Assembly (NCBI GenBank): GCA_964357525.1
Contig: CAYHLH010000002.1
Coordinates: forward strand, 5,287 to 69,286
DNA from: an uncultured Candidatus Saccharibacteria bacterium
GTDB lineage: Bacteria; Patescibacteriota; Minisyncoccia; UBA6257; GWB1-50-10
Length of the DNA: 64,000 nucleotides
Direction: 5' to 3'
In this document: positions 1-64,000 of the stretch, piece after piece
Position numbering within the stretch: the first letter of the stretch is position 1
Layout: each line of letters begins with the position of its first letter
Notes under the pieces: generated by a model
Told to the model about the DNA's origin: nothing
Seen by the model: only the letters and a program-made list of their open reading frames with translations
The model's database searches: none
Position numbers and translations under genes: made by a program

Positions 1-1119
1 ACGGAAGAGAAAATTCCTTATGTCGTTGCCCTGACTAAAATTGATAAGCAGAACGCCGATGTGGAGAAGGCGAAGCAAAGCCTCACGAAAGCGGGCGTGT
101 ATCTCGAGGGGCTCGGCGGCAATGTTTCCTACCATGAGATTTCCGGAAAGACCGGCGAAGGCGTATCGGAGCTCCTGGATCTTTTGCTTCTAACAGCCGA
201 CATGGAGGATATCTCGGCGGACGCCGAAGCCGTGCCGAAAGGCGTCATTCTCATGAGCCGGCTTGATCCGCGTAAAGGCATAATCGTCGGAGGCATCGTC
301 AAAGACGGTACGCTCAGGCAGGGCGAGCCAATCGCGACGGAAACCGCAAAGGGAAAGGTAAAAACGCTTTCCACATTCCTCGGGAAAGCGGTTAAGGAAC
401 TTTCGCCGTCATCGCCCGCATTCATCACCGGATTCGAGACGCTTCCGGAGGTTGGGGAGATATTTTATGCCGGGGAAAGCGCCGCTGAGTTTTGCAAGGC
501 GGAAGACGGCAAGAAAAGGGAAGCTGTGCAGGAAATTCCGGAAAACGCCCTGACGGTGATGCTAAAAGCTGACGAAACAGGTTCATTGGACGCGTTGAGG
601 GGTATAATATGTTCAAAGGAACCGCTTCGTCCGATTGTGATTCTACGGGCTGACGTTGGGGATATTTACGAAGGCGACGTGAAGCTCGCGAAGACCTCCG
701 GCGCGCTCATCCTGGGGTTCAAGGTCAAGGTAGACAAGGCCGCGGATACGATGACGAAGAACGAACAGGTGACGATGCTCGTCTCGGACGTCATCTACGA
801 GCTCGAGGAGGCGCTCGAGAAGCACTTGAAGGAGGAATCCCCGGAGGCAATGCGCGCCTTCGAGGTACTGAAGATATTCGGCGAACCGAAGGGGAAGCAG
901 TATATCGTGGGCGGACGCGCCTCGAAGGGCACCGTCAACAATCAGGAGGCGTTCGAGCTGTGGCGCGTGGAGAAAAAGCTCGGCGAGGGGAGGATACTGA
1001 ACCTACAGACGGGGAAAGAGGACGTGCAGAGCATCGACGAGGGCGTCGAGGCCGGCATGCTCGTGGAAGCTTCCGTTCCCCCGGAAAAGGGGATGACGCT
1101 TCGGTTCCGCGGAAATTAA
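1..1119 (+). CDS. infB: Translation initiation factor IF-2, C-terminal part (5' end lies outside the window)
   Basis: Frame 1 is open from nt 1 (TEEKIPYVVALTKIDK... NKxD-like GTPase motif), continuing into the IF-2 domain II/C-terminal beta-barrel sequence. rbfA lies immediately downstream, the classic infB-rbfA order. Confidence 0.85.
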   Translation, partial: TEEKIPYVVALTKIDKQNADVEKAKQSLTKAGVYLEGLGGNVSYHEISGKTGEGVSELLDLLLLTADMEDISADAEAVPKGVILMSRLDPRKGIIVGGIVKDGTLRQGEPIATETAKGKVKTLSTFLGKAVKELSPSSPAFITGFETLPEVGEIFYAGESAAEFCKAEDGKKREAVQEIPENALTVMLKADETGSLDALRGIICSKEPLRPIVILRADVGDIYEGDVKLAKTSGALILGFKVKVDKAADTMTKNEQVTMLVSDVIYELEEALEKHLKEESPEAMRAFEVLKIFGEPKGKQYIVGGRASKGTVNNQEAFELWRVEKKLGEGRILNLQTGKEDVQSIDEGVEAGMLVEASVPPEKGMTLRFRGN

Positions 1120-1137
1120 TCTTATAATTCTATAAGG

Positions 1138-1470
1138 ATGCGCCCTTACAGGAACCTGAAGGTCGGAAGCGTATTGGAGCACGAACTTGCGAAGCTCCTC
1201 GCGAGGGATTTCCACGTGGAGGGCGCCCTGGTGACTCTTTCGGGCGTGGATGTTTCCGAGGATCTGTTGCACGCGACGGCGTACGTGAGTATCATTCCCT
1301 ACGAAAAGGAGATAGAGGTATATAAGGAGTTCGGGAAGCGGCGCGGGGAACTGGAACACCTTCTCTACAAGAAGATGAACATCCGTCCGTTCCCGCATCT
1401 GGAGTTCTCCGTCGATTCCCCCGACGAAAAACTCCGCGCGAAGAAGAGGGGCGGGGTGAAGAAATGGTGA
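1138..1470 (+). CDS. rbfA: Ribosome-binding factor A
   Basis: 110-aa protein directly after infB. Size and sequence (LAKLLARDFHVEGALVTLSGVDVSEDL...) fit RbfA. Confidence 0.8.
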   Translation: MRPYRNLKVGSVLEHELAKLLARDFHVEGALVTLSGVDVSEDLLHATAYVSIIPYEKEIEVYKEFGKRRGELEHLLYKKMNIRPFPHLEFSVDSPDEKLRAKKRGGVKKW

Positions 1471-1510
1471 CCCTCTGTAAAGTTTTCGAAAGAGAAATTT
1501 GCTACAAATG

Positions 1511-1546
1511 AGGCGCTGCATTTAAATGCAGCGCCTGTGGTATAAT
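1511..1546. promoter_or_regulatory. 26-bp perfect palindrome AGGCGCTGCATTTAAATGCAGCGCCT abutting an extended -10 box (TGTGGTATAAT); candidate operator and promoter of the downstream TrpR-like gene
   Basis: Perfect dyad centred on TTTAAA, read directly from the sequence. TATAAT lies 13 nt upstream of the ATG at 1560. Confidence 0.5.
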
Positions 1547-1559
1547 GCAGTTATATCCT

Positions 1560-1934
1560 ATGGTGCGTGTAAATAAAACCCAGTTTCCGGAAAAACTTCG
1601 TGAAGAGTTGTGGGGAAAGTTTTCAAGCGAATTGAAAAACTCACCATCGTCGGAAGCACTTCTCAGAAAGTTGAGGATTGTCCTTACTCATGCTGAAATC
1701 ACCATGCTTGAGAAGCGCCTCGCGATTCCGATTCTCCTTGAACAGGGCAGGAGTTATCGGGAAATCGGCCGCATGATAGACGTGAGTTCCACGACAATCA
1801 ACTCCATCAAACATCATTTTGTGAAAAAGCCCGTGTCTCGCCATCGGTATACTTCATCATTGTCGAAGAAAAGTGCTTCACGGAGCCACCACTCATCAAA
1901 GGGCGTCGGGGCGGAGATTTGGAAAGCAAGGTAA
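1560..1934 (+). CDS. TrpR-like (YerC/YecD family) small HTH regulator
   Basis: MVRVNKTQFPEKLREELW...LEKRLAIPILLEQGRSYREIGRMIDVSSTTINSIKHHF, a Trp-repressor-like HTH. Start chosen at the second ATG (1560) by analogy with the paralog at 12997 (MVRVNRTQF). The track ORF starts at 1545, inside the -10 box. Confidence 0.6.
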   Translation: MVRVNKTQFPEKLREELWGKFSSELKNSPSSEALLRKLRIVLTHAEITMLEKRLAIPILLEQGRSYREIGRMIDVSSTTINSIKHHFVKKPVSRHRYTSSLSKKSASRSHHSSKGVGAEIWKAR

Positions 1935-1940
1935 AAAAAA

Positions 1941-1970
1941 CAAACCGCTGCATTTAAATGTAGCGGTTTG
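1941..1970. terminator. Near-perfect palindrome CAAACCGCTGCATTTAAATGTAGCGGTTTG flanked by A/T runs; terminator and second copy of the operator-like dyad
   Basis: Same GCTGCATTTAAATGCAGC core as at 1511, one mismatch, flanked by aaaaaaaa and ttttt. Confidence 0.45.
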
Positions 1971-2051
1971 TTTTTACCGAAAATGCCGTGTGGCAGCAAC
2001 GCCATTCGATGGAATTTCTTGAGATGGACTAGAGTTGTCGGTTGTTTCTTG

Positions 2052-2123
2052 AGGCCTGGGCGGGAATTGAACCCGCGCATAACGGTTTTGCAGACCGCTG
2101 CGTTACCACTTCGCCACCAGGCC
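2052..2123 (-). tRNA. tRNA-Cys (GCA)
   Basis: Reverse complement folds as a cloverleaf: acceptor GGCCTGG/CCAGGCC, anticodon loop CTGCAAA, T-arm CGGGTTCAATTCCCG. Confidence 0.8.
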
Positions 2124-2201
2124 GCGTTCGTTATCTTATCATCGCTCCACACATTTGGAAAAGCGTGTTACAATCTCCCTAAACATCCGTTCTATATCAT
2201 A

Positions 2202-3290
2202 ATGAGGAAAATTTTCATACTCGCATTCGCCGCGTTTTTCGTATCCGGAACGGGCCTCGCCGCCGCGGCGTACCCCGTCGACGTGTGGCTTCCGTACTGG
2301 AAGAAGACGGAAGGCATCGCGGAGGCGACGCCGAACCTCGCGCCCATCTGGCGGGTGCATCCCTTCTCCTACGAGGTGCAGTCCGACGGCACCATAGTGG
2401 ACCTGTGGAACATGGACGAGATCGCGACGGACGATTTCTTCCTCGACGTCCGCGCCGCGAAGGCGAAGGTCGTGCCGACCATCGCGTGGCACAACGGAAC
2501 GGAGATCATGAATATCCTCTCGAGCTCCACCGCCCGCAAGGCGCATATCGACGGCATCGTGGCGCACGCGGAGGTTTACAGGTTCGACGGGGTGGACATC
2601 GATTACGAGGGGAAGCCGGCGGAGTCGCGCGAGCACTTCTCCGCGTTCCTGCAGGAGCTCTCCGCGCGCTTACGGGCCCAAAAGAAGATACTCTCGTGTA
2701 CCATCGAAGCGAGGACACCGCTCTCCTCGCGTTTCACCGTCATTCCGGCCGATCTGGAGTACGCGAATGACTACGTTGCCATCAACAGGTACTGCGATGA
2801 GGTGAACATCATGGCATACGACCAGAGGGACGTGGATATAATCCTTAACGCCCAGAAAGGGAAAGGCGGACTTCCCTACCTCCCCGTCGCCGACAGGGAG
2901 TGGGTGGAGAAGGTTATACAGGAAACCGTGAAAACCATAGACAAAAAGAAGATACGCCTCGGCGTACCGACATTCGGGTACGAGTACGAGATGGTGCTCG
3001 GGAAATCGGACACAGGCCTCGTTGCAGGCGGATACAGCCGCCTCAGGAGCATCACTTACAGGGATTTCGACGGCCTTGTGAAAGCGTCGGGGATGAAGCC
3101 CTTCCGGAACGCGGCGGGGGAGCTCTCGCTGTTCTACATTTCGGGGAATTCAATCCGCATCGCATGGATATCGGATTCGGAGGCGGTGAAGGCCAAGGTG
3201 GCGCTCGCGAAGAAGTACGGCCTCAAGGGCGTCGTTGTCTGGACCGCGAACGGGGAGAACGACCCCAACCTCTGGAAGGTCTTGAAGTAG
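2202..3290 (+). CDS. Secreted glycoside hydrolase family 18 (chitinase-like) protein
   Basis: Signal peptide MRKIFILAFAAFFVSG and GH18 catalytic motif FDGVDIDYEG (DxxDxDxE). The track ORF start at 1968 overlaps tRNA-Cys and is rejected. Confidence 0.75.
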   Translation: MRKIFILAFAAFFVSGTGLAAAAYPVDVWLPYWKKTEGIAEATPNLAPIWRVHPFSYEVQSDGTIVDLWNMDEIATDDFFLDVRAAKAKVVPTIAWHNGTEIMNILSSSTARKAHIDGIVAHAEVYRFDGVDIDYEGKPAESREHFSAFLQELSARLRAQKKILSCTIEARTPLSSRFTVIPADLEYANDYVAINRYCDEVNIMAYDQRDVDIILNAQKGKGGLPYLPVADREWVEKVIQETVKTIDKKKIRLGVPTFGYEYEMVLGKSDTGLVAGGYSRLRSITYRDFDGLVKASGMKPFRNAAGELSLFYISGNSIRIAWISDSEAVKAKVALAKKYGLKGVVVWTANGENDPNLWKVLK

Positions 3291-3447
3291 ATTTCCGCCT
3301 TTTCCCCGAACATAAAAAGGCGTTTTTGACTAAAACGCCTTCCTGTGTTTTTATATGGAATTCATTGACTATAAGTTCATTTAGTGCTAAAAGAACATCA
3401 GTAATCAAATTTTATAAAAAGTAAATAATACAAGAAAAGGGGGCCCT

Positions 3448-4029
3448 ATGAGGTTTCTACGAAAAAGATGGAAAACGGTTCTTTTCATTCTCATCCTCGC
3501 AGGCTTCCTGGTTGTACTGAAAGACGCGCGGCAGGATTTTCTCTCTTATTTTCAGAGTTTCAATAGGTGGATTTTTCTCGAAAGTGTCGTTGTGGTAGTT
3601 ATCACTTTCGCGTTATTCAGCATTCTCTCCAAATGGAAATCGCCTGTGTTTGAACACAAGCTTCCGTGGGATTTTTCGACGGAATCCATGCTCGATTTTT
3701 CGGTGTGGGGATGGTTGCTTATAACGCTTTTTTTTCTGAACATTCCTTTTGTCGCAAAGATGGAAGAGCTCATATTCAGGGGAGATCTCTTCGGACGCGG
3801 AACCGCCGGTTGGGAAGAGGGAGTATGGAGAAGTATTTTATTTGGGTTTGTTCACTACGTATTTGGTGTACACGTGAAAACCGCAATACTCATAGTGTTT
3901 TTAGGGCTGTGGTTTACCTGGCATTATCTGCATGGCGGCGTGCCGGAATCCACGCTCTATCATGCAACTTTCAATTTCGCGGCATTGGCAATTTGGTTTT
4001 TCTCGTTTCTAGGTAAAGGTAATAAGTAA
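3448..4029 (+). CDS. CPBP family intramembrane metalloprotease (CAAX protease / Abi domain)
   Basis: Multi-TM protein with CPBP motifs EELIFRG, FGFVHY and HATFN. SD-like AAGGGGG upstream. Confidence 0.75.
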   Translation: MRFLRKRWKTVLFILILAGFLVVLKDARQDFLSYFQSFNRWIFLESVVVVVITFALFSILSKWKSPVFEHKLPWDFSTESMLDFSVWGWLLITLFFLNIPFVAKMEELIFRGDLFGRGTAGWEEGVWRSILFGFVHYVFGVHVKTAILIVFLGLWFTWHYLHGGVPESTLYHATFNFAALAIWFFSFLGKGNK

Positions 4030-4086
4030 AAATAAAAAATGGGCGGTTATTTCTAACCGCCCAAAAATTTTGTGTTGTAAGTTCCG

Positions 4087-4407
4087 TTACATCGCTATTA
4101 GGTCGCTGACCCGGCCGTCCTTTGTCCAAACCTTTATGTAACCTATTCCATCTTGTATCGGGGCTATGTTGTAGCCTTCTTTGAAATCGATGGTTTTTTG
4201 GTAACTTTGATCAAAACCGTAAAGTTCTAATTTAGTTACCTGGTTATCTGGGTTCGTTGAGTAAAGATTAACAGGTCCAATTCCACTCCAGTTCTGGGAT
4301 ACACTGTATACTGGGAGTGTATTGGTATTGTTGTTTGCTGATATTCCGAAGAATCCAACAATTATAACGACGAGAATAACGAGTGATGTGAAAAATACAG
4401 ATTTCAT
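4087..4407 (-). CDS. Small secreted hypothetical protein (AT-rich island)
   Basis: 106 aa with N-terminal signal peptide. The gene and its upstream region are conspicuously AT-rich relative to the flanks. Confidence 0.5.
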   Translation of the reverse strand: MKSVFFTSLVILVVIIVGFFGISANNNTNTLPVYSVSQNWSGIGPVNLYSTNPDNQVTKLELYGFDQSYQKTIDFKEGYNIAPIQDGIGYIKVWTKDGRVSDLIAM

Positions 4408-4588
4408 TTGATTTTTCTCCTTATGATTAATTGTTTGTAATTAATGTTTTTAAAATAAACTCTTTAAAATATAATTGATATTTAATCAAGTATATTTTAT
4501 AGCTAAATATTAGCACACTATTATAATAATGTCAATACCCTTGGAAAAGGGGTAAAAAAGCCTCATTTTAGGGGTTTTTTGCTACAAT

Positions 4589-4975
4589 GTGGGTATGTTG
4601 CTCAAAAACAGGTTCGTTCCAATTCTGCTGGTCCTTTTGATTTTCGGTGTCGGCATATATCTCGCCTATATCTACACGTTTTCGGAGCGCGCCGGTCAGG
4701 AAACCTCTTCCGAGCGGAACGGCGCTTCCTCGCTTTCCGAGGCCTCGAAGGCGGCGGTGGATGCGTACCTAAGGGGGCACATTTCGGAGCTTTCCACGGA
4801 ACCCGAGGTGCTCGGCGGGAAGTTCTACGTGACGGACATCGCGTTCCTTTCCGACACCCGGGCCAGGGTGTGGTACGAGGACGGGCACAACGCGTTCAAG
4901 GCGGAATTCGATTTCTTCATCAATGCTGACAACGAGGTGCGGGAGGTGAATTTCAGGGTGATCCAACGTAACTGA
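4589..4975 (+). CDS. Hypothetical membrane-anchored protein
   Basis: N-terminal TM helix. ATG lies 6 nt after TTGCTACAAT (extended -10), suggesting a leaderless transcript. Confidence 0.5.
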   Translation: MGMLLKNRFVPILLVLLIFGVGIYLAYIYTFSERAGQETSSERNGASSLSEASKAAVDAYLRGHISELSTEPEVLGGKFYVTDIAFLSDTRARVWYEDGHNAFKAEFDFFINADNEVREVNFRVIQRN

Positions 4976-5018
4976 CTGTTGCGTAATTCCACTAAATTCG
5001 TAGAGTAATACTGCCTGT

Positions 5019-5090
5019 GGCCCCATCGTCTAGTGGTTAGGACAACGCTCTTTCAAGGCGTAAACACGGGTCCGATTCCCGTTGGGGCTG
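5019..5090 (+). tRNA. tRNA-Glu (TTC)
   Basis: Cloverleaf: acceptor GGCCCCA/TGGGGCT, anticodon stem ACGCT/GGCGT with loop CTTTCAA, T-arm ACGGGTCCGATTCCCGT. Confidence 0.8.
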
Positions 5091-5250
5091 CAAACACAAA
5101 AATCTCCTAATCAAGGAGATTTTTGTGTTTGCTTTCCTAGGAATCGGACCGTTTTACCCCCGTGTCGGATTGAATTGAAAACCGAGGGTTTTCAAAGTCA
5201 GGGGGTCGGGGGCAAAACATGTGTTTATGTCCGATTCCCGTTGGGGCTGC
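5091..5250 (+). repeat. tRNA-Glu 3'-attached element: terminator-like hairpin, inverted copy of the T-arm, G-rich GGGGGTCGGGG motif, direct repeat of the last 22 nt of tRNA-Glu
   Basis: Hairpin ACACAAAAATCTCC-TAATCA-AGGAGATTTTTGTGT (5094-5128). GGAATCGGACC at 5140-5150 is the reverse complement of the T-loop GGTCCGATTCC. GTCCGATTCCCGTTGGGGCTGC at 5229-5250 duplicates 5069-5090. Confidence 0.55.
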
Positions 5251-5277
5251 TAAAAAAAAGTGGTATAATTACGGCAT

Positions 5278-5877
5278 ATGACCCGTCACCGGAAGAGGGG
5301 CACACACCGCGACGAGCGCGCTCCGGAAGCGCAAAGGGTTCCCGCGCATCCGGCGCACCACGTCCAGCCTCAAAAGCCGCATGAAGCGCACCGCCTCCCC
5401 GCAAGGCCGGCGCCCGGGCGGAAGATCTCCTGGAGGGCGGCGGAATTCCATTATTTTGAGAAGGATTATCTGTGGTATGTCTGGGCGGTTTTCACAGGGG
5501 TCGTGCTTCTCGCATTCGCGCTTTGGCAGAGGAATTTCTTCTTTGCGGTGTTCGTCGTCATTGCGACGGTGCTCTTCGTCGAGTTCGGCAAGCGCAGGCC
5601 GAGGACACTGGATTATGAGCTTAACGAGAAGGAGGTTCTGATAGACGGGAGGATGTCGATCCCCTACAAATCCATCGAGAGTTTCCACGTGAGGAAGCGA
5701 CTGGGGCTTCTCGACGAGGTCGTCTTCAAACGCGCCACGCGGGTGAATCCGTTCATCCACCTGCCCATCGACGAGGAACTTGCCGTACGGGCGCGGGAGT
5801 TCCTCCTCGAATTCCTGCCCGAAGACGAGCACGAACAGACCATCGTGGAGATCATCGCGGAGCGCATCGGATTCTGA
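5278..5877 (+). CDS. Hypothetical membrane protein with basic N-terminus
   Basis: 199-aa ORF with two TM helices. ATG 8 nt after GTGGTATAAT. A long antisense ORF on the other strand is judged spurious. Confidence 0.45.
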   Translation: MTRHRKRGTHRDERAPEAQRVPAHPAHHVQPQKPHEAHRLPARPAPGRKISWRAAEFHYFEKDYLWYVWAVFTGVVLLAFALWQRNFFFAVFVVIATVLFVEFGKRRPRTLDYELNEKEVLIDGRMSIPYKSIESFHVRKRLGLLDEVVFKRATRVNPFIHLPIDEELAVRAREFLLEFLPEDEHEQTIVEIIAERIGF

Positions 5878-5910
5878 TTTATTGACTTTGTTCAGATTTT
5901 GTACTAAAGT

Positions 5911-7173
5911 ATGACCATGATAGAACTCAAGTCGGTCGAAAATCCTCCCGAAAAGCCGAAAGCTCCCGAGGAGGAGATCGAAGCCGCTCCCGCCGCAAAG
6001 GACGTCCCGAAGCCGCTTCGCGACATTCCAGAGGTGAAGAGCCGTTGGGAGAGATTCCGCGACAAGACGAAGGAAAAACTCGCCGCCGTATACGAGAAAA
6101 CCGGCCTTGCGGACACGGTTGACCGCGCGAAGGTTGTGGTGAACCGCGCCATGATGAAATTTCACGTGAATGATGCCGTCGTGTACACGAAAAAGCTCGG
6201 AGAGCGCAACCAGAATATAGAATTCCTGCAGAAGAAATTCGACGATTACGACTCGAGCATAAAGAAGATGAAGGAACTCGGTGTCCACGGGGACAAGGAG
6301 GTGAGCGCGGACCTCGGGAAAGAGAGGATGAAGCTCGCCGAGAAGATAGATAAGGAGAAGAAGAAGGCCGACAGGATCCAGTCGAAACTGGAGGTGAAAA
6401 ACCTCAAGAAGGAAAGGTATGAAGGACGCGTCGGCGACATCTGCGAGAAGGCGAAGAACAGGATTGACAGGCATTTGAACCCGTTCGAACAGAAGCTCGG
6501 CGAGCTGAAGCTCGAGCGTGAAAGCCTGAAATCCGAGATCGTGAGCTTCAAGGACACGCGCGGGCGCTTTACGGAAGAGATAAAAACGCTGGAAGCGGCC
6601 GCAAAGGGCGCGGTGTGGAAAACGGAGAAGATGGCGTATGAAGCGAAGATAAAGGAGATAAAGAAGACCATAGGGAAGGCGGACGCCATGGTGGAAAAGA
6701 AGATGAAAGAAAGGACGAAGATAGAGAAGGGGATCGCCGCGAACGAGAAAAACGCGAATCCGTGGCGCGACAAGCGGAATGAGTTCGCGCGGTTCACAAA
6801 GATAGAATCGCCCGACACTTCCGTCCCGAAGAAGAAAACCGAGGAGTTCGGCGCCAGAAGTGGCGGAACCGAAAAATCGGGACCCGAGGGATCGGCGGCG
6901 GAGAAGTTCGGAGAAAAAGCGGAAAAATTCGAAACCCCGAAGCTCATCGCCTTGTGGAACAAGCACTTCGGTTCGGAGCTCTCACTTACACCGCAGATAT
7001 TGGAGAAGTTGGGCGGTTTTTCCGCGAAGCGGATGAGCGCGGATTACTTTTTGAACCTTGCTGGGCTTTATGACGCGAACATTCACGGAGCGAAGGGCCC
7101 GCAGAGGAGGGAATTCGACGATAAGGCATCGATGTTCCGGAAAATAGTCGACCGGCACGCGGGAGAAATGTAA
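5911..7173 (+). CDS. Lys/Glu-rich coiled-coil hypothetical protein
   Basis: 420 aa with strongly K/E-rich heptad-like sequence. The overlapping 565-aa minus-strand ORF has L/F-rich mirror-image composition typical of a shadow ORF. Confidence 0.5.
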   Translation: MTMIELKSVENPPEKPKAPEEEIEAAPAAKDVPKPLRDIPEVKSRWERFRDKTKEKLAAVYEKTGLADTVDRAKVVVNRAMMKFHVNDAVVYTKKLGERNQNIEFLQKKFDDYDSSIKKMKELGVHGDKEVSADLGKERMKLAEKIDKEKKKADRIQSKLEVKNLKKERYEGRVGDICEKAKNRIDRHLNPFEQKLGELKLERESLKSEIVSFKDTRGRFTEEIKTLEAAAKGAVWKTEKMAYEAKIKEIKKTIGKADAMVEKKMKERTKIEKGIAANEKNANPWRDKRNEFARFTKIESPDTSVPKKKTEEFGARSGGTEKSGPEGSAAEKFGEKAEKFETPKLIALWNKHFGSELSLTPQILEKLGGFSAKRMSADYFLNLAGLYDANIHGAKGPQRREFDDKASMFRKIVDRHAGEM

Positions 7174-7181
7174 CTCTGCAT

Positions 7182-7442
7182 ATGACCACACCACAGGACG
7201 AACGCGATCTGGTTGCCCACGCGAGCGGCCTTTTGAGGGAGATAGAGGAAGCCATGAAAAGCTTCGATGCGAAGACCTCGGACATCGTCTCGCGCGCCGA
7301 AAAGCTTATCAAGGAACTGGATGCGACCGACCTTACGAAGGAGATCGAGGCAATCGAGCGGGACGCCGTGAAGGAAATCGACGAGGCAACCTTCGATTAC
7401 GCCGAGGAGACGGACAAGCTCGGCGAAGACGAGGAGGAATAA
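7182..7442 (+). CDS. Small acidic hypothetical protein
   Basis: 86 aa, D/E-rich, followed by a hairpin terminator (7452-7497). Confidence 0.4.
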   Translation: MTTPQDERDLVAHASGLLREIEEAMKSFDAKTSDIVSRAEKLIKELDATDLTKEIEAIERDAVKEIDEATFDYAEETDKLGEDEEE

Positions 7443-7497
7443 CTTCAATCTCCCAAAGCAAAATGCCCCGGCAATCGAGCCGGGGCATTTTGCTTTG

Positions 7498-7569
7498 TGC
7501 CCTCGAGGGGATTCGAACCTCTATTACAAGATCCGCAATCTTGCGTCCTATCCATTGAACGACGAGGGC
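7498..7569 (-). tRNA. tRNA-Arg (anticodon GCG as read; ACG/GCG ambiguity acknowledged)
   Basis: Reverse complement: acceptor GCCCTCG/CGAGGGC, D-loop AATGGATAG, anticodon stem CAAGA/TCTTG with loop TTGCGGA, T-loop TTCGAAT. Confidence 0.7.
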
Positions 7570-7613
7570 CGCCGGGACTTTTAAAGGATAGAGCCGAATG
7601 CCGAAAAAATCCA

Positions 7614-7690
7614 CCCAGTAGAATCACGGCTGCGCCGTAGCTCTACCGGGCCCACCCCTTTTCGGAGGTTTTTCCTCTCTTGCTATAATG
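7614..7690 (+). promoter_or_regulatory. Degenerate type-A hairpin (CCCAGTAGA...TCTACCGGG) followed by TTGCTATAAT at the sigma-factor gene start
   Basis: CCCAGTAGAATCACGGCTGCGCCGTAGCTCTACCGGG at 7614-7650, then CTTGCTATAATG at 7680-7690. Same architecture as the elements at 15508, 19404 and 22290. Confidence 0.4.
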
Positions 7691-8293
7691 AAACCCACGT
7701 CACGAAAGACGGATTTGCACGTTATGCATTCAGAGAGGAGTAAAAAGTTGGTGGATCTGATATCCCGCGCCAAGGCGGGGGACGCAAGTGCGCTCGACGC
7801 GATATACCGCGCCTATTTCACCCCGGTGTACCGCTACGTGTTCATACGCGTAGGAGGGCGCCGCGCGGAGGCGGAGGATGTCACGCAGGACGCCTTCGTG
7901 AAGATAATGAAGAACCTCCATCGCTTCGAGGATAGGGGTAAAGATCCCCTTGCATACTTCTTCACGGTGGCGAGGACGACGCTTATAGACCGCTTGCGCC
8001 GACGGCGCGAGACGGTGTTTTCGGAGATGGAAGCCGCCGACGCCCCATTCGATGTTCCGGATGAGCGCGCGGATGCGCCAGAAATCCTGTACCGCGGGTT
8101 CATGGTGGAAGAGGCGGTGCGGGCGATGGGATCCCTCACCGATGCGGAACGCGAGGCGATCACGCTCCGGTTCTTCGGTGAACTCTCGACCGTAGAGATC
8201 GCTGCCCTCATGGGGAAGTCGGAGGACGCGGTGCGCCAGCTCCAAAGCAGGGGCTTGAGGGCGCTCGCAAAGAAATTGAAACATCATGCTTGA
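7688..8293 (+). CDS. ECF-type RNA polymerase sigma factor (sigma-70 family regions 2 and 4)
   Basis: Region 2 (DVTQDAFVKIMKNLHRFE) and region 4 HTH (LTDAEREAITLRFFGELSTVEIAALMGKSEDAVRQLQSRGLRAL). True start may be the internal Met at codon 13, since TATAAT overlaps the first ATG. Confidence 0.8.
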   Translation: MKPTSRKTDLHVMHSERSKKLVDLISRAKAGDASALDAIYRAYFTPVYRYVFIRVGGRRAEAEDVTQDAFVKIMKNLHRFEDRGKDPLAYFFTVARTTLIDRLRRRRETVFSEMEAADAPFDVPDERADAPEILYRGFMVEEAVRAMGSLTDAEREAITLRFFGELSTVEIAALMGKSEDAVRQLQSRGLRALAKKLKHHA

Positions 8294-8846
8294 AGAAAAG
8301 GACATATACCGCGAGGCGCTTGCCGCGCTCGAGCGCGGAGAAACGCTCGATTCGCTTCGCGGCCGATTTTCGAAAGCCGAGCTTGAAGAGGCGGGGCGGG
8401 TGTTTTCCGCGCTCGCGCATGCGAAAAGGGACATCGTTCCCGACGCGAACGCGCTCCGGGACGCCGTGTTTAAAGAAAACCGCGCCGTTTCCCTCGCGTC
8501 GATTGCGGGGGTCAATTGGAGGATAGCGGTTCCGTTAGGGGCGTTCGCGGTGCTCCTTCTCGCGTTCGTCTTCGGCGCGCAGCGGTTTCCGAAGCCCGCC
8601 GAGGAGGCGGCGAATCTGCAAGGCGGGAAAACCGCTTCTCCCGAATGGGGGAACGGCTCGGTTGCCGCTCTTGAGGAGCCCCTCCCAAAGGCCACGGGGA
8701 ACGTGGATGACGCGGTTGCCGCGCTCTTCGCGGACATGGAGCAGGAATCCGCCGCGCTCGGAAGCCAGGCAGATGCGGAGATATCTGTGGCGGAGAGCGA
8801 ATACGGAGAATTGAATTCCTTCAATTATGGAGAAACGCAGATATAA
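8286..8846 (+). CDS. Putative anti-sigma factor (single-pass membrane protein)
   Basis: Overlaps the sigma gene stop (ATGA-type overlap). Has a central TM helix (WRIAVPLGAFAVLLLAFVFG), the typical ECF sigma / anti-sigma arrangement. Confidence 0.5.
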   Translation: MLEEKDIYREALAALERGETLDSLRGRFSKAELEEAGRVFSALAHAKRDIVPDANALRDAVFKENRAVSLASIAGVNWRIAVPLGAFAVLLLAFVFGAQRFPKPAEEAANLQGGKTASPEWGNGSVAALEEPLPKATGNVDDAVAALFADMEQESAALGSQADAEISVAESEYGELNSFNYGETQI

Positions 8847-9714
8847 CCTTGTGGCGATGGCGCTCGCGGCGACGCTCGTCGTTTCGTTCGCGGTTCCCGC
8901 GGTTTCGTTTGCGGAAGAGAACGAGGGGAAGAACCGTCCGGACACGGAATCATTGAGGAAAAATATCCTTGAGCGGGTGAGGCAGATCTTGCCGTTCAAG
9001 GCGAGGTTTGCCACCTCGACCCGTCCCCGCCCCGAGCTTGCCGACGACAGCGACATGAAAACGGGAAAGTTCGCCTGCTCCCGACTCCCCCAGCTTTTCG
9101 GGGAAGTCCAGGTGAAGACGGCGGAACGCAGGAGCGAGCTTCTGAAGAGTCAGGAAGAGGCCCGCAGGAAGGTTCAGAGACGCAAGGAAGCGGTGCGTGA
9201 GAAGGTAAGCGAACGCAGGGACGAATGGAGCGATAATTTCAAGGAACGATTCGCGGCGCTCGAGCGGAGGGCGGCGACGACGGAGCAGCGTGCAGCCGTC
9301 GCGGCGTTCCGCGCGTCGGTCGAATCCGCGCTCGCGGCGCGCCGTTCGGCGATAGACGCGGCGACCGCGGCGTTCGCTTCCTCGTCGGCGGCTTCCGCCG
9401 GGGAACGCGAGGCGAGGATCGCGGAGATCACCGAAACGTACCGCGTTTCGGTCGCATCCGCGGCGGAGAAAGCGAAGAATGACTGCGCGGCCGATCCGAG
9501 GAATGTAGTAGCCGTCCGCGAGGCATATATGGCTTCTGTGAAGGCCGCGAAGGAAAGATTCGACGCCGACCGCAAGGTGCTCGAGGAGCTGAAAACGGAC
9601 GTGACTGATGCGGCAAAAACATACAAGGATGCGCTCCGTAAAGCGGACGCCGATTTCAAAGCGGCCGTCGAGGCGGCGTCAAAAACCCTGAAAGCCGCGT
9701 TTCCCGGCGCGTGA
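8827..9714 (+). CDS. Secreted Ala/Arg-rich coiled-coil protein, third gene of the ECF operon
   Basis: Signal peptide MEKRRYNLVAMALAATLVVSFAVPAVSFA, then a low-complexity coiled-coil. Followed by the terminator hairpin at 9737-9772. Confidence 0.5.
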   Translation: MEKRRYNLVAMALAATLVVSFAVPAVSFAEENEGKNRPDTESLRKNILERVRQILPFKARFATSTRPRPELADDSDMKTGKFACSRLPQLFGEVQVKTAERRSELLKSQEEARRKVQRRKEAVREKVSERRDEWSDNFKERFAALERRAATTEQRAAVAAFRASVESALAARRSAIDAATAAFASSSAASAGEREARIAEITETYRVSVASAAEKAKNDCAADPRNVVAVREAYMASVKAAKERFDADRKVLEELKTDVTDAAKTYKDALRKADADFKAAVEAASKTLKAAFPGA

Positions 9715-9736
9715 AATAGTAACTGATCGGCTTATT

Positions 9737-9772
9737 GGTTCAACAAAAATCCCCACAAGGGGATTTTTGTTG
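9737..9772. terminator. Bidirectional rho-independent terminator (CAACAAAAATCCCC-ACAA-GGGGATTTTTGTTG)
   Basis: Perfect GC stem flanked by A-tract and T-tract. Confidence 0.6.
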
Positions 9773-9820
9773 TATTGCGGATACGGTATACTGAATACTG
9801 TATACTGGATACTGATATAT

Positions 9821-10003
9821 ATGTCTCTCCACAAAAAAATCCTCGGCATTCTCATCGTCGCCCTGCTTCTCATCATCGTGCTCCTCGGGGGGCTGTTCCT
9901 CATCTTCAACCGCGCGGCGCAGGCGCCGACTTCGGGGTTCCAGGGTCCGACGGGAGTACCGTACGCGACCGGGCCAACAAGCCCGCCTCCGTCGTCGTAT
10001 TAA
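9821..10003 (+). CDS. Small hydrophobic membrane protein (60 aa)
   Basis: MSLHKKILGILIVALLLIIVLLGGLFLIF..., with a terminator hairpin immediately after the stop (10005-10031). Preceded by four tandem (N)ATACTG heptamers. Confidence 0.4.
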   Translation: MSLHKKILGILIVALLLIIVLLGGLFLIFNRAAQAPTSGFQGPTGVPYATGPTSPPPSSY

Positions 10004-10034
10004 CTCAAAAAACCGCCGAAGCGGTTTTTTGTTT

Positions 10035-10216
10035 TGTGCGGGTTAGGAGAAATCTCACACGCTGGGAAACCTCCTTCGATCCCGAGATTTCAGGACCGAG
10101 GGGCACGGTTTTCCCACAGCCTTCCTCCACGGGGAACCGGTCGCGGTTCCCCGACCCCCTCCTCTGTTCGATTCTCCACAGAACAAAAATACCCCGATTG
10201 GGGCATTTTTGTTCTG
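10035..10216 (-). repeat. tRNA-Gly 3'-attached element (tRNA sense is minus strand): hairpin, inverted T-arm copy, GGGGGTCGGGG motif, GGAACCG-CGAC-CGGTTCC palindrome, direct repeat of the tRNA 3' end
   Basis: TGTGCGGGTTAGGAGAA at 10035-10051 duplicates 10215-10231. GTTCGATTCTCC at 10166-10177 is in the opposite orientation to the tRNA T-loop. Hairpin CAGAACAAAAATACCCC-GATT-GGGGCATTTTTGTTCTG at 10178-10216. Confidence 0.55.
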
Positions 10217-10287
10217 TGCGGGTTAGGAGAATCGAACTCCTGTCTCAACCTTGGCAAGGTCGTGTTCTACCACTAAACCAAACCCGC
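10217..10287 (-). tRNA. tRNA-Gly (GCC)
   Basis: Reverse complement GCGGGTTTGGTTTAGTGGTAGAACACGACCTTGCCAAGGTTG...GAGTTCGATTCTCCTAACCCGCA. Anticodon loop TTGCCAA. Confidence 0.8.
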
Positions 10288-10332
10288 ATTTACAGGATTG
10301 AGTGTACGGGAAGGTTAAATTCTCTTCAAGGG

Positions 10333-11541
10333 TTATCTGATTTTTACAAACCTCTTTTTCCCTATTTTCACGATGTCGCCCGAAGCGAATATCATCTCGT
10401 CGTCCGCTGGAACGGTTTCTTGATTCACTTGTATTGCTCCCTGTTGCAAGAGCCGCCGCGCCTCGCTTTTGGAGGGAACGCCGGCCTTGAGAAGAAATTC
10501 TGTAAGGCGCATTTTTTTCTGCGGGAGGGTTATAGAAGGCATTTCCGCGGGAACTTCGCGTTTGGAGAATGTATTTATGAAAGCTTCCTTAGCCTTTTTT
10601 GCGAGCGCGGGCGAGTGGTAGAGAGACACGACCTCAAAGGCGATCTCCATTTTTATGTCACGCGGATTGCGCTTGTTCGAGAGGTCGCTTTTCAGTTTTA
10701 ACAATCGCGATTCGGTCATGTCGGTTGAAAAGTCGGCGATGAGCGTCATGTTTTCATCGTCTATTGCCATGACCTTTCCGAACATGTCCTCCGGACCGTC
10801 GTCCAGATTAATCATACCCCCCTCGCTCTTGTTCATGAGTTTTTTCCCGGTCTTTGGATCAACCAACAATTTAGTGGTGATAACGAATTTTTCTTTTCCT
10901 TTCAACGCCCTCATCAAGTCTCGTCCCACGAGCATGTTGAATGTTTGATCGGTTCCACCTATTTCGCCGTCAACATTCATTGCCACCGAATCATATCCCT
11001 GCATGAGCGGGTAGAGGAATTCGTGAACCCCTATGGGCTTGCCCGATTTCAATCGCTCCTGAAACATGTCCCGCGCGATCATTTGTTGCACCGTGATGCG
11101 CGAGGCAAGGTCCAAAATATCGGCAAAGCCCATTTTGCGGTACCATGTGGAATTGAATTTGATTGTCGCGGGATTTTTGCCCGTAAAGGAAATCACCTTA
11201 CCGACTTGGGATTTGAACGTTTTGAGATTCTCTTGTACTTGTTTTTCAGTAAGCGGTTGGCGGGGAGAAAGCTTGTCGGTGGGGTCGCCTATCCGGGCGG
11301 TCATGTCCCCGATGAGAAAGATAATTCGGTGGCCGAGTTCTTGGAGCCTTTTTAGAAGCAGTAAATTTGTGGCGGTTCCAAGGTGAAGGTGAGGCCCCGT
11401 TGGATCCGCTCCCAAATAGAAAGCCAACTTCTTTCCGCCAAGAAGAGCCTTTCTCAGCATTTCCTTAGAAGGGTAAATATTTTCCACCCCCCGTGCGAGG
11501 GTTTTTTCGATGAGCTCCAATTTATTCCCCATTTGTTTCAT
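10333..11541 (-). CDS. tyrS: Tyrosine--tRNA ligase
   Basis: Class I aaRS with HIGH-type motif (GPHLHLGT), KMSKS-like region (KKLMNKSEGG) and C-terminal S4-like RNA-binding domain (RLTEFLLKAGVPSKSEARRLLQQGAIQVN). Confidence 0.9.
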   Translation of the reverse strand: MKQMGNKLELIEKTLARGVENIYPSKEMLRKALLGGKKLAFYLGADPTGPHLHLGTATNLLLLKRLQELGHRIIFLIGDMTARIGDPTDKLSPRQPLTEKQVQENLKTFKSQVGKVISFTGKNPATIKFNSTWYRKMGFADILDLASRITVQQMIARDMFQERLKSGKPIGVHEFLYPLMQGYDSVAMNVDGEIGGTDQTFNMLVGRDLMRALKGKEKFVITTKLLVDPKTGKKLMNKSEGGMINLDDGPEDMFGKVMAIDDENMTLIADFSTDMTESRLLKLKSDLSNKRNPRDIKMEIAFEVVSLYHSPALAKKAKEAFINTFSKREVPAEMPSITLPQKKMRLTEFLLKAGVPSKSEARRLLQQGAIQVNQETVPADDEMIFASGDIVKIGKKRFVKIR

Positions 11542-11619
11542 TTTAACCGCTCTGTCCTCAAAAACATAGTGAAGCCCGCTTTCCGGAAAAAGAGGGCTTC
11601 AGCCGCATTGTAGATAGAA

Positions 11620-12207
11620 TTATTTTTTTGACGGTTTGAGGACCACGTCGATGAGGCCGTATTCCTTCGCCTCCGCGGCGGTAAGCCAAAAGTCGCGGTC
11701 CGTGTCCTTCTCGATCTTGGCGAGCTTCTGCCCCGTGTGCTTGGCGAGCACCTTGTTCAGGCGCTCCTTGATCTTCAAAATGTGCCGCGCGGTTATCTCG
11801 ATTTCCGTCGCCTGGCCCTCCGCGCCGCCCATCACTTGGTGGAGCAGTATCTCCGAGTTGGGAAGCGCGAAGCGCTTGCCTTTAGTGCCGGCGCAGAGGA
11901 GCACGGCGCCCATACTCGCGGCGACGCCGACGCAGATGGTGGATACCGGGGACTTGACGTGCTGCATCGTGTCATAGATGGCGAGGCCGCCCGTCACCAT
12001 CCCTCCGGGCGAGTTGATGTAGAGCTTGATGTCCTTCTTCGAATCCTCGTTGTCCAAAAAGAGGAGCTGGGCGATGACGGAGTTGGCGACCACATCGTCG
12101 ATGCCGCCTCCGAGGAATATGATGCGTTCCTTGAGGAGGCGCGAGTAGATGTCGTACGCGCGCTCTCCGTAGTTCGTTTTTTCAATGACGGTGGGTATTA
12201 GGTTCAT
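11620..12207 (-). CDS. clpP: ATP-dependent Clp protease proteolytic subunit
   Basis: Full-length ClpP family sequence ([18 protein letters not shown], catalytic Ser in GVAASMGA, His in LHQ). Confidence 0.9.
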
Positions 12208-12261
12208 TGTTTACAATGATAACGTATCATCAAAATATTTTCAAACAAATCGGAAATCCCG

Positions 12262-12285
12262 CCATTGGCGGGATTTTTCAATTCG
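12262..12285. terminator. Bidirectional terminator hairpin (AAATCCCGCC-ATTG-GCGGGATTT)
   Basis: GC stem with flanking A/T runs between the convergent clpP and 12315 genes. Confidence 0.5.
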
Positions 12286-12314
12286 TATATTCGTACCTAT
12301 TCGTGATTGGTTGA

Positions 12315-12812
12315 TTAGAATTCCACCTTCTCGATGAGGATGGCGTTGAATTGGCTCGCTTTCCTGACGTTCTCCGCGGCTGTCACCGTGACGGTCTCGC
12401 TCGTCTTGAGGTCGGAGAGCTTCAAGGTTTCGCGCGAAATGTTGCCGTTCTTGTCTATCTGCGTGGGCCGGAGGACGTACATTTCCGTGGATTGGTTCAC
12501 GACCGCCACGCGGGAGATGGTGCGCTGCGGGCTGCCGTCCGAGTGCGGAAGGTAATCCTCGGGGTCACCGATCGAAAGTTCTATCTTCGAGCCGTCTATC
12601 TTCGTGATGGTGCCGACGACGGTCCTGAGGTCCTCCGGCGGCTTCGGGAAGGTCAAGGCCACGAGGTCCTCCAACTGCTTCGTGTCCGTCGTTTGGAATC
12701 CGAGGTTCTTGCCGACTAGGTAGTAGCCGATGAGAAATCCTACGACGAGGCCGACGATGAAGAATATGACGGGAAGCTTTAGATTTTTTTGTTCCATGAT
12801 TTTGAAATGCAC
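12315..12812 (-). CDS. Hypothetical membrane-anchored protein
   Basis: N-terminal TM helix (LPVIFFIVGLVVGFLIGYYLV). Start could be Met1 or Met6. Confidence 0.5.
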   Translation of the reverse strand: MHFKIMEQKNLKLPVIFFIVGLVVGFLIGYYLVGKNLGFQTTDTKQLEDLVALTFPKPPEDLRTVVGTITKIDGSKIELSIGDPEDYLPHSDGSPQRTISRVAVVNQSTEMYVLRPTQIDKNGNISRETLKLSDLKTSETVTVTAAENVRKASQFNAILIEKVEF

Positions 12813-12897
12813 TTTCGCGACGTTTTATTCAGTATAGCATAAAAGATGCAAAAAACATGATTTCTCATACCCAAGGTCTTTTCTCCGCTTTTCTCCA

Positions 12898-12933
12898 CGC
12901 GGTCTGATTAATCAGACCGCGCCGTGGTATAAT
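12898..12933. promoter_or_regulatory. 24-bp perfect palindrome CGCGGTCTGATTAATCAGACCGCG followed by CCGTGGTATAAT (extended -10); operator-like site upstream of the frameshifted TrpR-like gene
   Basis: Perfect dyad centred on TTAA, the same centre as the E. coli trp operator CTAGTTAACTAG. Architecture identical to 1511-1546 but with a different half-site sequence. Confidence 0.5.
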
Positions 12934-12996
12934 AATCAATGATGATGTTTATTGTTGGCGTTGTTAAAACAGCAATAAAAACCTTTTCTCAAAAAC

Positions 12997-13372
12997 ATGG
13001 TTCGCGTAAATAGGACTCAATTCCCAAGCGCGTTACGCCGAGAGGCATGGCAGAAGTTCTGGAAAATCGTGAGAAGTTCCCCGTCGCCGGAGGTGCTCGC
13101 GCGAGATCTCTCGGCATTTTTCTCCCCCTCGGAAATCGCCGTGCTTGAAAAGAGGCTTGCGATATTACTTCTCCTTGAAAAGGGCGCGGCCTATCGGGAA
13201 ATCGGACGCACTATATGATGTTACAAGGGGTACGGTGAGTTTTGTTAAGCATCACTTCGTGAAAAAACCGCGCGTACACCGGAAATATTCACCACTGCCA
13301 AAAAGGGAATCTTCATATATTCCGCCACCGGGGACACTACGATCACTAAAACGCCACTTTAAAGAAAAATAA
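12997..13372 (+). pseudogene. TrpR-like (YerC/YecD) regulator paralog interrupted by a +1 frameshift
   Basis: Frame A gives MVRVNRTQF...LEKRLAILLLLEKGAAYREIGRTI then a stop. Frame +1 continues YDVTRGTVSFVKHHFVKKP..., colinear with ...REIGRMIDVSSTTINSIKHHFVKKP of the 1560 gene. This is either a 1-nt indel or a sequencing error. Confidence 0.55.
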
Positions 13373-13437
13373 ATTTTTCTCTCTAACTCCATCTTTCCCT
13401 CCGTCTTTTCTTTTTCTTCTATGTGTCCCCTCCACCA

Positions 13438-13461
13438 CGCGGTCTGATTAATCAGACCGCG
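13438..13461. promoter_or_regulatory. Second copy of the palindrome CGCGGTCTGATTAATCAGACCGCG
   Basis: Identical 24-bp dyad, 65 nt downstream of the pseudogene. Confidence 0.5.
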
Positions 13462-13630
13462 TTGGATTTCGGTTTTAACCGGTTTATTTGATTATTCCTG
13501 CATCTTACATTTGATTGTTCCCGCATCTTACAAAAGAAAGAAAAGAAATGAAACTCCGCTGGCTTGCGCCCGTGGTTTCTTTTGGCTACAAGCTCAGTTT
13601 GACCCAGGTCTTCCAATAATATGCGACACA

Positions 13631-13660
13631 AGAGGTGGTCTGATTAATCAGACCACCTCT
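13631..13660. promoter_or_regulatory. 30-bp perfect palindrome AGAGGTGGTCTGATTAATCAGACCACCTCT (variant of the GGTCTGATTAATCAGACC dyad)
   Basis: Same core as at 12898 and 13438. Outer positions changed symmetrically (GCGG to GTGG on both arms). Confidence 0.5.
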
Positions 13661-13843
13661 TGATAACCCCTTTGTGCTGGAACGGGAAGACCGGGGTAAT
13701 GCATTTACCCGCCTCGACATTGCGTCGGGGTGGTTTTTTGACATATAAAAAACCCCCGCAATTTGACATTGCAGGGGTGACGTCACCTTCCTTACATTTA
13801 GTAGAAGTGTCCCCCAAAAGGGACTTTTGTCAGGAGGTGTAAA

Positions 13844-15283
13844 CTATTTCATCAGTATCATTTTCTTCGTATCCGTAAAATCATCGGTTTTCAACCTGTA
13901 GAAGTAAACTCCGCTCGGCAAATTGACTCCGTCAAAAGAGACTTCGTAATTTCCGGCAGGCTTCATTCCGTTTACAAGAATTTCAACTTCTCTTCCGAGG
14001 ATGTCGTACACCGTAAGGTTTACAAGTCCTTTTTTAGGAACAGAAAACTGAATTTTTGTGACAGGATTGAACGGGTTCGGATAGTTCTGGGAAAGGGAGA
14101 ATTTTTCAGCAATCTCATTCTGATTCTGGATCCCCGTCATGGAGTCGGGCGCGTATTTCTTTATCCATCCGATCGACAGCGGATTTTGTCCGTTATCGAA
14201 GGATTTACCAAGAGCATAGAAATATCCTTGGTGAAATTTCACTCCCTGCACGTGGTTTAGGACATATTGCGGGTGTTGCACGATTCTCGTGCTCCACTTT
14301 CTGTGTCCATCAAGATCGAATGCGGCGAGGTACCCCGCCTTTTGCGACGTCCATTGCAGAGAATCCCTTCTGATCTGTGCTCCTATCAATATGAGATTCT
14401 GGTATTGCGATATGCTAACACCCTGAACAAAGTTCTCTTCATTCGCCGCGGAACTTCCGTTCGGAAGCCACATGGTGTCCCATATGATCGCGCCGTTTGT
14501 TCCGTTCAGTTTGCACAACCGGAACCATAATGCATAAAGCGGATTGAGCGAACCAGTCACGGTCATGCCGACATAGCAATTCCCGCTTGAATCAACATCC
14601 CCGTCCGTGGTAATTCCGATGGAATCCATGAAATCTTTTCTCCATGTTTGCTGGCGGGTCGCAAGATCGAATCGCATCACGGTGTTGCGGTAGGTGCCGT
14701 TGAAGGAAGTCGTGAAAATAGTCAGCTTGTCGCCTACCACTTTCGGATGCCTTCCGGCGGTGATGTTCGCCCCGATGGGAAAACTGCTCCGTTGGGTCCC
14801 GAACTCGTCATATATGAATATGATGTCATTCAATACATCAACCACGACGACACTGTCTCCGTAAACAGCAAGAAAAGGCGCTCCGACATATACCGAACTC
14901 GTATTGAGCAGAGCGCCCGATGAGGCGTCCCTGAACACAAGACGGTAATTATTGTTGGCCGCTTGGTGCGAGACATTCACTGTCTTGTTCTTTCCAGCAA
15001 GCACATTCAGTTGCGAATGACTGGCGATGGAGTTGTTATTGAACGTAGTGTCCAATTTCACCCACTGGGTAAGGCCGTTCACCGAATTACAGCGTATGAC
15101 ATGGGATTTGAAGTTGGTATAACCTCCGAGAAACAGCCCCCCGTTCCATACCTGCAGCTCGTTCGGATCCAGATGGTTTCCCTCGGAAGGAGGGTATTCC
15201 TGCGTCCAGACCAAAGATGGCGTCTGCGCGTTTGTTGCAAGAGCGCAACAAAAAAGCACAAGAGCGATGATTAGTGTTTTCAT
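13844..15283 (-). CDS. Secreted protein with a type IX secretion system C-terminal sorting domain (Por_Secre_tail)
   Basis: Signal peptide MKTLIIALVLFCCALATNAQ. C-terminus QNYPNPFNPVTKIQFSVPKKGLVNLTVYDILGREVEILVNG...LPSGVYFYRLKTDDFTDTKKMILMK matches the T9SS CTD consensus. Lower GC than the backbone. Confidence 0.7.
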   Translation of the reverse strand: MKTLIIALVLFCCALATNAQTPSLVWTQEYPPSEGNHLDPNELQVWNGGLFLGGYTNFKSHVIRCNSVNGLTQWVKLDTTFNNNSIASHSQLNVLAGKNKTVNVSHQAANNNYRLVFRDASSGALLNTSSVYVGAPFLAVYGDSVVVVDVLNDIIFIYDEFGTQRSSFPIGANITAGRHPKVVGDKLTIFTTSFNGTYRNTVMRFDLATRQQTWRKDFMDSIGITTDGDVDSSGNCYVGMTVTGSLNPLYALWFRLCKLNGTNGAIIWDTMWLPNGSSAANEENFVQGVSISQYQNLILIGAQIRRDSLQWTSQKAGYLAAFDLDGHRKWSTRIVQHPQYVLNHVQGVKFHQGYFYALGKSFDNGQNPLSIGWIKKYAPDSMTGIQNQNEIAEKFSLSQNYPNPFNPVTKIQFSVPKKGLVNLTVYDILGREVEILVNGMKPAGNYEVSFDGVNLPSGVYFYRLKTDDFTDTKKMILMK

Positions 15284-15507
15284 TTCAAACTCCTTTCGAG
15301 TTCCAAGCTTTTCAGCTTATTAATTTATTTAATTACTAGGTTCATTATAGCACATTACTACAAAATTTTCAAGTTATTCTGTCAATCCCTCACATAACAA
15401 GTTATATAAGGGATAAAGATAAGGTTTTAAGCGGTTTTTGGGTAGTTTTAATAATCAAAGAAACTAGGTCTTCCGGACGAGGTCGGGTTTTCTTGTTTCT
15501 CGATTTA

Positions 15508-15577
15508 CCCGGTAGTAGAACCGCGACAGGTTCTCCACCTTTGGGTAGTCGCGGTACACTACCGGGTTTGCTACAAT
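15508..15577 (+). promoter_or_regulatory. Type-A hairpin (CCCGGTAGTAGAACCGCGACAG...TAGTCGCGGTACACTACCGGG) followed by extended -10 TTTGCTACAAT
   Basis: Long inverted repeat with termini CCCGGTAGTAG / CTACTACCGGG, then the TGnTACAAT box. Its predicted transcript starts at about the ATG of the type-B element at 15585. Confidence 0.55.
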
Positions 15578-15584
15578 GAAACAT

Positions 15585-15718
15585 ATGCCCAGTAATACAA
15601 CTTCAATTCGCTTTGCGAAAAAGTGATTGAAGCACAGTTGCTGGGGAAAGTCGCAGTACAAACAAAAAGTTAAAAACACCTTGTCGCGGTGTAACCAATT
15701 GAAGTTGATATACTGGGT
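15585..15718 (+). mobile_element. Type-B inverted-repeat element, ORF-less derivative (MITE-like) of the GIY-YIG element at 63224-63544; its 3' end abuts the ATG of the 15719 gene
   Basis: ATG-CCCAGTAATACAACTTCAATTCG...CCAATTGAAGTTGATATACTGGGT-ATG. First 7 codons MPSNTTS identical to the GIY-YIG gene start, then a stop after 13 codons. About 23 bp terminal stem with a 3-nt central mismatch. Confidence 0.6.
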
Positions 15719-17179
15719 ATGAAAAATAAAAGGGAAATTGTATTTATTTTAGTCGGCGTGGCGTTCCTACTCTTCGTCCTTGTTTCCATGGGGGTGTTCC
15801 GGAATCTCGGGCAGCAGGTGGCCCAGGAGTTCTATGTGAACGCGAAGGGAGAGAAGTGGACGCTTCCGGACGGGAAGTACGAGTTCACGGTGAGCGCGAG
15901 CGGCTATCCGCGATTCCTAGGTGGAGTGATAGACCCCGTGAAAGTAAAAGTGGGAGATACGCAGACGATGACGGTCCGCGTCGCGAGCCCGGTGCCGATA
16001 GAGAGCGTCGTCGCTGAAATTCAAACGGACACAAAGACGCAGGAAATCGCGCTCACACTCGTGGAGAACAAGGCACTTTCGGGAGAGTATTTTGAAAACC
16101 AACCATACCTCATTGACGACAGCGGGGAGCTCATCATCAACAGGGCGAACTCAAGCTATGCGGAGAAGGCGATAAAGCAATTGGTCGCGAGCGCGGAGGC
16201 ACAATCCCTCGTAGAATATGTCTTTGAGGGCGAGTGGGTGGTAAACGACACGCATACGAAGCTTTACCACACGAAGTTCACGGCGACGGATGAGGACGGC
16301 AATGCCGACGAGCTCATTCTCGCGTGGTCCGACCCTGTGTGCAATTTTCTTACTGATGTTGATGGCACCGGATTACTTCAAGGAGACTGTTCAGTAACCA
16401 ACGGAGTTGAGGGTTTTGACGGGGCAAATCTTAGTTTGAATGGACATCAGGTAACTCTTTCCGGTACTTCCTCTCTCATCTGGAACGGGGATGCCGAAGG
16501 CAATCGGTCGCTCATCATAGGAGGGGGAAGCATCAGTATCGGCAACGGCACGCAGGTGAAGGAAGCGCTTCTGTGGTACACCGACCTTGATGCGGATACC
16601 TTTACGGCGGATTTGGGAACAATACACTACGAAGATTGTTCTCTGCCGCCGTGCCCGCAGAGGGTGCGCGTTAAAGATTCTCCATCGCGACCGTGGTTCA
16701 CTCCCGCCTTGGCAAACGGTCTTGACTGTCTCGACGACCCGACTATCGGGGATTTCAAGGCGGTTGACGTTCATCCCCAGCTTCCCGGGGAGGAGAAGTA
16801 TTTCGAGGATTTCTACAACGCGGGAGTGACAAACCCACAGAGTTACGACTACGACTGTTCCGGCGCGGCGACCGGAGGATGGGGAAATAATGTTCCCACC
16901 GATATAACCTCAACAACCCTCGTCTACTTCGACATAATAAGCGGCGGTGACGACCAGGGCGGCGGCAAGCAGTTATGCAATACAGGAGCGACCATAGAGG
17001 ATTTCTCTTCGTACTGCGGTACTCTCTCTCCTTCCACTTTCATACGGTGCGATGTTGGGCTCATTACCGGCGGTGGCGTGGGGAGCCCGGAGATTTTTCC
17101 TCCAGACCTTGAAAACGGATGGATGTACGGCACGTGCACCGAATGCATCGGCGTCTCGGTCGCCGGATTCTGCCACTGA
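15719..17179 (+). CDS. Secreted/membrane-anchored hypothetical protein with Cys-rich C-terminal region
   Basis: N-terminal signal anchor. C-terminus has multiple CxxC-like cysteines (CDVGLITGGGVGSPEIFPPDLENGWMYGTCTECIGVSVAGFCH). Confidence 0.55.
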   Translation: MKNKREIVFILVGVAFLLFVLVSMGVFRNLGQQVAQEFYVNAKGEKWTLPDGKYEFTVSASGYPRFLGGVIDPVKVKVGDTQTMTVRVASPVPIESVVAEIQTDTKTQEIALTLVENKALSGEYFENQPYLIDDSGELIINRANSSYAEKAIKQLVASAEAQSLVEYVFEGEWVVNDTHTKLYHTKFTATDEDGNADELILAWSDPVCNFLTDVDGTGLLQGDCSVTNGVEGFDGANLSLNGHQVTLSGTSSLIWNGDAEGNRSLIIGGGSISIGNGTQVKEALLWYTDLDADTFTADLGTIHYEDCSLPPCPQRVRVKDSPSRPWFTPALANGLDCLDDPTIGDFKAVDVHPQLPGEEKYFEDFYNAGVTNPQSYDYDCSGAATGGWGNNVPTDITSTTLVYFDIISGGDDQGGGKQLCNTGATIEDFSSYCGTLSPSTFIRCDVGLITGGGVGSPEIFPPDLENGWMYGTCTECIGVSVAGFCH

Positions 17180-17214
17180 TGAAGTATCCGAATTAGGTAG
17201 GAGTTACACAGCAT

Positions 17215-17250
17215 CAAAAAGCCCCCAAAAAGGGGGCTTTTGATTTTGAT
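17215..17250. terminator. Bidirectional terminator (CAAAAAGCCCCC-AAAAA-GGGGGCTTTTG)
   Basis: Perfect GC stem with A/T tracts on both sides. Confidence 0.6.
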
Positions 17251-17305
17251 TGAAATAAAGGCGGGGCCTCCAAACCCCGTCTTTTTCTTTACTTTTTAGA
17301 GTTGC

Positions 17306-17334
17306 TTGACGCCTATATTTGTGGTATAAACTAA
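17306..17334 (+). promoter_or_regulatory. Sigma-70-like promoter (TTGACG, 17-bp spacer, TATAAA) for the DUF397 gene
   Basis: TTGACGCCTATATTTGTGGTATAAACT read in sequence. The DUF397 gene has a strong SD (AGGAAGGAG) 7 nt before the ATG at 17428. Confidence 0.4.
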
Positions 17335-17427
17335 CAGTAGTTTTACATTAACAAACTTTGAGTGCCTGCTTGCGCATCTCATCCTTTCCGTAGGTTGGAA
17401 GGAATTTTAAAAGCAGGAAGGAGATTC

Positions 17428-17658
17428 ATGAAAATGAAAAAGCAATTTTCATTTCCGGTGGAGGACTCGGATTTCCAAACTTCGAGTTACACTCACCCCG
17501 GTGGGATAATTACCCGCTGTGTAAAAGTCGCCATAAAGAAAAAAGGCGTAGCTTTGCGGGACAGCAAGGATCCCGGTAATAAGACCTTATTCTTCAAGCT
17601 CGGCGAATGGAATGCCTTTATTAAAGGCGTTAAAGACGGCGAATTTGACCTTAAATAA
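17428..17658 (+). CDS. DUF397 domain protein
   Basis: FQTSSYTHPGGIITRCVKVAI...ALRDSKDPGNKTLFFKLGEWNAFIKGVKDGEFD matches the DUF397 signature (SSYS..CVEV...RDSKDP...F...W.AF..GVK.GEFD). Start set at the ATG with a good SD, not the track start at 17362. Confidence 0.6.
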   Translation: MKMKKQFSFPVEDSDFQTSSYTHPGGIITRCVKVAIKKKGVALRDSKDPGNKTLFFKLGEWNAFIKGVKDGEFDLK

Positions 17659-17748
17659 AATTGTGCCGTAGCGCTACGACATATATATGGGCATACTTGA
17701 TAGGTATGCCCTTTTGTCATTTAATTAATTCGATGGGAAGACCATAAT

Positions 17749-18324
17749 ATGGAAAAACCTCGGTTCTACATTTTACCCGGGTGGGGGCATAGGATTACCG
17801 ATAGAAACTATCGGAAGCTTATTTCCATTGTCTCCAAAAAGTACCTATTTACGCCGCTCGCGCTTTCCACGAGGAACAGGAAATATTCGCTGGGAGGCCC
17901 GGAGCCCGTCTCAACAATACTCAAAAAAATCGAGGAACAGATTGCCAAACCATGTGGGCGTGACGTAATCCTCGGATTCTCCGTGGGAGCCCTGCAGGCA
18001 TATCTCCTTGCGCGGCGGCTCGATTTCAAACATGCGATTTTGTGCTCTTTGAGTCCGGTGCTCGGCAAGGACATCCTGCTTTACCGCAAGAAAGAACTTT
18101 CGGATTTCTCCCTGGTTCAACGGCGGGAAATGAAGAAAATGAATTACCCCCCGCTTGCTACAAAAAAGGTGACGCTCCTGTATGGCGGAAAAGAGCACAT
18201 TACCGTGAAGAATAGGGCGAAGCGGTTGAGCAAGAGAAAAGGGTGGCGCGCAATCGAGATCAGAAATGCTGACCATGACCTTGGTGATGCATATCTGAAA
18301 GGCATAAAAAAGGTTTTACTATAA
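17749..18324 (+). CDS. Alpha/beta hydrolase fold protein (YqiA-like esterase)
   Basis: GxSxG nucleophile elbow (GFSVGA) and C-terminal His (ADHDLG). AT-rich. Confidence 0.5.
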   Translation: MEKPRFYILPGWGHRITDRNYRKLISIVSKKYLFTPLALSTRNRKYSLGGPEPVSTILKKIEEQIAKPCGRDVILGFSVGALQAYLLARRLDFKHAILCSLSPVLGKDILLYRKKELSDFSLVQRREMKKMNYPPLATKKVTLLYGGKEHITVKNRAKRLSKRKGWRAIEIRNADHDLGDAYLKGIKKVLL

Positions 18325-18372
18325 ATAAAAACTCCCGTATTTCTACGGGAGTTCAGGAGAAAAATGAAGTTA

Positions 18373-19275
18373 CTATCGTATCAGTATCATCTTCTTCGTA
18401 TCGGTGTAGTCCCCAGCCGTCAAGCGGTACAGGTATGTCCCGCTTGAGAACTTGTTTGCATTCCAGTCGATCTTGTAGCTTCCGGCTTCCATTTCCTCGT
18501 TCACCAGAACCTCGATTTCCTTTCCCAAGGCGTCATACACCGTGAGTGTCACGAGTTCCGGTTTTTGTATCCAGAATTCTATGTTCGTCAAGGGGTTGAA
18601 CGGATTGGGGTAATTCTGCTTGAGTTTGAATTCTTTCACCGTTTCGTTTTGTGGTTCCATACCCACTAGCGTCCTCTCAAAGTCGTCAATGATGGCCTCC
18701 CAAGTTGCCCCGCCGTTGGAGGAAGTAATGTACCAGTCAAGTATGACCGATGCATTTATGTTCTGTCCTCCTGGAGGATAAATAGTGACGAACTTTATCT
18801 TTAGTTTGTTGAACTGTTGGGGGAAGTTTTGTGGTACCACCCAAAGTCCAAGACCCCATGAGTTGAGAGAAGCCCTGCTAATGAAATAACCGCCAACTTG
18901 AGACCATGGATCGCTGTTTTTTTTCACATAAAAATACAGTTCCAATCCAACTACTGATGAAATTGGAGTAAGTTCAGTGGGTTTAATGCGTATGACGAAA
19001 AATTCTGCTTGAGTGGAACGATTTATCATCGTAGCAAGCGTTTTCTCGATTTCTATATATCCTTCATGAATTCCCACAATATTGAACTTCTGAGCCGAAT
19101 CGCCTTGCCCCCAGTGGTCACCGGTCATTTGTGAATTGTAAACCGTGATACCGCTATGCGTGCCGTTCGGCGCCCAGCCGTTTATGGGATTCATGTTGAT
19201 TTCATAAAGCAGGAATAGAAACCCCAAGATAAGTATCAACAAGGCTCCAAAAAAGATAATCTTTGTAGGTTTCAT
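18373..19275 (-). CDS. Secreted protein with a T9SS C-terminal sorting domain (second copy)
   Basis: C-terminus KQNYPNPFNPLTNIEFWIQKPELVTLTVYDALGKEIEVLVNEEMEAGSYKIDWNANKFSSGTYLYRLTAGDYTDTKKMILIR. N-terminal TM/signal. AT-rich. Confidence 0.7.
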   Translation of the reverse strand: MKPTKIIFFGALLILILGFLFLLYEINMNPINGWAPNGTHSGITVYNSQMTGDHWGQGDSAQKFNIVGIHEGYIEIEKTLATMINRSTQAEFFVIRIKPTELTPISSVVGLELYFYVKKNSDPWSQVGGYFISRASLNSWGLGLWVVPQNFPQQFNKLKIKFVTIYPPGGQNINASVILDWYITSSNGGATWEAIIDDFERTLVGMEPQNETVKEFKLKQNYPNPFNPLTNIEFWIQKPELVTLTVYDALGKEIEVLVNEEMEAGSYKIDWNANKFSSGTYLYRLTAGDYTDTKKMILIR

Positions 19276-19403
19276 TTCTGAAACCCTCCTTTCCAGTGAT
19301 ATTTAGTTTTTATTTATTCTGTCCTATTTATACCACGAAATACGGAGAAAAACAACCATTCTGTTCGAGTCCTTTTTCTACCCCTTTTTCAGCATTGAAT
19401 TTG

Positions 19404-19471
19404 CCCAGTAGTAGAACCGCGACAGCCCTTGCCGGAAAATGGTCGCAGTTCACTACTGGGTTTGCTATACT
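19404..19471 (+). promoter_or_regulatory. Type-A hairpin (CCCAGTAGTAGAACCGCGACAG...TCGCAGTTCACTACTGGG) followed by extended -10 TTTGCTATACT; a second TTTGCTATAAT box at 19498-19508 lies 8 nt before the ATG
   Basis: Inverted repeat with termini CCCAGTAGT / ACTACTGGG, read directly. Promoter boxes TGCTATACT and TGCTATAAT. Confidence 0.55.
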
Positions 19472-19516
19472 TATTACATAAGGTCAGAGATCGAAAGATT
19501 TGCTATAATAAAAGCA

Positions 19517-21430
19517 ATGAAAAATAAACTTCTCGTTTTTTCAGTCGGCGTACTTTCGCTTGCGGTGCTTTTCTCCGCAGGAGCGGTATTTGGGCAGGGA
19601 AGAAACAATACGTGGACCCCGCCCGCCCAGCAATTCCCGGCGGGGAATACAACGCCGCCGGTGGACGTGGGAGCAGAAAAACAAACGAAGGTGGGTGAGT
19701 TTACTGCAAGGGTTCTCGAATCAAGCAATAGTCTTGGTGGACCGGGTTTCATTCTTCAACCCAACACTTCCATACAATCCGGACAGAACACCTTCTTTCT
19801 TTCCACGGGAGGTTATTCCGTTCTGAATTCTTTGGGCCACATTTTCCTGAACTCCAACAGCGGGTCAATCCAAATCAACGCCCCGGCGGGGACTGCGAAC
19901 TTTTCCATCACGAAAGGACTCGTGCTCCCGAACTACACGACGACCCAACTTGGTACCGGGGTTCCGGCAGGAACTGTTACCTATAACCCTACGACCGGCG
20001 AATTATGGCTTTTCACCGGCGGAACGAATTGTAATGAACAGCAGGGGGGAATTTTGAATTCGGCTTCCGCACAGAGCGGGAGGTGCTGGGTGAAAGTCGC
20101 CACGGGCAGCCTGAATGTCAATACGTACTGGCAGCCGGTGGGTACTGGAAAGATCCATTACGACAACAATGTGGGAATCAACACGGGAACTGCTGAGCCG
20201 CGCGGGCCGTTGGACATCGTGAGCGGCGCGGACAACAAACCTGCGTACTTCTCAAGCGCCAAGGGGTTGGTGCTCCCGAATTATACGACGGCACAGTTGG
20301 GGAGCGGTGTGCCCGCTGGGACTATCACCTGGGATAACACGACAGGGAAATTGTATGTTTTAAAAACACAAACAGGAGGATCGAAAGCGCCAGGGTTGGT
20401 AGGCGAAGCGAACGCGCAGGTCGGTGGAACGTGGGTTGAGATTGGCGCGGGCGGGCAGCCCACGAACGTGTTCTGGCAAGCGGGAACGGGAGGTGCCATT
20501 CATTATCCGGGAGGCAATGTCGGTATCGGGACGAACGCTCCTGCTATCAATCTCGCCATCGGCGATACCGACACCGGTCTCAAGTGGATAAGTGATGGCA
20601 ATCTCGCGGTTTATACGAACAATGCGGAGAGGATGAGGGTTGATTCAAGCGGTAGCGTCGGCATCGGCACGAGCATGCCGACGGCGAAGCTTGACGTGGT
20701 TGGCAGCGCGAAATTGACGGGGGATGTCACGCTTGCTCCTTCGGGACAGTCGGCATATACCGTGAAAAACAGCGCGGGGACCATTGGGCTCTACAACGGC
20801 TCGAACGCGGTGAACTTCAGCGTGGGGCAGGACGGCGTCGTGCTCGTGAAGGACAGAATTGCCGCGCAGGGGACGACGCTCCAAATAGTGGGGTCATCGG
20901 GAAGCGAGAGTGTGCTCAAAGTGGGAGGTACGTATGGAGGCACGTTCCGGCCCGGCAGGGTGGAAATCGCGCATCCGAACGGTACGGACACGATATCTCT
21001 GAAGCAGGAATACGGGAAAACACTTTCTATCAGCGAGCCGGGGAATAATAAGACGCTCAAAATAAATCTTGATAACGTTTTGGCCACAAGCTGTTTCAAC
21101 GTGAACGGCGTTGATCCGCACAGATTTTTGAAAGTGGACGCGAACGGGTGGCTCGTCTGCGCCGATCTTCCCAATTCAAGTCCCACGGTGCAGATTTTCC
21201 CTGCGCCAGGTAGCAATCCGCTTGCGGGCGACAATATGATAGATCTTGGGAACAACTGGTCACTTTGTTCGCTCTCGTGGATGGAGTCTACCGGAGGTCC
21301 GGGCGGGGATCCGTTTCGTCCAACCGGCTGCGAAGTCGGAAAGAACACTGGCAATAATCAGTGGTATCTGCGGGCGATCAAGAACGGCGAATGGAACGCC
21401 CGATGTAAGGCCACGTGCGTGAGATTTTAA
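19517..21430 (+). CDS. Large secreted repeat protein (tail-fibre/adhesin-like), two copies of the motif GLVLPNYTTxQLGxGVPAGTxT...TTG(E/K)L
   Basis: Signal peptide MKNKLLVFSVGVLSLAVLFSAGAVFG. Internal near-identical repeats at about residues 130-165 and 250-285. Gly/Thr/Asn-rich. Start chosen at the ATG after the TATAAT box (track start 19439 lies inside the hairpin). Confidence 0.55.
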   Translation: MKNKLLVFSVGVLSLAVLFSAGAVFGQGRNNTWTPPAQQFPAGNTTPPVDVGAEKQTKVGEFTARVLESSNSLGGPGFILQPNTSIQSGQNTFFLSTGGYSVLNSLGHIFLNSNSGSIQINAPAGTANFSITKGLVLPNYTTTQLGTGVPAGTVTYNPTTGELWLFTGGTNCNEQQGGILNSASAQSGRCWVKVATGSLNVNTYWQPVGTGKIHYDNNVGINTGTAEPRGPLDIVSGADNKPAYFSSAKGLVLPNYTTAQLGSGVPAGTITWDNTTGKLYVLKTQTGGSKAPGLVGEANAQVGGTWVEIGAGGQPTNVFWQAGTGGAIHYPGGNVGIGTNAPAINLAIGDTDTGLKWISDGNLAVYTNNAERMRVDSSGSVGIGTSMPTAKLDVVGSAKLTGDVTLAPSGQSAYTVKNSAGTIGLYNGSNAVNFSVGQDGVVLVKDRIAAQGTTLQIVGSSGSESVLKVGGTYGGTFRPGRVEIAHPNGTDTISLKQEYGKTLSISEPGNNKTLKINLDNVLATSCFNVNGVDPHRFLKVDANGWLVCADLPNSSPTVQIFPAPGSNPLAGDNMIDLGNNWSLCSLSWMESTGGPGGDPFRPTGCEVGKNTGNNQWYLRAIKNGEWNARCKATCVRF

Positions 21431-21574
21431 ATTAGCTTCATTTCAGCCGAAGGCTGGTCCGCCTTTGGCGGAAGCTTCATAGTAAGAAAGTCCGCCCCCG
21501 CCATGGCGGGGTCGGACTTTCTTTAATATGGTTTGACCAAGATTGAGGAACGGTAGAATATAAGAATATAACCT

Positions 21575-21925
21575 ATGGAAATAAAAATAGTGAAAGATCA
21601 TATAACCGCGGAAGAGTTAAAAAAAATGGCGAGCGAGGGGTTTGGCGATCTCGTGAAAGCGGTCGTTGATGTGAGTCAGAAAATCATGGCGGTGGGCGGA
21701 GAGCTTCACGCCGATGAAGAGATAATGCTCGTGGAAAAAGAACATTCGCGTCGTGAACATACATGGGGAATTAATATTTACCCCGCGAGGCCGGAGAAGG
21801 AACGGCTTGAATTTGATTCCATGATTAACTTGAAGCCGATGTCCGGCAACCGGTCGCGGGATGTGGAAAGCCCGGATACGAGAGAGAAGATACGAGAAAT
21901 CGTAGCAAAACTTGTACGCGGGTAA
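21575..21925 (+). CDS. Small conserved hypothetical protein (possibly DUF5674-like)
   Basis: 116 aa, MEIKIVKDHITAEELKKMASEGFGDLVKAVVDVSQKIMAVGGELHADEE... Family assignment from memory only. Confidence 0.45.
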   Translation: MEIKIVKDHITAEELKKMASEGFGDLVKAVVDVSQKIMAVGGELHADEEIMLVEKEHSRREHTWGINIYPARPEKERLEFDSMINLKPMSGNRSRDVESPDTREKIREIVAKLVRG

Positions 21926-21926
21926 T

Positions 21927-22256
21927 ATGGCGCTAATCCATAAAAATCTGGCAGAGGGGAGGTGGTACGAGCTGTCTTTCGCGGAGCAGTTGGGGAACAT
22001 TGGAAGCGAGGTATTGCGCGCCTCGCGTCGGCAATTGAAAGACAACACACTTTTCTGGGGCGCGGTTTTTCGCGCGCTGGAACTTTTTGATTTGACCCTT
22101 GGCGATCCGCGCTGGGCAGGGCGCCGTTACGAAATCGCCCGCGCCAGAGAGGTATTTTGCGATGCCGTATACGGAGGAAAACTGTACAAAAGTTCATTGT
22201 CCGATTTAATTCCTTATTTTGACAGTTTCGCGCTTGCGGCAAGAAATAAATTATAG
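21927..22256 (+). CDS. Small hypothetical protein, adjacent to (1-nt gap) the previous gene
   Basis: ATG 1 nt after the stop of the 21575 gene. Helical, no recognised motif. Confidence 0.4.
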   Translation: MALIHKNLAEGRWYELSFAEQLGNIGSEVLRASRRQLKDNTLFWGAVFRALELFDLTLGDPRWAGRRYEIARAREVFCDAVYGGKLYKSSLSDLIPYFDSFALAARNKL

Positions 22257-22289
22257 GTCAGATAGATAATAGTCTGTAAAGGAAATTTG

Positions 22290-22430
22290 CCCAGTAGTAG
22301 CACTGCGACACATTTTGCGCCTCCAGTGGATTTTTCAGAAAACATCGGAATGGCGTTATAAAATAATATATTCAACTGTATCAATGACATGTTAGAGGCA
22401 GTCGCAGTCCACTACTGGGTTTGCTATACT
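22290..22430 (+). promoter_or_regulatory. Type-A hairpin (CCCAGTAGTAGCACTGCGACA...CAGTCGCAGTCCACTACTGGG, loop of about 90 nt) followed by TTTGCTATACT; ATG of the downstream gene lies 7 nt after the -10 hexamer
   Basis: Inverted-repeat termini identical to the 19404 copy. A leaderless arrangement is predicted. Confidence 0.55.
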
Positions 22431-22437
22431 TAATATA

Positions 22438-24969
22438 ATGACAATAAAAAGAGTTTCTTTTCTTTCCTTTGCGCTTGTCGCGGCTATGGGGATTTTTGTT
22501 TCTTTTGCGACAGCAGCAGAGCCATTAAGGGCCCGCGTTTCCTCAATTACCGCCAATTCGGTGGTCGTTTATCTTGATGGGTGGACGCAGGCGCGGAGCG
22601 GCGAGATCTACACGCTCTACCGGAACAACGGAACGGGCGACACGCGCCTCAATGTCGGTACGGCTATGTTTTATCGCGATACCAATGTCCCGACTGGGAA
22701 GACTTACACCTACCGGCTCACGAAAAATCCTGGGGGAGATATAGGCACCGCGCAGGTGAACGCCAACATACGCCCAGGAACAATAGTGAAAGGCGTTGGA
22801 TGGAGTTCGATGGACGGCGCAGGCATAGGGTGGATAAGCGTCAATAGCACCTCGCAGGATCGGCAGGGAGGCAATCCCCATTCTTCGGTTCCCTATGGCG
22901 TCTATGCGGATGATTCCGGAGTTATGCACGGCGTCATGTGGGCGGGGCATGTGTCTGGAAGTCCCGCGACGGGGTGGGGGTGGCTCTCATTCAACCAGGA
23001 AGATCTGAAAAACTGCCCCGACAGCAATTGCAGGGCGTTCCTGAACCCTGCGACGGGGAAGATTGACGGATGGGCAAAATTCATAAACACAACAGGAGCA
23101 GCGGAGTCTTGGAGCGGATGGGTAAGTTTGCGGAACATGGATCCAAAAAATCCGTACGGACTCTGTTTCGGCGATCCGGACGGACAGCCAATCAAAGTTG
23201 ACGATGCGTTGTATTACAGCGGAAACGCGTGCAAGGCAAACGGAGGGGTGACCCACCCCGTGCTCACAGGTGCCGCATGGGCGGGTTTGAACTCCGATGA
23301 GCCAGGGGGATGGGTTCTATTTGCCTCGTCTTCTCTGGGCATCATCAATCCGACCTCGACCTTGTCGGGCGTTGCCATCAGCCCTCCGCCGCCGCACAAC
23401 GTCGCCATCCGCGACATCAAGGAGTTCTCGGCGAACAGGGCTGTTTCGTGGTTTGTGGACAACACCTACGGTGGGAATTCCCGCTACGGGACGGTGACAC
23501 CGCGCGATTCCGGAGAATACGTGCCGGTGAGCTACCTGGCGCCGATGACCCTGCCGAACCCGAGAAACACCTTCATCAGGGTGTCGACGACGGACAGCGG
23601 CACTCCAGCCGCCGACCAGGATCCCTTGACTGTCGTGCCGCCGTACTCCTTGACGTGCCTTTCCGAGGGCGAAACCTCCATTCGCCTCATAATCACGAAG
23701 AATTATTTCGACCCGAACTATTTCGGGCGCGAGCCGCACCGGATAGACCTCCGCGGCGCGACGGGAACTCCGCCCTCCGTCATCATCGCGTCGTCCACGA
23801 CGGGCGCCATCCCCTCATTCACGCACACGGGGCTGAAGAAAAAGACGAAGTATAACTATGAGCTCGCTACGACCTATAACCGCGACGGGTATGTGGTGAG
23901 GACCTCGCCCATCGTGTCCTGCGAGACGGGCGCGTCGCCAGAGCCCGTGGGGGCCGCCGTGAACCTCAACGCGTACGCGAACACACCGCAGAGCATCTGG
24001 GTGAACTGGAAGGATACTTCCCGCGCGACGACGCCGTACGAGTTCGAAATCCAGCGCATGAGGGTCACTCCCGATCGCGAGAACCTGCGGCTTGAGTTCC
24101 GCCCGACGAGCATGACGAAGGCGGAGATCACGTGGGAGAACAGGACGCTCTGGGTCCCGTACATACAGAAGTTGTGGAGGAGCGACGGCCCGAGCGGGAA
24201 GTTCGACCTTGTGTTGGGCAACGTCCCCGGGTGGCTCCGCGAAGGGCCTCCGACTTCGACCGTACGATACGCGTTCAGCGACGTGGTCGAGCCGGGGCAC
24301 CAGTATCGGTACAAGCTCGAGGTGTGTGCCTCCCTGAACCTCGAGGACGTATACTCAAGTCCCGTTCGCGGCGGGACGGCGAAGCCGCCGCTCGTGTGCG
24401 TTGAGTCCGACACGTTCAACTACCTCCATTCGTGGAGTGGCGGCGAGGGCGCCCGCGCTCCCGGAACGTTTGCCAAAGCGACGGCGTCCCTCCTTGATGT
24501 CTCACACCGCGCGCTCCGGAGCGTCTGGAATGCGGTAGCAGGGCTTTCCGAAAAGGTTTCCTCGGGATTGAGGTTCGCCGCCTCGTCCGTCTCGAAATGG
24601 TTCGGCGGCGGAGAACGGACGGTGCTCGCACAGACCGCAAATTACAATGCGTACTTCAAGACAGCGGTCATCACAAAGAACCCGTCCTACTTCGACAGTG
24701 ACCTCGTCCCCGACACGGTGTATCTTTACCGCGTGTCAATCCTTTCGGACGAACCCGTGTGGAGCAATCTCCGCGCGGCGAAAACACTCCTCGACGACCA
24801 AGGGGGTCCCACGGAGAACCGTCCGGTCTGCACCCGGAACAGCTTCTGCGACGCGAGCGTGCCGGGAGTGAAGACGGGCGACCTTTCCGAATCATCGGAA
24901 CAGCAGTGCTTCGTGAACAAGGACTGCGTGGATGTGGGGAGAAGCGACCAGGGATTCCAGGAAAGATAG
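22438..24969 (+). CDS. Large secreted protein with fibronectin type III-like repeats and a Cys-rich C-terminus
   Basis: Signal peptide. FN3-like segments (ANSVVVYLDGWTQARSGEIYTLYR...GKTYTYRLTKN; YNYELATTY...). C-terminal CTRNSFCDASVPG...CFVNKDCVD. Confidence 0.6.
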   Translation: MTIKRVSFLSFALVAAMGIFVSFATAAEPLRARVSSITANSVVVYLDGWTQARSGEIYTLYRNNGTGDTRLNVGTAMFYRDTNVPTGKTYTYRLTKNPGGDIGTAQVNANIRPGTIVKGVGWSSMDGAGIGWISVNSTSQDRQGGNPHSSVPYGVYADDSGVMHGVMWAGHVSGSPATGWGWLSFNQEDLKNCPDSNCRAFLNPATGKIDGWAKFINTTGAAESWSGWVSLRNMDPKNPYGLCFGDPDGQPIKVDDALYYSGNACKANGGVTHPVLTGAAWAGLNSDEPGGWVLFASSSLGIINPTSTLSGVAISPPPPHNVAIRDIKEFSANRAVSWFVDNTYGGNSRYGTVTPRDSGEYVPVSYLAPMTLPNPRNTFIRVSTTDSGTPAADQDPLTVVPPYSLTCLSEGETSIRLIITKNYFDPNYFGREPHRIDLRGATGTPPSVIIASSTTGAIPSFTHTGLKKKTKYNYELATTYNRDGYVVRTSPIVSCETGASPEPVGAAVNLNAYANTPQSIWVNWKDTSRATTPYEFEIQRMRVTPDRENLRLEFRPTSMTKAEITWENRTLWVPYIQKLWRSDGPSGKFDLVLGNVPGWLREGPPTSTVRYAFSDVVEPGHQYRYKLEVCASLNLEDVYSSPVRGGTAKPPLVCVESDTFNYLHSWSGGEGARAPGTFAKATASLLDVSHRALRSVWNAVAGLSEKVSSGLRFAASSVSKWFGGGERTVLAQTANYNAYFKTAVITKNPSYFDSDLVPDTVYLYRVSILSDEPVWSNLRAAKTLLDDQGGPTENRPVCTRNSFCDASVPGVKTGDLSESSEQQCFVNKDCVDVGRSDQGFQER

Positions 24970-24972
24970 AGA

Positions 24973-25677
24973 TCAGGTTTTGGCTATGGCGAGTCCCGCG
25001 ACATGCGGGACTCCCGCTTTTTTGAGGGCGCGCGCTGCCTCCTCTATCGTCGCGCCGGAAGTGACGACATCGTCCACGAGGAATACGAGCGCGTTCTCCG
25101 GAAGCCCGCGGTTTTCCGCCGAGAAGCATCCCTCGACGTTCAGGGCGCGCTCTTTCCGCGTTCCGCATGCGGTCTGGCTTTTCGTATCTCGAGTGCGGCG
25201 GAGTGTGTTGGAAAAGACCGCCGCCCGGAACCCGGTTTTCCGGAGCTCGCGCGCGAGCGCCTCTGAAAAGAGCCCGGACTGGTTGAATCCCCGCTCGCGC
25301 TCCCTGCGCGGATAAAGCGGGATGGGAAGGAGCGCTGGCATCGCTCCGCGCGGAATCGTTTGCGAGAGAAGCGGAGAAATGAGCCGCGCGGCGGTCGCCG
25401 CCGCCTTCTCCGTTCCACCGTATTTGAGAGCGTGGATGAGCCGCCTCGCAGGGATGGACTCATAGGAAAATCCCGCAAATACGGAAATGCTTCCCGGGTG
25501 GCACTTTCCCTCCGCGACGCGCTTTCCGCACGACGAGCAGACGAATCCGCCCCGCACGCCGAGCAGCGCGGAGCACTCGGGACACATGAGGGGGACGCCG
25601 ATCGCGAGCGCGCGCCCGCACGAGAGGCAGAGTGGAGGGAAAAGAAGATCTGGAATTTTCCGCAGGAAGGAGAGCAT
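24973..25677 (-). CDS. comFC: ComF family protein (phosphoribosyltransferase-domain competence protein)
   Basis: N-terminal Zn-finger-like CxxC pairs (CLSCGRAL...CPECSAL; CSSCGKRV) and C-terminal PRTase motif (LVDDVVTSGATIEEAARAL). Confidence 0.7.
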   Translation of the reverse strand: MLSFLRKIPDLLFPPLCLSCGRALAIGVPLMCPECSALLGVRGGFVCSSCGKRVAEGKCHPGSISVFAGFSYESIPARRLIHALKYGGTEKAAATAARLISPLLSQTIPRGAMPALLPIPLYPRRERERGFNQSGLFSEALARELRKTGFRAAVFSNTLRRTRDTKSQTACGTRKERALNVEGCFSAENRGLPENALVFLVDDVVTSGATIEEAARALKKAGVPHVAGLAIAKT

Positions 25678-25710
25678 TCGTCTTTATTTTACTCCTCTGT
25701 TAAAATAGGG

Positions 25711-26820
25711 ATGCACACCATGTCTTTCATCAGCGATTTTTTGGGCGACTTGGGGAATTTCCTCCGCGGGGGGACGGTTTTGGGCATCGACATCGGCACG
25801 TCGTCCGTGAAGGTGGTGGAGCTCAAAAAGCTCGGCGACCGGTTCGCCTTGAGGAATTACGGCATCCTCGAGACGAGGGACTATTTGGAGCATCCGAACC
25901 AGGCCATACAGACGAGTTCCCTGAAATTGAGCGAGAGGGACGCAGCCGCGACCTTGAAGCTCCTCCTCCGCGACATGAAGCCGAAGACGAACCTCGCGGT
26001 CGCGACCCTGCCGGTCTTCACGACGTTCACGACCACCCTGGATTTTCCCGACCTTCCGCCCGCGGAAACCGAGAAGGCCATCCATTTCCAGGCGGCGCAG
26101 TACATCCCCATTCCGATCTCGCAGGCCTCTATCGAATGGCGCAAGGTCGCCGAATATACCGACAAGGAAGGAAGGAAGCATCAGCGCATCATCCTCACTG
26201 CGACGCCCAATGACGTCATCAGGAGCTACGAGCAGGTATTCAAGCTCGCGGGTCTCCGCCTCGTCACCCTCGAGCACGAGCCGTTCGCCATCGCCCGGGC
26301 GCTCAAGGGATCGTTGACCGACGCGGCGACCCTGGTCGTCGACATCGGGGCGCAGTCCACGAGCGCCATCGTCCTGAGCCGCGGGGCCGTGGAGTATGTG
26401 GGTCAGACCGACGTGTCGGGGATTTACCTCACGCAGGCGCTCTCGCGTAGCCTGGAGGTCTCGATGTCGCGTTCCGAGGAGCTCAAGCGGCGAAGGGGGC
26501 TACTCGGCACGGGCCCGGAAGCGGAGTTATCAACTATCCTCCTGCCGTTTTTGGATGTTATAATACAAGAGACGAGGCATACGAAGGAGCTTTACGAGGC
26601 GCAGTTCGGCAAGCGCGTCGAAAAGGTGATGTTCCTCGGGGGCGGCGCGAATCTTGCGGGAGTGGAGAAATACGCGAGCGGGCAGTTGAACCTCATGTTG
26701 GGACAGCACTCGTTCATGCAGGGGCTCGTCTACCCGAAGGAACTCGTCCCCGCACTCCGCGACCTCGATAACCGCCTCCTCGTCGCGTTCGGGTGCGCGA
26801 AGCGATATTTCAAACAATGA
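25711..26820 (+). CDS. pilM: Type IV pilus assembly protein PilM (actin-like ATPase)
   Basis: VLGIDIGTSSVKVVELKK N-terminal actin-fold motif. The track N-terminal extension overlapping comF is rejected; start at MHTMSF. Confidence 0.8.
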   Translation: MHTMSFISDFLGDLGNFLRGGTVLGIDIGTSSVKVVELKKLGDRFALRNYGILETRDYLEHPNQAIQTSSLKLSERDAAATLKLLLRDMKPKTNLAVATLPVFTTFTTTLDFPDLPPAETEKAIHFQAAQYIPIPISQASIEWRKVAEYTDKEGRKHQRIILTATPNDVIRSYEQVFKLAGLRLVTLEHEPFAIARALKGSLTDAATLVVDIGAQSTSAIVLSRGAVEYVGQTDVSGIYLTQALSRSLEVSMSRSEELKRRRGLLGTGPEAELSTILLPFLDVIIQETRHTKELYEAQFGKRVEKVMFLGGGANLAGVEKYASGQLNLMLGQHSFMQGLVYPKELVPALRDLDNRLLVAFGCAKRYFKQ

Positions 26821-27368
26821 ATTCAGTGCAAAACGGCAGAACGCAAATAGGGTACGGGAACATTCCCGTCGGTTTCCCGTGGAAGATACTGGTCTTCGCG
26901 GTGGTGGTGTTCCTTTTCACGTTGTTCGTGTTTTTCGGGGTCAAATTCGGCTATTCTAATTTCCTCGACAGCCGCGAGAAGACGCTCGACCAGCGGATCG
27001 ACCAGCTCGCCGCGGTGGTCTCCCAGGAAGACCAGCAGGAATTCATCTCGTTCTATTCCCAGCTCGTGAACCTCAAGGAGGTGTTTTCCCGGCACGCGGG
27101 CGGGAGCGAGGCGCTCTCGATCCTAGAGCGCCACACCATCCCGTCGGTGTATTATGCATCCGCGAAGATCCTCCCAAAGGAGCGGAAGGTCGAGGTGTCC
27201 GGGCGCGCCTCCTCTCTCGATTCGTTCATAGAGCAGATGTATGTGTTCGACAATTCGCCGGATTTCCGCGAACGGGTGACCGTGACGCAAATGGGATTCG
27301 ACCAGGGGCGGGTGGTGTTCAGCGCTCTGCTCTTCCCGCGCGAGGAAGTGTTCGGGGTGATGCAATGA
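26817..27368 (+). CDS. pilN: PilN-like type IV pilus assembly protein
   Basis: Overlaps the pilM stop (ATGA-type overlap). Single TM helix then a coiled-coil, as in PilN. Confidence 0.55.
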   Translation: MNSVQNGRTQIGYGNIPVGFPWKILVFAVVVFLFTLFVFFGVKFGYSNFLDSREKTLDQRIDQLAAVVSQEDQQEFISFYSQLVNLKEVFSRHAGGSEALSILERHTIPSVYYASAKILPKERKVEVSGRASSLDSFIEQMYVFDNSPDFRERVTVTQMGFDQGRVVFSALLFPREEVFGVMQ

Positions 27369-27372
27369 CGAC

Positions 27373-27933
27373 ATGAAAGCTTCGACAAAAAGGGTACTTT
27401 CCATATTCTCCGCGGCGGCGCTGTTTTTCGCCTCGGTCCTGGTTTACTCGAACCTCATAAGGCCCGAGTTCGACCGCGTGGCAGAAAAGCGCGCCGTCGT
27501 CACCGCGAAGGAAGAGGTGTTCTCGACCCAAAAGGAGGCGGTGGACCAGGTGAAAAACGTGATTTCCCAGGCGCAGGGGATGGAATCGGTACGCGAGACC
27601 GTGTCCTTGACGGTCCCCGAGGACCCGGATACGACCGGGATCCTCCGCCAGCTCTCCGCGATCGCGAATGCGAATCAGGTGGCGTTCACCTCGTTTTCCA
27701 TAGAGACGCCCGTCCCTCCGCGCACGAAGGATTTCCTCGTGAAGCAATTGGCGGTCGTACGGATGCAGATGTCCGTGTTCGGCCCCTATGAAGGCCTCAA
27801 GGGATTCCTCCGCGGACTCGAGACGAACGTCCGCGTGGCGTCCATCGAAAATGCGGAGATACGCCCCGTTTCCTCGGGCGGAGGCGAACTTTATTCCCTT
27901 GCCGTCAAAGTCGAATTTTTCTATCAAAAGTAA
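27373..27933 (+). CDS. pilO: PilO-like type IV pilus assembly protein
   Basis: Single N-terminal TM, coiled-coil, then a C-terminal domain. Position after pilN. Confidence 0.55.
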   Translation: MKASTKRVLSIFSAAALFFASVLVYSNLIRPEFDRVAEKRAVVTAKEEVFSTQKEAVDQVKNVISQAQGMESVRETVSLTVPEDPDTTGILRQLSAIANANQVAFTSFSIETPVPPRTKDFLVKQLAVVRMQMSVFGPYEGLKGFLRGLETNVRVASIENAEIRPVSSGGGELYSLAVKVEFFYQK

Positions 27934-28139
27934 GGGCTTGATATAAATTTACGAGATGAAATCGAAGGAAATTTATGAATCAAACCTTACCCGCCCAAAT
28001 TTTTAAAAAACAAAACATTATGACAAAACAATTCAATCAATCAAAAGATAGCCACCACAGTATCCCAACGGTCGTTCAAAAACTTGGGCGGGTGTGCAAT
28101 TTTATGATTGCTCACTGCGTTCGCAAATAAAATCCGCAC

Positions 28140-28430
28140 ATGGCCATTGTTGTTCAGGAGGAAAAGAAGCCGGTGAATTGGATAGGGATGCTGACCGTGG
28201 TGTTTCTCGTCGTCGCGCTCTTCGTGCTTTCCTATTTCCTTTTCTTCAAGCGTCCGGAGGTCATCGAGCAGGTGACCCCCAAGAAGTTCGACGACATCAA
28301 CAAGATCTCGCGGATCTCATTCGATCCGGAGGCGATCGTCTCGTCGGAGTCGTTCCAAGCGCTCAAAAACTACGCACCGTCGTTCGTCCCGCGCGAAACA
28401 CCAGGGAAGCCCAATCCGTTTCGCCCGTAA
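28140..28430 (+). CDS. Small membrane protein (pilus cluster, PilP-like position)
   Basis: 96 aa with one TM helix. Stop at 28430 immediately precedes the type-B element. Confidence 0.4.
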   Translation: MAIVVQEEKKPVNWIGMLTVVFLVVALFVLSYFLFFKRPEVIEQVTPKKFDDINKISRISFDPEAIVSSESFQALKNYAPSFVPRETPGKPNPFRP

Positions 28431-28439
28431 GGTTCTCCC

Positions 28440-28574
28440 ATGCCCGGTAATACAACTTCGATGCGCTCCGTGAAAAATGAATCGAAGTGTAATGCCTTTG
28501 GAAATTAATGACACGAGTAAATATCAAAATTACATTAGTCGCGGTGATAACCAATCGAAGTTGATATACCGGGC
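28440..28574 (+). mobile_element. Type-B inverted-repeat element (ORF-less derivative of the GIY-YIG element), filling the whole intergenic space between the 28140 gene stop and the pilB ATG
   Basis: CATG-CCCGGTAATACAACTTCGATGCG...CGCGGTGATAACCAATCGAAGTTGATATACCGGGC-ATG. Keeps codons MPGNTTS then a stop after 23 codons. Arms carry compensatory changes relative to the 15585 copy (A/T to G/C at two stem positions). Confidence 0.6.
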
Positions 28575-30320
28575 ATGACCGATCAGGACTTGGTGAAGGA
28601 ACTCGTGGGGGCGTCGCTCCTCTCCGACACGGAAGGGGCGAAATTGTTGCATGACGCCGAGACAAGCAAGAAGCCGGTGGAGGATTTCATCTATGACGGC
28701 CATCTCGTCGACGACGTGGCCGTCGCGAAGGCGAAGGCGAAGCTCCTGGGAGTCCCTTTCAGGCGCGCGGACGTTTCAACCATTCCAGATGCGCTATTGA
28801 AGCTCATCCCGCAGGAGACCTCGGAGAACTACAAGGTCATCCCGATGGAACGCAAGGGGAACATGCTCGTGGTGGGGATGCTAAATCCATTGGACGAGCG
28901 CGCCCAGGAGGCGCTCCGCTTCATCGCGAAGCGGGAGCGCGTGAGCCTTGGGGTGTATCTCATCCCCATTTCGGACCTCAGGGAGGCGTGGCGCAAATAC
29001 AAGCCGTACAAATCCGAGCTCGAAGAACTCGTGACGAGCGTGTCAAAGTCCATGAAGGGCGAGAAGTCCGCACTGGTTTCGCTCGACGAGGCGTCAAGGA
29101 CCTCTTCGGAGGACGCGCCCATAATCAAGATGGTCGCAAAAACCCTGCAGAACGCAGTTGAAGGACTCGCCTCGGACATTCACATAGAGCCCGGCAGAAC
29201 CGCTCTTAGAATACGCTTCCGCGTCGACGGCGACCTTAAGGAGGTTGCGTCGCTTCCAACTATGTTGGCTCAGCCCATCGTCTCGCGTGTTAAGGTCCTC
29301 GCAAACCTGCGCCTCGACGAAAACCGAATTCCGCAGGACGGACGGTTCCGGACCATAATTCAGAACCGGGAAATCGATTTCCGCGTCGCGACATTCCCTG
29401 TTCCGACCGGCGAAAAGGTGGTGCTCCGCGTGCTCGATCCGCTTACTGGCCTCAAAGGTCTGGAGAGCCTCGGATTCGAGGACTACAATTTCAAAAAAAT
29501 ACAGGCGGCCGTCGCCGCGCCGTACGGGATGATAATCATTTCCGGCCCCACGGGGAGCGGGAAGACGACGACCCTGTACGCCATCATGAAGAAGATGGAC
29601 GCCGTGACGCAGAACATCGTGACTTTGGAGGATCCGGTGGAATACACCATGGACGGCATCAACCAATCGCAGGTGAAGCCCGAGATTGGTTACACGTTCG
29701 CTTCGGGCCTGCGGCAGATCCTCCGCCAGGACCCCGACGTGGTCATGGTCGGCGAGATCCGCGACGACGAGACGGCCGGCTTGGCGGTGAATGCGGCCTT
29801 GACGGGACACGTCGTCCTTTCCACCTTGCACACCAATAACGCCATCGGCGTAATTCCTCGGCTCGTAGACTTGGGCGTGGCGAAATTTCTCTTGCCATCG
29901 GCGTTGCACACCATGCTAGCCCAGCGCCTGCTTTCACACCTCTGCCCGGAGTGCCGGAAAAAAGATGTAGCTCCGACGGAATTGCAGGCGATAATTGCAG
30001 GCGAGATAAAAAAACTCCCGGCGGAGACTCGGGAAAAGGTTGTCTCCGAATTCGGCAAAAGCGCGTACGAGACGTACCGCACCGAACCGAAGGACACGTG
30101 CAAAGTGTGCAAGGGAAAGGGCATTGTAGGCAGGATTGCCATAACCGAGGTGTTCCAGATGACGCGCGAGCTCGGAACGATTATTGCCGAAGGATTCTCC
30201 GAGGACAAGCTGTATAAGGAAGCAGAGAGGCAGGGAATGATTTCAATGAGGGCTGATGGCATCGTGAAGGCACTGAAAGGCGAAGTGCTCATAGAAGAGG
30301 TGCTCCGCGAGACGGAGTAG
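28575..30320 (+). CDS. pilB: Type IV pilus assembly ATPase PilB (GspE family)
   Basis: N-terminal GSPII_E N domain, Walker A GPTGSGKTTTLYA, Asp box, His box, and a C-terminal tetracysteine motif (CPECRKK...CKVCKGKG). Confidence 0.9.
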   Translation: MTDQDLVKELVGASLLSDTEGAKLLHDAETSKKPVEDFIYDGHLVDDVAVAKAKAKLLGVPFRRADVSTIPDALLKLIPQETSENYKVIPMERKGNMLVVGMLNPLDERAQEALRFIAKRERVSLGVYLIPISDLREAWRKYKPYKSELEELVTSVSKSMKGEKSALVSLDEASRTSSEDAPIIKMVAKTLQNAVEGLASDIHIEPGRTALRIRFRVDGDLKEVASLPTMLAQPIVSRVKVLANLRLDENRIPQDGRFRTIIQNREIDFRVATFPVPTGEKVVLRVLDPLTGLKGLESLGFEDYNFKKIQAAVAAPYGMIIISGPTGSGKTTTLYAIMKKMDAVTQNIVTLEDPVEYTMDGINQSQVKPEIGYTFASGLRQILRQDPDVVMVGEIRDDETAGLAVNAALTGHVVLSTLHTNNAIGVIPRLVDLGVAKFLLPSALHTMLAQRLLSHLCPECRKKDVAPTELQAIIAGEIKKLPAETREKVVSEFGKSAYETYRTEPKDTCKVCKGKGIVGRIAITEVFQMTRELGTIIAEGFSEDKLYKEAERQGMISMRADGIVKALKGEVLIEEVLRETE

Positions 30321-30339
30321 CGGGTGTATAATTCATTCA

Positions 30340-30884
30340 TGAAGAAAACTTTTTTATACGCGGTAGTGGTAATTGTGGTCGCTCTTGGTTCCTATTTCGC
30401 GTACGGGTTTTTGAATACCGCAAAAGGCCCCGTGACAACCGAAGAAAGTTTGCCGCAGGAGGGGCTTCCAGTTTCAAATCTGGAATCGGGAAGCGAGATA
30501 ACGAGGTACGGCGATACCTACATATACACGAACAGTGAATTTGGTTTTAAACTCGCATTTACCAAGGCGTGGGAAGGATTGAATCCGCGCACTCTCGGCG
30601 GATCAGAATTTTCATTGAAAAGCATTTATATGCAGGTTCCCGTGGTTTACTGCAACGAAGCCCCGGATCCGAAAACCGGAACATGCTATGCTTCCCCGAT
30701 GATAGTGTCGGTTTATTCGAAATCCCAGTGGGATGCCGTGTCGCAGGGCGCATTAAAGCCAACATTTATCGCGGAGAACGCTGATTACGTTTTTGCGTAT
30801 GCCACGTGGCAGGACGCGCCTGCCGGGATGGAGCAGCTCGATTTTCAGATTCCTTCGGTCATAGCGTCGTTCAGGTTCAAATAA
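30340..30884 (+). CDS. Hypothetical membrane-anchored protein
   Basis: MKKTFLYAVVVIVVALGSYFAYGF... ATG 6 nt after GTGTATAAT (leaderless-type). Confidence 0.45.
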
Positions 30885-30910
30885 TGGGGTTTCAGTACTA
30901 TAATTAACAT

Positions 30911-31981
30911 ATGAACTATAAAGAGAAACTCGGGGAACTTCTACTTTTGACGGTCAAGCAGAACGCATCGGACATCCACTTTTCGGTCGGCAAGCGCCCG
31001 ACGGTGCGTGTGGACTCAATGCTAGTGCCGGTCGCAAAGGAAGCAATCCTGACGAAGGAGGACACGCAAGGGCTCGTGGACGCCATGCTCACGGACGAGC
31101 AGAAGGAGGCGTTAGCACGCGACAAGCAGGTGGACTTCTCGTACGCGTACGAGGACAAGGCGCGCTTCAGGGTGAACGTATACTACCAAAGGGGGTTCCC
31201 CGCGGCGGCATTGCGGCTCATCCCCGCGCAGATCAAGACCGTGCAGGAATTGGGGCTTCCCCCCATCATCCACGACTTCACAAAGATGAAGCAGGGATTC
31301 GTCCTCCTTGTCGGTCCGGCTGGGCAGGGGAAGTCGACGACCTTGGCGGCGATCCTCGACGAGATCAACCACACCCGGAACGACCACATCATAACCGTCG
31401 AGGATCCCATCGAGTACGTGTTCTCGCAGGACAGAGCCATCGTCTCCCAGCGCGAGGTCGGCATGGACGTCAAATCGTTCCAGGACGGGCTCCGGAGCGT
31501 CCTCCGGCAGGACCCGGACGTCATCATGGTCGGCGAGATGCGCGACCCGGATACCATCTCGACCGCGATGACGGCCGCGGAGACCGGCCACTTGGTGTTC
31601 TCCACGCTCCACACGAACTCCGCGTCCCAGACCATAGATCGCATCATCGATTCGTTCCCCCCGAACCAGCAGGGGCAGGTCGTGTCCCAGCTCGCGTCGA
31701 CCTTGATCGCCACCGTCAGCCAGCGCCTCATCCCGCGCATCGGCGGCGGAAGGGTGCCCGCGACGGAGATAATGCTCGTGAACCCGGCCATCAAGAACCT
31801 CATCCGTGAGCGGAAGATCTATCAGATAGACCTCGTCATCGAGACCTCCATACAGGAAGGGATGCTTTCCCTGAACCGCTCGCTCGTGAACCTCGTGAAG
31901 CGCAAGGAGATCTCCATGGAGCAGGCGCTCGCATTCTCACTGAACCCTTCGGAACTTAGGATATTGGTCAATAGGACATAA
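30911..31981 (+). CDS. pilT: Twitching motility ATPase PilT
   Basis: Walker A GPAGQGKSTTLAA, Asp/His boxes, PilT-length (356 aa). Confidence 0.9.
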   Translation: MNYKEKLGELLLLTVKQNASDIHFSVGKRPTVRVDSMLVPVAKEAILTKEDTQGLVDAMLTDEQKEALARDKQVDFSYAYEDKARFRVNVYYQRGFPAAALRLIPAQIKTVQELGLPPIIHDFTKMKQGFVLLVGPAGQGKSTTLAAILDEINHTRNDHIITVEDPIEYVFSQDRAIVSQREVGMDVKSFQDGLRSVLRQDPDVIMVGEMRDPDTISTAMTAAETGHLVFSTLHTNSASQTIDRIIDSFPPNQQGQVVSQLASTLIATVSQRLIPRIGGGRVPATEIMLVNPAIKNLIRERKIYQIDLVIETSIQEGMLSLNRSLVNLVKRKEISMEQALAFSLNPSELRILVNRT

Positions 31982-32080
31982 AAATAATGCAAAATTCAAA
32001 TTTCAAAAATCAAAATTGAAATTCAAAATGGTTAATTTTGAACTTTACATTTCACCTTTGCAGTTTGCATTTTGAACTTT

Positions 32081-32100
32081 GAAATGAAATGAAATGAAAT
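32081..32100. repeat. Pentanucleotide tandem repeat (GAAAT)x4 overlapping the pilC start codon
   Basis: GAAATGAAATGAAATGAAAT. Three ATGs in three different frames; the last (32094) is the pilC start. The region 31985-32080 is low-complexity A/T-rich with CAAAAT/TGAAAT repeats. Confidence 0.6.
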
Positions 32101-33299
32101 ATTCATATAAGGCGCGGACCAAAGAAGGCGAGCTCCAAGTAGGGAACGTGGAGGCGCTCGACAAGAACTCGGCGGTGAATGTGCTCCTTTCCCACGGGCT
32201 CTTCGTGCTTTCCGTCGAGGAGCACAGCGAGGAGGAATGGTACGACCGCCTCCTCAACTTCTTCAAGCGAGTCAAGACCACGCACATTATGATCTTTACG
32301 CGCCAGTTCGCGACGCTTTTGGCGAGTCAGGTCCCGCTCTCGGACGCCTTGAACAACCTCTACAAGCAGACGGAGCACCCCATCCTCAAGGAGGCCATCT
32401 ACGACATCTCGAACGACATTCAGGCGGGCTTCGCGCTCTCGCAGGCCCTGGAGAAGCACACGAACGTGTTCTCGGATTTCTTCATCAACATGGTGCGTTC
32501 CGCGGAGGTGACGGGGCGCCTCTCCGAGGTACTGGAATTCCTCGCGGACTATCTCGAGAACCAGGTGGCGATGCAGTCCAAGATCAAGAACGCGCTTTCC
32601 TACCCCATTTTCGTCGTCATTCTCGCGTTCGTGGTCCTCGGAATCATCATCACCTTCGTGTTCCCGCAGATCCTTCCCATCTTCGAGGATTCCAACATCG
32701 CGGTGCCGTGGTACACGGCGCTCATGCTCTCCGTCGGGACCTTCCTCAATAAGTTTTGGTGGATAGTCGTGTTCGCCATAGTCGCGCTCGTCCTCATCCT
32801 CATCAACTACTTCCAGACGCGCGAAGGGCGCATCGTCTTCGACGAGACCATCCTCCACATTCCGCTCGTCGGGAAGCTTTTCCGCAAGATCTACGTGGCG
32901 CGTTTCGCTGAGTCCGCGCGCGTCCTCATCAAGGGAGGGCTCACCATCCCCCAGGCGGTGGAGATCTCGGCGAGGACGATAGGCAACGTGGAGTATCAGG
33001 AGGTTTTGACGCAGGCGTCCGAGGAGGTCAGGAAAGGAAAGCTCTTGAGCAAGGTCATAGAGGAGCGTCCCGAATTCCCGCCGCTCGTTTCCCAGCTCAT
33101 CGCGATAGGAGAAAGCACCGGCCGCTTGGAGGAACTGCTCCAGAAGGTGCGCGATTTCTACATGCGGGAGATAGAGAATGCCATCGAGAATTCCATTTCG
33201 CTCATACAGCCCATTTTGATGGTCTTCGTCGGGGTGGTCGTCGCGTTCCTCTTTGCGGGCATACTCCTTCCGCTCTTCTCGCTTACGCAGACGATTTGA
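32094..33299 (+). CDS. pilC: Type IV pilus inner-membrane platform protein PilC (GspF family)
   Basis: Two T2SSF domains, three TM segments, 401 aa. Confidence 0.85.
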   Translation: MKYSYKARTKEGELQVGNVEALDKNSAVNVLLSHGLFVLSVEEHSEEEWYDRLLNFFKRVKTTHIMIFTRQFATLLASQVPLSDALNNLYKQTEHPILKEAIYDISNDIQAGFALSQALEKHTNVFSDFFINMVRSAEVTGRLSEVLEFLADYLENQVAMQSKIKNALSYPIFVVILAFVVLGIIITFVFPQILPIFEDSNIAVPWYTALMLSVGTFLNKFWWIVVFAIVALVLILINYFQTREGRIVFDETILHIPLVGKLFRKIYVARFAESARVLIKGGLTIPQAVEISARTIGNVEYQEVLTQASEEVRKGKLLSKVIEERPEFPPLVSQLIAIGESTGRLEELLQKVRDFYMREIENAIENSISLIQPILMVFVGVVVAFLFAGILLPLFSLTQTI

Positions 33300-33342
33300 T
33301 GTATAATTCTGATAAATAAAAGGTCGTAATTTTTTTTTCCAT

Positions 33343-33795
33343 ATGAAATTTTCAAGCAAAAAAGGGTTTACGCTGATCGAGATGCTCATCGTCATCGCAA
33401 TCATAGGCATCCTTTCGGCCGCGGTGTTGGCCGGCCTCGGGCCCGCTCGCAACAAGGCGAAGGACGCCCGCATCATCAGCGGGATGAACCAGGTCCGTTC
33501 CATCGCAGAGGCGAAGTACAACCCTTCGAGCGATGTTCCGTACTCGGCCATGGTGAGCGCGGATCCGATCGAACCCACGGATCCCGATCTGATAAAGATT
33601 GACGATGATATCGAGGCGGCATCCGCAAAGAAAAGCACGCTTACGGTACTGAGCGACGGAACGTATTACCTGGCATACGCGCTGCTGCTCACGAACCAGA
33701 ACGAGTGGTATTGCGTGGACAGCGCGGGCACCGCCGGCGTGGTGAAAGACAGCGCCCCGCAGGGGCAGACCTGTGCCATCGGCGGCACGCCTTAA
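33343..33795 (+). CDS. pilA: Type IV pilin (major pilin candidate)
   Basis: Class III signal: MKFSSKKGFTLIEMLIVIAIIGILSAAVLAGL (G-F-T-L-I-E motif). Confidence 0.8.
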   Translation: MKFSSKKGFTLIEMLIVIAIIGILSAAVLAGLGPARNKAKDARIISGMNQVRSIAEAKYNPSSDVPYSAMVSADPIEPTDPDLIKIDDDIEAASAKKSTLTVLSDGTYYLAYALLLTNQNEWYCVDSAGTAGVVKDSAPQGQTCAIGGTP

Positions 33796-33818
33796 TCGCG
33801 GAGCATACTAAGTTACAA

Positions 33819-34721
33819 ATGGCGGCCCTTCCCGGATTCTTTTTCTTCGTGTTCGGCACCGCGATCGGGAGCTTCCTGAATGTGGTGATACTCCGATATC
33901 GTCCGGAAAGGCCGCTTTTTGATTTGAAGATAATTTCCGGGCGCTCGAGGTGCCCAAAGTGCGGGAAGCTGATTCCAGCCCGCGAGCTCATCCCTCTCGC
34001 GAGCTTTTTGTTCCTCAGGGGAAAGTGTTCCGCGTGCAGGGAAAGGATTTCCATACAATATCCGCTCGTGGAGTTCCTGACGGGACTCGTGTTCCTCGGC
34101 GTCCCGCTATTTTTGAACCGTTTCTACGGCCAGTCGAACGAATTGTTCTTCTCGTTCGCCATGGACCCGTGGTACTACTTCCTTGTCGCGTTCTGGGTTT
34201 TGGCGTTCGTCTGTTTCATCCTCCTTGTGGCGATCGACCTCAGGCACTACATCATCCCGGACGAGTTGAACGTCATGGTGGGTACCGTGGGCATTTTTGT
34301 CGCGTGGCTTCTCGCCCAAAATCAGGCGCTCCTCGCTCCCTTTTCCACGTCTTTCGTGAGGCATTATGCGCTCGTGTTTTCCCCGGTTTCCAACCTTCTT
34401 TTGGGGCATCTCCTCGGAGCGGTCGCGGCGGGGCTCTTTTTTCTCGCTCTCGTGCTCTTGACCAAGGGGCGCGGGATGGGAATGGGCGACGTCAAATTCA
34501 TGTTCATGGCGGGGCTCCTTTTCGGCTGGCCCGATGTCGCCGTCGCCACGTTCTTCGCGTTCCTCCTCGGGGGCGTCACTGCGGGCGTGCTCTTTTTTCT
34601 CAGAAAGAAGGGAATGAAGGACAAGATTCCCTTCGGGCCGTTTCTCGTCCTGGGGCTCTCGGCCGCGTTCTTCTTCGGATACCCCGCGCTTCAGGGCTAT
34701 TTTGCCCTTTTCAACATCTGA
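33819..34721 (+). CDS. pilD: Prepilin peptidase (A24 family) PilD
   Basis: N-terminal Zn-finger CPKCGK...CSACRE, catalytic Asp regions (IDLRHYIIPDELN; GMGMGDVKFM). Start at MAALPGFF. Confidence 0.85.
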   Translation: MAALPGFFFFVFGTAIGSFLNVVILRYRPERPLFDLKIISGRSRCPKCGKLIPARELIPLASFLFLRGKCSACRERISIQYPLVEFLTGLVFLGVPLFLNRFYGQSNELFFSFAMDPWYYFLVAFWVLAFVCFILLVAIDLRHYIIPDELNVMVGTVGIFVAWLLAQNQALLAPFSTSFVRHYALVFSPVSNLLLGHLLGAVAAGLFFLALVLLTKGRGMGMGDVKFMFMAGLLFGWPDVAVATFFAFLLGGVTAGVLFFLRKKGMKDKIPFGPFLVLGLSAAFFFGYPALQGYFALFNI

Positions 34722-34751
34722 AAACCCCCGAAAACGTGGTAGAATGAACCC

Positions 34752-35237
34752 ATGCGTATGAGGGGCGGCTTCACGCTCGTCGAAATGGCGATCACAGCGA
34801 CCATCATGATCATGGCGTCTTCCATGCTCATCGTCTTTTCGCAGGGGAGCGGCAACCGGCTGACCCTTGGAACGGAGGCTGCGAAGATAAGCGGGGTACT
34901 GAACCGCGCGAAATCCCTCGCGCTCCAGCGCTACCGCACGGAAGGGGGTTCCTCGTGCGGATTCGCGTTCCGCTGGAACGACCCTGCGGCGACCTATACT
35001 ATCTCCCCAGTGCTCCGCGACGAGGAGAGGAATTGCACCGATGTTCAGCCCGCCATTGAAACCTTCGCACTCAACCGCAACGTGATGTTCCAGGGGCCGG
35101 GGGACACCATAATATTCGAATCGCCGTATCTCACGACCAGGAATCCCTTGGTCATTCAAATAGCCCTTCGTGACAATCCGGAGGAAAACACCGCCGGCAT
35201 CGAGGTCACTGCCGGGGGAGCCATCGTAATGAGGTGA
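34752..35237 (+). CDS. Pseudopilin / minor pilin
   Basis: MRMRGGFTLVEMAITATIMIMASS prepilin-type N-terminus. Confidence 0.65.
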   Translation: MRMRGGFTLVEMAITATIMIMASSMLIVFSQGSGNRLTLGTEAAKISGVLNRAKSLALQRYRTEGGSSCGFAFRWNDPAATYTISPVLRDEERNCTDVQPAIETFALNRNVMFQGPGDTIIFESPYLTTRNPLVIQIALRDNPEENTAGIEVTAGGAIVMR

Positions 35238-35239
35238 AC

Positions 35240-35782
35240 ATGTCCATTTTCCGCGGCCGGAAGGGCAACATCCTCATCGAATCCATCGTGTCGGTGTCGC
35301 TCATCCTTATCGGCCTTTTGGGGGTGTTTGGGCTCATCACGAGTTCCGTGAGGCAGAACAAGGACGTGAACCTTCGGGCCGCGGCGGCGTACCTCGCCGC
35401 GGAGGGCATCGAGGTGATGAAGAACATCGTGGACACGGACGTCGTGTCCACCTCCTCGCCGTGGATTGCCACGGTGGGAGAGGAGCCGTTCGAAACATAT
35501 GAAGTGGAGTACGACACCGACAACAGCCCCGAACTCGCGCCGATACTGTTGCCGAACGGCGCATCTTCGACGCGGGCGCTCGTGCTCGATAATGATACGG
35601 GCCTTTATCGCTACCCGGTTATCGGAGGGAGCGAAACGCCGACCCTCTTCAAGCGCACTGTCGCGGTCGCTAGCGAGAGCCCAGATGAACTCAGGATCAC
35701 GTCCGTCGTCGAATGGACGGAGCGGGGGGAGCGGAGAAGCGTGACGCTTCAGACGATATTCACGAATTGGAGGACGGACTAA
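35240..35782 (+). CDS. Minor pilin (PilV-like)
   Basis: MSIFRGRKGNILIESIVSVSLILIGLLGVFG N-terminal methylation-type motif. Confidence 0.6.
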   Translation: MSIFRGRKGNILIESIVSVSLILIGLLGVFGLITSSVRQNKDVNLRAAAAYLAAEGIEVMKNIVDTDVVSTSSPWIATVGEEPFETYEVEYDTDNSPELAPILLPNGASSTRALVLDNDTGLYRYPVIGGSETPTLFKRTVAVASESPDELRITSVVEWTERGERRSVTLQTIFTNWRTD

Positions 35783-35784
35783 AA

Positions 35785-36376
35785 ATGGAACACATGACAG
35801 ATGACCTAAAACTGAAAACCCGCTGCGGGTTCTCCACGACGGAACTCCTCGTCGGAATTGGGATATTCACCGTCATCGGCTCCGTGATGACGGGGATATT
35901 CGTGTCCGCCCTCAAGAACCAGCGCCTTATCCAGCAGATCATGGTGGTGAACAACAATGGCGGCCTTGTGCTGGAACAGATCGCCCGAGAGGCGCGGACT
36001 GGATACACGTTCATCGTCGAGGAAGGGGAAGGGACATGCCCCGAGGGGTCGGGAAGCATGGTCACTTTTGTGAACGGACAGGGGAATGTGACCACCACCT
36101 TCGCCCTCGCGGCGGACAACGAGACGGTGGTAAGGTATGAATGGGAAGGCGAGGAGCCTGGGCAAGGGCTGGAACTCTCCGCTTCGAGCGTGGCGGTGAA
36201 ACGGCTCTGCTTTTTCATGAAGCAGTTCGAAAGCGAAAGAAACTTCTGCAACCCCGAGCGCCTGACCATATTGATGGAGGTGGCGCCGCTCACGAACGCC
36301 TCGAGCGTCCAGCCGCTGCATCTTCAGACTACCGTTTCGTCGCGCGTGCTCCCGAGGGAGATCCCGGGAGACCCGT

Positions 36377-36393
<17 letters not shown>
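35785..36393 (+). CDS. Minor pilin (PilW-like)
   Basis: ...TRCGFSTTELLVGIGIFTVIGSVMTGIF prepilin-type N-terminus. Confidence 0.6.
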
Positions 36394-38891
<2,498 letters not shown>

Positions 38892-38909
38892 GGTGGTATC
38901 CTTTCAATA

Positions 38910-39239
38910 ATGCCCGAAAAGATAACCAAGGAAACGCTTGAGCATCTCCTCTCGCTTTCGCGCATAGAGTTGACAGAGGAAGAGAAAAAAAACAAGGAAC
39001 CCAAGCTTTTGAATGACCTTCAGAGGATTTTGGAGCATTTTGAGGAATTGAACGAAGTTAATACCGACGGAGTTGATGTCATAGAAGGGGGGAAAGCGGG
39101 CGTGAACGAATACAGAAAGGACGAAGAAAAAAGCGATTTCCGGAAAGAAGATGCTACTGAGCAGTTTCCGGAGACGCATGGCGGATACCTGAAGGTTCCC
39201 GCGATTTTGGAGCACAAGAAAAAATCAACGAATAACTAA
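38910..39239 (+). CDS. gatC: Asp-tRNA(Asn)/Glu-tRNA(Gln) amidotransferase subunit C
   Basis: About 100-aa protein (ITKETLEHLLSLSRIELTEEEK...) immediately upstream of gatA. Confidence 0.7.
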   Translation: MPEKITKETLEHLLSLSRIELTEEEKKNKEPKLLNDLQRILEHFEELNEVNTDGVDVIEGGKAGVNEYRKDEEKSDFRKEDATEQFPETHGGYLKVPAILEHKKKSTNN

Positions 39240-39305
39240 TATGTACAAATATACTAATCATTTAAAACATTCGTACATTCGTATTTTATTCGTAATTAGT
39301 TGGTT

Positions 39306-40778
39306 ATGAACATTCGTGATCTTTCCGTAAAAGAGTACGGCGAAGGACTACGCGCCAAGAAATTCAGCGCGGAAGAAGGCATGCACGAGTTTTTGTCGGT
39401 AATAAAAAAAGAGGACAAAAAAATCCACGCATTCCTTTCGGTATTTGAAGATGAGGCGCTAACGCAGGCGCGGGCCGTTGACGGAAAAATCGCCCGAGAG
39501 GAAATGTTGCACCCGCTCGCGGGCGTGCCGATTGCCGTTAAGGACAACATATTGATTCATGGCGCGAAAACCACCGCCGCGTCACGGATTTTGGAGAATT
39601 ACGCCTCCGCCTATGACGCGACCGTGATTCAAAAATTAAGGGACTCGGACGTTGTATTTTTGGGAAAGACAAACATGGACGAGTTCGCAATGGGCGCCTC
39701 AACCGAGAATTCGGCTTTCGGCGCGACCAAGAACCCATACGACATATCCCGCGTTCCGGGCGGCTCTTCCGGGGGCTCTGCGGCCTCCGTGGCCGCCAAA
39801 TTCGCCCCTATGGCGCTTGGAAGCGATACGGGGGGGTCGGTTCGCCAGCCCGCGGCATTTTGCGGGGTGGTTGGTTTCAAGCCTTCGTATGGCGCGGTTT
39901 CGCGCTTCGGCCTGATTGCAATGACTTCAAGCATAGATCAGATAGGCCCAATTGCGCGTTCTGCGGAGGATGTCTCGTTTCTTTTTGACGCAATAGAGGG
40001 AAAAGACAGATTTGACACGACGTCCGTCGGCGTGCCTTCGGGCGAGTATTCGGAGGAAGCGGTGAAAAAAATAAGAATCGGGATTCCGAAAGAATATTTC
40101 CTGCCTGCGCAGGCAGGCGGCGAAGGCGTTGACGCGCCGGTCAAAGCCGAAGTTATGAAATCAATCGAAGCGTTCAGAAAAAACGGGTTCGCGGTTAAGG
40201 AAGTGAGCTTGCCTCTCACGAAATACGCGATTTCCGTTTATTACATAATCGTGCCGGCGGAGGTCTCTGCAAACCTCGCGCGATTTGACGGCATTCGGTA
40301 CCCGAAGGAATTGAAAAAGGGATTTGAAAAATCATTTTCGGATTTGCTAGAAAAATACAAGAAGGCGCGGGGATACGGATTCGGCGATGAGGCGAAAAGG
40401 CGGATACTGCTCGGAACGTTCGTGCTCTCTGCCGGGTACTACGACGCCTATTACAAGAAGGCCGAGAAGGTTAGAGAGCTCATCACGCGAGAATTCGAAT
40501 CAGTGTGGGATGATGTTGACGTTCTTCTCGCTCCAACGACGCCGACCAGAGCCTTCAAGTTCGGCGAAAAGACAGACGATCCGCTTCAAATGTATGCATG
40601 CGATATGTTGACGGCTCCGGCTAATCTCGCGGGCCTCCCGGCTCTTTCGGTGCCTGTGAAAAAATACGAAATCGGCGGTAAAGAACTGCCTGTAGGTCTG
40701 CAAATTATCGGCAGGCAATTCCACGACCGAGAAGTGCTCGCACTCGGAAGATTCTACGAAAAATACCTGCGCGTATAA
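39306..40778 (+). CDS. gatA: Glu-tRNA(Gln)/Asp-tRNA(Asn) amidotransferase subunit A
   Basis: Amidase signature GGSSGGSAASVAAKFAPMALGSDTGGSVRQPAAFCG. Confidence 0.9.
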   Translation: MNIRDLSVKEYGEGLRAKKFSAEEGMHEFLSVIKKEDKKIHAFLSVFEDEALTQARAVDGKIAREEMLHPLAGVPIAVKDNILIHGAKTTAASRILENYASAYDATVIQKLRDSDVVFLGKTNMDEFAMGASTENSAFGATKNPYDISRVPGGSSGGSAASVAAKFAPMALGSDTGGSVRQPAAFCGVVGFKPSYGAVSRFGLIAMTSSIDQIGPIARSAEDVSFLFDAIEGKDRFDTTSVGVPSGEYSEEAVKKIRIGIPKEYFLPAQAGGEGVDAPVKAEVMKSIEAFRKNGFAVKEVSLPLTKYAISVYYIIVPAEVSANLARFDGIRYPKELKKGFEKSFSDLLEKYKKARGYGFGDEAKRRILLGTFVLSAGYYDAYYKKAEKVRELITREFESVWDDVDVLLAPTTPTRAFKFGEKTDDPLQMYACDMLTAPANLAGLPALSVPVKKYEIGGKELPVGLQIIGRQFHDREVLALGRFYEKYLRV

Positions 40779-40822
40779 TACTTGGGTTAGTATAATGCTC
40801 TGTCACGCGGTATAATGGCCTT

Positions 40823-41515
40823 ATGCCGGTTTTTAAATCCGTTAATAAAGACTTCTTTAAGAAATGGTGTCCGGAAATGGCCTACGTGCTCGGATTTTTC
40901 GCGGCTGACGGTTATATTACTGTGAACAAGCGCGGTGGACAGTTTTTAGGAATTCAGATTACCGATAAGGATCTTCTTGAAAATATTAAAAAAGCGCTGA
41001 GTTCGGAGCATAAGATAGGGAAACGTGCTCGTGGAGGAAATGAACAACCAACATATCGTCTTCAAGTTGGGAGCATTGAGATGTGCGACGATTTACGCCG
41101 TCTCGGTTTTTGCGAGAAAAAAGTAAGACGTTTAACGATGCCAAATATTCCCAGAAAATATCTTTCTGATTTTGTTCGCGGTTATTTTGATGGCGATGGA
41201 AATGTATGGGTGGGATTTGTGAATAAAAAGAGAAAAAATCCGGTGTTAACCATTGTAACGATGTTCACTTCTTGTTCGACTGAATTTTTACGCATTTTGT
41301 GGGGAAAGCTTCGAGTGGAGGGGGTTTCCGGCGGTTCTATCTATAATGCAAAGGGTAATTATTCTCGTTTACAATTTGGAGCGAGAGATTCTTTGAAATT
41401 ACAAGAATTTATGTATAATCAGAATTGTCTTAAAAATGGACTGTTTCTCGAGAGAAAGAAAAAAATTTTCAAGAGATACAATGCGTTAAAAAAGAGACAT
41501 GCGGTCGTGGTGTAG
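40823..41515 (+). CDS. Free-standing LAGLIDADG homing endonuclease (two-motif, single-chain type)
   Basis: Two LAGLIDADG motifs: LGFFAADGYI and RGYFDGDGNV. AT-rich. Three TATAAT boxes upstream. The 3' end overlaps tRNA-Asp by 15 nt. Confidence 0.75.
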   Translation: MPVFKSVNKDFFKKWCPEMAYVLGFFAADGYITVNKRGGQFLGIQITDKDLLENIKKALSSEHKIGKRARGGNEQPTYRLQVGSIEMCDDLRRLGFCEKKVRRLTMPNIPRKYLSDFVRGYFDGDGNVWVGFVNKKRKNPVLTIVTMFTSCSTEFLRILWGKLRVEGVSGGSIYNAKGNYSRLQFGARDSLKLQEFMYNQNCLKNGLFLERKKKIFKRYNALKKRHAVVV

Positions 41516-41575
41516 CCTGGTTAACATACCTCCCTGTCACGGAGGGGATCGTGGGTTCAAATCCCATCGGCCGCG
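41501..41575 (+). tRNA. tRNA-Asp (GTC)
   Basis: Acceptor GCGGTCG/CGGCCGC, anticodon stem CCTCC/GGAGG with loop CTGTCAC, T-arm GTGGGTTCAAATCCCAT. Confidence 0.8.
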
Positions 41576-41605
41576 CAAAAAAAAACGCCAAATGGCGTTT
41601 TTTGT
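41575..41605. terminator. Bidirectional terminator (CAAAAAAAAACGCC-AAAT-GGCGTTTTTTG)
   Basis: GC stem flanked by A and T tracts, directly after tRNA-Asp. Confidence 0.55.
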
Positions 41606-41606
41606 T

Positions 41607-42053
41607 CTAATAGCGTTTCACTAGGACGATGCCGTATTTCGGGATTTTTATAAAATCGGAAAGTTTCTCGATGGTAACTACGCCGTTGGATTGTTTGGCG
41701 TGGATTATTTCATCAGAGCCGAGATACATTACCATGTGGCCTATACATACTTCTTTGTCGGGAAAAAGTTCGTCGTTGTAATGTCCCTGCGGTCCCCGCA
41801 TGAACAATAGGTCGCCGGCTTCGAGGTTTGAGTGATTGGACGCGGATTCCACTTCTTTGCTTTGCGGGTCGGCGGCCTGAAGTATTGTGCTCCGCGGAAG
41901 CGTGAATCCTATTTGTTTATACAGATATAGTACGAATGAGGAACAATCGAACTCGGCCGGCGCCTTGTCCGGCGAGGCTCCGTAAACGTAGGGAACTCCC
42001 ACAAGATTTTTTGCGATGGATGTTACTTTTTCTTTTTGTTCTTTGGTAAGCAT
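41607..42053 (-). CDS. NlpC/P60 family cysteine peptidase
   Basis: Catalytic Cys in FDCSSFVLYLY and His in IGHMVMYLG. Start set at MLTKEQKEK; the track N-terminal extension would run into the tRNA-Met-associated repeat. Confidence 0.65.
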   Translation of the reverse strand: MLTKEQKEKVTSIAKNLVGVPYVYGASPDKAPAEFDCSSFVLYLYKQIGFTLPRSTILQAADPQSKEVESASNHSNLEAGDLLFMRGPQGHYNDELFPDKEVCIGHMVMYLGSDEIIHAKQSNGVVTIEKLSDFIKIPKYGIVLVKRY

Positions 42054-42060
42054 ATTATTC

Positions 42061-42226
42061 TGTGCCGACGGGAGGAAGCGGACAATCCACCTTTGGCGGA
42101 TTTTGGAACCCAGCGGTTCCAAGGCCTCCGCATTGGGAAAACTCCCGTTTCCCCACCGCCCCTTCCCGTCCGATTCCAGAGCGGCAAACACAAATGTTTT
42201 GAAAAACTCAAATCATTTGTATTTTG
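42061..42226 (-). repeat. tRNA-Met 3'-attached element (tRNA sense is minus): A/T hairpin, inverted T-loop copy, G-rich GGGGCGGTGGGG, GGAACC-GCTG-GGTTCC palindrome, direct repeat of the tRNA 3' end
   Basis: TGTGCCGACGGGAGGAAGCGGAC (42061-42083) versus the tRNA 3' end TGTGCCGACGGGAGGAATCGGAC (42225-42247). GTCCGATTCC at 42168-42177 is in inverted orientation. Confidence 0.55.
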
Positions 42227-42299
42227 TGCCGACGGGAGGAATCGGACCTCCGACCTAAGCGTTATGAGTGCTTCGCTCTAACCACTGAGCTACGCCGGC
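42227..42299 (-). tRNA. tRNA-Met (CAT) (elongator Met or Ile2/lysidine type not distinguishable)
   Basis: Reverse complement GCCGGCGTAGCTCAGTGGTTAGAGCGAAGCACTCATAACGCTT...GGAGGTCCGATTCCTCCCGTCGGCA. Anticodon loop CTCATAA. Confidence 0.75.
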
Positions 42300-42545
42300 T
42301 AGCGAAGGAAAAATGAAAATTTATTTTCATTTTTCCTGAGTAACGCCGGCGCAAGTCCCGCAAAGTCGGGACGCCACACCGGCAAGTGAGGAATACGCAC
42401 GTATTCCGAACGCCGCGGGCGCAAGCGTAGCGCTACGACGGCATCGCTTTTATTCTAGATAAAAAGAGGTTTTTCGCAAGATTTTTAAGTGTTGTAGTAA
42501 AAAAAAGAGGAGTATGCTTATAGCAAAGGTCAAAAATACAAGAGT

Positions 42546-44114
42546 ATGAAAAAATCAATTGTTTTAGTTTTTGCAGTTCTTTTTGTGTTTTGGTCGATTC
42601 CGTTAGTTTCGTACGCGAACTCTGAACAGCAAATTCCTTCAGGTGTTCTCGCACAACTCCTTGATGTGATTCAAGGATTGGTTGATAAAATGACTGAATT
42701 GCAACAATTGCCAAATAATACCGTTTCGGTTCCGTTAAGTACAGAAACTTCCCCTCGGATCGATTATTTTGTGAGTCCAGCCACGAATGATATCTGGCAA
42801 ATAGGTACAGTGCATAAAATAGAATGGATAATCGATCCACAGCCCGACGAAGTAAGCCTGCATCTTCTCAGGGATGGGTTTCCAAATTACGAAGTGCCAA
42901 TCACAGAAGGTTCAATTAAAAATACCGGCAGTTTTAATTGGACGGTTGGACCGCTAATCATGGATCTTGGAAAAGATTTTCGTGTTGAAGTAAGAAGCAA
43001 GGCTTACGGGCTTAGGAGCAATCTTTTCCAAATTACAAGAGTTACTCCTACACCAACCGTCGTTATCTCAAAAGACAGTTCGTCTCCGACTTCAAGGATT
43101 ACTCTTGTGGGGCAGAGTTCGGTTGAACTGCATAGAATCGGATTTGACGGGCGGGGGAGCGACCTCACGCTGAAAAAACTCACTCTGCAATTAGTGAGAG
43201 CGAACAAGAGGTTGTGGACATTAGGTTCGGTCTCCGCGAATTTCGGCCAGATTTATCTGTATGACGGTACAACGTTGGTCGGTTCCGGGGTTGTCAATCC
43301 CGCAAACGGGAAAGTTGCTTTTTCCGGTCTGAATGTGACGCTTCTCCAGGGGATGCGCAAAGTTCTTGGCGTGAAAGCGGACATTACCGGTTCCGGAACT
43401 CTGAAAGACAACAGCACGTTGGCGTTCTGGATCCCTTCGACGAGCGTAGACGAGATGGAAATTTACGGCCCGAACGGCTTATTGCCTTCGAGCAACATCA
43501 GGCTCCAGGATCGGGCGCTCTCGAATTTCAACCTGTATAAGAGCGTTGCTCCGAGCGTGATAAATGCGATGTCGAACGGCATCAAAACTCCGGGTGTGAA
43601 CCAGGAGATCGCGAAATTCACTATCACGAATGTCGCACCGCCAGGCGGGCGCTCGCTCAGGTTTGACAGATTTGAACCAACGGTTCTTCTAAGCGGATCA
43701 TGCACCGAATCGAGCACGGTGAGCAACTTCAAGTTGTATGACGGCGGTACTGTAATCGGTGTATCACCACTTTTGGCTGTTTTGAATTGTGGTTCCAGTC
43801 TGAAGCTCTATTACGATGCGAGCGATTCTGGCTGGGGAACACAGGAAATTCCTGCGGGAGGTTCAAAAACCTACACCATCAAGGCCGACACGACGAATAT
43901 CAGGAACGGCGTTCCGAGCGGGACATCGGTGTATCTTTCATCGAAAGTTGACGGTTTGAGGGGATACAACTCGAGGGATTTCACTGGTCCAGAGTATTAC
44001 TGGAATACGGGGGATGTGAAGTATAACTATACGACTGCGGGGATTATGGAAACCCACAAGAACAACAAGGCATCCGATTCATACTCGGTTCAGGGCGCGA
44101 CACTGACATACTAG
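42546..44114 (+). CDS. Secreted Ser/Thr-rich protein (AT-rich cassette); N-terminal 50 aa paralogous to the 48816 gene
   Basis: MKKSIVLVFAVLFVFWSIPLVSYANSE...GVLAQLLDVIQGLVDKMTELQQL versus MKKLVIVFTAGFLIFWSIPIRSFATAE...SMLAQLYEALQRVTEQISELTSE. Confidence 0.55.
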   Translation: MKKSIVLVFAVLFVFWSIPLVSYANSEQQIPSGVLAQLLDVIQGLVDKMTELQQLPNNTVSVPLSTETSPRIDYFVSPATNDIWQIGTVHKIEWIIDPQPDEVSLHLLRDGFPNYEVPITEGSIKNTGSFNWTVGPLIMDLGKDFRVEVRSKAYGLRSNLFQITRVTPTPTVVISKDSSSPTSRITLVGQSSVELHRIGFDGRGSDLTLKKLTLQLVRANKRLWTLGSVSANFGQIYLYDGTTLVGSGVVNPANGKVAFSGLNVTLLQGMRKVLGVKADITGSGTLKDNSTLAFWIPSTSVDEMEIYGPNGLLPSSNIRLQDRALSNFNLYKSVAPSVINAMSNGIKTPGVNQEIAKFTITNVAPPGGRSLRFDRFEPTVLLSGSCTESSTVSNFKLYDGGTVIGVSPLLAVLNCGSSLKLYYDASDSGWGTQEIPAGGSKTYTIKADTTNIRNGVPSGTSVYLSSKVDGLRGYNSRDFTGPEYYWNTGDVKYNYTTAGIMETHKNNKASDSYSVQGATLTY

Positions 44115-44192
44115 GAAAAACTTATTTTCCGCAAAACGAACTCTCTTAAGGGTTCGTTTTGCGTTTTTCCGGCTCTCGTATATACTAGCCCG

Positions 44193-44264
44193 TGCGGGGA
44201 GGAGTAACGGTTGCTCGTCAGGCTCATAACCTGAAGGTAGTGGGTCCAATTCCCACCCCCGCAA
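44193..44264 (+). tRNA. tRNA with CAT anticodon (Met or Ile2); 5' boundary uncertain by 1 nt
   Basis: Anticodon stem TCAGG/CCTGA with loop CTCATAA, T-arm GTGGGTCCAATTCCCAC, acceptor TGCGGGG/CCCCGCA. Confidence 0.65.
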
Positions 44265-44276
44265 CACAGAACGAAC

Positions 44277-45434
44277 ATGAAGCTTTACGAAAATCCAAAT
44301 CCGCTGAAAGTTACAATTCCCTCGGACGAGGAATTGAAGCTTAAGGTCGAACTGGAGAAGAAAAGCGACTCGGACAGCGCGCGCCTGCGCCGTTTTTTGT
44401 CTCTTCCGGATCTTTCGCGGACGCCGGGAAACCCAATCAGCGAGCTTGTGGAGCGTATTTTCCATATTGAGGAGCTTTCCAACTTCGACAGCGTGACCTC
44501 ACCGGAAATAAACCGCGCGGACGTTTCCTTTGATCTTTTCAATTTCCCGCAAGATCACCCCGCGCGGAGGGGGTCGGACACGTATTTCGTGGACGATAAA
44601 AACATTCTTCGTACGCACACGACCATAATGTGGTATTACTACCTCGGTCTTCCGGAAGTTAAGGAAAAGATGAGCCGGAGGGAGCATTTGGGGCTTCTTT
44701 CGCACGGAAAGGTGTACAGGAAGGACGAAATAGACCGATTCCACCTGAACGTGTTCCACCAGATGGACAGTCTTTATTTGGTTCCCAACGAAGAAAAAAC
44801 GCTTACGGAGGACGACTTGAAAGGCGTTTTGACGAAAATTGCGGAAGCGGTGTTCGGAAAAGACACCCAATGCCGATTCAATCTTGACCAATTCCCGTAC
44901 ACGGACCCGTCAATAGAAATGGAAGTGGAAAGGAACGGGAAATGGGTGGAGGTCCTTGGCGGAGGAATGGCGCGCCAGGTTGTCCTCAAAAACCTAGGCG
45001 TAGAGGGTTATAACGGCTGGGCGTTCGGGTTCGGCCTGGAGCGCCTCGCGGTTGTTTCCATGGAGCTTCCCGACATACGCCTTCTCCGCTCCGAAGACCC
45101 GCGCGTGAAGCGGCAGCTGGTGCTCGGAACCCCGTTCAAGGAGGTGAGCAAGTATCCGCCGGTTACACGCGACATCTCATTCGTGGTAAAGAACGACTTC
45201 GAGCCGAACGGCTATTTCGATCTCATCCGCGACATCGGCGGAGACCTTGTTGAGGAAGTCCGGCTCTTGGACAAATACGAAGATGCGAAAAAATTCGGAG
45301 AAGGAAAAATAAGTTACACGTACCGCGTTGTATACCGTTCCGGCGACAGAACGCTCACGTCGGAAGAGGTGGACGTATTACAGAAAAAACTATACGACGA
45401 GACCGCAAAACAATTTCGGGCAGAGCTGAGATAG
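44277..45434 (+). CDS. pheS: Phenylalanine--tRNA ligase alpha-type catalytic chain fused to a C-terminal FDX-ACB anticodon-binding domain (single-chain, mitochondrial-like architecture)
   Basis: Class II motifs (FPQDHPARRGSDTYF; FPYTDPSIEMEV; GWAFGFGLERLAVV). The last ~100 aa (KYPPVTRDISFVVKNDF...YRVVYRSGDRTLTSEEV) match the FDX-ACB fold normally found at the C-terminus of PheT. No pheT adjacent. Confidence 0.8.
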   Translation: MKLYENPNPLKVTIPSDEELKLKVELEKKSDSDSARLRRFLSLPDLSRTPGNPISELVERIFHIEELSNFDSVTSPEINRADVSFDLFNFPQDHPARRGSDTYFVDDKNILRTHTTIMWYYYLGLPEVKEKMSRREHLGLLSHGKVYRKDEIDRFHLNVFHQMDSLYLVPNEEKTLTEDDLKGVLTKIAEAVFGKDTQCRFNLDQFPYTDPSIEMEVERNGKWVEVLGGGMARQVVLKNLGVEGYNGWAFGFGLERLAVVSMELPDIRLLRSEDPRVKRQLVLGTPFKEVSKYPPVTRDISFVVKNDFEPNGYFDLIRDIGGDLVEEVRLLDKYEDAKKFGEGKISYTYRVVYRSGDRTLTSEEVDVLQKKLYDETAKQFRAELR

Positions 45435-45472
45435 CTTGCAATATTTCCTCGCTGACTTACCTTATTTAATGA

Positions 45473-45544
45473 GCCCCCATAGCTCAATGGATAGAGCAGC
45501 GCTCTTCTAAGGCGTTGATCTGGGTTCGACTCCTAGTGGGGGCG
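45473..45544 (+). tRNA. tRNA-Arg (TCT)
   Basis: GCCCCCATAGCTCAATGGATAGAGCAGCGCTCTTCTAAGGCGTTG...CTGGGTTCGACTCCTAGTGGGGGCG. Anticodon loop CTTCTAA. Confidence 0.8.
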
Positions 45545-45692
45545 CAAATTTTTGACGATAGTGTTTTTTTGTCTATACTGAAAAAGTTCGCCACAGTGAC
45601 GAAGTTGCCGCGGTGGCGTCCCGCCTTGGCGGGACTTCCCACGTCGGCGTTCGGGATTAATAATAACGAGGGTTCTTATCCATCCCTCACTT

Positions 45693-45764
45693 GCCGCGGT
45701 AGCTCAGTGGTGGAGCGCTGCCCTGAAGAGGCAGGCGTCGGGTGTTCGATTCACCCCCGCGGCA
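45693..45764 (+). tRNA. tRNA-Phe (GAA)
   Basis: GCCGCGGTAGCTCAGTGGTGGAGCGCTGCCCTGAAGAGGCAG...GGGTGTTCGATTCACCCCCGCGGCA. Anticodon loop CTGAAGA. Confidence 0.8.
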
Positions 45765-45780
45765 CAAAGACAAAAAATTA

Positions 45781-45810
45781 CATTCCAACATTCTGCAGAA
45801 TGTTGGAATG
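45781..45810. terminator. Perfect hairpin CATTCCAACATTC-TGCA-GAATGTTGGAATG after tRNA-Phe, convergent with the DedA-like gene
   Basis: 13-bp perfect inverted repeat read in sequence. Confidence 0.5.
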
Positions 45811-45823
45811 TCGTTGAGAATGA

Positions 45824-46486
45824 TTATTTCTCTTCTTCCTCCAGCGCGGGGAGCTCTTTAGGCGCCCACATCCGGATGATTTTCTTCACTGAATATTCTC
45901 CGATGAAGAAGAGGATGATTATTCCGACAATTATGAATTCTACGTTCTCGAATATTTTGTTTTGCTTGAGATAATGGAGTCCGGATGTAACAGCATAAGC
46001 GGAAGTTGTGACTATGGTAAACCAAAAGAGAGCTACTGGAATATAGACACGCAGGAATTTTTTGAATTCGGTCTTAGTCCACCCCATAAGCAGAATCATC
46101 AGCGTGTTCATCCCCGGAAGGAATTTCGCGAGTGTGAGTATTCTTATCGTGTGATTCCTTAGGTAATATATGTAAAGCTGGATTTTGCGGTTTCCCTTCA
46201 TCCGCCTGTATAATCGCCAGCCGAGGCGCGTTCCTCGGAGTTTTTTTCCCAAAAGATAGATGCACGTTTCGCCGACGAAAAGCCCAAAGAGAGCCGAGAT
46301 GATGAATTGCAGGAGAGTAATATGCTTGCCGACGACGAGGTAAAGCGAGAGGAGAGTCGTGATTTCCCCCTGAATGATTATTCCCAGTCCGATTATGACA
46401 CTGGTCCATTCAGGATGCTGTAAGGCAAGCGCGCCGAGGTAATCTAGAATGTTCGTCATTTTATGGGACGTTGAAAACCATTTCAT
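45824..46486 (-). CDS. DedA/SNARE-associated family membrane protein
   Basis: Polytopic membrane protein, about 220 aa, with a DedA-like G-rich loop (LFGLFVGETCIYLLGKK). Confidence 0.55.
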   Translation of the reverse strand: MKWFSTSHKMTNILDYLGALALQHPEWTSVIIGLGIIIQGEITTLLSLYLVVGKHITLLQFIISALFGLFVGETCIYLLGKKLRGTRLGWRLYRRMKGNRKIQLYIYYLRNHTIRILTLAKFLPGMNTLMILLMGWTKTEFKKFLRVYIPVALFWFTIVTTSAYAVTSGLHYLKQNKIFENVEFIIVGIIILFFIGEYSVKKIIRMWAPKELPALEEEEK

Positions 46487-46492
46487 TATATA

Positions 46493-46915
46493 ATGAAGAA
46501 ACCCATGAATCCATTTTTCAAAAAAGAAGATGTGCGCATGAAAATGTCGCGTTCGTCGGGGCCCGGCGGACAGAATGTGAACCGGCGTTCCACGAAGGTA
46601 CAGGTGCGACTTCCGATTTCAAAGATCCTTGTTACGGAAGTCCAGCGTGCGCGCATTTTGAGCCGCCTCGCGCACCGCATCAATCACAAGGGCGAGCTTG
46701 AAGCCGAGTCCGAAGAGGAACGGACGCAGGAGGCGAACCGCGAGAAAGCGCTTGCAACCCTGAATCGGTTGATTGTTTCTGCGGTGAGAATCCCAAAAAA
46801 GCGCATTCCCACGAAGATATCGAGGACGGCGGAGTCCCGGTTTCAGGAAAAGAAAAAGAAGGATGCGGAAAAAAAGCGATTGCGGAAATTCCTGCCGAAG
46901 GAGTGGCTGGAGTGA
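46493..46915 (+). CDS. arfB: Peptidyl-tRNA hydrolase ArfB (class I release factor-like ribosome rescue factor)
   Basis: GGQ motif SSGPGGQNVNRRSTKVQ and basic C-terminal tail. 140 aa. Confidence 0.75.
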   Translation: MKKPMNPFFKKEDVRMKMSRSSGPGGQNVNRRSTKVQVRLPISKILVTEVQRARILSRLAHRINHKGELEAESEEERTQEANREKALATLNRLIVSAVRIPKKRIPTKISRTAESRFQEKKKKDAEKKRLRKFLPKEWLE

Positions 46916-47057
46916 CATGTAACACGGAACACATAACATATAACACAGAACAGGTAACATGGAGTATTCCTAATTGATAATTTGATTTTTCCGTGTCATA
47001 ATTTTCACGTTTTGATGCTTGTTACATGCTCTATGTTGCATGCTTCATGACAACAAT

Positions 47058-47129
47058 GGTGCCTGTAGTTCAATGGTAGAACGCCGCCCTGTGGAGGCGG
47101 TCACGGGAGTTCAATTCTCCTCAGGCACC
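47058..47129 (+). tRNA. tRNA-His (GTG) with encoded G-1
   Basis: G-GTGCCTG...anticodon loop CTGTGGA...T-arm GGGAGTTCAATTCTCC...CAGGCAC-C. Extra 5' G pairs with C73. Confidence 0.8.
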
Positions 47130-47131
47130 CA

Positions 47132-47165
47132 GGTCAAAAATCCCGCATTCAGTGCGGGGTTTTTG
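47132..47165. terminator. Terminator hairpin CAAAAATCCCGCA-TTCAGT-GCGGGGTTTTTG
   Basis: GC stem plus T-tract after tRNA-His. Confidence 0.5.
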
Positions 47166-47175
47166 TTGGGGCTGA

Positions 47176-47991
47176 TTGGAGGTTAGAACTTTTGCTGATA
47201 AGATAAGGATAATGGCAAAGAAGAAATTCCTTTTTTGGAGGAAAACATCAGGGAATTTGGTTGAAGATAATTTCTCTGATAAACCGGAATATCACGCATT
47301 TTTTGCGCGATGCAACAAAGAGTTTGAATTTCGCATCGCCAATGACCCAGAGGCATATCTTGGAAACGGGGTCTTTAAAAATGTTTTTTCCTACAGTAAT
47401 TGGAAATTCATCCACGCAGAGGAAACCTTCAAGCCGGATGTAGTGTACCAACGGAAGAAACTTACAGAAGAATCCTTTGATAAGGGTGTTCCTATAATCA
47501 ACACACCCGAATTCAAGAAATGGAGCCCTGATAAGCTGGGTCAATATGAATTGCTCAAAGAATATATGCCGAGGACGTTCCTTATTGAAAAGGAGCAGGA
47601 TTTAGACGCGCGATTGGCGGAGATTTCCACCCCAAAAGCGGTACTCAAACCAAGAAGAGGGGAAAAAGGGGAGAATGTGGTTATTTTTGAAAAAAGCGCG
47701 GTCCCTCGGTTGAATAACGAGATTTTAGAGAAAAGAGGCTATGTGTTACAGGAATATGCAGATACCAATGTTTCGGTTCCGAATGTTGTGGAAGGCGTTC
47801 ACGACATCAAGCTGATCACCATTGGCGACAAGGTCTTTGCCAATTTGAGGACCCCTGAAATAAATAAGGATTATTGCACCTTGGTTCTCACCCCGATACC
47901 ATCTCCGTCTGCGGCTACGAGCTACGGGGCAGGCTTCCTCTACGACGGCACCCAGCATCAGTTTTTAGGAGAATCCGTAATGAAAATTTGA
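47176..47991 (+). CDS. ATP-grasp domain protein (RimK/glutathione-synthetase-like), possibly 3'-truncated at a GC-rich junction
   Basis: ATP-grasp motifs (AVLKPRRGEKGENVVIF; YVLQEYAD; DIKLITIGDKVFA). AT-rich up to about 47860, then an abrupt GC-rich tail (…PIPSPSAATSYGAGFLYDGTQHQ) that coincides with the GC-rich repeat ending in CTACGACGGCACC. Confidence 0.5.
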   Translation: MEVRTFADKIRIMAKKKFLFWRKTSGNLVEDNFSDKPEYHAFFARCNKEFEFRIANDPEAYLGNGVFKNVFSYSNWKFIHAEETFKPDVVYQRKKLTEESFDKGVPIINTPEFKKWSPDKLGQYELLKEYMPRTFLIEKEQDLDARLAEISTPKAVLKPRRGEKGENVVIFEKSAVPRLNNEILEKRGYVLQEYADTNVSVPNVVEGVHDIKLITIGDKVFANLRTPEINKDYCTLVLTPIPSPSAATSYGAGFLYDGTQHQFLGESVMKI

Positions 47992-48392
47992 AGGAAATTT
48001 CGGATATTTTTCACGATGACGTCCTTCTCTTTTGGATTGCTCTCGGCAACCATTTTTGCGAAGCGGTAGAGTTCTTTATTGTTTACTTTGAGCCACCTCC
48101 CGTTTCTGTGGAGGAAGAGCAATAATGCCATGATGGCAATACGCTTGTTTCCGTTCTGAAACGGATGATTTTTTATCATCATGTAAAACATCATTGCCGC
48201 TTTTCCAATGAGGCCTTTGTAGAGGTTTTTACGGTCAAACGTTTGAAAAGGGGAATCCAAACATGTTTCGAGCACATGAGGAAAACGAGAACTGAAATCG
48301 GGAATCGGTTCGCCCCATTCCATGATTTTTTTCGCCATCTCGTAGGCGGTGTATTCAACTTCCCTTACGGTGATTTTCTTGAGCGGCGTCAT
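47958..48392 (-). CDS. doc: Doc (death-on-curing) family toxin, Fic fold
   Basis: Fic/Doc motif HPFQNGNKR. 144 aa. AT-rich. Confidence 0.7.
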   Translation of the reverse strand: MTPLKKITVREVEYTAYEMAKKIMEWGEPIPDFSSRFPHVLETCLDSPFQTFDRKNLYKGLIGKAAMMFYMMIKNHPFQNGNKRIAIMALLLFLHRNGRWLKVNNKELYRFAKMVAESNPKEKDVIVKNIRNFLQIFITDSPKN

Positions 48393-48661
48393 TCTTTTCC
48401 GAGCAATTTGAGCGTTTCGCCGTATTCTTTTATCCCTTTCCTTACCACTTGTTCTATCTCTTTTTTCTTTTCCTCACTCAAGAGCGTTCCGAGGGCTTTC
48501 AAAAGCTCTTTTTTTTCAATGACGAAGTTCCGCCCGATTTTCACCGCACGTATTTTCCCTGTTTTTATCTTGTTGAAAATAGTGACTCTGCTCACCCCGA
48601 GAATCTCCGCTACTTGGCTTGTTGAAAGGAGTTCTTGATCCATATGCAGGCATATTAACAT
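48389..48661 (-). CDS. HTH (excisionase/MerR-like) antitoxin partner of Doc
   Basis: LLSTSQVAEILGVSRVTIFNKIKTGKIRAVKIGRNFVI helix-turn-helix. Overlaps the doc start by 4 nt, upstream in the same operon. Confidence 0.6.
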   Translation of the reverse strand: MLICLHMDQELLSTSQVAEILGVSRVTIFNKIKTGKIRAVKIGRNFVIEKKELLKALGTLLSEEKKKEIEQVVRKGIKEYGETLKLLGKE

Positions 48662-48815
48662 ATGTTAATACCCGAAATCAACTCTTAACAAAATCCCAAT
48701 GTGGCGGGCTTCCTACTTCTTCGCTTTCGGCAGATTCGACAAGCTCACTGCAGGCAAGCTCAGTATTTACAATCTACGACGGCACCTATGTAAAATATAG
48801 GAGTATAATAAATTT

Positions 48816-50009
48816 ATGAAGAAATTGGTCATTGTATTTACAGCGGGTTTCCTTATTTTTTGGTCGATTCCTATTAGATCTTTTGCGACCGCAGAATTTT
48901 CGGTTTCTACAAGCATGCTGGCACAATTGTATGAAGCATTACAGCGGGTAACTGAACAAATTTCCGAGCTGACATCTGAAAATTCCTCTATTCAACCATC
49001 AAAAAATATTTTTCCAACGAATTCGCTAACATCGCCCGACAATATAATCATTCTTTCACCGACGGCTGCCGATATATTTTGGGTCGGTCAATCAAATAAA
49101 ATCGTATGGAAAGTTCCGCAAAGGATAAGCCTTAGTAAGGTTGAAGGATGTATGAAAATACCAAATCTTCACTGTGATCTGGTCGGCTATGTGGCGGGAC
49201 ACGGAGATAAATTCATATTTTGGACGCCTGACCCTCAAGCACTTTGGTTTCCTAATTCTGAAACTTGGATAAGAATCAGCGATGGTGATAACCAAAGCGA
49301 ATATGTTGACAGCGGCCACTTTCCGGTTTTAATGCCACACGGGAATATAGACGGGTTGGTGGTAGATTTCCCTGTCGTGGGCGGGACTTGGCGGCTCGGC
49401 AACATGGAACGAATACAATGGACGCCTGAAACCGAGGGGCCGTATACACATATCGCGCTTTATAAGCTCGGCCAATACATACGAACGATATATGCTGGTA
49501 AGTCTGAGGAGAACAAATTTGCTTGGAGCGTCCCTCGTGACATACCTGCCGGAAATAATTTCCAGGTGGAAGTCATAGAATTTATAAACGGTGGAAACGG
49601 TGTATCGGGATGGAGCGGTCTGTTTTCAGTTCTTAATGACAGAGCATCGTCCTCAACGTCATCGGTTTCGGTGGCTTTAGACGCTTATAATGAAGCGGCG
49701 GCGGGCGTGGCGAGATTCGGTCGAAGAGTAATTTTCCTGAAAAATGGAAATCAGTGGAAACACGGAACTGTTCAAACGATTATATGGGACAAATCGGTTT
49801 TTTCCGGGCGGTACGTAAAAATTACTCTTGTGCCAACAGATTCGAAATATAAAGACGTGGTTGTTTCCCGTCTTGCCCATAACGACGGTGACTTTAGGGT
49901 TACGGTCAAAAAGGAGTGGGGTTTGAATACAAAATATAAAGTCAAAATTGCCTCGCCGGATGTGAATTCGGTAGTTTCCGAAAGCGACGTAATTATGATA
50001 GAGCGTTGA
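48816..50009 (+). CDS. Secreted Ser-rich protein, paralog (N-terminus) of the 42546 gene; AT-rich cassette
   Basis: Signal peptide and conserved N-terminal 50 aa shared with 42546 (see that entry). Confidence 0.55.
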   Translation: MKKLVIVFTAGFLIFWSIPIRSFATAEFSVSTSMLAQLYEALQRVTEQISELTSENSSIQPSKNIFPTNSLTSPDNIIILSPTAADIFWVGQSNKIVWKVPQRISLSKVEGCMKIPNLHCDLVGYVAGHGDKFIFWTPDPQALWFPNSETWIRISDGDNQSEYVDSGHFPVLMPHGNIDGLVVDFPVVGGTWRLGNMERIQWTPETEGPYTHIALYKLGQYIRTIYAGKSEENKFAWSVPRDIPAGNNFQVEVIEFINGGNGVSGWSGLFSVLNDRASSSTSSVSVALDAYNEAAAGVARFGRRVIFLKNGNQWKHGTVQTIIWDKSVFSGRYVKITLVPTDSKYKDVVVSRLAHNDGDFRVTVKKEWGLNTKYKVKIASPDVNSVVSESDVIMIER

Positions 50010-50061
50010 ATAATCCATTAAGCCGCACCCCTGACTGTTTGTCGGTAGGCAGGTTCTCACC

Positions 50062-50156
50062 CTCCTTCGCTCACGCTTCGGACGGGCAGGCTTCTTCTCC
50101 GCCTCCGCTTCTCCTTCGCCAAGGCTTCGGACGGGCATGCTTCCTCTCCTCCTTCG
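50062..50156. repeat. GC-rich imperfect tandem repeat, about 47 bp x2 (CTTCGGACGGGCAKGCTTCYTCTCC...)
   Basis: CCTTCGCTCACGCTTCGGACGGGCAGGCTTCTTCTCCGCCTCCG / CTTCTCCTTCGCCAAGGCTTCGGACGGGCATGCTTCCTCTCCTCCTTCG. Related shorter copies at 47883-47952 and 48711-48786. Confidence 0.55.
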
Positions 50157-50270
50157 TCCCGCCTCGGCGGGACTACGGACGGACGGGCCCGCCTTGACTC
50201 GCCGTCAGGCGAGGCGGGTACGACGGCACCCGTTTTGCGTTGCGCGAGGAGCGCATGATATACTGCTGGT

Positions 50271-50525
50271 ATGATAGACGTAACGCGTCTCATAAAGGTC
50301 AGCGCCGCGTGGGTGTCACTGGTCTACGCCGTGTGCTTTGCCGGCGTCGCGATGTTTCCTAACATCCGTCCGGGATTCATGCGGTATGGGCTCCATATGG
50401 GAATCGATTTCGGACGGAACATTTTGACGTTTGGAACTTTCCTCTCCGGCCTCATTATCTGGAATGTCATTGCGCTTCTTGGGGTCTGGCTTTTTGCCGC
50501 TTTGTGGAACTCGATAAAAAAATGA
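50271..50525 (+). CDS. Small polytopic membrane protein, paralog A (84 aa)
   Basis: MIDVTRLIKVSAAWVSLVYAVCFAGVAMFPNIRPGFM...FGTFLSGLIIWNVIALLGVWLFAALWNSIKK. About 80 percent identical to the 57188 gene product. Confidence 0.5.
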   Translation: MIDVTRLIKVSAAWVSLVYAVCFAGVAMFPNIRPGFMRYGLHMGIDFGRNILTFGTFLSGLIIWNVIALLGVWLFAALWNSIKK

Positions 50526-50905
50526 ACCGTTTCTTTGTTTTTACGCTTCTAATCGCGTTTATCGGCGCGGCGTTCATATGGGCGCTTCCCATGGTTGGGG
50601 ATCACGGCGACGGGTGCCTCGTCGCGTCGCTCTTCGGGAAGGCGATATGCTGGGGGGCGCTTTCAGAAACCGCCGCCCGCCACATCGCCGCATATTGGAC
50701 ACTCACGAACATTCCCGCGATTTCCTTCTTCGCGGCCTTTCTGTTTTTCGCTTTTGCGTTTTTTACCTTTCTTTCTTTGTACGCGAGAGGGAGACCCCGT
50801 TTGTATGTCATTTCCCGCGCACCTTTGCGGGAGCGGATACCGGTTCCGAAACAATCTTTCTATTCGTGGTTCTCGCTCCACGAGCGGAGTCCCTCTTTTG
50901 CGTAG
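50522..50905 (+). CDS. Hypothetical membrane protein (low-complexity C-terminus; could be degraded)
   Basis: ATG overlaps the previous stop (ATGA-type overlap). Three hydrophobic segments, then an Arg/Pro-rich tail. Confidence 0.3.
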   Translation: MNRFFVFTLLIAFIGAAFIWALPMVGDHGDGCLVASLFGKAICWGALSETAARHIAAYWTLTNIPAISFFAAFLFFAFAFFTFLSLYARGRPRLYVISRAPLRERIPVPKQSFYSWFSLHERSPSFA

Positions 50906-51144
50906 CGACGGCGTTTTTGCGGGGCGAGTGGTCGCTCCTCCGCATGCGCCGTTTTTCGTCCCCTTGAAGGGGATTTTTGTCGCGTAGAGAAAATGAAGGA
51001 TATGAATCCCGATGATGAATAGATTGCTCGGTGAATTTCGGGATTACATATCAAAATAAATACCATGCAAAATAAAAAGAATACAAGCAATATACAGTCG
51101 CAATCGTCCGAAAACGCACGAGTGCGTTTTCGTTCATCATCGGG

Positions 51145-51651
51145 ATGAAACATAAAAACATCATTATCGGCATCGCTGCCGCGGTCATCGTGCTCGGAGC
51201 TCTCGTGTGGATCGCGAGGCCGGACGGTAAGAGTGCAAACACGGGCGTTCCTTCCGCCCCGGTCGTACCTGGTGCGCTCGCCGCGGAAGTGACAGACTTC
51301 GATTTCGGCACGATATCCATGGCGAAAGGGACCGTGAGCCGGACCTTTACGGTCAAAAACACCGGCGCGGGACCGGTCATCATAGGAAAAATGTACACGT
51401 CATGCATGTGCACGACGGCGTCCCTAACGCTCCGCGGGGAGCGGTTCGGCCCCTACGGCATGCCCGGCCACGGATTCGTCCCGACCATCAACAGGGAGAT
51501 CGGCGCGGGCGAGGAAGCCGCGGTGGAGATCGTCTTTGACCCGGCCGCGCACGGCCCCGCGGGCGTCGGGAGAATAGAGCGCGTCGTCATCATCGAGAAC
51601 GACGGCGGGGCGCCGCTCCAAGTCGGGTTCACGGCGAATGTAACTCCTTAA
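51145..51651 (+). CDS. DUF1573 domain protein, membrane-anchored
   Basis: DFDFGTISMAKGTVSRTFTVKNTGAGPVIIGK matches the DUF1573 signature (DFG.I..G......F...N.G..PL.I). Confidence 0.6.
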   Translation: MKHKNIIIGIAAAVIVLGALVWIARPDGKSANTGVPSAPVVPGALAAEVTDFDFGTISMAKGTVSRTFTVKNTGAGPVIIGKMYTSCMCTTASLTLRGERFGPYGMPGHGFVPTINREIGAGEEAAVEIVFDPAAHGPAGVGRIERVVIIENDGGAPLQVGFTANVTP

Positions 51652-52433
51652 TGAGCAGGAAATTAATCATCCTTATCGTCATCGCGGCCGTTGTCCTCGG
51701 TTCGGTGGTCCTTTTCGGTTCTGACGGGGCGGGAACGGCGGCGCTGTGGCGCATAAGCCGGGAGGGCACGTGGCTGCTCCCGCTTGTCGGCGTCGCCGCC
51801 CTCGTCGATTCCGTGAATCCGTGCGCGTTCTCCATCCTTCTCCTCACCATCGCATTCCTCCTCTCCATCGGCGCCGTTCGCGGAAGGATGCTCGCGATCG
51901 GCGCCTCCTACATCGCGGGACTTTTCTTCGTGTATCTTTTGATCGGCCTCGGGCTTCTGCAGGTGCTCCATCTCTTCGATACGCCGCATTTCATGGCGAA
52001 GGTGGGGGCGGCGCTTCTCATCGCGTTGGGCGCCCTGAATCTTGTGAATGCACTTTTCCCCAAGTTTCCGGTGAAATTCCGCATTCCTCACGGGGCGCAC
52101 AAAAAGCTCGCCTCGCTCATGGAAAAAGCGTCATTGCCGACGGCGTTCCTCCTCGGAGGGCTCGTAGGCCTCTGTGAGTTTCCGTGCACTGGGGGCCCGT
52201 ATCTCATGGTGGTGGGGCTCCTCCACGATTCCGCCTCGTACCTCACGGGGGTGGGATACCTCTTCCTCTACAACCTCATCTTTGTTTTGCCGCTCGTCGT
52301 CATGCTCCTCCTCGGGAGCGACGAGAAGCTTCTGGGAAAGGTGCAGGCGTGGAAGACGAAGGAAGCGAAGTCCATGCGTCTTTGGAGCGGGGTCGCGATG
52401 GTCGCGCTGGGAATCATCATTTTCTTCTTGTAA
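51651..52433 (+). CDS. ccdA: Cytochrome c biogenesis / thiol-disulfide transmembrane electron-transfer protein CcdA (DsbD-beta family)
   Basis: Conserved Cys in two TM-embedded motifs: DSVNPCAF and CEFPCTGGPY. Six TM helices. Confidence 0.75.
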   Translation: MSRKLIILIVIAAVVLGSVVLFGSDGAGTAALWRISREGTWLLPLVGVAALVDSVNPCAFSILLLTIAFLLSIGAVRGRMLAIGASYIAGLFFVYLLIGLGLLQVLHLFDTPHFMAKVGAALLIALGALNLVNALFPKFPVKFRIPHGAHKKLASLMEKASLPTAFLLGGLVGLCEFPCTGGPYLMVVGLLHDSASYLTGVGYLFLYNLIFVLPLVVMLLLGSDEKLLGKVQAWKTKEAKSMRLWSGVAMVALGIIIFFL

Positions 52434-52435
52434 AA

Positions 52436-53433
52436 TGGGAAACATTGAAAAACAATCAAATAGTCGAAGTAAGACGATAAATACAATGGAAGACAAAATA
52501 AAAGACGCAGAGGACGAAATGGAACCGCAAGAGAACGGAGCGTCGCTCGAGAACAAGCTGCTTCTGCCGGCGAGCATCGTCGCTGCGGCGGTCATTCTGG
52601 CGGGCACGTGGATGTATGTAACGGGGAAGATTGTCCTCCCCGAAAGAACGGGTGGCGCCTCGAGTTTGGCGCGGGATGCCGAACGTGAGGAAAAGGTCCT
52701 CCCGAGCGGGGGCGCGGAGCTCCCCGTCCGGTGGGGCGATCTCGGGGCGAAGATGATCGCTTCGGGCGTCATCGACGCGGAGCAGTTCGAGGCGCTCTAC
52801 GAATCCCGCGGCGGGATGGATGGCGAAGCAAAAGCGCTCCTTTACGGAAAGGACAACGGGAACCTCAAAATCACGCGCGAGAACGCCGGAACGGTCCTAA
52901 ATCTCCTCTGGGCATTCGGCCTCGGAAACAAGAACGACATCTTGGAAAAGGGACCGATGGCGGACCCTGAATTCGGGGGCGCGGGGGTGTTTGCCTCGAC
53001 AGGCGGATGGACCTTGGCGGAGGGGGACGCGATGAACCATTACTCGATGCATAAATTTGTAGCGCTCACGACGGACCAGCAGGCGCTCGTAGAGCGCGTC
53101 GCGCAGGGCGTGTACCGCCCTTGTTGCGGGAACTCGACCTACTTCCCCGATTGCAATCACGGCATGGCGATGCTGGGGCTCCTCGAGCTCATGGCGAGCC
53201 AAGGGGTTTTGGAGGACGAGATGTACCGCGTCGCGCTTGCCGTGAATTCCTACTGGTTCCCAGATACCTACCTCACCGTCGCGAAGTATCTCGAACAATC
53301 GGGCGTCGCGTGGAAAGACGCCGACCCGAGGCAGGTCCTCGGATACGATTTTTCGAGCGCCGCGGGGTACAGCAACGTTCTCTCCAAAACCCAACCGCAG
53401 GGGTTCCAGGGGGGCGGCGGGTGCGGGGTATAG
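52436..53433 (+). CDS. Membrane-anchored hypothetical protein with a CCGNSTYFPDCNHG cysteine motif
   Basis: N-terminal TM (LLLPASIVAAAVILAGTWMYV), soluble domain with a clustered Cys/His motif. The track N-terminal extension from 52174 overlaps ccdA and is rejected. Confidence 0.45.
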
Positions 53434-53474
53434 ATATGGGGAATTAGGGGTTAGGAAATAGGAATTGGAACGCA

Positions 53475-53900
53475 ATGAAAAAAAATATACTGGTGATCTC
53501 GGTAATCGCCCTCGCCGTCGTCGGTATCGGCGTATATCTCTCCGCGCGTTCCCCGTCGCCGGAGGGGGAGAGTAAGGTCATTTCCATGAACGGCCTCCAT
53601 TGGCACCCGCACCTTATGATCTATGTGAATGGCACGCCGCAGGGGATTCCCGCAGGCATTGGGCTCGGTGCTGTGCACAACCCCGTGCACACCCATGACG
53701 CGGACGGCATCATCCACCTCGAATTCAGCGGGGCGGTGCGCGGACGCGACATCGCGCTCGGGAGATTCTTCGAGAATTGGGGGAGGGACATGCATTCGTT
53801 CGGCGGAAACATGAGAATGACGGTGAACGGGGCGGAGAACTCTGAGTATGAGCGCTACATGATGCACGACGGGGACGAGATCGAGATCAGGTATGAATAG
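53475..53900 (+). CDS. Secreted His-rich hypothetical protein (possible metal-binding)
   Basis: Signal peptide. HWHPHL...HNPVHTHDADGIIHLEF histidine clusters. Lies in the copper island. Confidence 0.45.
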   Translation: MKKNILVISVIALAVVGIGVYLSARSPSPEGESKVISMNGLHWHPHLMIYVNGTPQGIPAGIGLGAVHNPVHTHDADGIIHLEFSGAVRGRDIALGRFFENWGRDMHSFGGNMRMTVNGAENSEYERYMMHDGDEIEIRYE

Positions 53901-54318
53901 GCCGATCCTGTACGGATTTGCGGGTATGGTCGGACTCCTCGGTCTTTATTTTGGAATTCTCACACTTGTTTCAGGGTGGGGTTTTGCCGAAAGCCAATTT
54001 GTCGTTTTTTGGTACTTCATTGTGAGCCTCGCCGTCGGTTTCGGCATCCAGGTCGGACTGTATGCGCATTTGCGGGATCTTATGAAGGAAATGCACGGGG
54101 AGGGCAAGGTCCTGGGCGTGACCGGCACGACCTCAACTGCGGCGATGGTTTCCTGTTGCACCCATTACCTCGCTAACTTACTCCCGATTCTTGGCGCGGT
54201 CGGAATTGTAACCTTTGTGGCGCAGTATCAGATACAGTTGTTTTGGGTCGGTCTGTTATTTAACATCGGTGGCATTTTTTATATAACTAATAAAGTTTTA
54301 AAGTATAAAAAAGCATGA
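53893..54318 (+). CDS. Hypothetical polytopic membrane protein
   Basis: Four predicted TM helices. Overlaps the previous stop. Confidence 0.4.
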   Translation: MNRPILYGFAGMVGLLGLYFGILTLVSGWGFAESQFVVFWYFIVSLAVGFGIQVGLYAHLRDLMKEMHGEGKVLGVTGTTSTAAMVSCCTHYLANLLPILGAVGIVTFVAQYQIQLFWVGLLFNIGGIFYITNKVLKYKKA

Positions 54319-54785
54319 AATATCTAAAATTTACACTTATCATTTTGGTCGCGATATTCCTTCTGTATTACTACTTCAGTGTTTCCGATGCTGGAAAACA
54401 GCAGCTGAAAGGTAGTCGGCAAATAGAATCAGTAAGTAGCTCCGAGCAAAAACAATGGGAGACAAAAACCGATGAGCAGTCGCCGGTAACTGTTGCGGTA
54501 ACTCCGATTGAATTTGGCAAAGATGCGGGCACATGGAAATTCGACATCGTTTTTGATACACATTCCGGAAATTTAGATGAGAACCCTCTTGAGATAGCAC
54601 TTCTTCTGGACGATAAGAGCAATACCTATCAACCTCTTGCGTGGGAAGGACCGGGACCCGGCGGACACCACCGCGAGGGAGTGTTGATATTCAATCCAAT
54701 ACGCCCCGCGCCGCCTTACGTGGAATTAAAAGTTAAGGATGTCGGCGGCATTTCGGAGCGCTCGTTCAAGTGGAGTGTAGAATAA
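54315..54785 (+). CDS. Secreted hypothetical protein
   Basis: Signal anchor MKYLKFTLIILVAIFLLYYYF, 156 aa. Confidence 0.4.
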   Translation: MKYLKFTLIILVAIFLLYYYFSVSDAGKQQLKGSRQIESVSSSEQKQWETKTDEQSPVTVAVTPIEFGKDAGTWKFDIVFDTHSGNLDENPLEIALLLDDKSNTYQPLAWEGPGPGGHHREGVLIFNPIRPAPPYVELKVKDVGGISERSFKWSVE

Positions 54786-54789
54786 ATAT

Positions 54790-57162
54790 ATGAAGCAATA
54801 TCATCATTCAAAAAATCAGCATCCAATCCACGCTTCCCCCGCGCATTGCTCATGCGGTAAAGAGTGTTTGTGTTGCAAGGGAGAAAAGCTTGCTGTCAAT
54901 TGCGGTTGCGGCATGGAGGCAAAGCAGTATGAGTACAATATGGGTTCGAGCTGTTGTCACAGCGAACACGCCCACAAAGAAGAAATGAAGTTAGAGCCGA
55001 AAGGAAACAAAAACATTGTCTATACCTGTCCCATGCATCCGCAGGTCAAGAAGAACGAGCCCGGCCGGTGTCCGGCGTGTGGTATGGAGCTTATTCCTAA
55101 AGAGAAAGCAAAAAGCCACGCAGGTCATGACATGCAGAAGATGAGTCATGCCGATCACGAAGCGGCGATGACCAATCCGCAAATTGCTAAAGCGATGGAG
55201 AGAGATATGCTCCGCAGATTTTTGGTTTCCCTTATTCTTTCCATTCCCATTTTCCTCTATTCGCCGGTAGGTATTAACTTTTTCAAGCTCAACCTCCCAA
55301 CGCCGATACCGGTGAATTGGCTGCTCCTCATTCTCACTACGCCGATTGTTTTCTGGGCCGGATCGATCTTCATCACGGGCACCTACTATTCTCTCAAGGC
55401 CCGCAAGCTTAACATGGCGGTTCTGATCGCGACGGGCGTCTTGGCGGCGTATCTCTTCAGTGTTCTTCTCACTTTCCTGAGGCCAGAATCGGAAACTTTT
55501 TACGAAGCGGCGGCCCTCCTCGTCACTTTCGTGCTCTTTGGTCACTGGATGGAAATGAAGTCGCGCAGGGGTACATCCGATGCCTTGCGCGCCCTTTTTG
55601 ACCTCGTGCCGCCGAAGGCAAACGTTATCCGGGACGGCAGGGAGATGAGCATTCCGAGCGCGGAAATAGTTCACGACGATATCGTGGTTTTAAGACCCGG
55701 TGACAAGGTGCCGGTGGACGGGGAAATTACGGAAGGTGAGACCTCCATTGACGAGTCCCTCGTGACCGGGGAGTCCATACCGGTTTCGAAAACCATAGGC
55801 GCGAAAGTCGTTGGCGGTTCGGTAAATTTAACTGGAGCAGTTCGGTTCAAAGCCACGCAGGTTGGTTCGGAGACGGTACTCGCGCAGATCATCAAGATGG
55901 TTGAGACGGCCCAGAACTCCAAAGCTCCGGGCCAGCGCATTGCTGACAAGGCCGCGGGGGTGCTCGTAGTCGTCGCCATCGGTTCAGGCACCGCGGCGTT
56001 TCTCGGTTGGTATTTTTTGGCGGGGATCGGCCTCCTCGCCGCGCTCACCTTTGCGATCTCAACTGTGGTGATCGCGTGTCCTGACGCCTTGGGACTCGCG
56101 ACGCCTACTGCGGTTGCGGTAGGCACCGGCATCGGGGCGAAACACAATATCCTCATCAAGGACGCCGCGACGCTTGAGAACACCTCGCGCCTGAACGCGA
56201 TTGTGCTTGACAAGACCGGTACTCTCACGGAGGGGAAGCCGAAAGTAACTGAAGTTATTTCGGTTAATCCGTACAATAAAAATGATGTGCTCGCGTATGC
56301 TTCTGCCGTAGAACAAAGTTCAAATCATCCCATTAGCGCCGCTATTATTGAGGAGGCGAAGAAGCAAAGAGTGTTTGCGGAAAAAAAGATAGAAAAATTC
56401 TTGAGTCTAGGCGGACAGGGGGTGCGCGCGGTCGCGGACGGGAAAGCGGTCATTGTCGGTACTGAACACCTTATGCAGCAGAGCAATGTTGATATTTCGC
56501 CATTGAGACAAGAAATTGACCGGTTGCTTGAAACTGGAAACACCTTGAGCATTGTCGCCGTTGACGGAAGAATCGCCGGCGCGATCGGCGTTGCCGATAC
56601 GGTGCGCGTTTCCGCAAAGCGTACGGTTCAGAAGTTACATGAGCTGGGGCTCGAGGTCGCGATGATCACCGGGGATCACGAGCAGGTGGCGGGCGCGATT
56701 GCCCGTGATCTCGGTATTGACCGCTATTTCGCGCAGGTGCTCCCCGAGGACAAGGCGAAATATGTGAAAAAACTTCAGGACGAGGGGAAATTCGTCGCGA
56801 TGGTGGGGGACGGGATTAACGATGCGCCGGCGCTCGCGCAATCGGACATCGGAATCGCAATCGGCGCGGGCACCGATGTGGCGATTGAGACGGGAAACAT
56901 CGTGCTTATGAAATCGGACCCCTACGATATCGTCGCCGCACTCCGTTTGAGCAAGGCGACCGTGGTAAAGATGAAGCAAAATCTATTCTGGGCGGCGATT
57001 TACAATCTTCTCGCGATTCCCGTTGCCGCGGGTGTTTTCTACAATTCGTTCGGCTGGTCGCTCCGCCCTGAGATCTCCGCGCTCCTCATGTCGGCGTCGT
57101 CAATCATCGTGGCGACGAACGCCGTGCTCCTAAAGCGGGTCGAATCAAAACTCAAAGCGTAA
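54790..57162 (+). CDS. copA: Copper-translocating P1B-type ATPase
   Basis: N-terminal metal-binding region YTCPMHPQV...CPACGM, TM CPC motif (IACPDALGLATP), phosphorylation site DKTGTLT, and GDGINDAP hinge. 790 aa. Confidence 0.9.
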   Translation: MKQYHHSKNQHPIHASPAHCSCGKECLCCKGEKLAVNCGCGMEAKQYEYNMGSSCCHSEHAHKEEMKLEPKGNKNIVYTCPMHPQVKKNEPGRCPACGMELIPKEKAKSHAGHDMQKMSHADHEAAMTNPQIAKAMERDMLRRFLVSLILSIPIFLYSPVGINFFKLNLPTPIPVNWLLLILTTPIVFWAGSIFITGTYYSLKARKLNMAVLIATGVLAAYLFSVLLTFLRPESETFYEAAALLVTFVLFGHWMEMKSRRGTSDALRALFDLVPPKANVIRDGREMSIPSAEIVHDDIVVLRPGDKVPVDGEITEGETSIDESLVTGESIPVSKTIGAKVVGGSVNLTGAVRFKATQVGSETVLAQIIKMVETAQNSKAPGQRIADKAAGVLVVVAIGSGTAAFLGWYFLAGIGLLAALTFAISTVVIACPDALGLATPTAVAVGTGIGAKHNILIKDAATLENTSRLNAIVLDKTGTLTEGKPKVTEVISVNPYNKNDVLAYASAVEQSSNHPISAAIIEEAKKQRVFAEKKIEKFLSLGGQGVRAVADGKAVIVGTEHLMQQSNVDISPLRQEIDRLLETGNTLSIVAVDGRIAGAIGVADTVRVSAKRTVQKLHELGLEVAMITGDHEQVAGAIARDLGIDRYFAQVLPEDKAKYVKKLQDEGKFVAMVGDGINDAPALAQSDIGIAIGAGTDVAIETGNIVLMKSDPYDIVAALRLSKATVVKMKQNLFWAAIYNLLAIPVAAGVFYNSFGWSLRPEISALLMSASSIIVATNAVLLKRVESKLKA

Positions 57163-57187
57163 AGGTCGAAAATCTAAAAAATAAACC

Positions 57188-57445
57188 ATGATAGCAACCA
57201 AACGCCTGCTCAAAGTTACCGCCGCGTGGATAAGCGTCGTGTACGCGGTTTGTTTTGCCGGTGTGGCGCTTTTCCCGAACATCCGTCCGGGATTCATGCG
57301 CTCCGCCTTGCATGTGGTGGGGGTGGATCTGGGCATTGATGTGCTCACCTTCGGCACGTTCCTGTCTGGCCTCATCATCTGGAACGTCATCGCGCTCCTC
57401 GCGGTGTGGCTCTTTGCGGCGCTCTACAACGGCATAAAGAAATAA
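57188..57445 (+). CDS. Small polytopic membrane protein, paralog B (85 aa)
   Basis: MIATKRLLKVTAAWISVVYAVCFAGVALFPNIRPGFM...FGTFLSGLIIWNVIALLAVWLFAALYNGIKK. Confidence 0.5.
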   Translation: MIATKRLLKVTAAWISVVYAVCFAGVALFPNIRPGFMRSALHVVGVDLGIDVLTFGTFLSGLIIWNVIALLAVWLFAALYNGIKK

Positions 57446-57474
57446 GAAGCGGATACAATTTGTATTTCCCCGCT

Positions 57475-57688
57475 CGCTCGGAAATGTAGGTATAACCACC
57501 CCCATTTCCTCGCTCGCCAGGTTATGGCGGAATGAAATTCCTTGGTAACCTAGTTCGCTCGGAAATGTAGGTATAACCACCCCCATTTCCTCGCTCGCCA
57601 GGTTATGGCGGAATGAAATTCCTTGGTAACCTAGTTCGCTCGGAAATGTAGGTATAACCACCCCCATTTCCTCGCTCGCCAGGTTATA
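57475..57688. repeat. 81-bp tandem repeat, 2.6 copies, copies 1 and 2 identical
   Basis: Unit CGCTCGGAAATGTAGGTATAACCACCCCCATTTCCTCGCTCGCCAGGTTATGGCGGAATGAAATTCCTTGGTAACCTAGTT at 57475, 57556 and 57637 (partial). The partial third copy ends in AGGTTATAATG, creating a TATAAT box 9 nt before the GTG start of the 57697 gene. Confidence 0.85.
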
Positions 57689-57696
57689 ATGAGTTT

Positions 57697-58596
57697 GTGA
57701 AGGAAAAGAAAAGTTTCTTAATGCGGCTTGTTTCCGCGGTCATCATCGGACTCGTCGCCGTTCTCGGTTATTACGGGTATCAATACTATATTCTCTCAGA
57801 CGAACTCCTACGGACCCGAGACGAGTTCCGCAGAACGGTTTCCGATTTTGAGAATCGGGTTTCGGCGCTTCAGGCGGAGCTCGAGGCGGCGAAAAACGAG
57901 AACGCGGATCTTTCGGTGAAGCTCGCCGCCGAACAGGGGAAGAATGCCATGTTTGCGGAGCAGATTTCGGGCATTGCGGGCACAGTGGGCATTTTGGAAA
58001 AGCTTTCAAAGACCGACAAGGAGCTCCTGCAGAAATATTCCAAGATCTATTTTCTGAACGAGCACTACATACCCGAGGCGCTTGTCCAAATAGCAAAGAC
58101 ATATCTCTCGGGTGGGAACGACGAGGAGTGGATACACGCCCGCGCGTGGCCGCGCCTCCAGACGATGCTCGACGCCGCCTCGCGCGACGGCGTTACCCTC
58201 AAAGTCGTTTCCGGGTACCGCTCCTTCGACACGCAGGCGGATCTGAAATACGGATACCGCGTCTCCTACGGTTCCGGCGCGAACCAGTTCTCCGCGGACC
58301 AGGGATATTCCGAGCACCAGCTCGGCACCGCGGTGGACCTCACGACGCCCTCAATGGGAACGTCCCTCACGACGCAGTTCGAGAAGAAGCCGGAGTACGG
58401 CTGGCTTGTCGCGAACGCCTACCGATACGGGTTTACGCTCTCGTACCCCAAAGGGAACGCATACTACCAGTTCGAGCCGTGGCATTGGCGGTATGTCGGG
58501 GTCGCCTTAGCGACGAAGCTCAAGAACGACGGGAAATATTTCTACGACCTTGACCAGCGCGAGATCGATGCCTACCTCGTGAGCATCTTCGATTAG
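57697..58596 (+). CDS. D-alanyl-D-alanine carboxypeptidase, VanY/peptidase M15B family, membrane-anchored
   Basis: Zn-binding motifs SEHQLGTAVDL and EPWHWRYVG. N-terminal TM plus coiled-coil. GTG start. Confidence 0.75.
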   Translation: MKEKKSFLMRLVSAVIIGLVAVLGYYGYQYYILSDELLRTRDEFRRTVSDFENRVSALQAELEAAKNENADLSVKLAAEQGKNAMFAEQISGIAGTVGILEKLSKTDKELLQKYSKIYFLNEHYIPEALVQIAKTYLSGGNDEEWIHARAWPRLQTMLDAASRDGVTLKVVSGYRSFDTQADLKYGYRVSYGSGANQFSADQGYSEHQLGTAVDLTTPSMGTSLTTQFEKKPEYGWLVANAYRYGFTLSYPKGNAYYQFEPWHWRYVGVALATKLKNDGKYFYDLDQREIDAYLVSIFD

Positions 58597-58613
58597 AGGT
58601 ATAATTCTGTTGT

Positions 58614-59135
58614 ATGGAACCGCAATACAAAGCGAAGGGGTATGGGAAAAGGCCGCTGTGGCAGTGGATACTCATATATGCGGTCGTCGGAGGCATAGTG
58701 TACGGCCTCATTTACTATTTTGCGTTCTCGAAGCGCGGCCTCTACGATTATGAGACGCCGTATGGCACCCCGGAACAGGGGACGGAAGAGTGGATAGATT
58801 ATAGAGGAGAAAATCCGCTTCCAAAGGAAGTAACATTGGATCTTTCCACCGAATTTGCGCGGCAGTTCCAAACCGTGCTCTCCGCGGAACTTGCGAAGCC
58901 CGCGAACTTCGCGGGACACTATCGCATGGCGCTCGTGGGATGCGGTTCCGCGTGCGGGGTGCATAAGCTTTTGGACAAGGATACGGGTAAAGTGTACGAC
59001 ACGCCCGTTTCCGAGGATCTCATGCTCTACTCTTCCGTGGAATTTTCAGTTTCTTCGCCCGACCTGGTGCTTCGTCTCACCGGCGGAGGTGCGGAGACAT
59101 ACCGTTGGAACGGCTCCGTTTTCGTGAGGTTGTAG
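58614..59135 (+). CDS. Hypothetical membrane-anchored protein
   Basis: N-terminal TM helix, 173 aa. ATG 8 nt after AGGTATAAT. Confidence 0.45.
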   Translation: MEPQYKAKGYGKRPLWQWILIYAVVGGIVYGLIYYFAFSKRGLYDYETPYGTPEQGTEEWIDYRGENPLPKEVTLDLSTEFARQFQTVLSAELAKPANFAGHYRMALVGCGSACGVHKLLDKDTGKVYDTPVSEDLMLYSSVEFSVSSPDLVLRLTGGGAETYRWNGSVFVRL

Positions 59136-59146
59136 GATTTTTATGG

Positions 59147-59178
59147 AACAAAAAACGCCCAAAGCGGGCGTTTTTTGT
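59147..59178. terminator. Bidirectional terminator CAAAAAACGCCC-AAAGC-GGGCGTTTTTTG
   Basis: Perfect GC stem with A/T tracts between convergent genes. Confidence 0.6.
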
Positions 59179-59197
59179 TTTCAAAGGGCGAAGCCCT

Positions 59198-59980
59198 TTA
59201 TCTCACGCTCGTGTCGCGGATGACCGTCGCGTCTATTGTTGAGCTCGCCGAATTCACGAGCCCGTATATGCGGACGTTGTCTCCGGCCTTGAGCGACGTA
59301 AGCGGGATCCTGAGCCAGAAGACGTTCAGGACCGAGGTGTCCGCGGCGATATTCACCGTGTAATCCCTGTCCTTGAACGTGGCGACCATGGTGGTCGGCG
59401 TGGATGAGGCCGCCGGAGGCGTCTTGATCTTCCCCTCGAGTGTCATCGGCGCGGGAGCCGGCTTCAGCACCGTCCAGTTCTTCACTATCTTCGCCTGCAC
59501 GGTGAGGGGCGACGCGACGCCCGTTTGGAGCATTCCCTGGAAGCTTACGAGGTCTCCCACGGAGATCTCCGAGATGGACGATTTCCCGCCGCGGCGTACG
59601 AACTCGGTATTGGAGTCCGTGACGATGTTCCACGTCATTGACGCCGAGCCCCACGTCGTCGCGGCGCTTATGGTGTTTCCCGATATCGCCGTAACTTTGG
59701 CGCCCCGGACGAGCACGTTGCCCCTGTCAGTGACGTGCACCTCGAGCATGGAGCCGATAGCTTTAACCTCCTTTGCGAGTTTGAACTCGTCGTCGTTGCC
59801 CTTCCCTTTCCCGTTGTCGTCATCGGCGTATGCCGGAACGATAAGCGCCGCCATCAAGGCGAACACGACGGAGAAAATAAGGGTTGAAATTGCTGTCTTT
59901 TTTAACATGTTTTTATGGGTAATATCGACCTTTCCATTTAGTAGAACGTATGGCAGTCCGAAAAATGACATCCAGTTCAT
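59198..59980 (-). CDS. Secreted hypothetical protein
   Basis: Signal peptide around MLKKTAISTLIFSVVFALMAALIVPAYA. Thr/Ser/Val-rich beta-type sequence. Confidence 0.45.
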   Translation of the reverse strand: MNWMSFFGLPYVLLNGKVDITHKNMLKKTAISTLIFSVVFALMAALIVPAYADDDNGKGKGNDDEFKLAKEVKAIGSMLEVHVTDRGNVLVRGAKVTAISGNTISAATTWGSASMTWNIVTDSNTEFVRRGGKSSISEISVGDLVSFQGMLQTGVASPLTVQAKIVKNWTVLKPAPAPMTLEGKIKTPPAASSTPTTMVATFKDRDYTVNIAADTSVLNVFWLRIPLTSLKAGDNVRIYGLVNSASSTIDATVIRDTSVR

Positions 59981-60053
59981 TGACAGACAGGTGAAAAAGT
60001 TGTTTATGTAAAGTCAGTAATTCAATAATTTATATAAGAAAGAGGTAATAATC

Positions 60054-61271
60054 TTGAAAACTATAGCGATAATCCTGTTATTGGCGCTTTCCAGAGAGGC
60101 ATTCGGAGGCGACGGGCCGGAATACCGGTTTCTTGAGGAAAAACTATCATTGAATGTGCCGCATGATGATGGGTTGCTCGGGTGGATGAGAATGGACCGC
60201 CGGGGCCGAATTGAGGGACCGAGGCCGATAGGAAAGGAAAACACGGAGCGGAGAGGGTATCTCTCTATTCCACTGCTGCCTATCGTCAATTCCGACAACA
60301 TAAGCGCATACATGAACTCCGTAAGGCTTCTCAGCCTCATCGCATCGATAAGTTCTGACAGGTCGGAAACAGGATCTGACGCGGAAGGCCGCGTAAAAGA
60401 GCTGCAAAAGATTCCGCGGACGGATGCCTTGGTGAAAGCGAGTGAAATCATCAAGTTCGGGTTCCCGCTCGGCAAGAAGATATTTTTTGAGGCGCATATA
60501 GGCGCGCTGGCTTCGGCCGACTACGCGTACAGCGGTGTCGGGGCGTATTCGAAGAGCGGAGACACCGTGTTTGTGGCTTCCACAGAGAACTCGCTGTTCG
60601 CGCTTGGCGAACTTGGATTCCTCGGGGGATTCCGCATTACCGCACCAATAAATTTCAAAGGCCGCGGAACGCTGAATGTATCTTCGGAGTTTCTGTATAA
60701 ACGAATAATCGCATGGCAAGGATACGGATTCGTCAACGCGGTCATTACGAGCGGCGAAGACGTCAGTTTTCTTCCGGACAAATACATACGGATAGACGCC
60801 GACAAATTCTCATGGAACGTCTATCTTTCATATGAGCCTGAGTGGAAGAACCGGCTCTCTCCGCGGTTCGGGATGAAGATAAACGATCTTGCATATTCAT
60901 TTTCGCCGCGCTATGCGGGAAACGAAAAAACTGTTCCACGCGTGCGGAGTCCTAGGAGCATCGAGCTTGGAGCGCTCGCATCCCCGAAGAAGTGGCTTGA
61001 TGTCGGATTCAGCATGACCCTTTCGGGACTCAGGCCGCAGTACTGCATGGAAGTTTCTGCAAGGCCCGTTTACCTGCTACGGCTTTTGCTTAAGGCGGAA
61101 TTCAACAGGCCGGATCTTTTTCTCCAGACCGAAGATCTGTATAGTTTTCTTGTTATCTTCGGCTCAGGCGGAGTGCAGGTATCAATTCCCTTCTCCTACA
61201 ACGGGAAAAATGTGGGTATTGGTTTTGGATTTGTGCTCGGTTCCAACCTCTGGAATGCGCCGTCATTCTGA
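60054..61271 (+). CDS. Secreted hypothetical protein ending in an aromatic residue (NLWNAPSF), TTG start
   Basis: Signal peptide MKTIAIILLLALSREAFG. Alternating hydrophobic pattern near the C-terminus and a terminal Phe, reminiscent of outer-membrane beta-barrel signatures. Confidence 0.4.
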   Translation: MKTIAIILLLALSREAFGGDGPEYRFLEEKLSLNVPHDDGLLGWMRMDRRGRIEGPRPIGKENTERRGYLSIPLLPIVNSDNISAYMNSVRLLSLIASISSDRSETGSDAEGRVKELQKIPRTDALVKASEIIKFGFPLGKKIFFEAHIGALASADYAYSGVGAYSKSGDTVFVASTENSLFALGELGFLGGFRITAPINFKGRGTLNVSSEFLYKRIIAWQGYGFVNAVITSGEDVSFLPDKYIRIDADKFSWNVYLSYEPEWKNRLSPRFGMKINDLAYSFSPRYAGNEKTVPRVRSPRSIELGALASPKKWLDVGFSMTLSGLRPQYCMEVSARPVYLLRLLLKAEFNRPDLFLQTEDLYSFLVIFGSGGVQVSIPFSYNGKNVGIGFGFVLGSNLWNAPSF

Positions 61272-61314
61272 CGGCTGACGGAAAAAGAATTTTAAAGCCC
61301 CGCTATGCGGGGCT

Positions 61315-62289
61315 TTAGCTTTTGAAAAGGGTTTTCGCCTCTTCCCAGAAATCCGGGATGTTCCTCTTCTCCTTCATGTACCACCACCACTCGGCGCCCC
61401 AGAGATACAATTCCGGAAATCCCGTGTCCCGGGCGTAGCGGATGTTCTTCCGGAACTGTCCGATGTCAAGCGTCTCTTTCCAGTCGTCCTCGGAAGTGCC
61501 CAAGGGGTATGCCCGGAACCACGGTTCCGCCTGCACCTCCACGGAAATCACATCTTTTCCAAAGAATTGCCTTATGACGAGCGCCCTCAGCCGGTAGTAT
61601 GCGGGCGGAAAGGGGAACGAAAGGTATGTATGGAGCGCGGGAAAATAGGCCTTCCGATAGAGCGTGACGCCGACCACGTCTCCGAGTTTTGCCGCTCTGA
61701 TCCAGAGAGACCATTCGCCTGTGTCGGTCGTCATTACCGGCCGCGCGGGGTCTATCGCTTTCAGGGCCGCAATCTCTCGCCCGACGAAGTCCTCCGATAT
61801 CGGAGGGCACTCGCCGAACGGGAAGAACGGCTCGTTTTCCGCCTGCCACATCACGACGGCGGGGTTCCCCTTGTAGCGCCCCGCGACGGCCGCGGAGAAC
61901 CTGATGGCGGCGTTTTCCCGTTCCGCATCCGTGAGGTCCTTCGCCCACGCGGGGATGTGACACTCGGGCCAGCGGGGCGATTTCATGCCGACCGCGAGAA
62001 TGAGCTTAGCGCCGCGTTTTGCCGCCTCGTTTACCTGGAAATCAAGTTTGTCGAACGCGAAGACGCCCTCCTCGGGTTCCACGAGGTCCCATGGTACGGC
62101 GATGCGGAGATTCCTCGCGCCGAGGTCGTCGAGGAGCGCAAGATAAGCCGCCTTCCAATCGAGTCCCAAGGTCTCCGCGTGCTTTTGCGAGAATGTTACA
62201 CCCCACGCAGGTTTCCCCTCCGGCGCGCGCCACATGAAGAATGCGACGAGCGCGAGTGCAAATAGAAGCAGAAAAATGATTTTCTTCAC
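61315..62289 (-). CDS. Secreted glycoside hydrolase, (beta/alpha)8 clan GH-A type (GH5-like)
   Basis: Catalytic acid/base motif MWQAENEP. Signal peptide from GTG start VKKIIFLLLFALALVAFF. The track start at 62367 is an upstream in-frame extension. Confidence 0.55.
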   Translation of the reverse strand: MKKIIFLLLFALALVAFFMWRAPEGKPAWGVTFSQKHAETLGLDWKAAYLALLDDLGARNLRIAVPWDLVEPEEGVFAFDKLDFQVNEAAKRGAKLILAVGMKSPRWPECHIPAWAKDLTDAERENAAIRFSAAVAGRYKGNPAVVMWQAENEPFFPFGECPPISEDFVGREIAALKAIDPARPVMTTDTGEWSLWIRAAKLGDVVGVTLYRKAYFPALHTYLSFPFPPAYYRLRALVIRQFFGKDVISVEVQAEPWFRAYPLGTSEDDWKETLDIGQFRKNIRYARDTGFPELYLWGAEWWWYMKEKRNIPDFWEEAKTLFKS

Positions 62290-62293
62290 GGTA

Positions 62294-63223
62294 TCAGTTA
62301 GCCGCGAGAAGCACGACGATGCCGGCAAGGAAGAGCGCGGATGCGGCAATTTTTTGGATGGCCGCAATTCCAGTGAACGATTCCTTGAGCACGGAGGGGA
62401 ACCTCGCGGAGAGCGCGAACGCGAAGAGTTGCACGAAGAGGAACTGCACCCCCTGCAGGGCGTTCACGACGGCGACCGCGCCCGCCGGCGCGAGGTACAC
62501 GGCCGCGTTCTGGAGCACTCCCGCCGTCGCGCCCGCGCCCTGGATGCCGAGGAAAGTCCCTGTGCCTCCGCGTTTCGTCTCAGCCGGCGCTTCCGGCACG
62601 CGCTCCTTTTTCCGGAAGAGCTCGCTCCGCACGGAAGGCGAGAATGCGAATATCGCGAGTGCGGCGAGTGCGCCGAAAAGCCTTGCCCACAAAAGCCCGT
62701 CCCAGAAAGGCCCGAGGGAATACACGTATTTCAATGACACGAAGTACATCGCGAAGAGCAGCGCGGGAAAGAACGCAGCGCCGAGGCTAAGGAGGATGCG
62801 TTTGCCGCGCTGTGCGGTCACGACGACGCTCGCCGCTACGAAGAGGATGAGCGAGAGCGCCTGAGCGGAACCGATGGGCTCCCGTGGGAATACCGCGTAC
62901 GCAAGGAGGAGTGTGAGAAGGGGAAGGAGCCCGCCGATGGCGGGGATTATGCGCGAGGATTCGTGGACATTCAGGTTCTTATAGAACACGCCGAGCGCAA
63001 TGATGAAGATTATGCCTGAAAAGGCCGAGGTGAAGAGGAATTGCGCGCCTGGGAGAGGGAATCCGAAAAATGGGGCGAGCAAGACCACGAGCCCGCCCAG
63101 CGCGCCGACGTAGAAGGTGAATTGGAGGGGGCTCGGGACGACCTTCGCGAGTAGATATTTGTCCCCGACGGCGTTCACCGCGAAGAGAAGGTAGGCGAAA
63201 AGCGCCGCCGCAAGCCAGAGCAT
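62294..63223 (-). CDS. EamA/DMT-superfamily-like polytopic membrane transporter
   Basis: 309 aa with about 10 TM helices in two repeated halves. Its ATG is directly abutted by the 3' inverted repeat of the GIY-YIG element. Confidence 0.55.
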   Translation of the reverse strand: MLWLAAALFAYLLFAVNAVGDKYLLAKVVPSPLQFTFYVGALGGLVVLLAPFFGFPLPGAQFLFTSAFSGIIFIIALGVFYKNLNVHESSRIIPAIGGLLPLLTLLLAYAVFPREPIGSAQALSLILFVAASVVVTAQRGKRILLSLGAAFFPALLFAMYFVSLKYVYSLGPFWDGLLWARLFGALAALAIFAFSPSVRSELFRKKERVPEAPAETKRGGTGTFLGIQGAGATAGVLQNAAVYLAPAGAVAVVNALQGVQFLFVQLFAFALSARFPSVLKESFTGIAAIQKIAASALFLAGIVVLLAAN

Positions 63224-63541
63224 CCCAGTATATCAACTTCCAGTGACGCCAGACGCCCCTTTGGAACGCTGGTATTCCTGAAGTCGCAATCCGAGGAACC
63301 TCCGACCCTGGGTTCCCTTGAGATAGTGTTCCCTGCGTCTGGCGTCTTTTAAGTTTGTGCACCCCTCAAAGTACACGAGCTTGAATGGTCTGCGGGGAGC
63401 AGTTGCAAGGCTTTTGCCTTTTTCGTGCGCTTCCAATCTCTGCCTGAGGTTGGGAGCATACCCGATGTATCGTTTGTTGTCCTTCATGCTCTCCAAGACG
63501 TAGACATAGTGGAAGTGCACTCTGGAAGTTGTATTACTGGG
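63224..63541 (-). mobile_element. Type-B inverted-repeat element, full-length copy carrying a GIY-YIG gene (candidate parent of the copies at 15585 and 28440)
   Basis: Minus-strand reading: ATG-CCCAGTAATACAACTTCCAG...CTGGAAGTTGATATACTGGG-ATG. The 5' arm is the first codons of the GIY-YIG ORF. The 3' arm contains its TGA stop and ends exactly at the ATG of the 62294 gene. Confidence 0.55.
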
Positions 63542-63544
63542 CAT
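63233..63544 (-). CDS. Small GIY-YIG nuclease superfamily protein (YhbQ/UPF0213-like), 103 aa
   Basis: YVYVLESMKDNKRYIGYAPNLRQRLEAHEKGK...RRPFKLVYFEGCTNLKDARRREHYLK matches the GIY-YIG motif series. ATG 1 nt after the TAG stop of the upstream glycosyltransferase gene. Only the C-terminal 103 aa of the 206-aa track ORF are real. Confidence 0.7.
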   Translation of the reverse strand: MPSNTTSRVHFHYVYVLESMKDNKRYIGYAPNLRQRLEAHEKGKSLATAPRRPFKLVYFEGCTNLKDARRREHYLKGTQGRRFLGLRLQEYQRSKGASGVTGS

Positions 63545-63545
63545 C

Positions 63546-64000
63546 CTATTGCCGCGCGACGAGGCGCGCGATGTGTTCGGTGCCCTTTCGTTCCATCTTG
63601 ATGAATCCCTGCATCGCCGCCTCGGCGAACTTCCCCTCGTTAAGGAAATCGAAGAACCACTGTTCGGTGAACTGCACCGAGAGCTGGTCGAGCCCCGCGC
63701 CCGTGTAGAGGAGCCATTTGCGGTTCTGTATCTCCTGCGAGCCGATGGGAGGCGCGATGATGATGGGGATGCCGAACGCCCCGAAAAAGGAAAGCTCCGA
63801 CGGCTTTGTCCAAAGCACGTCCACCGAGTGGAGGAGTCCGTTGAATTTTTCAAAATATTCGTCCTTCGTGTCGGCGAAGAGGACGGTAAAGGTCTTCCCG
63901 AGATGTTCCTCGAGCCCGAGTTCGCGGGCGGCGCGCATGAATTCGTCTCGCGCGTCGGCGGAGACGCCGGCGACGAGGTGGAGGAGGATCTTCCCCGCGC
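63546..64000 (-). CDS. GT28-family glycosyltransferase (MGDG synthase/UgtP/MurG-like), C-terminal part; gene continues beyond the window end
   Basis: Frame open to nt 64000. Glyco_tran_28_C-like motif GIPIIIAPPIGSQEIQNRKWLLYTGAG. Confidence 0.5.
   Translation of the reverse strand, partial: AGKILLHLVAGVSADARDEFMRAARELGLEEHLGKTFTVLFADTKDEYFEKFNGLLHSVDVLWTKPSELSFFGAFGIPIIIAPPIGSQEIQNRKWLLYTGAGLDQLSVQFTEQWFFDFLNEGKFAEAAMQGFIKMERKGTEHIARLVARQ

Follow-up and report, generated by a model that had tools for sequence, protein, structure and literature searches.

The hairpin that adjoins extended -10 promoters in the 64,000-nt stretch analysed here (the window) is very probably a palindromic mobile element, MITE-like and non-autonomous, with a length of 57-137 bp, and represents type A of a superfamily in the Patescibacteria (CPR). 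Type A has been mobile over the period in which related species diverged. Its insertion sites are T[A/T]TG(C), of which 4 bp become duplicated, and in this genome the 4-mer struck is the -16 TTTG of TTTGnTATAAT extended -10 promoters. The duplication restores TTTG beside the -10 box and keeps the promoter intact, with the hairpin taking the place of the dispensable -35 region, and in other genomes the usual landing site is the NATG of a leaderless start codon. We infer that the three copies in the window are near-neutral parasites, not regulators.

The three copies lie on the + strand at 15508-15566 (59 nt, with the G-C variant at arm position 4), 19404-19460 (57 nt, the copy named in the original prediction) and 22290-22419 (130 nt, the long form). 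All carry the arms CCCRGTAGTAGNACYGCGAC / GTCGCRGTNCACTACYGGG around loops of 18, 17 and 89 nt, respectively, and each lies directly 5' of TTTGCTAYAMT. The 17-mer CTACYGGGTTTGCTAYA, which joins the 3' arm to the promoter, occurs 3 times as compared to 0.01 expected. Folding against shuffled sequences gave z values of -5.5 (15508), -4.8 (19404) and -4.6 (22290). A covariance model built from the arms scored the 15508 and 19404 copies at ~45 bits (45.3 for the former) against a best background below 10 bits; it missed the 22290 copy, presumably owing to the long loop. Across 15 distinct copies from several genomes the arms are ~20 nt in every copy and 87% of cells are paired. The R at arm position 4 pairs with the Y of the partner arm as GC in 8 copies and AU in 7, with none unpaired, the covariation of type A consisting of this one variable pair alone. 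Both variants are present inside four separate genomes.

A fourth copy had been placed at 7614, ahead of the ECF sigma gene. The 37-nt sequence found there (7614-7650, no strand assigned), with outer termini CCCAGTAG...CTACCGGG, scores 19-21 bits with the covariance model (E ~1e-4 to 6e-4) and has a folding z of -2.9. It has in common with type A only the outer 8-9 nt of each arm; its inner stem differs and position 4 is an A/C mismatch. The conserved arms with varying loop that had been described therefore hold for the three real and mutually alike copies and not for this one, which also departs from the predicted position-4 covariation. Its 3' arm ends 29 nt ahead of cTTGCTATAAT (start 7679) without joining the promoter, so that the 3' arm does not always abut the -10 box, as had been claimed, and does so at three copies. 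The sequence is probably a diverged or decayed relative rather than a true fourth copy. It is not found upstream of the ECF sigma orthologues at three related loci (L054-L056), where the region is rearranged. The neighbouring tRNA gene (7498-7569) is inverted relative to its orientation beside the ECF sigma gene in these three relatives. It is one of ten single tRNA genes dispersed over the 64 kb, the others lying at 2052-2123, 5019-5090, 10217-10287, 41501-41575, 42227-42299, 44193-44264, 45473-45544, 45693-45764 and 47059-47129.

Homology searches with the 843-aa protein encoded downstream of the 22290 copy led to syntenic loci in relatives, L050 (GCA_041643275.1, 68% identical) and the more distant L051-L053. 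At the orthologues of all three occupied promoters (cagtattgaaTTTGCTATACTTATACC-ATG, AAATTTGGTATACTTAAGGCA-ATG and cttgaTTTGCTATAAT), L050 has one TTTG and no hairpin. Ahead of the 637-aa orthologue L050 reads cagtattgaaTTTGCTATACTTATACC-ATG, as compared to cagcattgaaTTTG, the hairpin and TTTGCTATACTTATTAC in the window; with the hairpin and one TTTG deleted from the window sequence, 30/34 positions across the 19404 junction are identical with L050. A MAFFT global alignment had paired the L050 promoter with the second promoter of this gene (P2, below) and so hidden the empty site, which local alignment after removal of the element revealed. The empty site for the 22290 copy reads AAATTTGGTATACTTAAGGCAATG in L050 and gaTTTGCTATAATAAATTCAATG in L051, and that for the 15508 copy is given by the junction-spanning L050 match gcttgaTTTGCTATAAT. 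The comparison of orthologous promoters thus finds the hairpin absent at L050 for all three copies and at L051 for one. Since the empty L050 sites have the same promoters, the promoters came first and the hairpin entered their TTTG.

The flanks of the elements carry short direct repeats. The 19404 and 22290 copies are each bounded by an exact 4-bp duplication of TTTG (19400-19403 and 19461-19464; 22286-22289 and 22420-22423), and the 15508 copy by TTTA (15504-15507) and TTTG (15567-15570), an imperfect duplication. We tested 24 insertions, comprising 16 distinct type-A elements and eight type-B-like elements (below). An exact 4-bp direct repeat is present at 17 of these and a 5-bp repeat at 2 more, a level reached in 0/20000 permutations; in the subset without TATG, exact repeats occur at 7/14 insertions and again none of 20000 permutations reaches this. 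The repeats at type-A sites are TATG (4), TTTG (2), CATG, CATA, TCTA, CGTA, CTTTG and TTATA, with 3/4 bases matching at four sites. Flanking direct repeats that differ by site are the signature of target-site duplication, and in both types the duplication has a fixed length and a variable sequence, as in MITEs. The rebuilt target consensus is A-rich, followed by T-[A/T]-T-G and often C. Because T[A/T]TG(C) is both the -16 promoter motif and the NATG of start codons, the choice of target accounts for the apparent fusion of hairpin and promoter. Where the original prediction offered a promoter-delivering miniature element as one of two readings, the miniature element itself is borne out: type A is a mobile insertion with inverted termini, target-site duplications and empty orthologous sites.

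We searched for the exact 5' arm in one representative genome per species and in JGI metagenomes; the constancy of the 5' arm in foreign copies follows from this query, while the 3' arm and flanks were free to vary. A few of the matches are chance occurrences within coding sequence. Type-A arms were found in Jorgensenbacteria, Liptonbacteria, Wolfebacteria and other MAGs and uncultured bacteria, at unrelated genes, and homologues of the window proteins carry the label Patescibacteria. Database records exactly matching the 637-aa and 843-aa proteins as delimited here were not found. The interiors of type-A elements are not conserved and their lengths cluster at 57-71 and 123-137 nt. One foreign genome has two type-A copies per contig (L026), and the window has three in 64 kb. 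Foreign copies are followed by unrelated sequence. In six of them (L002, L006, L013, L020, L022 and L028) a leaderless gene has the element directly behind its ATG and its promoter ahead of the element, and in L030 it sits inside the TATG of TATGCTATAAT in reversed orientation relative to the promoter. The adjoining promoters are thus peculiar to the genome of the window, and elsewhere the same element mostly follows start codons.

Hainich groundwater metagenomes contain identical short contigs (L025, L027, L035 and L036), and neither type-A nor type-B arms were found in viral contigs. The closest relatives of the hairpin, which carry a small nuclease gene, spread via ultra-small groundwater bacteria in what seems an undescribed way; a full-text literature search of incomplete coverage found no published description of such elements. 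Long type-A copies (among L001-L034) and type-B miniatures from unrelated genomes have a near-constant length of 123-137 nt with interiors that cannot be aligned. Several of these elements have an A/T-rich, -10-like stretch (TCAATAAT, TTTAAAT) just 5' of the 3' arm, which might act outward as a promoter for genes of the host that have had their start codon invaded.

Two type-B miniatures lie on the + strand of the window, at 15588-15717 (130 nt, directly after the leaderless ATG of the 486-aa gene, with a TATG duplication) and at 28443-28573 (131 nt, at the start codon of a PilB-like ATPase gene, with a CATG duplication); the empty PilB site in L052 reads ccatagcctcATGACAGACC. The full-length type-B element at 63224-63541 (- strand, 318 nt) contains the ORF of a 103-aa GIY-YIG nuclease (CDS 63233-63544), whose ATG is a captured host start codon just outside the element and whose reading frame ends 9 nt short of the duplicated ATG of the host gene. 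Types A and B have the outer 7 bp and ~13/17 terminal bases in common, along with the same target and the same duplication. Type-B miniatures contain the type-A motif GTCGCRGT, and their interiors are unrelated to the GIY-YIG gene. The predicted sharing of the termini CCCRGTA/TACYGGG and of GTCGCRGT is thereby confirmed, and the common termini, target and duplication support the proposed common origin of type A and the GIY-YIG element. The inner stems of type B covary completely (CCAG/CTGG, CAAT/ATTG, CGAT/ATCG and CCCCGTA/TACGGGG).

A search with the GIY-YIG protein returned 184 homologues, with PF01541 in all matches listed. The left arm, read as codons, gives the N-terminus MPSNTTS, which occurs in ~100 of the 120 homologues listed, and variants of the nuclease each have their own, internally complementary arms. 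Among solved structures the UPF0213 protein BH0048 (PDB 1zg2, E 1e-6) is nearest, and the match to TIGR01453 is weak and below the cut-off. In other genomes the GIY-YIG genes always lie ~10 nt upstream of a host gene in the same orientation, with up to three copies in 6 kb. The host genes of type B include DnaB, ClpB, MraZ, PilB and an EamA-like gene, each with an NATG duplication.

The window also holds a type-C miniature (51005-51144, + strand) with arms CCCGATGATGAA / TTCATCATCGGG, located between an ATG (51002) and the ATG of the ORF starting at 51145; type C adds a third variant of the arms to the superfamily. In L050, type-C-like arms at 6853-7074 enclose a degenerate GIY-YIG ORF; this insertion follows the leaderless promoter of the 843-aa orthologue and precedes the gene start, indicating that the same gene start has been struck by different family members in different lineages. 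We also observed three GIY-YIG elements with three different arm sequences, together with a 163-nt miniature, within 8 kb of a Nealsonbacteria-like contig (L040: 10004-10315, 12632-12948, ~15660-15960 and 17798-17960), each directly upstream of a host gene (a hypothetical gene, ClpB, MraZ and the PBP operon). A scan of the window for any CCC...GGG palindrome gave 43 as compared to 36-66 in shuffled sequence, and only the specific arm families are meaningful. A 130-nt repeat at 50271 and 57188 was considered as an element and proved to be a pair of paralogous small membrane-protein genes.

Judging from sequence, we consider it moderately likely that type A is moved in trans and that type-B-like elements supply the GIY-YIG nuclease for this, because the two types share termini, target and duplication and type-B miniatures carry GTCGCRGT. 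The small nuclease would come from full-length type-B elements, of which 63224-63541 is one intact copy. The element ends may be recognised as a base-paired hairpin or cruciform, as position 4 is always complementary, both of its variants occur within four genomes and the inner stems of type B covary. Insertion at a leaderless start codon would let the nuclease borrow the host promoter and ATG. It counts against this link that types A and B agree at only ~13/17 terminal bases. GIY-YIG enzymes, to our knowledge, cut DNA by hydrolysis and are not known to transfer strands, and a target duplication is not known to be left by homing endonucleases. With a hydrolytic enzyme the 4-bp duplication would need host repair or ligation.

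Complementary arms might also reflect a role in RNA, the stem either placing the duplicated host AUG near the 5' end or being processed, which would let translation of the host gene continue. The stem does span the interval from the first ATG to the second NATG in the six foreign type-A copies at leaderless genes and in all type-B copies, the A-U/G-C covariation is RNA-like, and the nuclease ORF of type B stops 9 nt short of the host ATG. In the window, however, all three copies are located 5' of the -10 box and are therefore not transcribed from these promoters. Rfam 15 gave only tRNAs over the whole window at the gathering score and nothing credible over 15300-22600 at E up to 1. We regard an RNA role as possible but on balance unlikely, and it would complement the mobile-element explanation, not replace it.

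Somewhat less likely again is that the hairpin is mobile but is moved by another, unseen enzyme, such as a DDE or other transposase encoded elsewhere, with the GIY-YIG gene as a passenger or secondary invader. No ORF-bearing type-A element was found: none of the type-A copies recovered is a coding element with the exact arms, and no remnant of a nuclease gene was found inside type-A interiors. The 8-14 kb around foreign type-A copies contained no GIY-YIG gene, these stretches being too short to be informative. The type-B miniatures, too, have interiors unlike the nuclease gene, and a 4-bp duplication is in general typical of transposases and not of homing nucleases. Against this, in the 41 window proteins tested, a subset of the ORFs, nothing but the GIY-YIG protein resembles a nuclease or recombinase, and Pfam searches found no transposase or recombinase domain in the other 40. 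The left arm of type B is moreover the N-terminal coding sequence of the nuclease, and the co-varying arms of the nuclease variants fit a protein that recognises its own ends. Mobilisation by the GIY-YIG nuclease extends to a broader proposal, which we put forward tentatively and at somewhat less than even chances: types A, B and C may together be a superfamily, so far undescribed, of transposable elements with hairpin ends in CPR/Patescibacteria, moved by a nuclease of ~100 aa, with a 4-bp duplication at leaderless start codons or at the look-alike -16 motif and with abundant miniature derivatives.

TTTGCTAYAMT is a TGn-extended -10 sequence, as had been predicted. It lies exactly 7 nt ahead of an ATG in the pre-existing promoters at 15567-15577 (TTTGCTACAAT, + strand, before ATG 15585, where the 486-aa gene originally had its leaderless start) and 22420-22430 (TTTGCTATACT, + strand, before ATG 22438 of the leaderless 843-aa gene). 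The 637-aa gene has two promoters in tandem on the + strand. P1 (19461-19471, TTTGCTATACT) is the insertion target and has no ATG at leaderless distance in this genome, and P2 (19499-19509, TTTGCTATAAT) has no hairpin and lies 7 nt before ATG 19517. P1 has lost its ATG, which is part of CATG in L050 and reads CATA in the window. P2 and the sequence around it resemble a tandem copy of P1 that has since diverged, and L050 has a single promoter ahead of the 637-aa orthologue. The duplication was possibly a repair of expression after the hairpin insertion.

The sequence T[AT]TGCTAYAMT occurs six times in the window, with the three hairpin-free sites at 4578, 19499 and 12841 (minus strand), and 4/6 have the leaderless layout with an ATG 6-7 nt downstream. 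The usual promoter of this genome seems to be a TGn-extended -10 sequence with a TTTG or TATG -16 motif. There are ~49 intergenic T[AT]TGC sites, six of them consensus promoters, and 3/3 type-A copies are in promoters (~0.002 by chance). That all three are at promoters despite the ~49 sites suggests that recognition reaches further than the target 4-mer or that selection filters the insertions. An extended -10 promoter can function without a -35 box, and the insertion of a hairpin should for this reason be well tolerated.

The original prediction also raised an operator for a regulator of secreted-protein genes. Three of the ~six consensus promoters do carry the hairpin, each ahead of a gene for a signal-peptide protein. 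This reading, whether of a native operator or of an element co-opted as one, is nonetheless very improbable, as the hairpin is missing from the orthologous promoters of relatives, the spacing of the arms varies from 17 to ~97 nt, the context is different in other genomes and the flanks are target duplications. A transcription-factor operator was likewise rejected, there being no fixed half-site spacing (loops of 17-89 nt in the window) and no fixed position relative to the promoter. Least probable of all is a MITE that delivers its own promoter: although 19442-19476 and 22401-22435 are 94% identical for 16 nt past the arm and no ATG lies at leaderless distance from the promoter beside the 19404 copy, L050 has the same promoters with a single TTTG, flanked alike on either side and lacking the element, foreign copies run into unrelated sequence, and the 7-nt spacing to ATG at two copies fits native promoters.

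Several further features of the window were observed. A TrpR-like gene is intact at 1545-1934, and a short ORF at 12997-13218 matches it with 76% identity over 84 nt. Around this short TrpR-like ORF a 24-nt perfect palindrome, CGCGGTCTGATTAATCAGACCGCG, occurs three times (12895-12921, 13435-13461 and 13631-13657). The palindromes look like a set of operators for a small repressor that has been duplicated and has possibly decayed. At 57474-57716, just upstream of a VanY-like gene (57697-58596), an 81-nt unit is repeated 2.7 times with the first two copies identical, and the last copy continues into GGTTATAAT, so that the region may be a tandemly duplicated promoter. A Por_Secre_tail domain (type IX secretion C-terminal sorting) is present in two proteins (13844-15283 and 18373-19275, both on the minus strand); such proteins are unexpected for a Patescibacteria genome and are likewise present in L050.

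The recognition of type A as a mobile element removes a false lead, in that the secreted-protein genes here form no hidden regulon. With 7-8 copies of such elements in 64 kb, small CPR genomes bear a dense load of tiny mobile elements aimed at leaderless genes, in the region of their core promoter and start codon. For annotation, these insertions give rise to spurious short ORFs, displace predicted gene starts and can pass for regulatory motifs. If the link to the GIY-YIG nuclease is true, it would represent a new mode of DNA transposition and a parasite that borrows the host start codon, and if the superfamily reading is true, a GIY-YIG nuclease would be the engine of a true prokaryotic transposon.

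Type A shows several of the features by which MITEs are defined, namely terminal inverted repeats, small non-coding dispersed copies, a 4-bp duplication and empty orthologous sites. As a short non-coding hairpin with inverted termini and dispersed copies it resembles the Correia elements of Neisseria, ERIC, RUP and the Rickettsia palindromic elements, and it shares with bacterial MITEs and palindromic repeats in general the target-site duplication, the presence or absence between relatives and the frequent location beside promoters and gene starts. Correia elements duplicate TA. The duplication of type A is instead 4 bp at T[A/T]TG, and the promoter is its target, not its cargo; a promoter-carrying, Correia-like MITE was rejected because the same promoter is present at the empty sites and lies outside the duplication. 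Type A also differs from bacterial MITEs in that its coding relatives carry a GIY-YIG nuclease rather than a DDE transposase and that it inserts by preference at the -16 promoter motif and at leaderless start codons.

REP/BIME repeats with their RAYT genes offer a further parallel, as hairpin repeats thought to be recognised as structure and as a coding gene flanked by the hairpins of the non-coding copies. The IS200/IS605 type makes no target duplication and uses an HUH/Y1 enzyme, whereas type A has a duplication, and with no HUH/Y1 transposase domain among the 41 window proteins tested, identity with REP/RAYT or IS200/IS605-type elements was rejected. Integron attC sites (GTTRRRY core, cassette array, IntI) were rejected as well: the ends are CCCRGTA/TACYGGG, the elements stand as single copies in promoters and no integrase was seen among the tested window proteins. 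Type B encodes a GIY-YIG domain of ~100 aa, like the free-standing GIY-YIG homing endonuclease genes (I-TevI, Seg) and the UPF0213/YhbQ-like proteins, and like homing genes it behaves as a selfish insertion beside host genes. Unlike homing endonuclease genes, which have one cognate site and are copied by repair without duplication, type B strikes many unrelated genes and has paired termini, a 4-bp duplication, no start codon of its own and non-coding miniatures.

Follow-up and report, generated by a model that had tools for sequence, protein, structure and literature searches.

The window analysed here, a stretch of 64,000 nucleotides from a Candidatus Saccharibacteria contig, contains a pilus gene cluster in which genes for PilM and PilO-like proteins (assigned by Pfam) precede a gene for a protein of 96 amino acids and pilB (Table 1). 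The homologues of this PilB align along 100% of their length. Between the 96-aa gene and pilB lies an AT-rich repeat block, termed a type B element in the following, whose 20-nt arms are paired at 17 of 20 positions. The repeat ends with ...TATACCGGGC at position 28574 and the ATG of pilB follows directly at 28575. A first-pass annotation of the region had described the repeat as flush with both neighboring genes. This is correct on the side of the pilB ATG, while on the other side eight spacer bases (ggttctcc) and the left CATG separate the element from the upstream TAA (28428-28430), such that the first ATG (28440) is located 9 nt past that stop. The sequence of the repeat was confirmed, the mini-ORF proposed within it is real, and in agreement with the earlier description no Shine-Dalgarno sequence precedes the pilB AUG. 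The stop of the mini-ORF is 66 nt away from the pilB ATG. When up to three mismatches were allowed, the arm motif matched four times in the window as compared to zero matches in 100 shuffles.

Table 1. Coordinates of the pilB locus, of its type B element and of related elements in the window.
Feature	Position	Strand	Remarks
Upstream 96-aa gene of the pilus cluster	28140-28430	+	TAA at 28428-28430; without Pfam match
Left target-site duplication CATG	28439-28442	+	Upstream flank ...ctcCCATG
Mini-ORF MPGNTTSMRSVKNESKCNAFGN	28440-28508	+	22 codons plus TAA; begins MPGNTTS
Type B element proper	28443-28573	+	131 nt, CCCGGTA...TACCGGG; non-autonomous, MITE-like
5' arm CCCGGTAATACAACTTCGAT	28443-28462	+	7 paired bases, 3-nt invariant mismatch (ATA), 10 paired bases
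3' arm ATCGAAGTTGATATACCGGG	28554-28573	+	Contains the TGA that ends the nuclease ORF in full-length copies
Right target-site duplication CATG	28574-28577	+	Downstream flank CATGacc; ATG 28575 is the present pilB start
pilB (T4P extension ATPase)	28575-30320	+	Intact, 581 aa; T2SSE (E = 9e-123), MshEN
Second short copy, 130 nt	15588-15717	+	Duplication TATG at 15584-15587 and 15718-15721
Full-length copy, 318 nt	63541-63224	-	Arms CCCAGTAATACAACTTCCAG...CTGGAAGTTGATATACTGGG; flanked ATG/ATG
GIY-YIG nuclease ORF, 103 aa	63233-63544	-	Begins MPSNTTS; sole gene of the full-length copy
Type A hairpin element (sibling), CCCGGTAGTAGAACCGCGAC...GTCGCGGTACACTACCGGG	15508-15566	+	Directly upstream of TTTGCTACAAT
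Type A element	19404-19460	+	Duplication TTTG
Type A element	22290-22419	+	Duplication TTTG; inserted at TTTG of TTTGCTATACT-N7-ATG, gene 22438

The window harbors two further type B elements and three elements of a sibling type, designated type A. The second short copy of type B is situated between the promoter-like sequence TTTGCTACAAT-gaaaca and the ATG of gene 15719-17179, and its removal together with one TATG yields the spacing '-10 box, 7 nt, ATG' that is frequent in this genome. The third copy, on the minus strand, is full-length and wedged between the stop codon of gene 63938-63546 and the ATG (63223) of gene 63223-62294. Its only ORF starts on the duplicated host ATG outside of the 5' arm and terminates at a TGA within the 3' arm; the ATG of the host gene follows after 9 nt. 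Both the N-terminal MPSNTTS and the C-terminal GS-stop of the encoded nuclease are thus specified by the arms. As this ORF starts with MPSNTTS in the same arm, the mini-ORF preceding pilB is the stump of a nuclease gene, a relic that corresponds to the first seven codons. Among the three copies, the arms have undergone compensating changes (CGAT/ATCG, CAAT/ATTG and CCAG/CTGG as well as CCCGG/CCGGG vs. CCCAG/CTGGG).

The first-pass annotation had considered the block before pilB as a precise insertion of a repeat into the operon, and the comparison with related genomes bears this out. PilB homologues were ranked and the contigs of six relatives (L118-L123) were compared at the junction between the 96-aa gene and pilB. 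Gene order is kept in all six, and none of the six carries a type B element before pilB. In L121, L122 and L123, with PilB identities of 74, 73 and 72%, respectively, the site is empty: the two genes are merely 3-7 nt apart and joined by TAGcctcATG, TAAtcaATG and TAAttttcatATG. In the closest relatives, i.e., L118, L119 and L120 (86, 82 and 88% PilB identity), the site is not empty but occupied by AT-rich palindromic fillers of 92-126 nt. These fillers are unrelated to the element; the L118 filler is homologous to that of L119, and both terminate with a -10-like hexamer, 7 nt and the ATG. Taking the element and one CATG out of the window sequence leaves a 9-nt junction (TAAggttctccCATGacc), and the reconstructed junction TAAggttctccCATG is tight and of the same kind as in L121-L123. 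A search of the JGI metagenomes for the reconstructed empty allele of this species returned no match. The identical insertion is also present in L144, which was assembled independently from the same aquifer and shows 8 mismatches in 2212 nt; the insertion is therefore not an assembly artefact. Duplication and empty sites show that the element inserted into the CATG holding the pilB start codon and thereby duplicated this tetranucleotide. The ATG at 28440-28442 is the original start codon of pilB and now opens the mini-ORF, while the AAGG located 7 nt before it and overlapped by the stop codon of the 96-aa gene is probably, as judged from its position, the original pilB ribosome-binding site. 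Instead of being confined to this position in relatives, as the earlier annotation had reasoned for an ancestral leader, copies of the element occur at unrelated genes in the window as well as, among the matches listed, in dozens of MAGs of the Patescibacteria, and on these comparisons the sequence from 28443 to 28573 is not a pilB leader.

A scan of one genome per species for CCCRGTAATACAACTTC yielded at least 117 loci, and among the matches listed at least 95 occurrences have a matching 3' arm 62-324 nt downstream. With a single exception from a MAG labelled as Gammaproteobacteria, the 95 listed copies stem from Patescibacteria- or Saccharibacteria-labelled MAGs (94 copies); labels among the matches listed comprise Doudna-, Azam-, Kerfeld-, Terry- and Yanofskybacteria, Saccharibacteria and Parcubacteria. 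A further 27 hits among the matches listed come without a 3' arm. At least four of them are cut by the end of the locus and nearly all of the rest lie outside of the Patescibacteria; according to our estimate, the 17-nt arm pattern can be expected to produce chance matches of this sort in 596 Gb of sequence.

Together with the three copies from the window, the 95 copies among the matches listed formed the set of 98 complete copies on which the following statements are based. Their sizes amount to 120-170 nt in 61 cases, 171-260 nt in 21, 290-324 nt in 11 and less than 100 nt in five. The full-length form of about 310-324 bp encodes a single protein, and the longest members measure 307-324 nt. 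Of the 98 copies, 78 are flanked by exact direct repeats of 4 bp or more and 85 by repeats of 3 bp or more. TATG is the commonest duplication (47 copies), and others include ATGA, CATG, CATA, TATA, TGTG, CACG, CTTG, CAAG, TCAA, CCTA and more. Since the duplicated sequences vary, the repeat is a true target-site duplication and not a part of the element. In the MAG H14-bin029, for example, short copies of one subfamily are found at many different genes, and short copies have therefore multiplied as short copies. Structurally, the pilB copy is a MITE in all respects: it is short and, apart from the 22-codon relic ORF, devoid of coding capacity, its 20-nt terminal inverted repeats belong to an anatomy shared by all 98 copies, it is flanked by CATG on either side with empty sites in relatives, and dispersed copies (15588, 63541(-) and those in many Patescibacteria MAGs) share its ends with a longer coding partner. 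What this partner encodes is not a recognised transposase of the DDE, HUH, serine or tyrosine type but solely a GIY-YIG nuclease.

The nuclease of the full-length copy in the window was identified by Pfam PF01541 (GIY-YIG), for which it scores 56.3 bits (E = 4e-15) where 22.6 would suffice as the curated cut-off. Its homologues have about 101-103 residues and are 60-72% identical, and every source that gives an organism points to a lineage of the Patescibacteria. All of the 25 sequences compared, the window protein among them, share Y15, Y26, G28, Y29, R36 and E72 without variation. An exhaustive profile search retrieved 11,759 cluster representatives at E <= 1e-3 and only four at E <= 1e-30, so that the protein belongs to a tight subfamily inside the very large family of small GIY-YIG proteins. 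The nearest sequences with solved structures are the UPF0213 proteins 1zg2 (profile E = 1.5e-9) and 1ywl. On the basis of an AlphaFold model (pLDDT 80) the nuclease is predicted to adopt the GIY-YIG alpha/beta fold, as a single domain followed by one C-terminal helix. The best structural match is 1zg2, followed by Slx1 (TM about 0.5-0.56 with Slx1 chains), while matches to the N-terminal domains of I-TevI and UvrC are weaker; TIGR01453 gave 17 bits at a cut-off of 56. Neither Pfam nor the model revealed an extra DNA-binding domain of the homing endonuclease kind, i.e., a linker and a C-terminal domain, in the 103-aa protein.

With regard to the arms, base pairs form at positions 1-7 and 11-20 in 88-100% of the 98 copies, and pairing ends at position 20. 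Positions 8-10 form an invariant A.A/T.T/A.A bubble that creates the TGA in the 3' arm. Positions 18-20 covary, with three to four types of Watson-Crick pairs at each position and 93-95% pairing in the same set of copies: GC 48, CG 40 and AT 5 at position 18, AT 69, CG 20 and GC 3 at position 19, and GC 36, TA 34, CG 18 and AT 5 at position 20. Among the roughly 294 pairs at these three positions, there are only two G-T and five A-C combinations.

We consider it probable that the block preceding pilB belongs, as a MITE-like copy, to a family of small mobile elements that is restricted almost entirely to the Patescibacteria (CPR) and mobilised in trans by the GIY-YIG nuclease, the link between nuclease and elements being inferred from their co-location and shared arms. 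The DDE transposases must be weighed against this reading, because terminal inverted repeats and a 4-bp duplication constitute their classic signature. A conventional enzyme of this kind (e.g., IS5, IS1380 or piggyBac-like) would then move the MITE in trans, with the GIY-YIG ORF as a passenger or selfish coloniser. CCC...GGG termini combined with a 4-bp duplication recall piggyBac/IS1380. GIY-YIG enzymes cut DNA, we know of no strand joining or transfer by any of them, which favors a DDE enzyme, and those characterised so far produce short 3' overhangs and not a 5' stagger of 4 nt. However, among the at least 117 loci listed, no copy exceeds 324 nt and no 3' arm is found farther away, so that longer master copies with a transposase, which had been considered as a source of the short ones, were dismissed; between the arms, no gene besides that of the nuclease was present among the matches listed, and specifically none for a transposase. 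In every intact copy listed the nuclease ORF is built into the arms: the duplication supplies its start codon, the 5' arm encodes codons 2-7, and GS-stop comes from the 3' arm. The design of the type B elements recurs in a second arm family (L076, CCCCGTACCACAG...), and the covariation of the arms fits recognition of a hairpin better than binding of double-stranded DNA by a DDE enzyme. Mobilisation by a DDE transposase thus appears unlikely.

The RNA deserves separate consideration. The region of the pilB element folds with -48.4 kcal/mol (z = -4.0), and since CATG is self-complementary the helix takes in both AUGs. The sequestration of the pilB start suggested by the first-pass annotation is thus reproduced, with both AUGs located within the basal helix, and the 5' arm can alternatively pair with an internal ATCGAAGT copy. 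Such properties would suit a cis-regulatory RNA retained by the host for pilB, be it a leader, an attenuator or an mRNA-stabilising 5' hairpin, for which a mobile origin would now be irrelevant. The palindromic fillers of about 100 nt before pilB in the closest relatives point in the same direction, and the strong sense bias of the family, evident among the matches listed and in the window, hints at a constraint at the transcript level. On the other hand, the element is missing before pilB in the six relatives, the same element precedes dozens of unrelated genes among the matches listed, and G-U pairs are nearly absent at positions 18-20. Only the arms are conserved: interiors proved lineage-specific in a MAFFT alignment of 60 short copies among the matches listed, and in the full-length copies listed they are 56-82% identical while the arms are near-identical. 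Rfam reported nothing but tRNAs for the whole window at gathering thresholds and no match for 28380-28640 at E <= 10. A regulatory RNA proper to pilB is therefore very unlikely. Folded as DNA, the plus strand of the pilB element reaches z = -5.1 and the minus strand -5.5. Because wobble pairs are not enriched, the strands show no asymmetry and are equally stable, the interiors are unconserved and Rfam offers no match, we argue from the sequences that selection acts on a hairpin or cruciform of DNA, or at the least on a strict match between the ends, and not on the structure of an RNA.

The element family as a whole is associated with start codons. In 68 of the 98 copies, the element directly adjoins the ATG of an ORF with 60 or more codons, and ATG is contained in 65 of the 85 duplications. 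In 591 kb of element loci, 2353 TATG sites fall in coding sequence, 1145 in non-coding sequence and 295 at ORF starts. Were any TATG acceptable as long as it is non-disruptive, about 20% of the TATG insertions in the set would be expected at starts as compared to about 90% observed. Duplications with ATG in sense (YATG-type) number 57, as opposed to three for CATA, the antisense equivalent. The reconstructed targets include leaderless-type starts, with a -10 box 6-9 nt upstream, as well as starts led by a Shine-Dalgarno sequence. Genes downstream of the elements encode, among the matches listed, the ribosomal proteins L13, L17, S2 and S7, RecA, RuvA, GatB, FtsW, SecG and two aminoacyl-tRNA synthetases, and insertion must be compatible with expression of the downstream gene since ribosomal proteins, RecA and aminoacyl-tRNA synthetases are among the targets. 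In all 13 intact copies from the matches listed and the window, the ORF runs from the upstream duplicated ATG to the TGA in the arm, with 9-10 nt left before the ATG of the host gene. For short copies from the same set, the distance from the mini-ORF stop to the host ATG usually exceeds 40 nt, so that the coupling of the full-length type is lost in most of them; the idea that short copies in general show stop-restart coupling was accordingly rejected, as such coupling applies to 13 of 13 intact but only 6 of 34 short copies. The duplication, the derivation of the mini-ORF from a nuclease gene and the finding that landing on a start codon is a rule throughout the family and not peculiar to pilB go beyond the first-pass annotation. 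A free-standing GIY-YIG cassette that homes into cognate empty alleles after DNA uptake and leaves short copies as in-situ deletion remnants is highly improbable, even though classic homing endonucleases are GIY-YIG enzymes and orthologous targets (RuvA, L13, L17, SecG) recur in distant genomes among the matches listed (nine pairs vs. about three by a rough estimate, too slight an excess, at only about threefold, to decide for site-specific homing), because homing enzymes possess a separate DNA-binding domain, act at one cognate site and generate no duplication, whereas here duplications of varied sequence flank 78 of 98 copies, dozens of host genes are hit among the matches listed, short copies of one subfamily populate many genes within one MAG and the nuclease consists of a catalytic fold of about 100 aa only.

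For mobilisation by the GIY-YIG nuclease, we envisage that the enzyme would recognise the arm hairpin or cruciform as a DNA structure, as suggested by its Slx1-like fold, its lack of a DNA-binding domain and the covariation of the arms. It would introduce 4-nt staggered cuts at YATG-like targets and mobilise full-length as well as short copies, with the reaction being completed by repair and ligation on the part of the host. The full-length element has neither a start codon nor a ribosome-binding site of its own and offers no obvious room for a promoter, and would thus be expressed only after landing in sense on the start of a gene. By duplicating the host YATG, it would take over the expression signals of the host gene, and the stop codon in the 3' arm, 9-10 nt before the regenerated ATG, would hand translation back to that gene. 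With some hesitation, we suggest that the family may represent a new class of minimal autonomous DNA transposon of about 320 bp that uses an Slx1/UPF0213-like GIY-YIG nuclease as its sole enzyme and operates as such a start-codon trap. The sense start-codon rule of full-length copies would follow from their being expressed only there, while short copies need another cause. The bias could reflect targeting, selection for expression or transcript orientation, or protection from deletion in shrinking genomes.

In the pilB mRNA, the arms and the palindromic CATG are predicted to form a two-part helix, with 11 bp on one side of a 3x3 internal loop and 10 bp on the other, which would bury both AUGs. 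Ribosomes may load at the AAGG, 7 nt before the first AUG, translate the mini-ORF of 22 codons and thus melt the 5' arm, which would expose the pilB AUG for re-initiation. Given the distance from the mini-ORF stop, re-initiation at pilB is a speculative step. pilB would remain under its original signals, probably at reduced efficiency. An outward promoter in the 3' arm was considered as well: TTGATATACT resembles the TTTGCTATACT extended -10 box of this genome but is only 4 nt away from the ATG instead of the 6-8 nt of native genes, and the pilB copy reads TATACC; for want of support, the candidate was set aside. The same applies to a sigma-70-like sequence (9/12 match, 28508-28536), which is conserved neither in the other copy nor in the family among the matches listed.

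Several known repeats resemble the element in part. Correia/CREE elements of Neisseria, Rickettsia palindromic elements, RUP/BOX and ERIC are also short (about 130 nt), non-coding and multi-copy, with inverted ends and a duplication; Correia elements duplicate TA, and Rickettsia palindromic elements reside in-frame inside genes. Bacterial MITEs are likewise co-transcribed with their neighbors as long hairpins and have ends in common with a longer coding partner. This partner is an IS with a DDE transposase in their case and a GIY-YIG-only unit of about 320 bp here, where furthermore the 4-bp duplication usually includes the host start codon and insertions are nearly always found in sense and exactly on starts, not merely in intergenic regions. 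In REP/REPIN sequences with RAYT (REPtrons) and in IS200/IS605, a small nuclease gene is likewise bracketed by dispersed hairpin repeats, and a hairpin with conserved mismatched bases is probably recognised, as here. However, RAYT and TnpA are HUH/Y1 enzymes as opposed to GIY-YIG, and REPs and IS200/IS605 have subterminal hairpins, no duplication and no start-codon rule, whereas the element family, which lacks an HUH Y1 enzyme, combines a duplication with one terminal inverted repeat.

Among GIY-YIG proteins, UPF0213/YhbQ and Slx1 are the closest relatives in sequence and fold and share the GIY-YIG core with its conserved Tyr, Arg and Glu. To our knowledge, UPF0213 proteins have neither an assigned function nor an association with repeats; Slx1 differs in that it depends on Slx4 and on a RING domain and serves DNA repair instead of mobility. 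I-TevI and SegA-G of phage T4 are selfish GIY-YIG genes that, as in the present case, are wedged among host genes with minimal damage to expression, and the T4 cassette of mobE and the gene 60 'hop' (HNH) likewise places a hairpin between two identical codons. What is new in comparison with all of these systems is a GIY-YIG enzyme in the place of a transposase, coding sequence in the inverted repeats and the capture of host start codons. A search of the literature outside of the subscription journals returned no description of such an element, and we know of no catalogued insertion-sequence family with a nuclease of the GIY-YIG type.

As a consequence of the insertion, a mobile hairpin now lies between pilB and its probable original ribosome-binding site, and this in an organism that is presumed to rely on pili when it takes up DNA and contacts its host. 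The family occupies the starts of essential genes across many lineages of the Patescibacteria, apparently without killing its hosts. If the proposed new class holds true, these transposons would be smaller than any known insertion sequence, the large orphan family UPF0213/YhbQ would gain a biological role, and the presence of a parasite on the start codons of ribosomal protein genes and recA in the smallest bacterial genomes would be explained. The elements also bear on re-initiation after hairpins of 130-320 nt in organisms where leaderless-type starts appear common, and on the persistence of selfish elements in extremely reduced genomes. With respect to annotation, false mini-ORFs arise from the short copies, and where CPR MAGs seem to have 'long leaders' or starts have been mis-called, type B elements may often be the reason.

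Type A elements constitute a sibling family of the hairpin-ended type B elements, with which they have the tips CCCRGTA/TACYGGG and an internal bubble in common. In the window, they sit exactly at the TTTG of a promoter-like box, TTTGCTAYAMT, and TTTG is duplicated in two of the three copies, while at loci from other metagenomes (L130-L139) the duplications read TATG, CATG, CATA and TCTA. A coding version of type A was not seen in any of 20 metagenome loci. Type-A-like tips are also present on a 37-nt hairpin (CCCAGTAGAATCACGG...CTCTACCGGG, window 7614-7650); this hairpin, perhaps a minimal or degenerate representative of the family, adjoins a tRNA gene (7498-7569, minus strand). Some elements are nested or arranged in tandem: one type B copy harbours a type-A-like hairpin of 73 nt (L014, 276-348), and head-to-tail type B copies with one TATG in common were found at three other loci, L077 (6149-6429), L057 and L102.

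With regard to GIY-YIG genes in other contexts, locus L076 features a second arm family, CCCCGTACCACAG...CTGTGGTACGGGG, around a related GIY-YIG ORF (MPRTTVLNKFHYTYVLES...). Because this unit (4813-5128) is likewise bounded by duplicated TATG and directly abuts a downstream ATG, the start-codon design is not restricted to one arm sequence. More distant small GIY-YIG genes adjoin or lie within tRNA-like sequences, the 5' part of the tRNA being duplicated on both sides, and such sequences appear to be a further class of target of this GIY-YIG protein superfamily.

Positions of type A elements, small GIY-YIG genes at tRNA-like sequences, fillers before pilB and exemplary gene starts
Feature	Source	Position	Strand
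Type A element (CCCRGTAGTAGMACYGCGAC...GTCGCRGTNCACTACYGGG family)	window	15508-15566	
Type A element (CCCRGTAGTAGMACYGCGAC...GTCGCRGTNCACTACYGGG family)	window	19404-19460	
Type A element (CCCRGTAGTAGMACYGCGAC...GTCGCRGTNCACTACYGGG family)	window	22290-22419	
GIY-YIG gene	L003	4658-4940	-
GIY-YIG gene	L004	1855-2128	
GIY-YIG genes, in tandem	L079	2074-2678	
GIY-YIG gene	L021	4194-4467	-
GIY-YIG gene	L038	4990-5755	
Filler before pilB	L118	3909-4000	
Filler before pilB	L119	3875-4000	
Filler before pilB	L120	238-349	
Gene starts with TGnTATAAT-like box (examples)	window	5278, 22438, 30339, 30911 (pilT), 40823, 48816, 58614	

In many genes of the window, a TGnTATAAT-like box precedes the start by 6-8 nt and no Shine-Dalgarno sequence is present, which suggests that leaderless mRNAs are widespread in this organism. 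In other genomes, several targets of type B are starts of similar appearance. In the closest pilB relatives, unrelated AT-rich palindromic fillers of 92-126 nt separate the 96-aa gene from pilB. The L118 and L119 fillers are homologues and terminate in CATAAT or CATACT, with 7 nt between this hexamer and the ATG, an arrangement that resembles a leaderless promoter. The junction ahead of pilB seems to be a site of repeated landing or remodelling.

Contigs of ENA assembly ERZ1292625 ('Hain-H41'; L134, L136 and L144) match the window almost exactly, which makes a groundwater Patescibacterium the probable source. Several of the MAGs in which type B copies abound bear similar names (H14-, H41-, H43-, H52-bin...) and may originate from the same sampling system.

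Among other repeats of the window, a small gene (MVRVN(K/R)TQFP...LEKRLAI..LLE.G..YREIGR) is present in two diverged copies (1498-1981 and 12897-13462); a palindrome pair (GCGCTGCATTTAAATGCAGCG; CCACGCGGTCTGATTAATCAGACCGCG) flanks each of them, and the arrangement may represent another small repeat-flanked cassette. An 81-nt unit occurs three times in tandem at 57474-57716, two copies being identical and one 70% identical, and a separate dispersed pair of 130-nt repeats (50271-50400 and 57188-57317) is 70% identical.

Follow-up and report, generated by a model that had tools for sequence, protein, structure and literature searches.

A predicted single-chain phenylalanyl-tRNA synthetase of mitochondrial design, encoded among tRNA genes in a Patescibacteria lineage

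The ferredoxin-fold anticodon-binding domain (FDX-ACB) of ordinary bacteria belongs to the beta subunit of phenylalanyl-tRNA synthetase (PheRS). The monomeric mitochondrial PheRS, which we take to be represented by human FARS2 and yeast Msf1, by the PDB entries 3cmq and 3tup and by the family model TIGR00469, works without a tRNA-binding partner (structure 3tup). Reviews and databases give the PheRS of every bacterium as an (alpha-beta)2 heterotetramer and confine the monomer to organelles (for example PMC11580382, PMC10810186), the mitochondrial monomer being named PheRS-M in AARS Online (PMC11580382). In the literature no account of a single-chain PheRS from bacteria was found, part of the searching having been loose, and none was found on SrmL, another family of the single-chain clan.

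The window, that is the whole stretch of 64 kb analysed here, contains a gene whose product carries the PheS core and the FDX-ACB domain in one polypeptide, and the following parts were recognised:

44277 to 45434, plus strand: single-chain PheRS gene, an ATG-to-stop open reading frame (ORF) of 385 amino acids plus stop codon
44277 to 44429, plus strand: N-terminal extension, residues 1-51, specific to the CPR-type clade, with two short helices standing in for the long PheS coiled-coil
44430 to 45116, plus strand: class II PheS catalytic core, residues 52-280 (Pfam tRNA-synt_2d, E 2.9e-55, 187.8 bits)
45117 to 45146, plus strand: linker or hinge of 10 residues, 281-290, lying in the alignment between the equivalent of the PheS C-terminus and S291-KYPP
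45147 to 45431, plus strand: FDX-ACB ferredoxin-fold anticodon-binding domain, residues 291-385 (Pfam, E 1.2e-25, 90.2 bits)

The fusion of PheS core and FDX-ACB at 44277-45434 is confirmed. The product consists of two Pfam domains only, tRNA-synt_2d and FDX-ACB, both with scores far past chance, and the second match spans profile positions 1-94 of 94. The preliminary description, made from the sequence alone, had read here a catalytic core with a short N-terminal extension and no coiled-coil, joined to about 100 residues of FDX-ACB, and the Pfam boundaries bear this out: the PheS N-terminal coiled-coil domain PF02912 has no Pfam match in the 385-residue protein, and the C-terminal domain starts at S291-KYPPVTRDISF, as quoted there. 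The core of E. coli PheS starts at residue 107, that of the present protein about 55 residues earlier. The E. coli C-terminus ...DLRFLKQFK aligned with ...DPRVKRQL, and what is elsewhere a beta-subunit domain is here joined on exactly where the alpha-subunit core ends. This domain aligns with about residues 698-795 of E. coli PheT, and the canonical PheT profile matched the protein only within HMM positions 696-796. Its mean identity was 40% to mitochondrial-type domains against 27% to seven canonical PheT domains, and the (R)DISF motif is common to mitochondrial forms. The N-terminal extension was modelled by AF2 with helices at residues 17-28 and 32-42; D31, R36 and D45 are invariant among 40 homologues, and an HMM of residues 1-45 gave matches confined to Paceibacteria-type representatives.

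The core contains RTHTT, motif 2 (YRKDE...FHQMD), the phenylalanine pocket FPYT and motif 3 (GWAFGFGLER). The residues H114 and T116 (RTHTT), R148 (motif 2), Q162, F206, T209, A249 and R256 (motif 3) are all present, and among 40 homologues (62-85% identity) the catalytic and pocket residues either do not vary or are conserved to at least 90%. In the alignment with E. coli PheS, T209 corresponds to T251 and A249 to A294, which we take to be specificity residues of PheS, F248 likewise belonging to the pocket. The features of a functional class II PheRS active site were thus found, namely the motif 2 and motif 3 arginines, RTH(T/S) and the equivalents of F248, T251 and A294. Two deviations from canonical PheS were noted: D164 replaces glutamate in motif 2 (FHQMD against FHQ(M/L)E), and Y208 replaces phenylalanine in the pocket (FPY against FPF).

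The AF2 model of the whole chain (pLDDT 94.5, pTM 0.90) gave as top Foldseek matches the closed forms of human mitochondrial PheRS, 3cmq, entries beginning 5mg, and 8p8x, with TM 0.77-0.79; these superpositions of a predicted model on solved structures aligned 386-405 columns with an rmsd of about 3 A. With 3cmq, the best fold match, the predicted model superposes over the whole chain (TM 0.77, rmsd 3.2 A, 386 columns), which answers the modelling against FARS2 proposed earlier; the open tRNA-bound form 3tup gave TM 0.58. Bacterial PheS chains matched the core only. The predicted model, as distinct from an experimental structure, shows the mitochondrial PheRS fold including the docked anticodon-binding domain.

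By sequence, human FARS2 was also the best match among solved structures (E 7e-54; bacterial PheS, 2e-35), so that the likeness to the mitochondrial monomer claimed at the outset holds in sequence and fold alike. In both proteins the PheS core precedes FDX-ACB, and editing, B5 and beta-scaffold domains are missing from either. The differences are that the CPR-type host is a bacterium, that the protein has its own N-terminal extension of 45-51 residues in this clade, and that an insertion between motifs 2 and 3 of the mitochondrial enzymes, seen as two matched stretches, is missing from the single-chain bacterial PheRS. With canonical bacterial PheS the protein shares a homologous core, 34% identical to E. 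coli PheS 107-326, with motifs 1-3 and the pocket residues kept; there, however, two genes are found instead of one, and the single-chain locus lacks the PheS coiled-coil N-terminus, an adjacent pheT with its domains B1, B2, B3/4 (editing), B5 and B6/7, and the infC-rpmI-rplT context seen in Burkholderia.

The protein reaches none of the curated equivalog cut-offs, those of the canonical pair PheS (TIGR00468) and PheT (TIGR00472) included. It scored 220.4 bits on TIGR00469 pheS_mito (cut-off 258.35), a mitochondrial equivalog which thus excludes it, 164.7 bits on TIGR00468 pheS (cut-off 237.45, the match beginning at profile position 71) and 233.2 bits on NF051887, the PheS-related mystery ligase SrmL (cut-off 300), the last being nevertheless the top NCBIfam match; the catalytic domain alone gave 176 bits for SrmL, 166 for pheS and 139 for pheS_mito. 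A relative of 62% identity, P0121, passes the pheS_mito cut-off with 264.3 bits. Since the protein stays below the pheS, pheS_mito and SrmL cut-offs, it is "hypothetical" in NCBI records; an identical protein, P0001, is present there on a 72-kb contig. Genomes with the single-chain gene consequently seem to be without a PheRS; if this enzyme is their only one, marker sets built around pheS and pheT would score them too low.

That SrmL is the top match, with the same two-domain layout, a similar size (profile of 349 positions) and a place in the clan common to all single-chain forms, raises the alternative that the protein is an accessory SrmL-like PheS paralogue with another role and that the cell has its PheRS from a canonical pheS-pheT pair at another place in the genome, an alternative to which the occurrence of canonical pheST in at least one Parcubacteria metagenome-assembled genome (MAG) also lends weight. 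We regard it as improbable. A true SrmL, WP_198868198.1 (from a plasmid of Azotobacter chroococcum, locus L092), reached 514.7 bits on NF051887, as against 233 for the present protein; its catalytic motifs are altered or degenerate (EPHQLD, HPYTTDG, GLAMGLGLDRL), whereas the single-chain PheRS keeps the canonical ones; the catalytic domains of the two are 29% identical; and it adjoins PRTRC/ThiF, IS and toxin-antitoxin genes, a mobile-element setting, in contrast to the conserved housekeeping synteny described below.

The relation between these families was followed in an NJ tree of the catalytic domain, in which the CPR-type, mitochondrial, SrmL and compact single-chain forms were separated from canonical PheS with 100% bootstrap support. 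The present protein belongs to a CPR-type clade (98%), mitochondrial and compact phage-like forms group together (75%), and a grouping of the CPR-type with SrmL obtained 0%, SrmL being on a different branch, which again speaks against a paralogue of the SrmL kind. Of the affinity that a catalytic-domain phylogeny had been proposed to examine, the grouping with mitochondrial forms apart from canonical PheS stood, but the protein does not fall among them and has a clade of its own. The FDX-ACB domain tree was without resolution (supports 1-69%). Because the catalytic domains of the single-chain forms group apart from canonical PheS, the sequences hint that all of these forms may derive from one ancient fusion. 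A wider proposal, which we put forward tentatively and do not hold to be the likelier outcome, is that a single prokaryotic PheS-FDX-ACB fusion was ancestral to the CPR-type (Paceibacteria, Doudnabacteria), the compact phage-like forms, SrmL and mitochondrial PheRS. The mitochondrial monomer would then be a prokaryotic design, inherited or acquired, and no invention of eukaryotes. The Phe codons of hundreds of bacterial species would be translated without any PheRS proofreading, and certain of these species would have dismantled the beta subunit into a free B2 tRNA-binding protein and a fused anticodon-binding domain.

The gene had been described as flanked by tRNAs, and the surroundings agree with this, all three tRNA genes lying on its own strand:

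44130 to 44163, plus strand: terminator-like hairpin (15-bp stem, then a T run) after the upstream gene of 522 amino acids; consensus match only
44193 to 44265, plus strand: tRNA-Met (CAT) by ARAGORN, Rfam 56 bits
45473 to 45545, plus strand: tRNA-Arg (TCT) by ARAGORN and Rfam, 38 nt past the PheRS stop codon
45693 to 45765, plus strand: tRNA-Phe (GAA) by ARAGORN and Rfam, 260 nt downstream of PheRS

As only 11 nt separate the end of tRNA-Met from the PheRS start codon, the two are likely to be co-transcribed, and the hairpin at 44130-44163, a match to consensus, may mark the start of this unit. No Shine-Dalgarno-like motif was found in the 11-nt gap. The tRNA-Phe, with anticodon G34 A35 A36 and discriminator A73, its CCA not being encoded, is the presumed substrate of the single-chain PheRS. 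The order PheRS, tRNA-Arg, tRNA-Phe recurs in the closest relative, L005; a generally conserved adjacency of PheRS and tRNA-Phe was rejected, only the closest relatives L003, L005 and L012 keeping it. A 271-residue gene downstream of PheRS in the related locus L001 proved unrelated to the ATP-grasp-like gene of the same length in the window, the agreement being a coincidence. Conserved synteny with relatives comprises LigA, GatC and GatA, then PheRS, and further on the tRNA cluster, a VTT gene and an RF-1 domain protein; vertical inheritance is argued from the retention of LigA-GatC-GatA...PheRS.

The single-chain PheRS is widespread over a large part of Patescibacteria/CPR. More than 6,600 homologues were obtained, all 120 of 120 among those listed being two-domain proteins of 344-403 residues; thousands of Patescibacteria proteins have this architecture, and at least 526 GTDB species-representative Patescibacteria genomes contain a relative. 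The identity to orthologues was 69% in L003, 85% in L005 and 65% in L001, compared with 68%, 84% and 53% for GatA in the same genome pairs and with 66% and 76% for LigA. By this measure purifying selection on the gene is of housekeeping level, with conservation like that of GatA and LigA, a further point against an accessory paralogue.

A tRNA-rich region deserves caution, because tRNA genes are frequent integration sites and compact single-chain PheRS genes are known on phage-like contigs; the gene might on these grounds be an assembly chimera, the frameshifted remnant of a pheS-pheT pair, or contaminating DNA of eukaryotic (mitochondrial-type) or phage origin. Such an artefact is effectively refuted and hardly credible: over 100 assemblies made independently, among them the closed genome CP066690.1 (923 kb) with its relative of the gene, contain an uninterrupted ORF of 378-390 residues; the genes around it are those usual in CPR and keep their order; the GC content of the region is unremarkable; and the clade is distinct, at 98% bootstrap, from mitochondrial and phage-like forms.

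The statement that no pheT lies nearby was upheld. A tblastn search with E. coli PheT and PheS over the 64-kb window, and likewise a profile of seven canonical PheT proteins, found no match except the single-chain ORF itself. The two largest ORFs of the window were considered as PheT and rejected, the 790-residue one being a P-type ATPase and the 843-residue one having no Pfam match. Profile HMMs from 7-8 phyla were then applied in six frames to 83 related loci (+/-10 kb around the gene, about 1.27 Mb in all and ~2% of each relative's genome), and neither in these loci nor in the window was a second PheS-like gene, or a PheT domain B1, B3/4, B5 or B6/7, detected. Canonical PheS candidates among the best 150 cluster representatives were also discarded, the "catalytic-only" matches being intron-split eukaryotic genes that yielded no PheT seed from CPR, and a search for pheT, K01890 or the Pfam identifiers in the supplements of the CPR papers PMC12281837, PMC8672522 and PMC11188291 found nothing. 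Adjacent canonical pheT and pheS are annotated in the Parcubacteria MAG PMX_810_sub, in the portion of the PMC10936435 supplement considered; within that portion the single-chain gene is not seen alongside pheST, which fits mutual exclusivity of the two gene types as far as this part of the annotation goes, and tells to the same extent against a paralogue coexisting with pheST. A canonical PheT (UniRef A0A2M7R5P9) and the single-chain protein P0382 both go under the label "Nealsonbacteria". From the Parcubacteria pheST and this dual label, both gene types may occur together in some genomes.

Of 80 related species, 15 have a B2-type tRNA_bind ORF of 134-136 residues (PF01588) upstream of PheRS; it matches PheT residues 41-150 (pheT_bact, 110 bits) and, where the ORF ends were read (L087, L023), ends 8-18 nt before the PheRS start, giving an operonic look. 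This suggests that the enzyme could need a separate tRNA-binding or PheT-derived partner, for example a free-standing B2 protein encoded elsewhere in the genome. We consider such a dependence very unlikely, as the B2 ORF is missing from the 64-kb window, from the closest relatives L001, L003 and L005 and in total from 65 of 80 loci, and mitochondrial PheRS functions without such a partner.

The reading that we prefer is that the gene probably encodes a working, editing-free single-chain PheRS of mitochondrial design, in this Patescibacteria lineage most likely the sole housekeeping PheRS, which would have replaced the (alpha-beta)2 enzyme. The class II core (residues 52-280) would activate phenylalanine with ATP and then transfer it to A76 of tRNA-Phe, the GAA anticodon being read by the C-terminal FDX-ACB domain (residues 291-385). 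On the model of human mitochondrial PheRS, the protein would act as a monomer whose anticodon-binding domain is docked on the catalytic domain when free (closed) and swings on the hinge upon tRNA binding. As B3/B4 editing, B5 and the beta-subunit scaffold are missing, Tyr-tRNA-Phe would not be proofread, and accuracy would have to depend on how selective the active site is.

If this single-chain enzyme is the sole PheRS, a large bacterial radiation would depend on a minimal, editing-free design, adding to the pared-down translation quality control of ultrasmall symbionts. The origin of mitochondrial PheRS could in that case be tested against real prokaryotic relatives, and a stand-alone bacterial enzyme of 385 residues would provide a convenient minimal scaffold for engineering.

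The compact forms of 345-357 residues, encoded on large phage-like metagenomic contigs, also consist of tRNA-synt_2d and FDX-ACB and are 33-42% identical to the present protein. They differ in being without the N-terminal extension, in exceeding the cut-off for pheS_mito, with scores up to 308 bits (P0135, 308.5), in clustering with the mitochondrial sequences and not with the CPR clade, and in a genomic context that is phage-like rather than cellular. The evidence for a phage origin of these forms is suggestive only: a scan of viral contigs found nothing, PHROGs gave only helicase and PcfJ-like matches, and one 635-kb GenBank phage record contains a full-length match of 26% identity. P0124, whose relatives are all Paceibacteria, probably owes its "Oligoflexia" label to a mistake in binning or naming.

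The open reading frame of the preliminary description was recovered with an ATG start at 44277-45434 on the + strand and encodes 385 aa. Pfam found both proposed domains in this one chain: a class II PheRS core (tRNA-synt_2d, aa 52-280, E 2.9e-55) and a complete FDX-ACB domain (aa 291-385, E 1.2e-25, profile positions 1-94 of 94). The final residues of E. coli PheS (...DLRFLKQFK) align with ...DPRVKRQL of the window protein, after which a 10-residue linker leads to a domain aligning to E. coli PheT residues 698-795; the last PheT domain is thus fused onto the C-terminus of PheS. The long PheS coiled-coil is indeed absent, PF02912 giving no match and the core starting about 55 residues earlier than that of E. 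coli. In its place stands a 45-51-aa extension with two short helices, seen only in the clade of Patescibacteria single-chain enzymes (CPR-type clade). The window PheRS is real and had been correctly read, including its position in a cluster with tRNA genes on both sides:

44193-44265, tRNA-Met, ending 11 nt 5' of the PheRS start codon
45473-45545, tRNA-Arg(TCT), 38 nt 3' of the PheRS stop codon
45693-45765, tRNA-Phe(GAA), 260 nt 3' of the PheRS stop codon

The adjoining tRNA-Phe carries G34 A35 A36 and A73, and is retained next to the PheRS gene in the closest relatives only. No Shine-Dalgarno-like sequence occurs in the 11 nt between tRNA-Met and the start codon, which together with the short spacing suggests a tRNA-mRNA co-transcript that would require processing. 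The 3' CCA is not encoded in these three tRNA genes; after A73 the sequence reads ACA in tRNA-Met and CAA in tRNA-Phe.

The likeness to mitochondrial PheRS was borne out by modelling. The AlphaFold model of the window protein (pLDDT 94.5, pTM 0.90) had closed-form human mitochondrial PheRS as its top whole-chain PDB matches (3cmq, TM 0.77, rmsd 3.2 Å); the open, tRNA-bound form fitted less (3tup, TM 0.58), and bacterial PheS chains overlapped the core alone. Among 40 homologues, H114/T116 (RTHTT), R148 (motif 2), Q162, F206, T209, A249 and R256 (motif 3) show no variation or almost none. T209 and A249 are the counterparts of E. coli T251 and A294, which are known determinants of Phe specificity. 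Two positions set the whole family apart from canonical PheS: motif 2 ends in Asp where the latter has Glu (FHQMD), and the second Phe of the pocket is replaced by Tyr (FPY). Across the same genome pairs the window PheRS is at least as conserved as GatA and LigA (identity PheRS/GatA/LigA 69/68/66% and 85/84/76%; PheRS/GatA 65/53%), values that would fit purifying selection at the level expected of an essential gene.

The window protein is very probably a functional single-chain PheRS. Its core would form Phe-AMP and pass Phe to tRNA-Phe, the anticodon being read by the FDX-ACB domain. If the human enzyme, solved in two states, is a guide, this domain may swing off the core on tRNA binding. Post-transfer editing of Tyr-tRNA-Phe would be absent because the B3/B4 domain is missing.

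The claim that no pheT lies nearby held: used as tblastn queries on the window, PheT and PheS of E. coli matched this ORF alone. The two largest ORFs of the window are a P-type ATPase and one without a Pfam match. Profile HMMs from canonical pheS and pheT seeds of seven or eight phyla, taken from plasmid-collection records, were run on six-frame translations of the window and 83 related loci (1.27 Mb in total). Exactly one PheS-like ORF was found per locus, the single-chain gene itself; PheT matches fell either in its FDX-ACB domain or, at 15 loci, in a small B2-like ORF, and no B1, B3/4, B5 or B6/7 region was detected in these sequences. CPR PheRS-beta proteins are mentioned by Mukai et al. 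(PMC5370408). A canonical pair persists in some Parcubacteria: the MAG PMX_810_sub has adjacent pheT (681 aa with B3/4, CLM, B5 and FDX-ACB) and pheS (353 aa with PF02912), and no single-chain gene appears in the portion of its annotation table covered (supplement of PMC10936435). The two arrangements look like alternative solutions in different lineages. Their co-occurrence in one genome is possible, the label "Nealsonbacteria" being borne by canonical and single-chain proteins alike. On searches that covered 1.27 Mb (the window and 83 related loci), the window protein is likely the sole PheRS of the cell, a reading less secure than that of a functional single-chain PheRS.

More than 6,600 homologues of the window protein were found, the best 120 being likewise two-domain (344-403 aa). 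Named sources are Lipton-, Sung-, Taylor-, Niyogi-, Giovannoni-, Kaiser-, Nomura-, Zambryski-, Wolfe-, Staskawicz-, Nealson-, Portnoy- and "Doudna"-bacteria, Paceibacterota and Minisyncoccia. Relatives were confirmed in at least 526 genomes by a pattern-limited scan in which each GTDB species was represented by a single genome, and the closed 923-kb genome CP066690.1 holds one. The window has a gene content typical of CPR, with NAD-dependent DNA ligase, GatA and a type IV pilus ATPase alongside many proteins to which no function is assigned. The order LigA, GatC, GatA ... PheRS ... tRNA cluster, VTT protein, RF-1-domain protein is common to the 69% and 85% identical relatives, and this synteny argues for vertical inheritance of the gene rather than recent insertion. 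Taxon labels on MAGs and proteins with a Paceibacteria-type PheRS are unreliable: many such MAGs (among loci L012-L091) are titled 'uncultured Candidatus Saccharibacteria', 'Binatia' or 'bacterium', and the nearest relatives of P0124 (MBX7144632.1, 'Oligoflexia bacterium') are all Paceibacteria.

The best 150 matches among 1.84 billion cluster representatives were almost all two-domain proteins and included eukaryotic mitochondrial enzymes, e.g. S. osmophilus Msf1, and compact 345-357-aa forms passing the pheS_mito cut-off. In the catalytic-domain phylogeny proposed in the preliminary description (neighbour-joining bootstrap, 212 columns), all single-chain forms together with SrmL, the PheS-related mystery ligase (NF051887), split from canonical PheS of eight phyla at 100%. 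Support was 98% for the CPR-type clade and 75% for mitochondrial plus compact forms; SrmL joined four unnamed representatives. The FDX-ACB tree gave no resolved grouping; the window domain shares the DISF motif with mitochondrial-type domains, with a mean identity of 40% to these and 27% to canonical PheT domains. One ancient fusion behind all single-chain forms would fit this pattern; the catalytic-domain tree is neighbour-joining only, is built without an archaeal outgroup or CPR canonical PheS, and may carry long-branch effects.

Two compact forms (348-354 aa; L007, 10001-11065; L008, 10001-11047) score above the pheS_mito cut-off and group with the mitochondrial enzymes. Their contigs (160 kb and 341 kb) are packed with small unknown genes and also hold PhageMetallopep, PcfJ, ThyX, dCMP deaminase and SNF2 helicase; neither capsid nor terminase was identified on them. 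The 635-kb 'uncultured phage' LR745206.1 gave a full-length match (613869-614858, 26% identical). The compact forms may be PheRS genes borne by huge phages.

No NCBIfam cut-off is reached by the whole window protein (SrmL 233, cut-off 300; pheS_mito 220, 258; pheS 165, 237). The core alone scores SrmL 176, pheS 166 and pheS_mito 139, and the FDX-ACB domain alone pheT 76, pheS_mito 73 and SrmL 46. The CPR-type family spans the pheS_mito (TIGR00469) cut-off, the 62%-identical relative P0121 scoring 264, and this is probably why many members, such as the window protein, P0025, P0046, P0050, P0087, P0100, P0363, P0374 and P0382, are named 'hypothetical protein' at NCBI; JGI names the same proteins 'PheRS alpha chain'. 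Annotated genomes with the gene thus appear PheRS-less. The window protein is not an SrmL. A true SrmL (WP_198868198.1, annotated as hypothetical; L092, 5827-6939, Azotobacter chroococcum plasmid NZ_CP066311.1; 515 bits) has the same layout of PheS core and FDX-ACB-like domain, but its catalytic motifs, unlike those of the window protein, are degenerate, and its surroundings are of the mobile-element type (PRTRC/ThiF, DUF4942, IS elements, a VapC/Phd toxin-antitoxin pair). No paper on SrmL was found in the literature covered.

In aaRS classifications such as AARS Online (PMC11580382) the monomer is the mitochondrial form "PheRS-M". The literature covered, which included this paper, Douglas et al. 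(PMC10810186), Meheust et al. (PMC6744442) and Mukai et al. (PMC5370408), with most subscription journals outside it, yielded no account of a single-chain PheRS in bacteria. The window PheRS is a typical representative of a very large, apparently unremarked bacterial clade with the mitochondrial design. It runs counter to the textbook rule for bacteria, is relevant to how mitochondrial PheRS arose and reveals an annotation gap.

Directly 5' of the single-chain gene, 15 of 80 related species carry a 134-136-aa ORF, absent from the window, that consists of the PheT B2-like tRNA-binding OB fold only (PF01588):

L087, 9588-9992, B2-like ORF
L023, 9581-9991, B2-like ORF
L016, L029, L030, L041, L054, L059, L060, L061, L069, L075, L082, L089 and L090, further loci with the B2-like ORF

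It ends 8-18 nt before the PheRS start (ends read in L087 and L023), and scores 110 bits at pheT_bact positions 41-151 and 90 bits for YtpR (under the cut-off of 100). More than 1,300 proteins belong to this family, most of them under the label 'Doudnabacteria'; JGI names them 'PheRS beta chain'. The beta subunit seems to have been dismantled in these lineages.

Four window ORFs, at 22438-24969 (843 aa), 19439-21430 (663 aa), 15719-17179 (486 aa) and 5911-7173 (420 aa), had no Pfam match at E <= 0.001. Other features were noted:

40823-41515, + strand, free-standing LAGLIDADG-domain ORF, 230 aa, immediately 3' of gatA
47176-47991, + strand, YheC/D-type ATP-grasp-like ORF (weak match), 271 aa, just 3' of tRNA-His
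47958-48392, - strand, convergent Fic/DOC-family gene, its 3' end overlapped by the ATP-grasp-like ORF

The LAGLIDADG ORF runs at its 3' end into the beginning of tRNA-Asp (41501-41576); it is missing in the syntenic relatives L003 and L005 and may be a homing-endonuclease insertion. In the closed relative CP066690.1, gyrB (L001, 12174-15515, 1,113 aa) carries an intein (PF14890, Intein_splicing).
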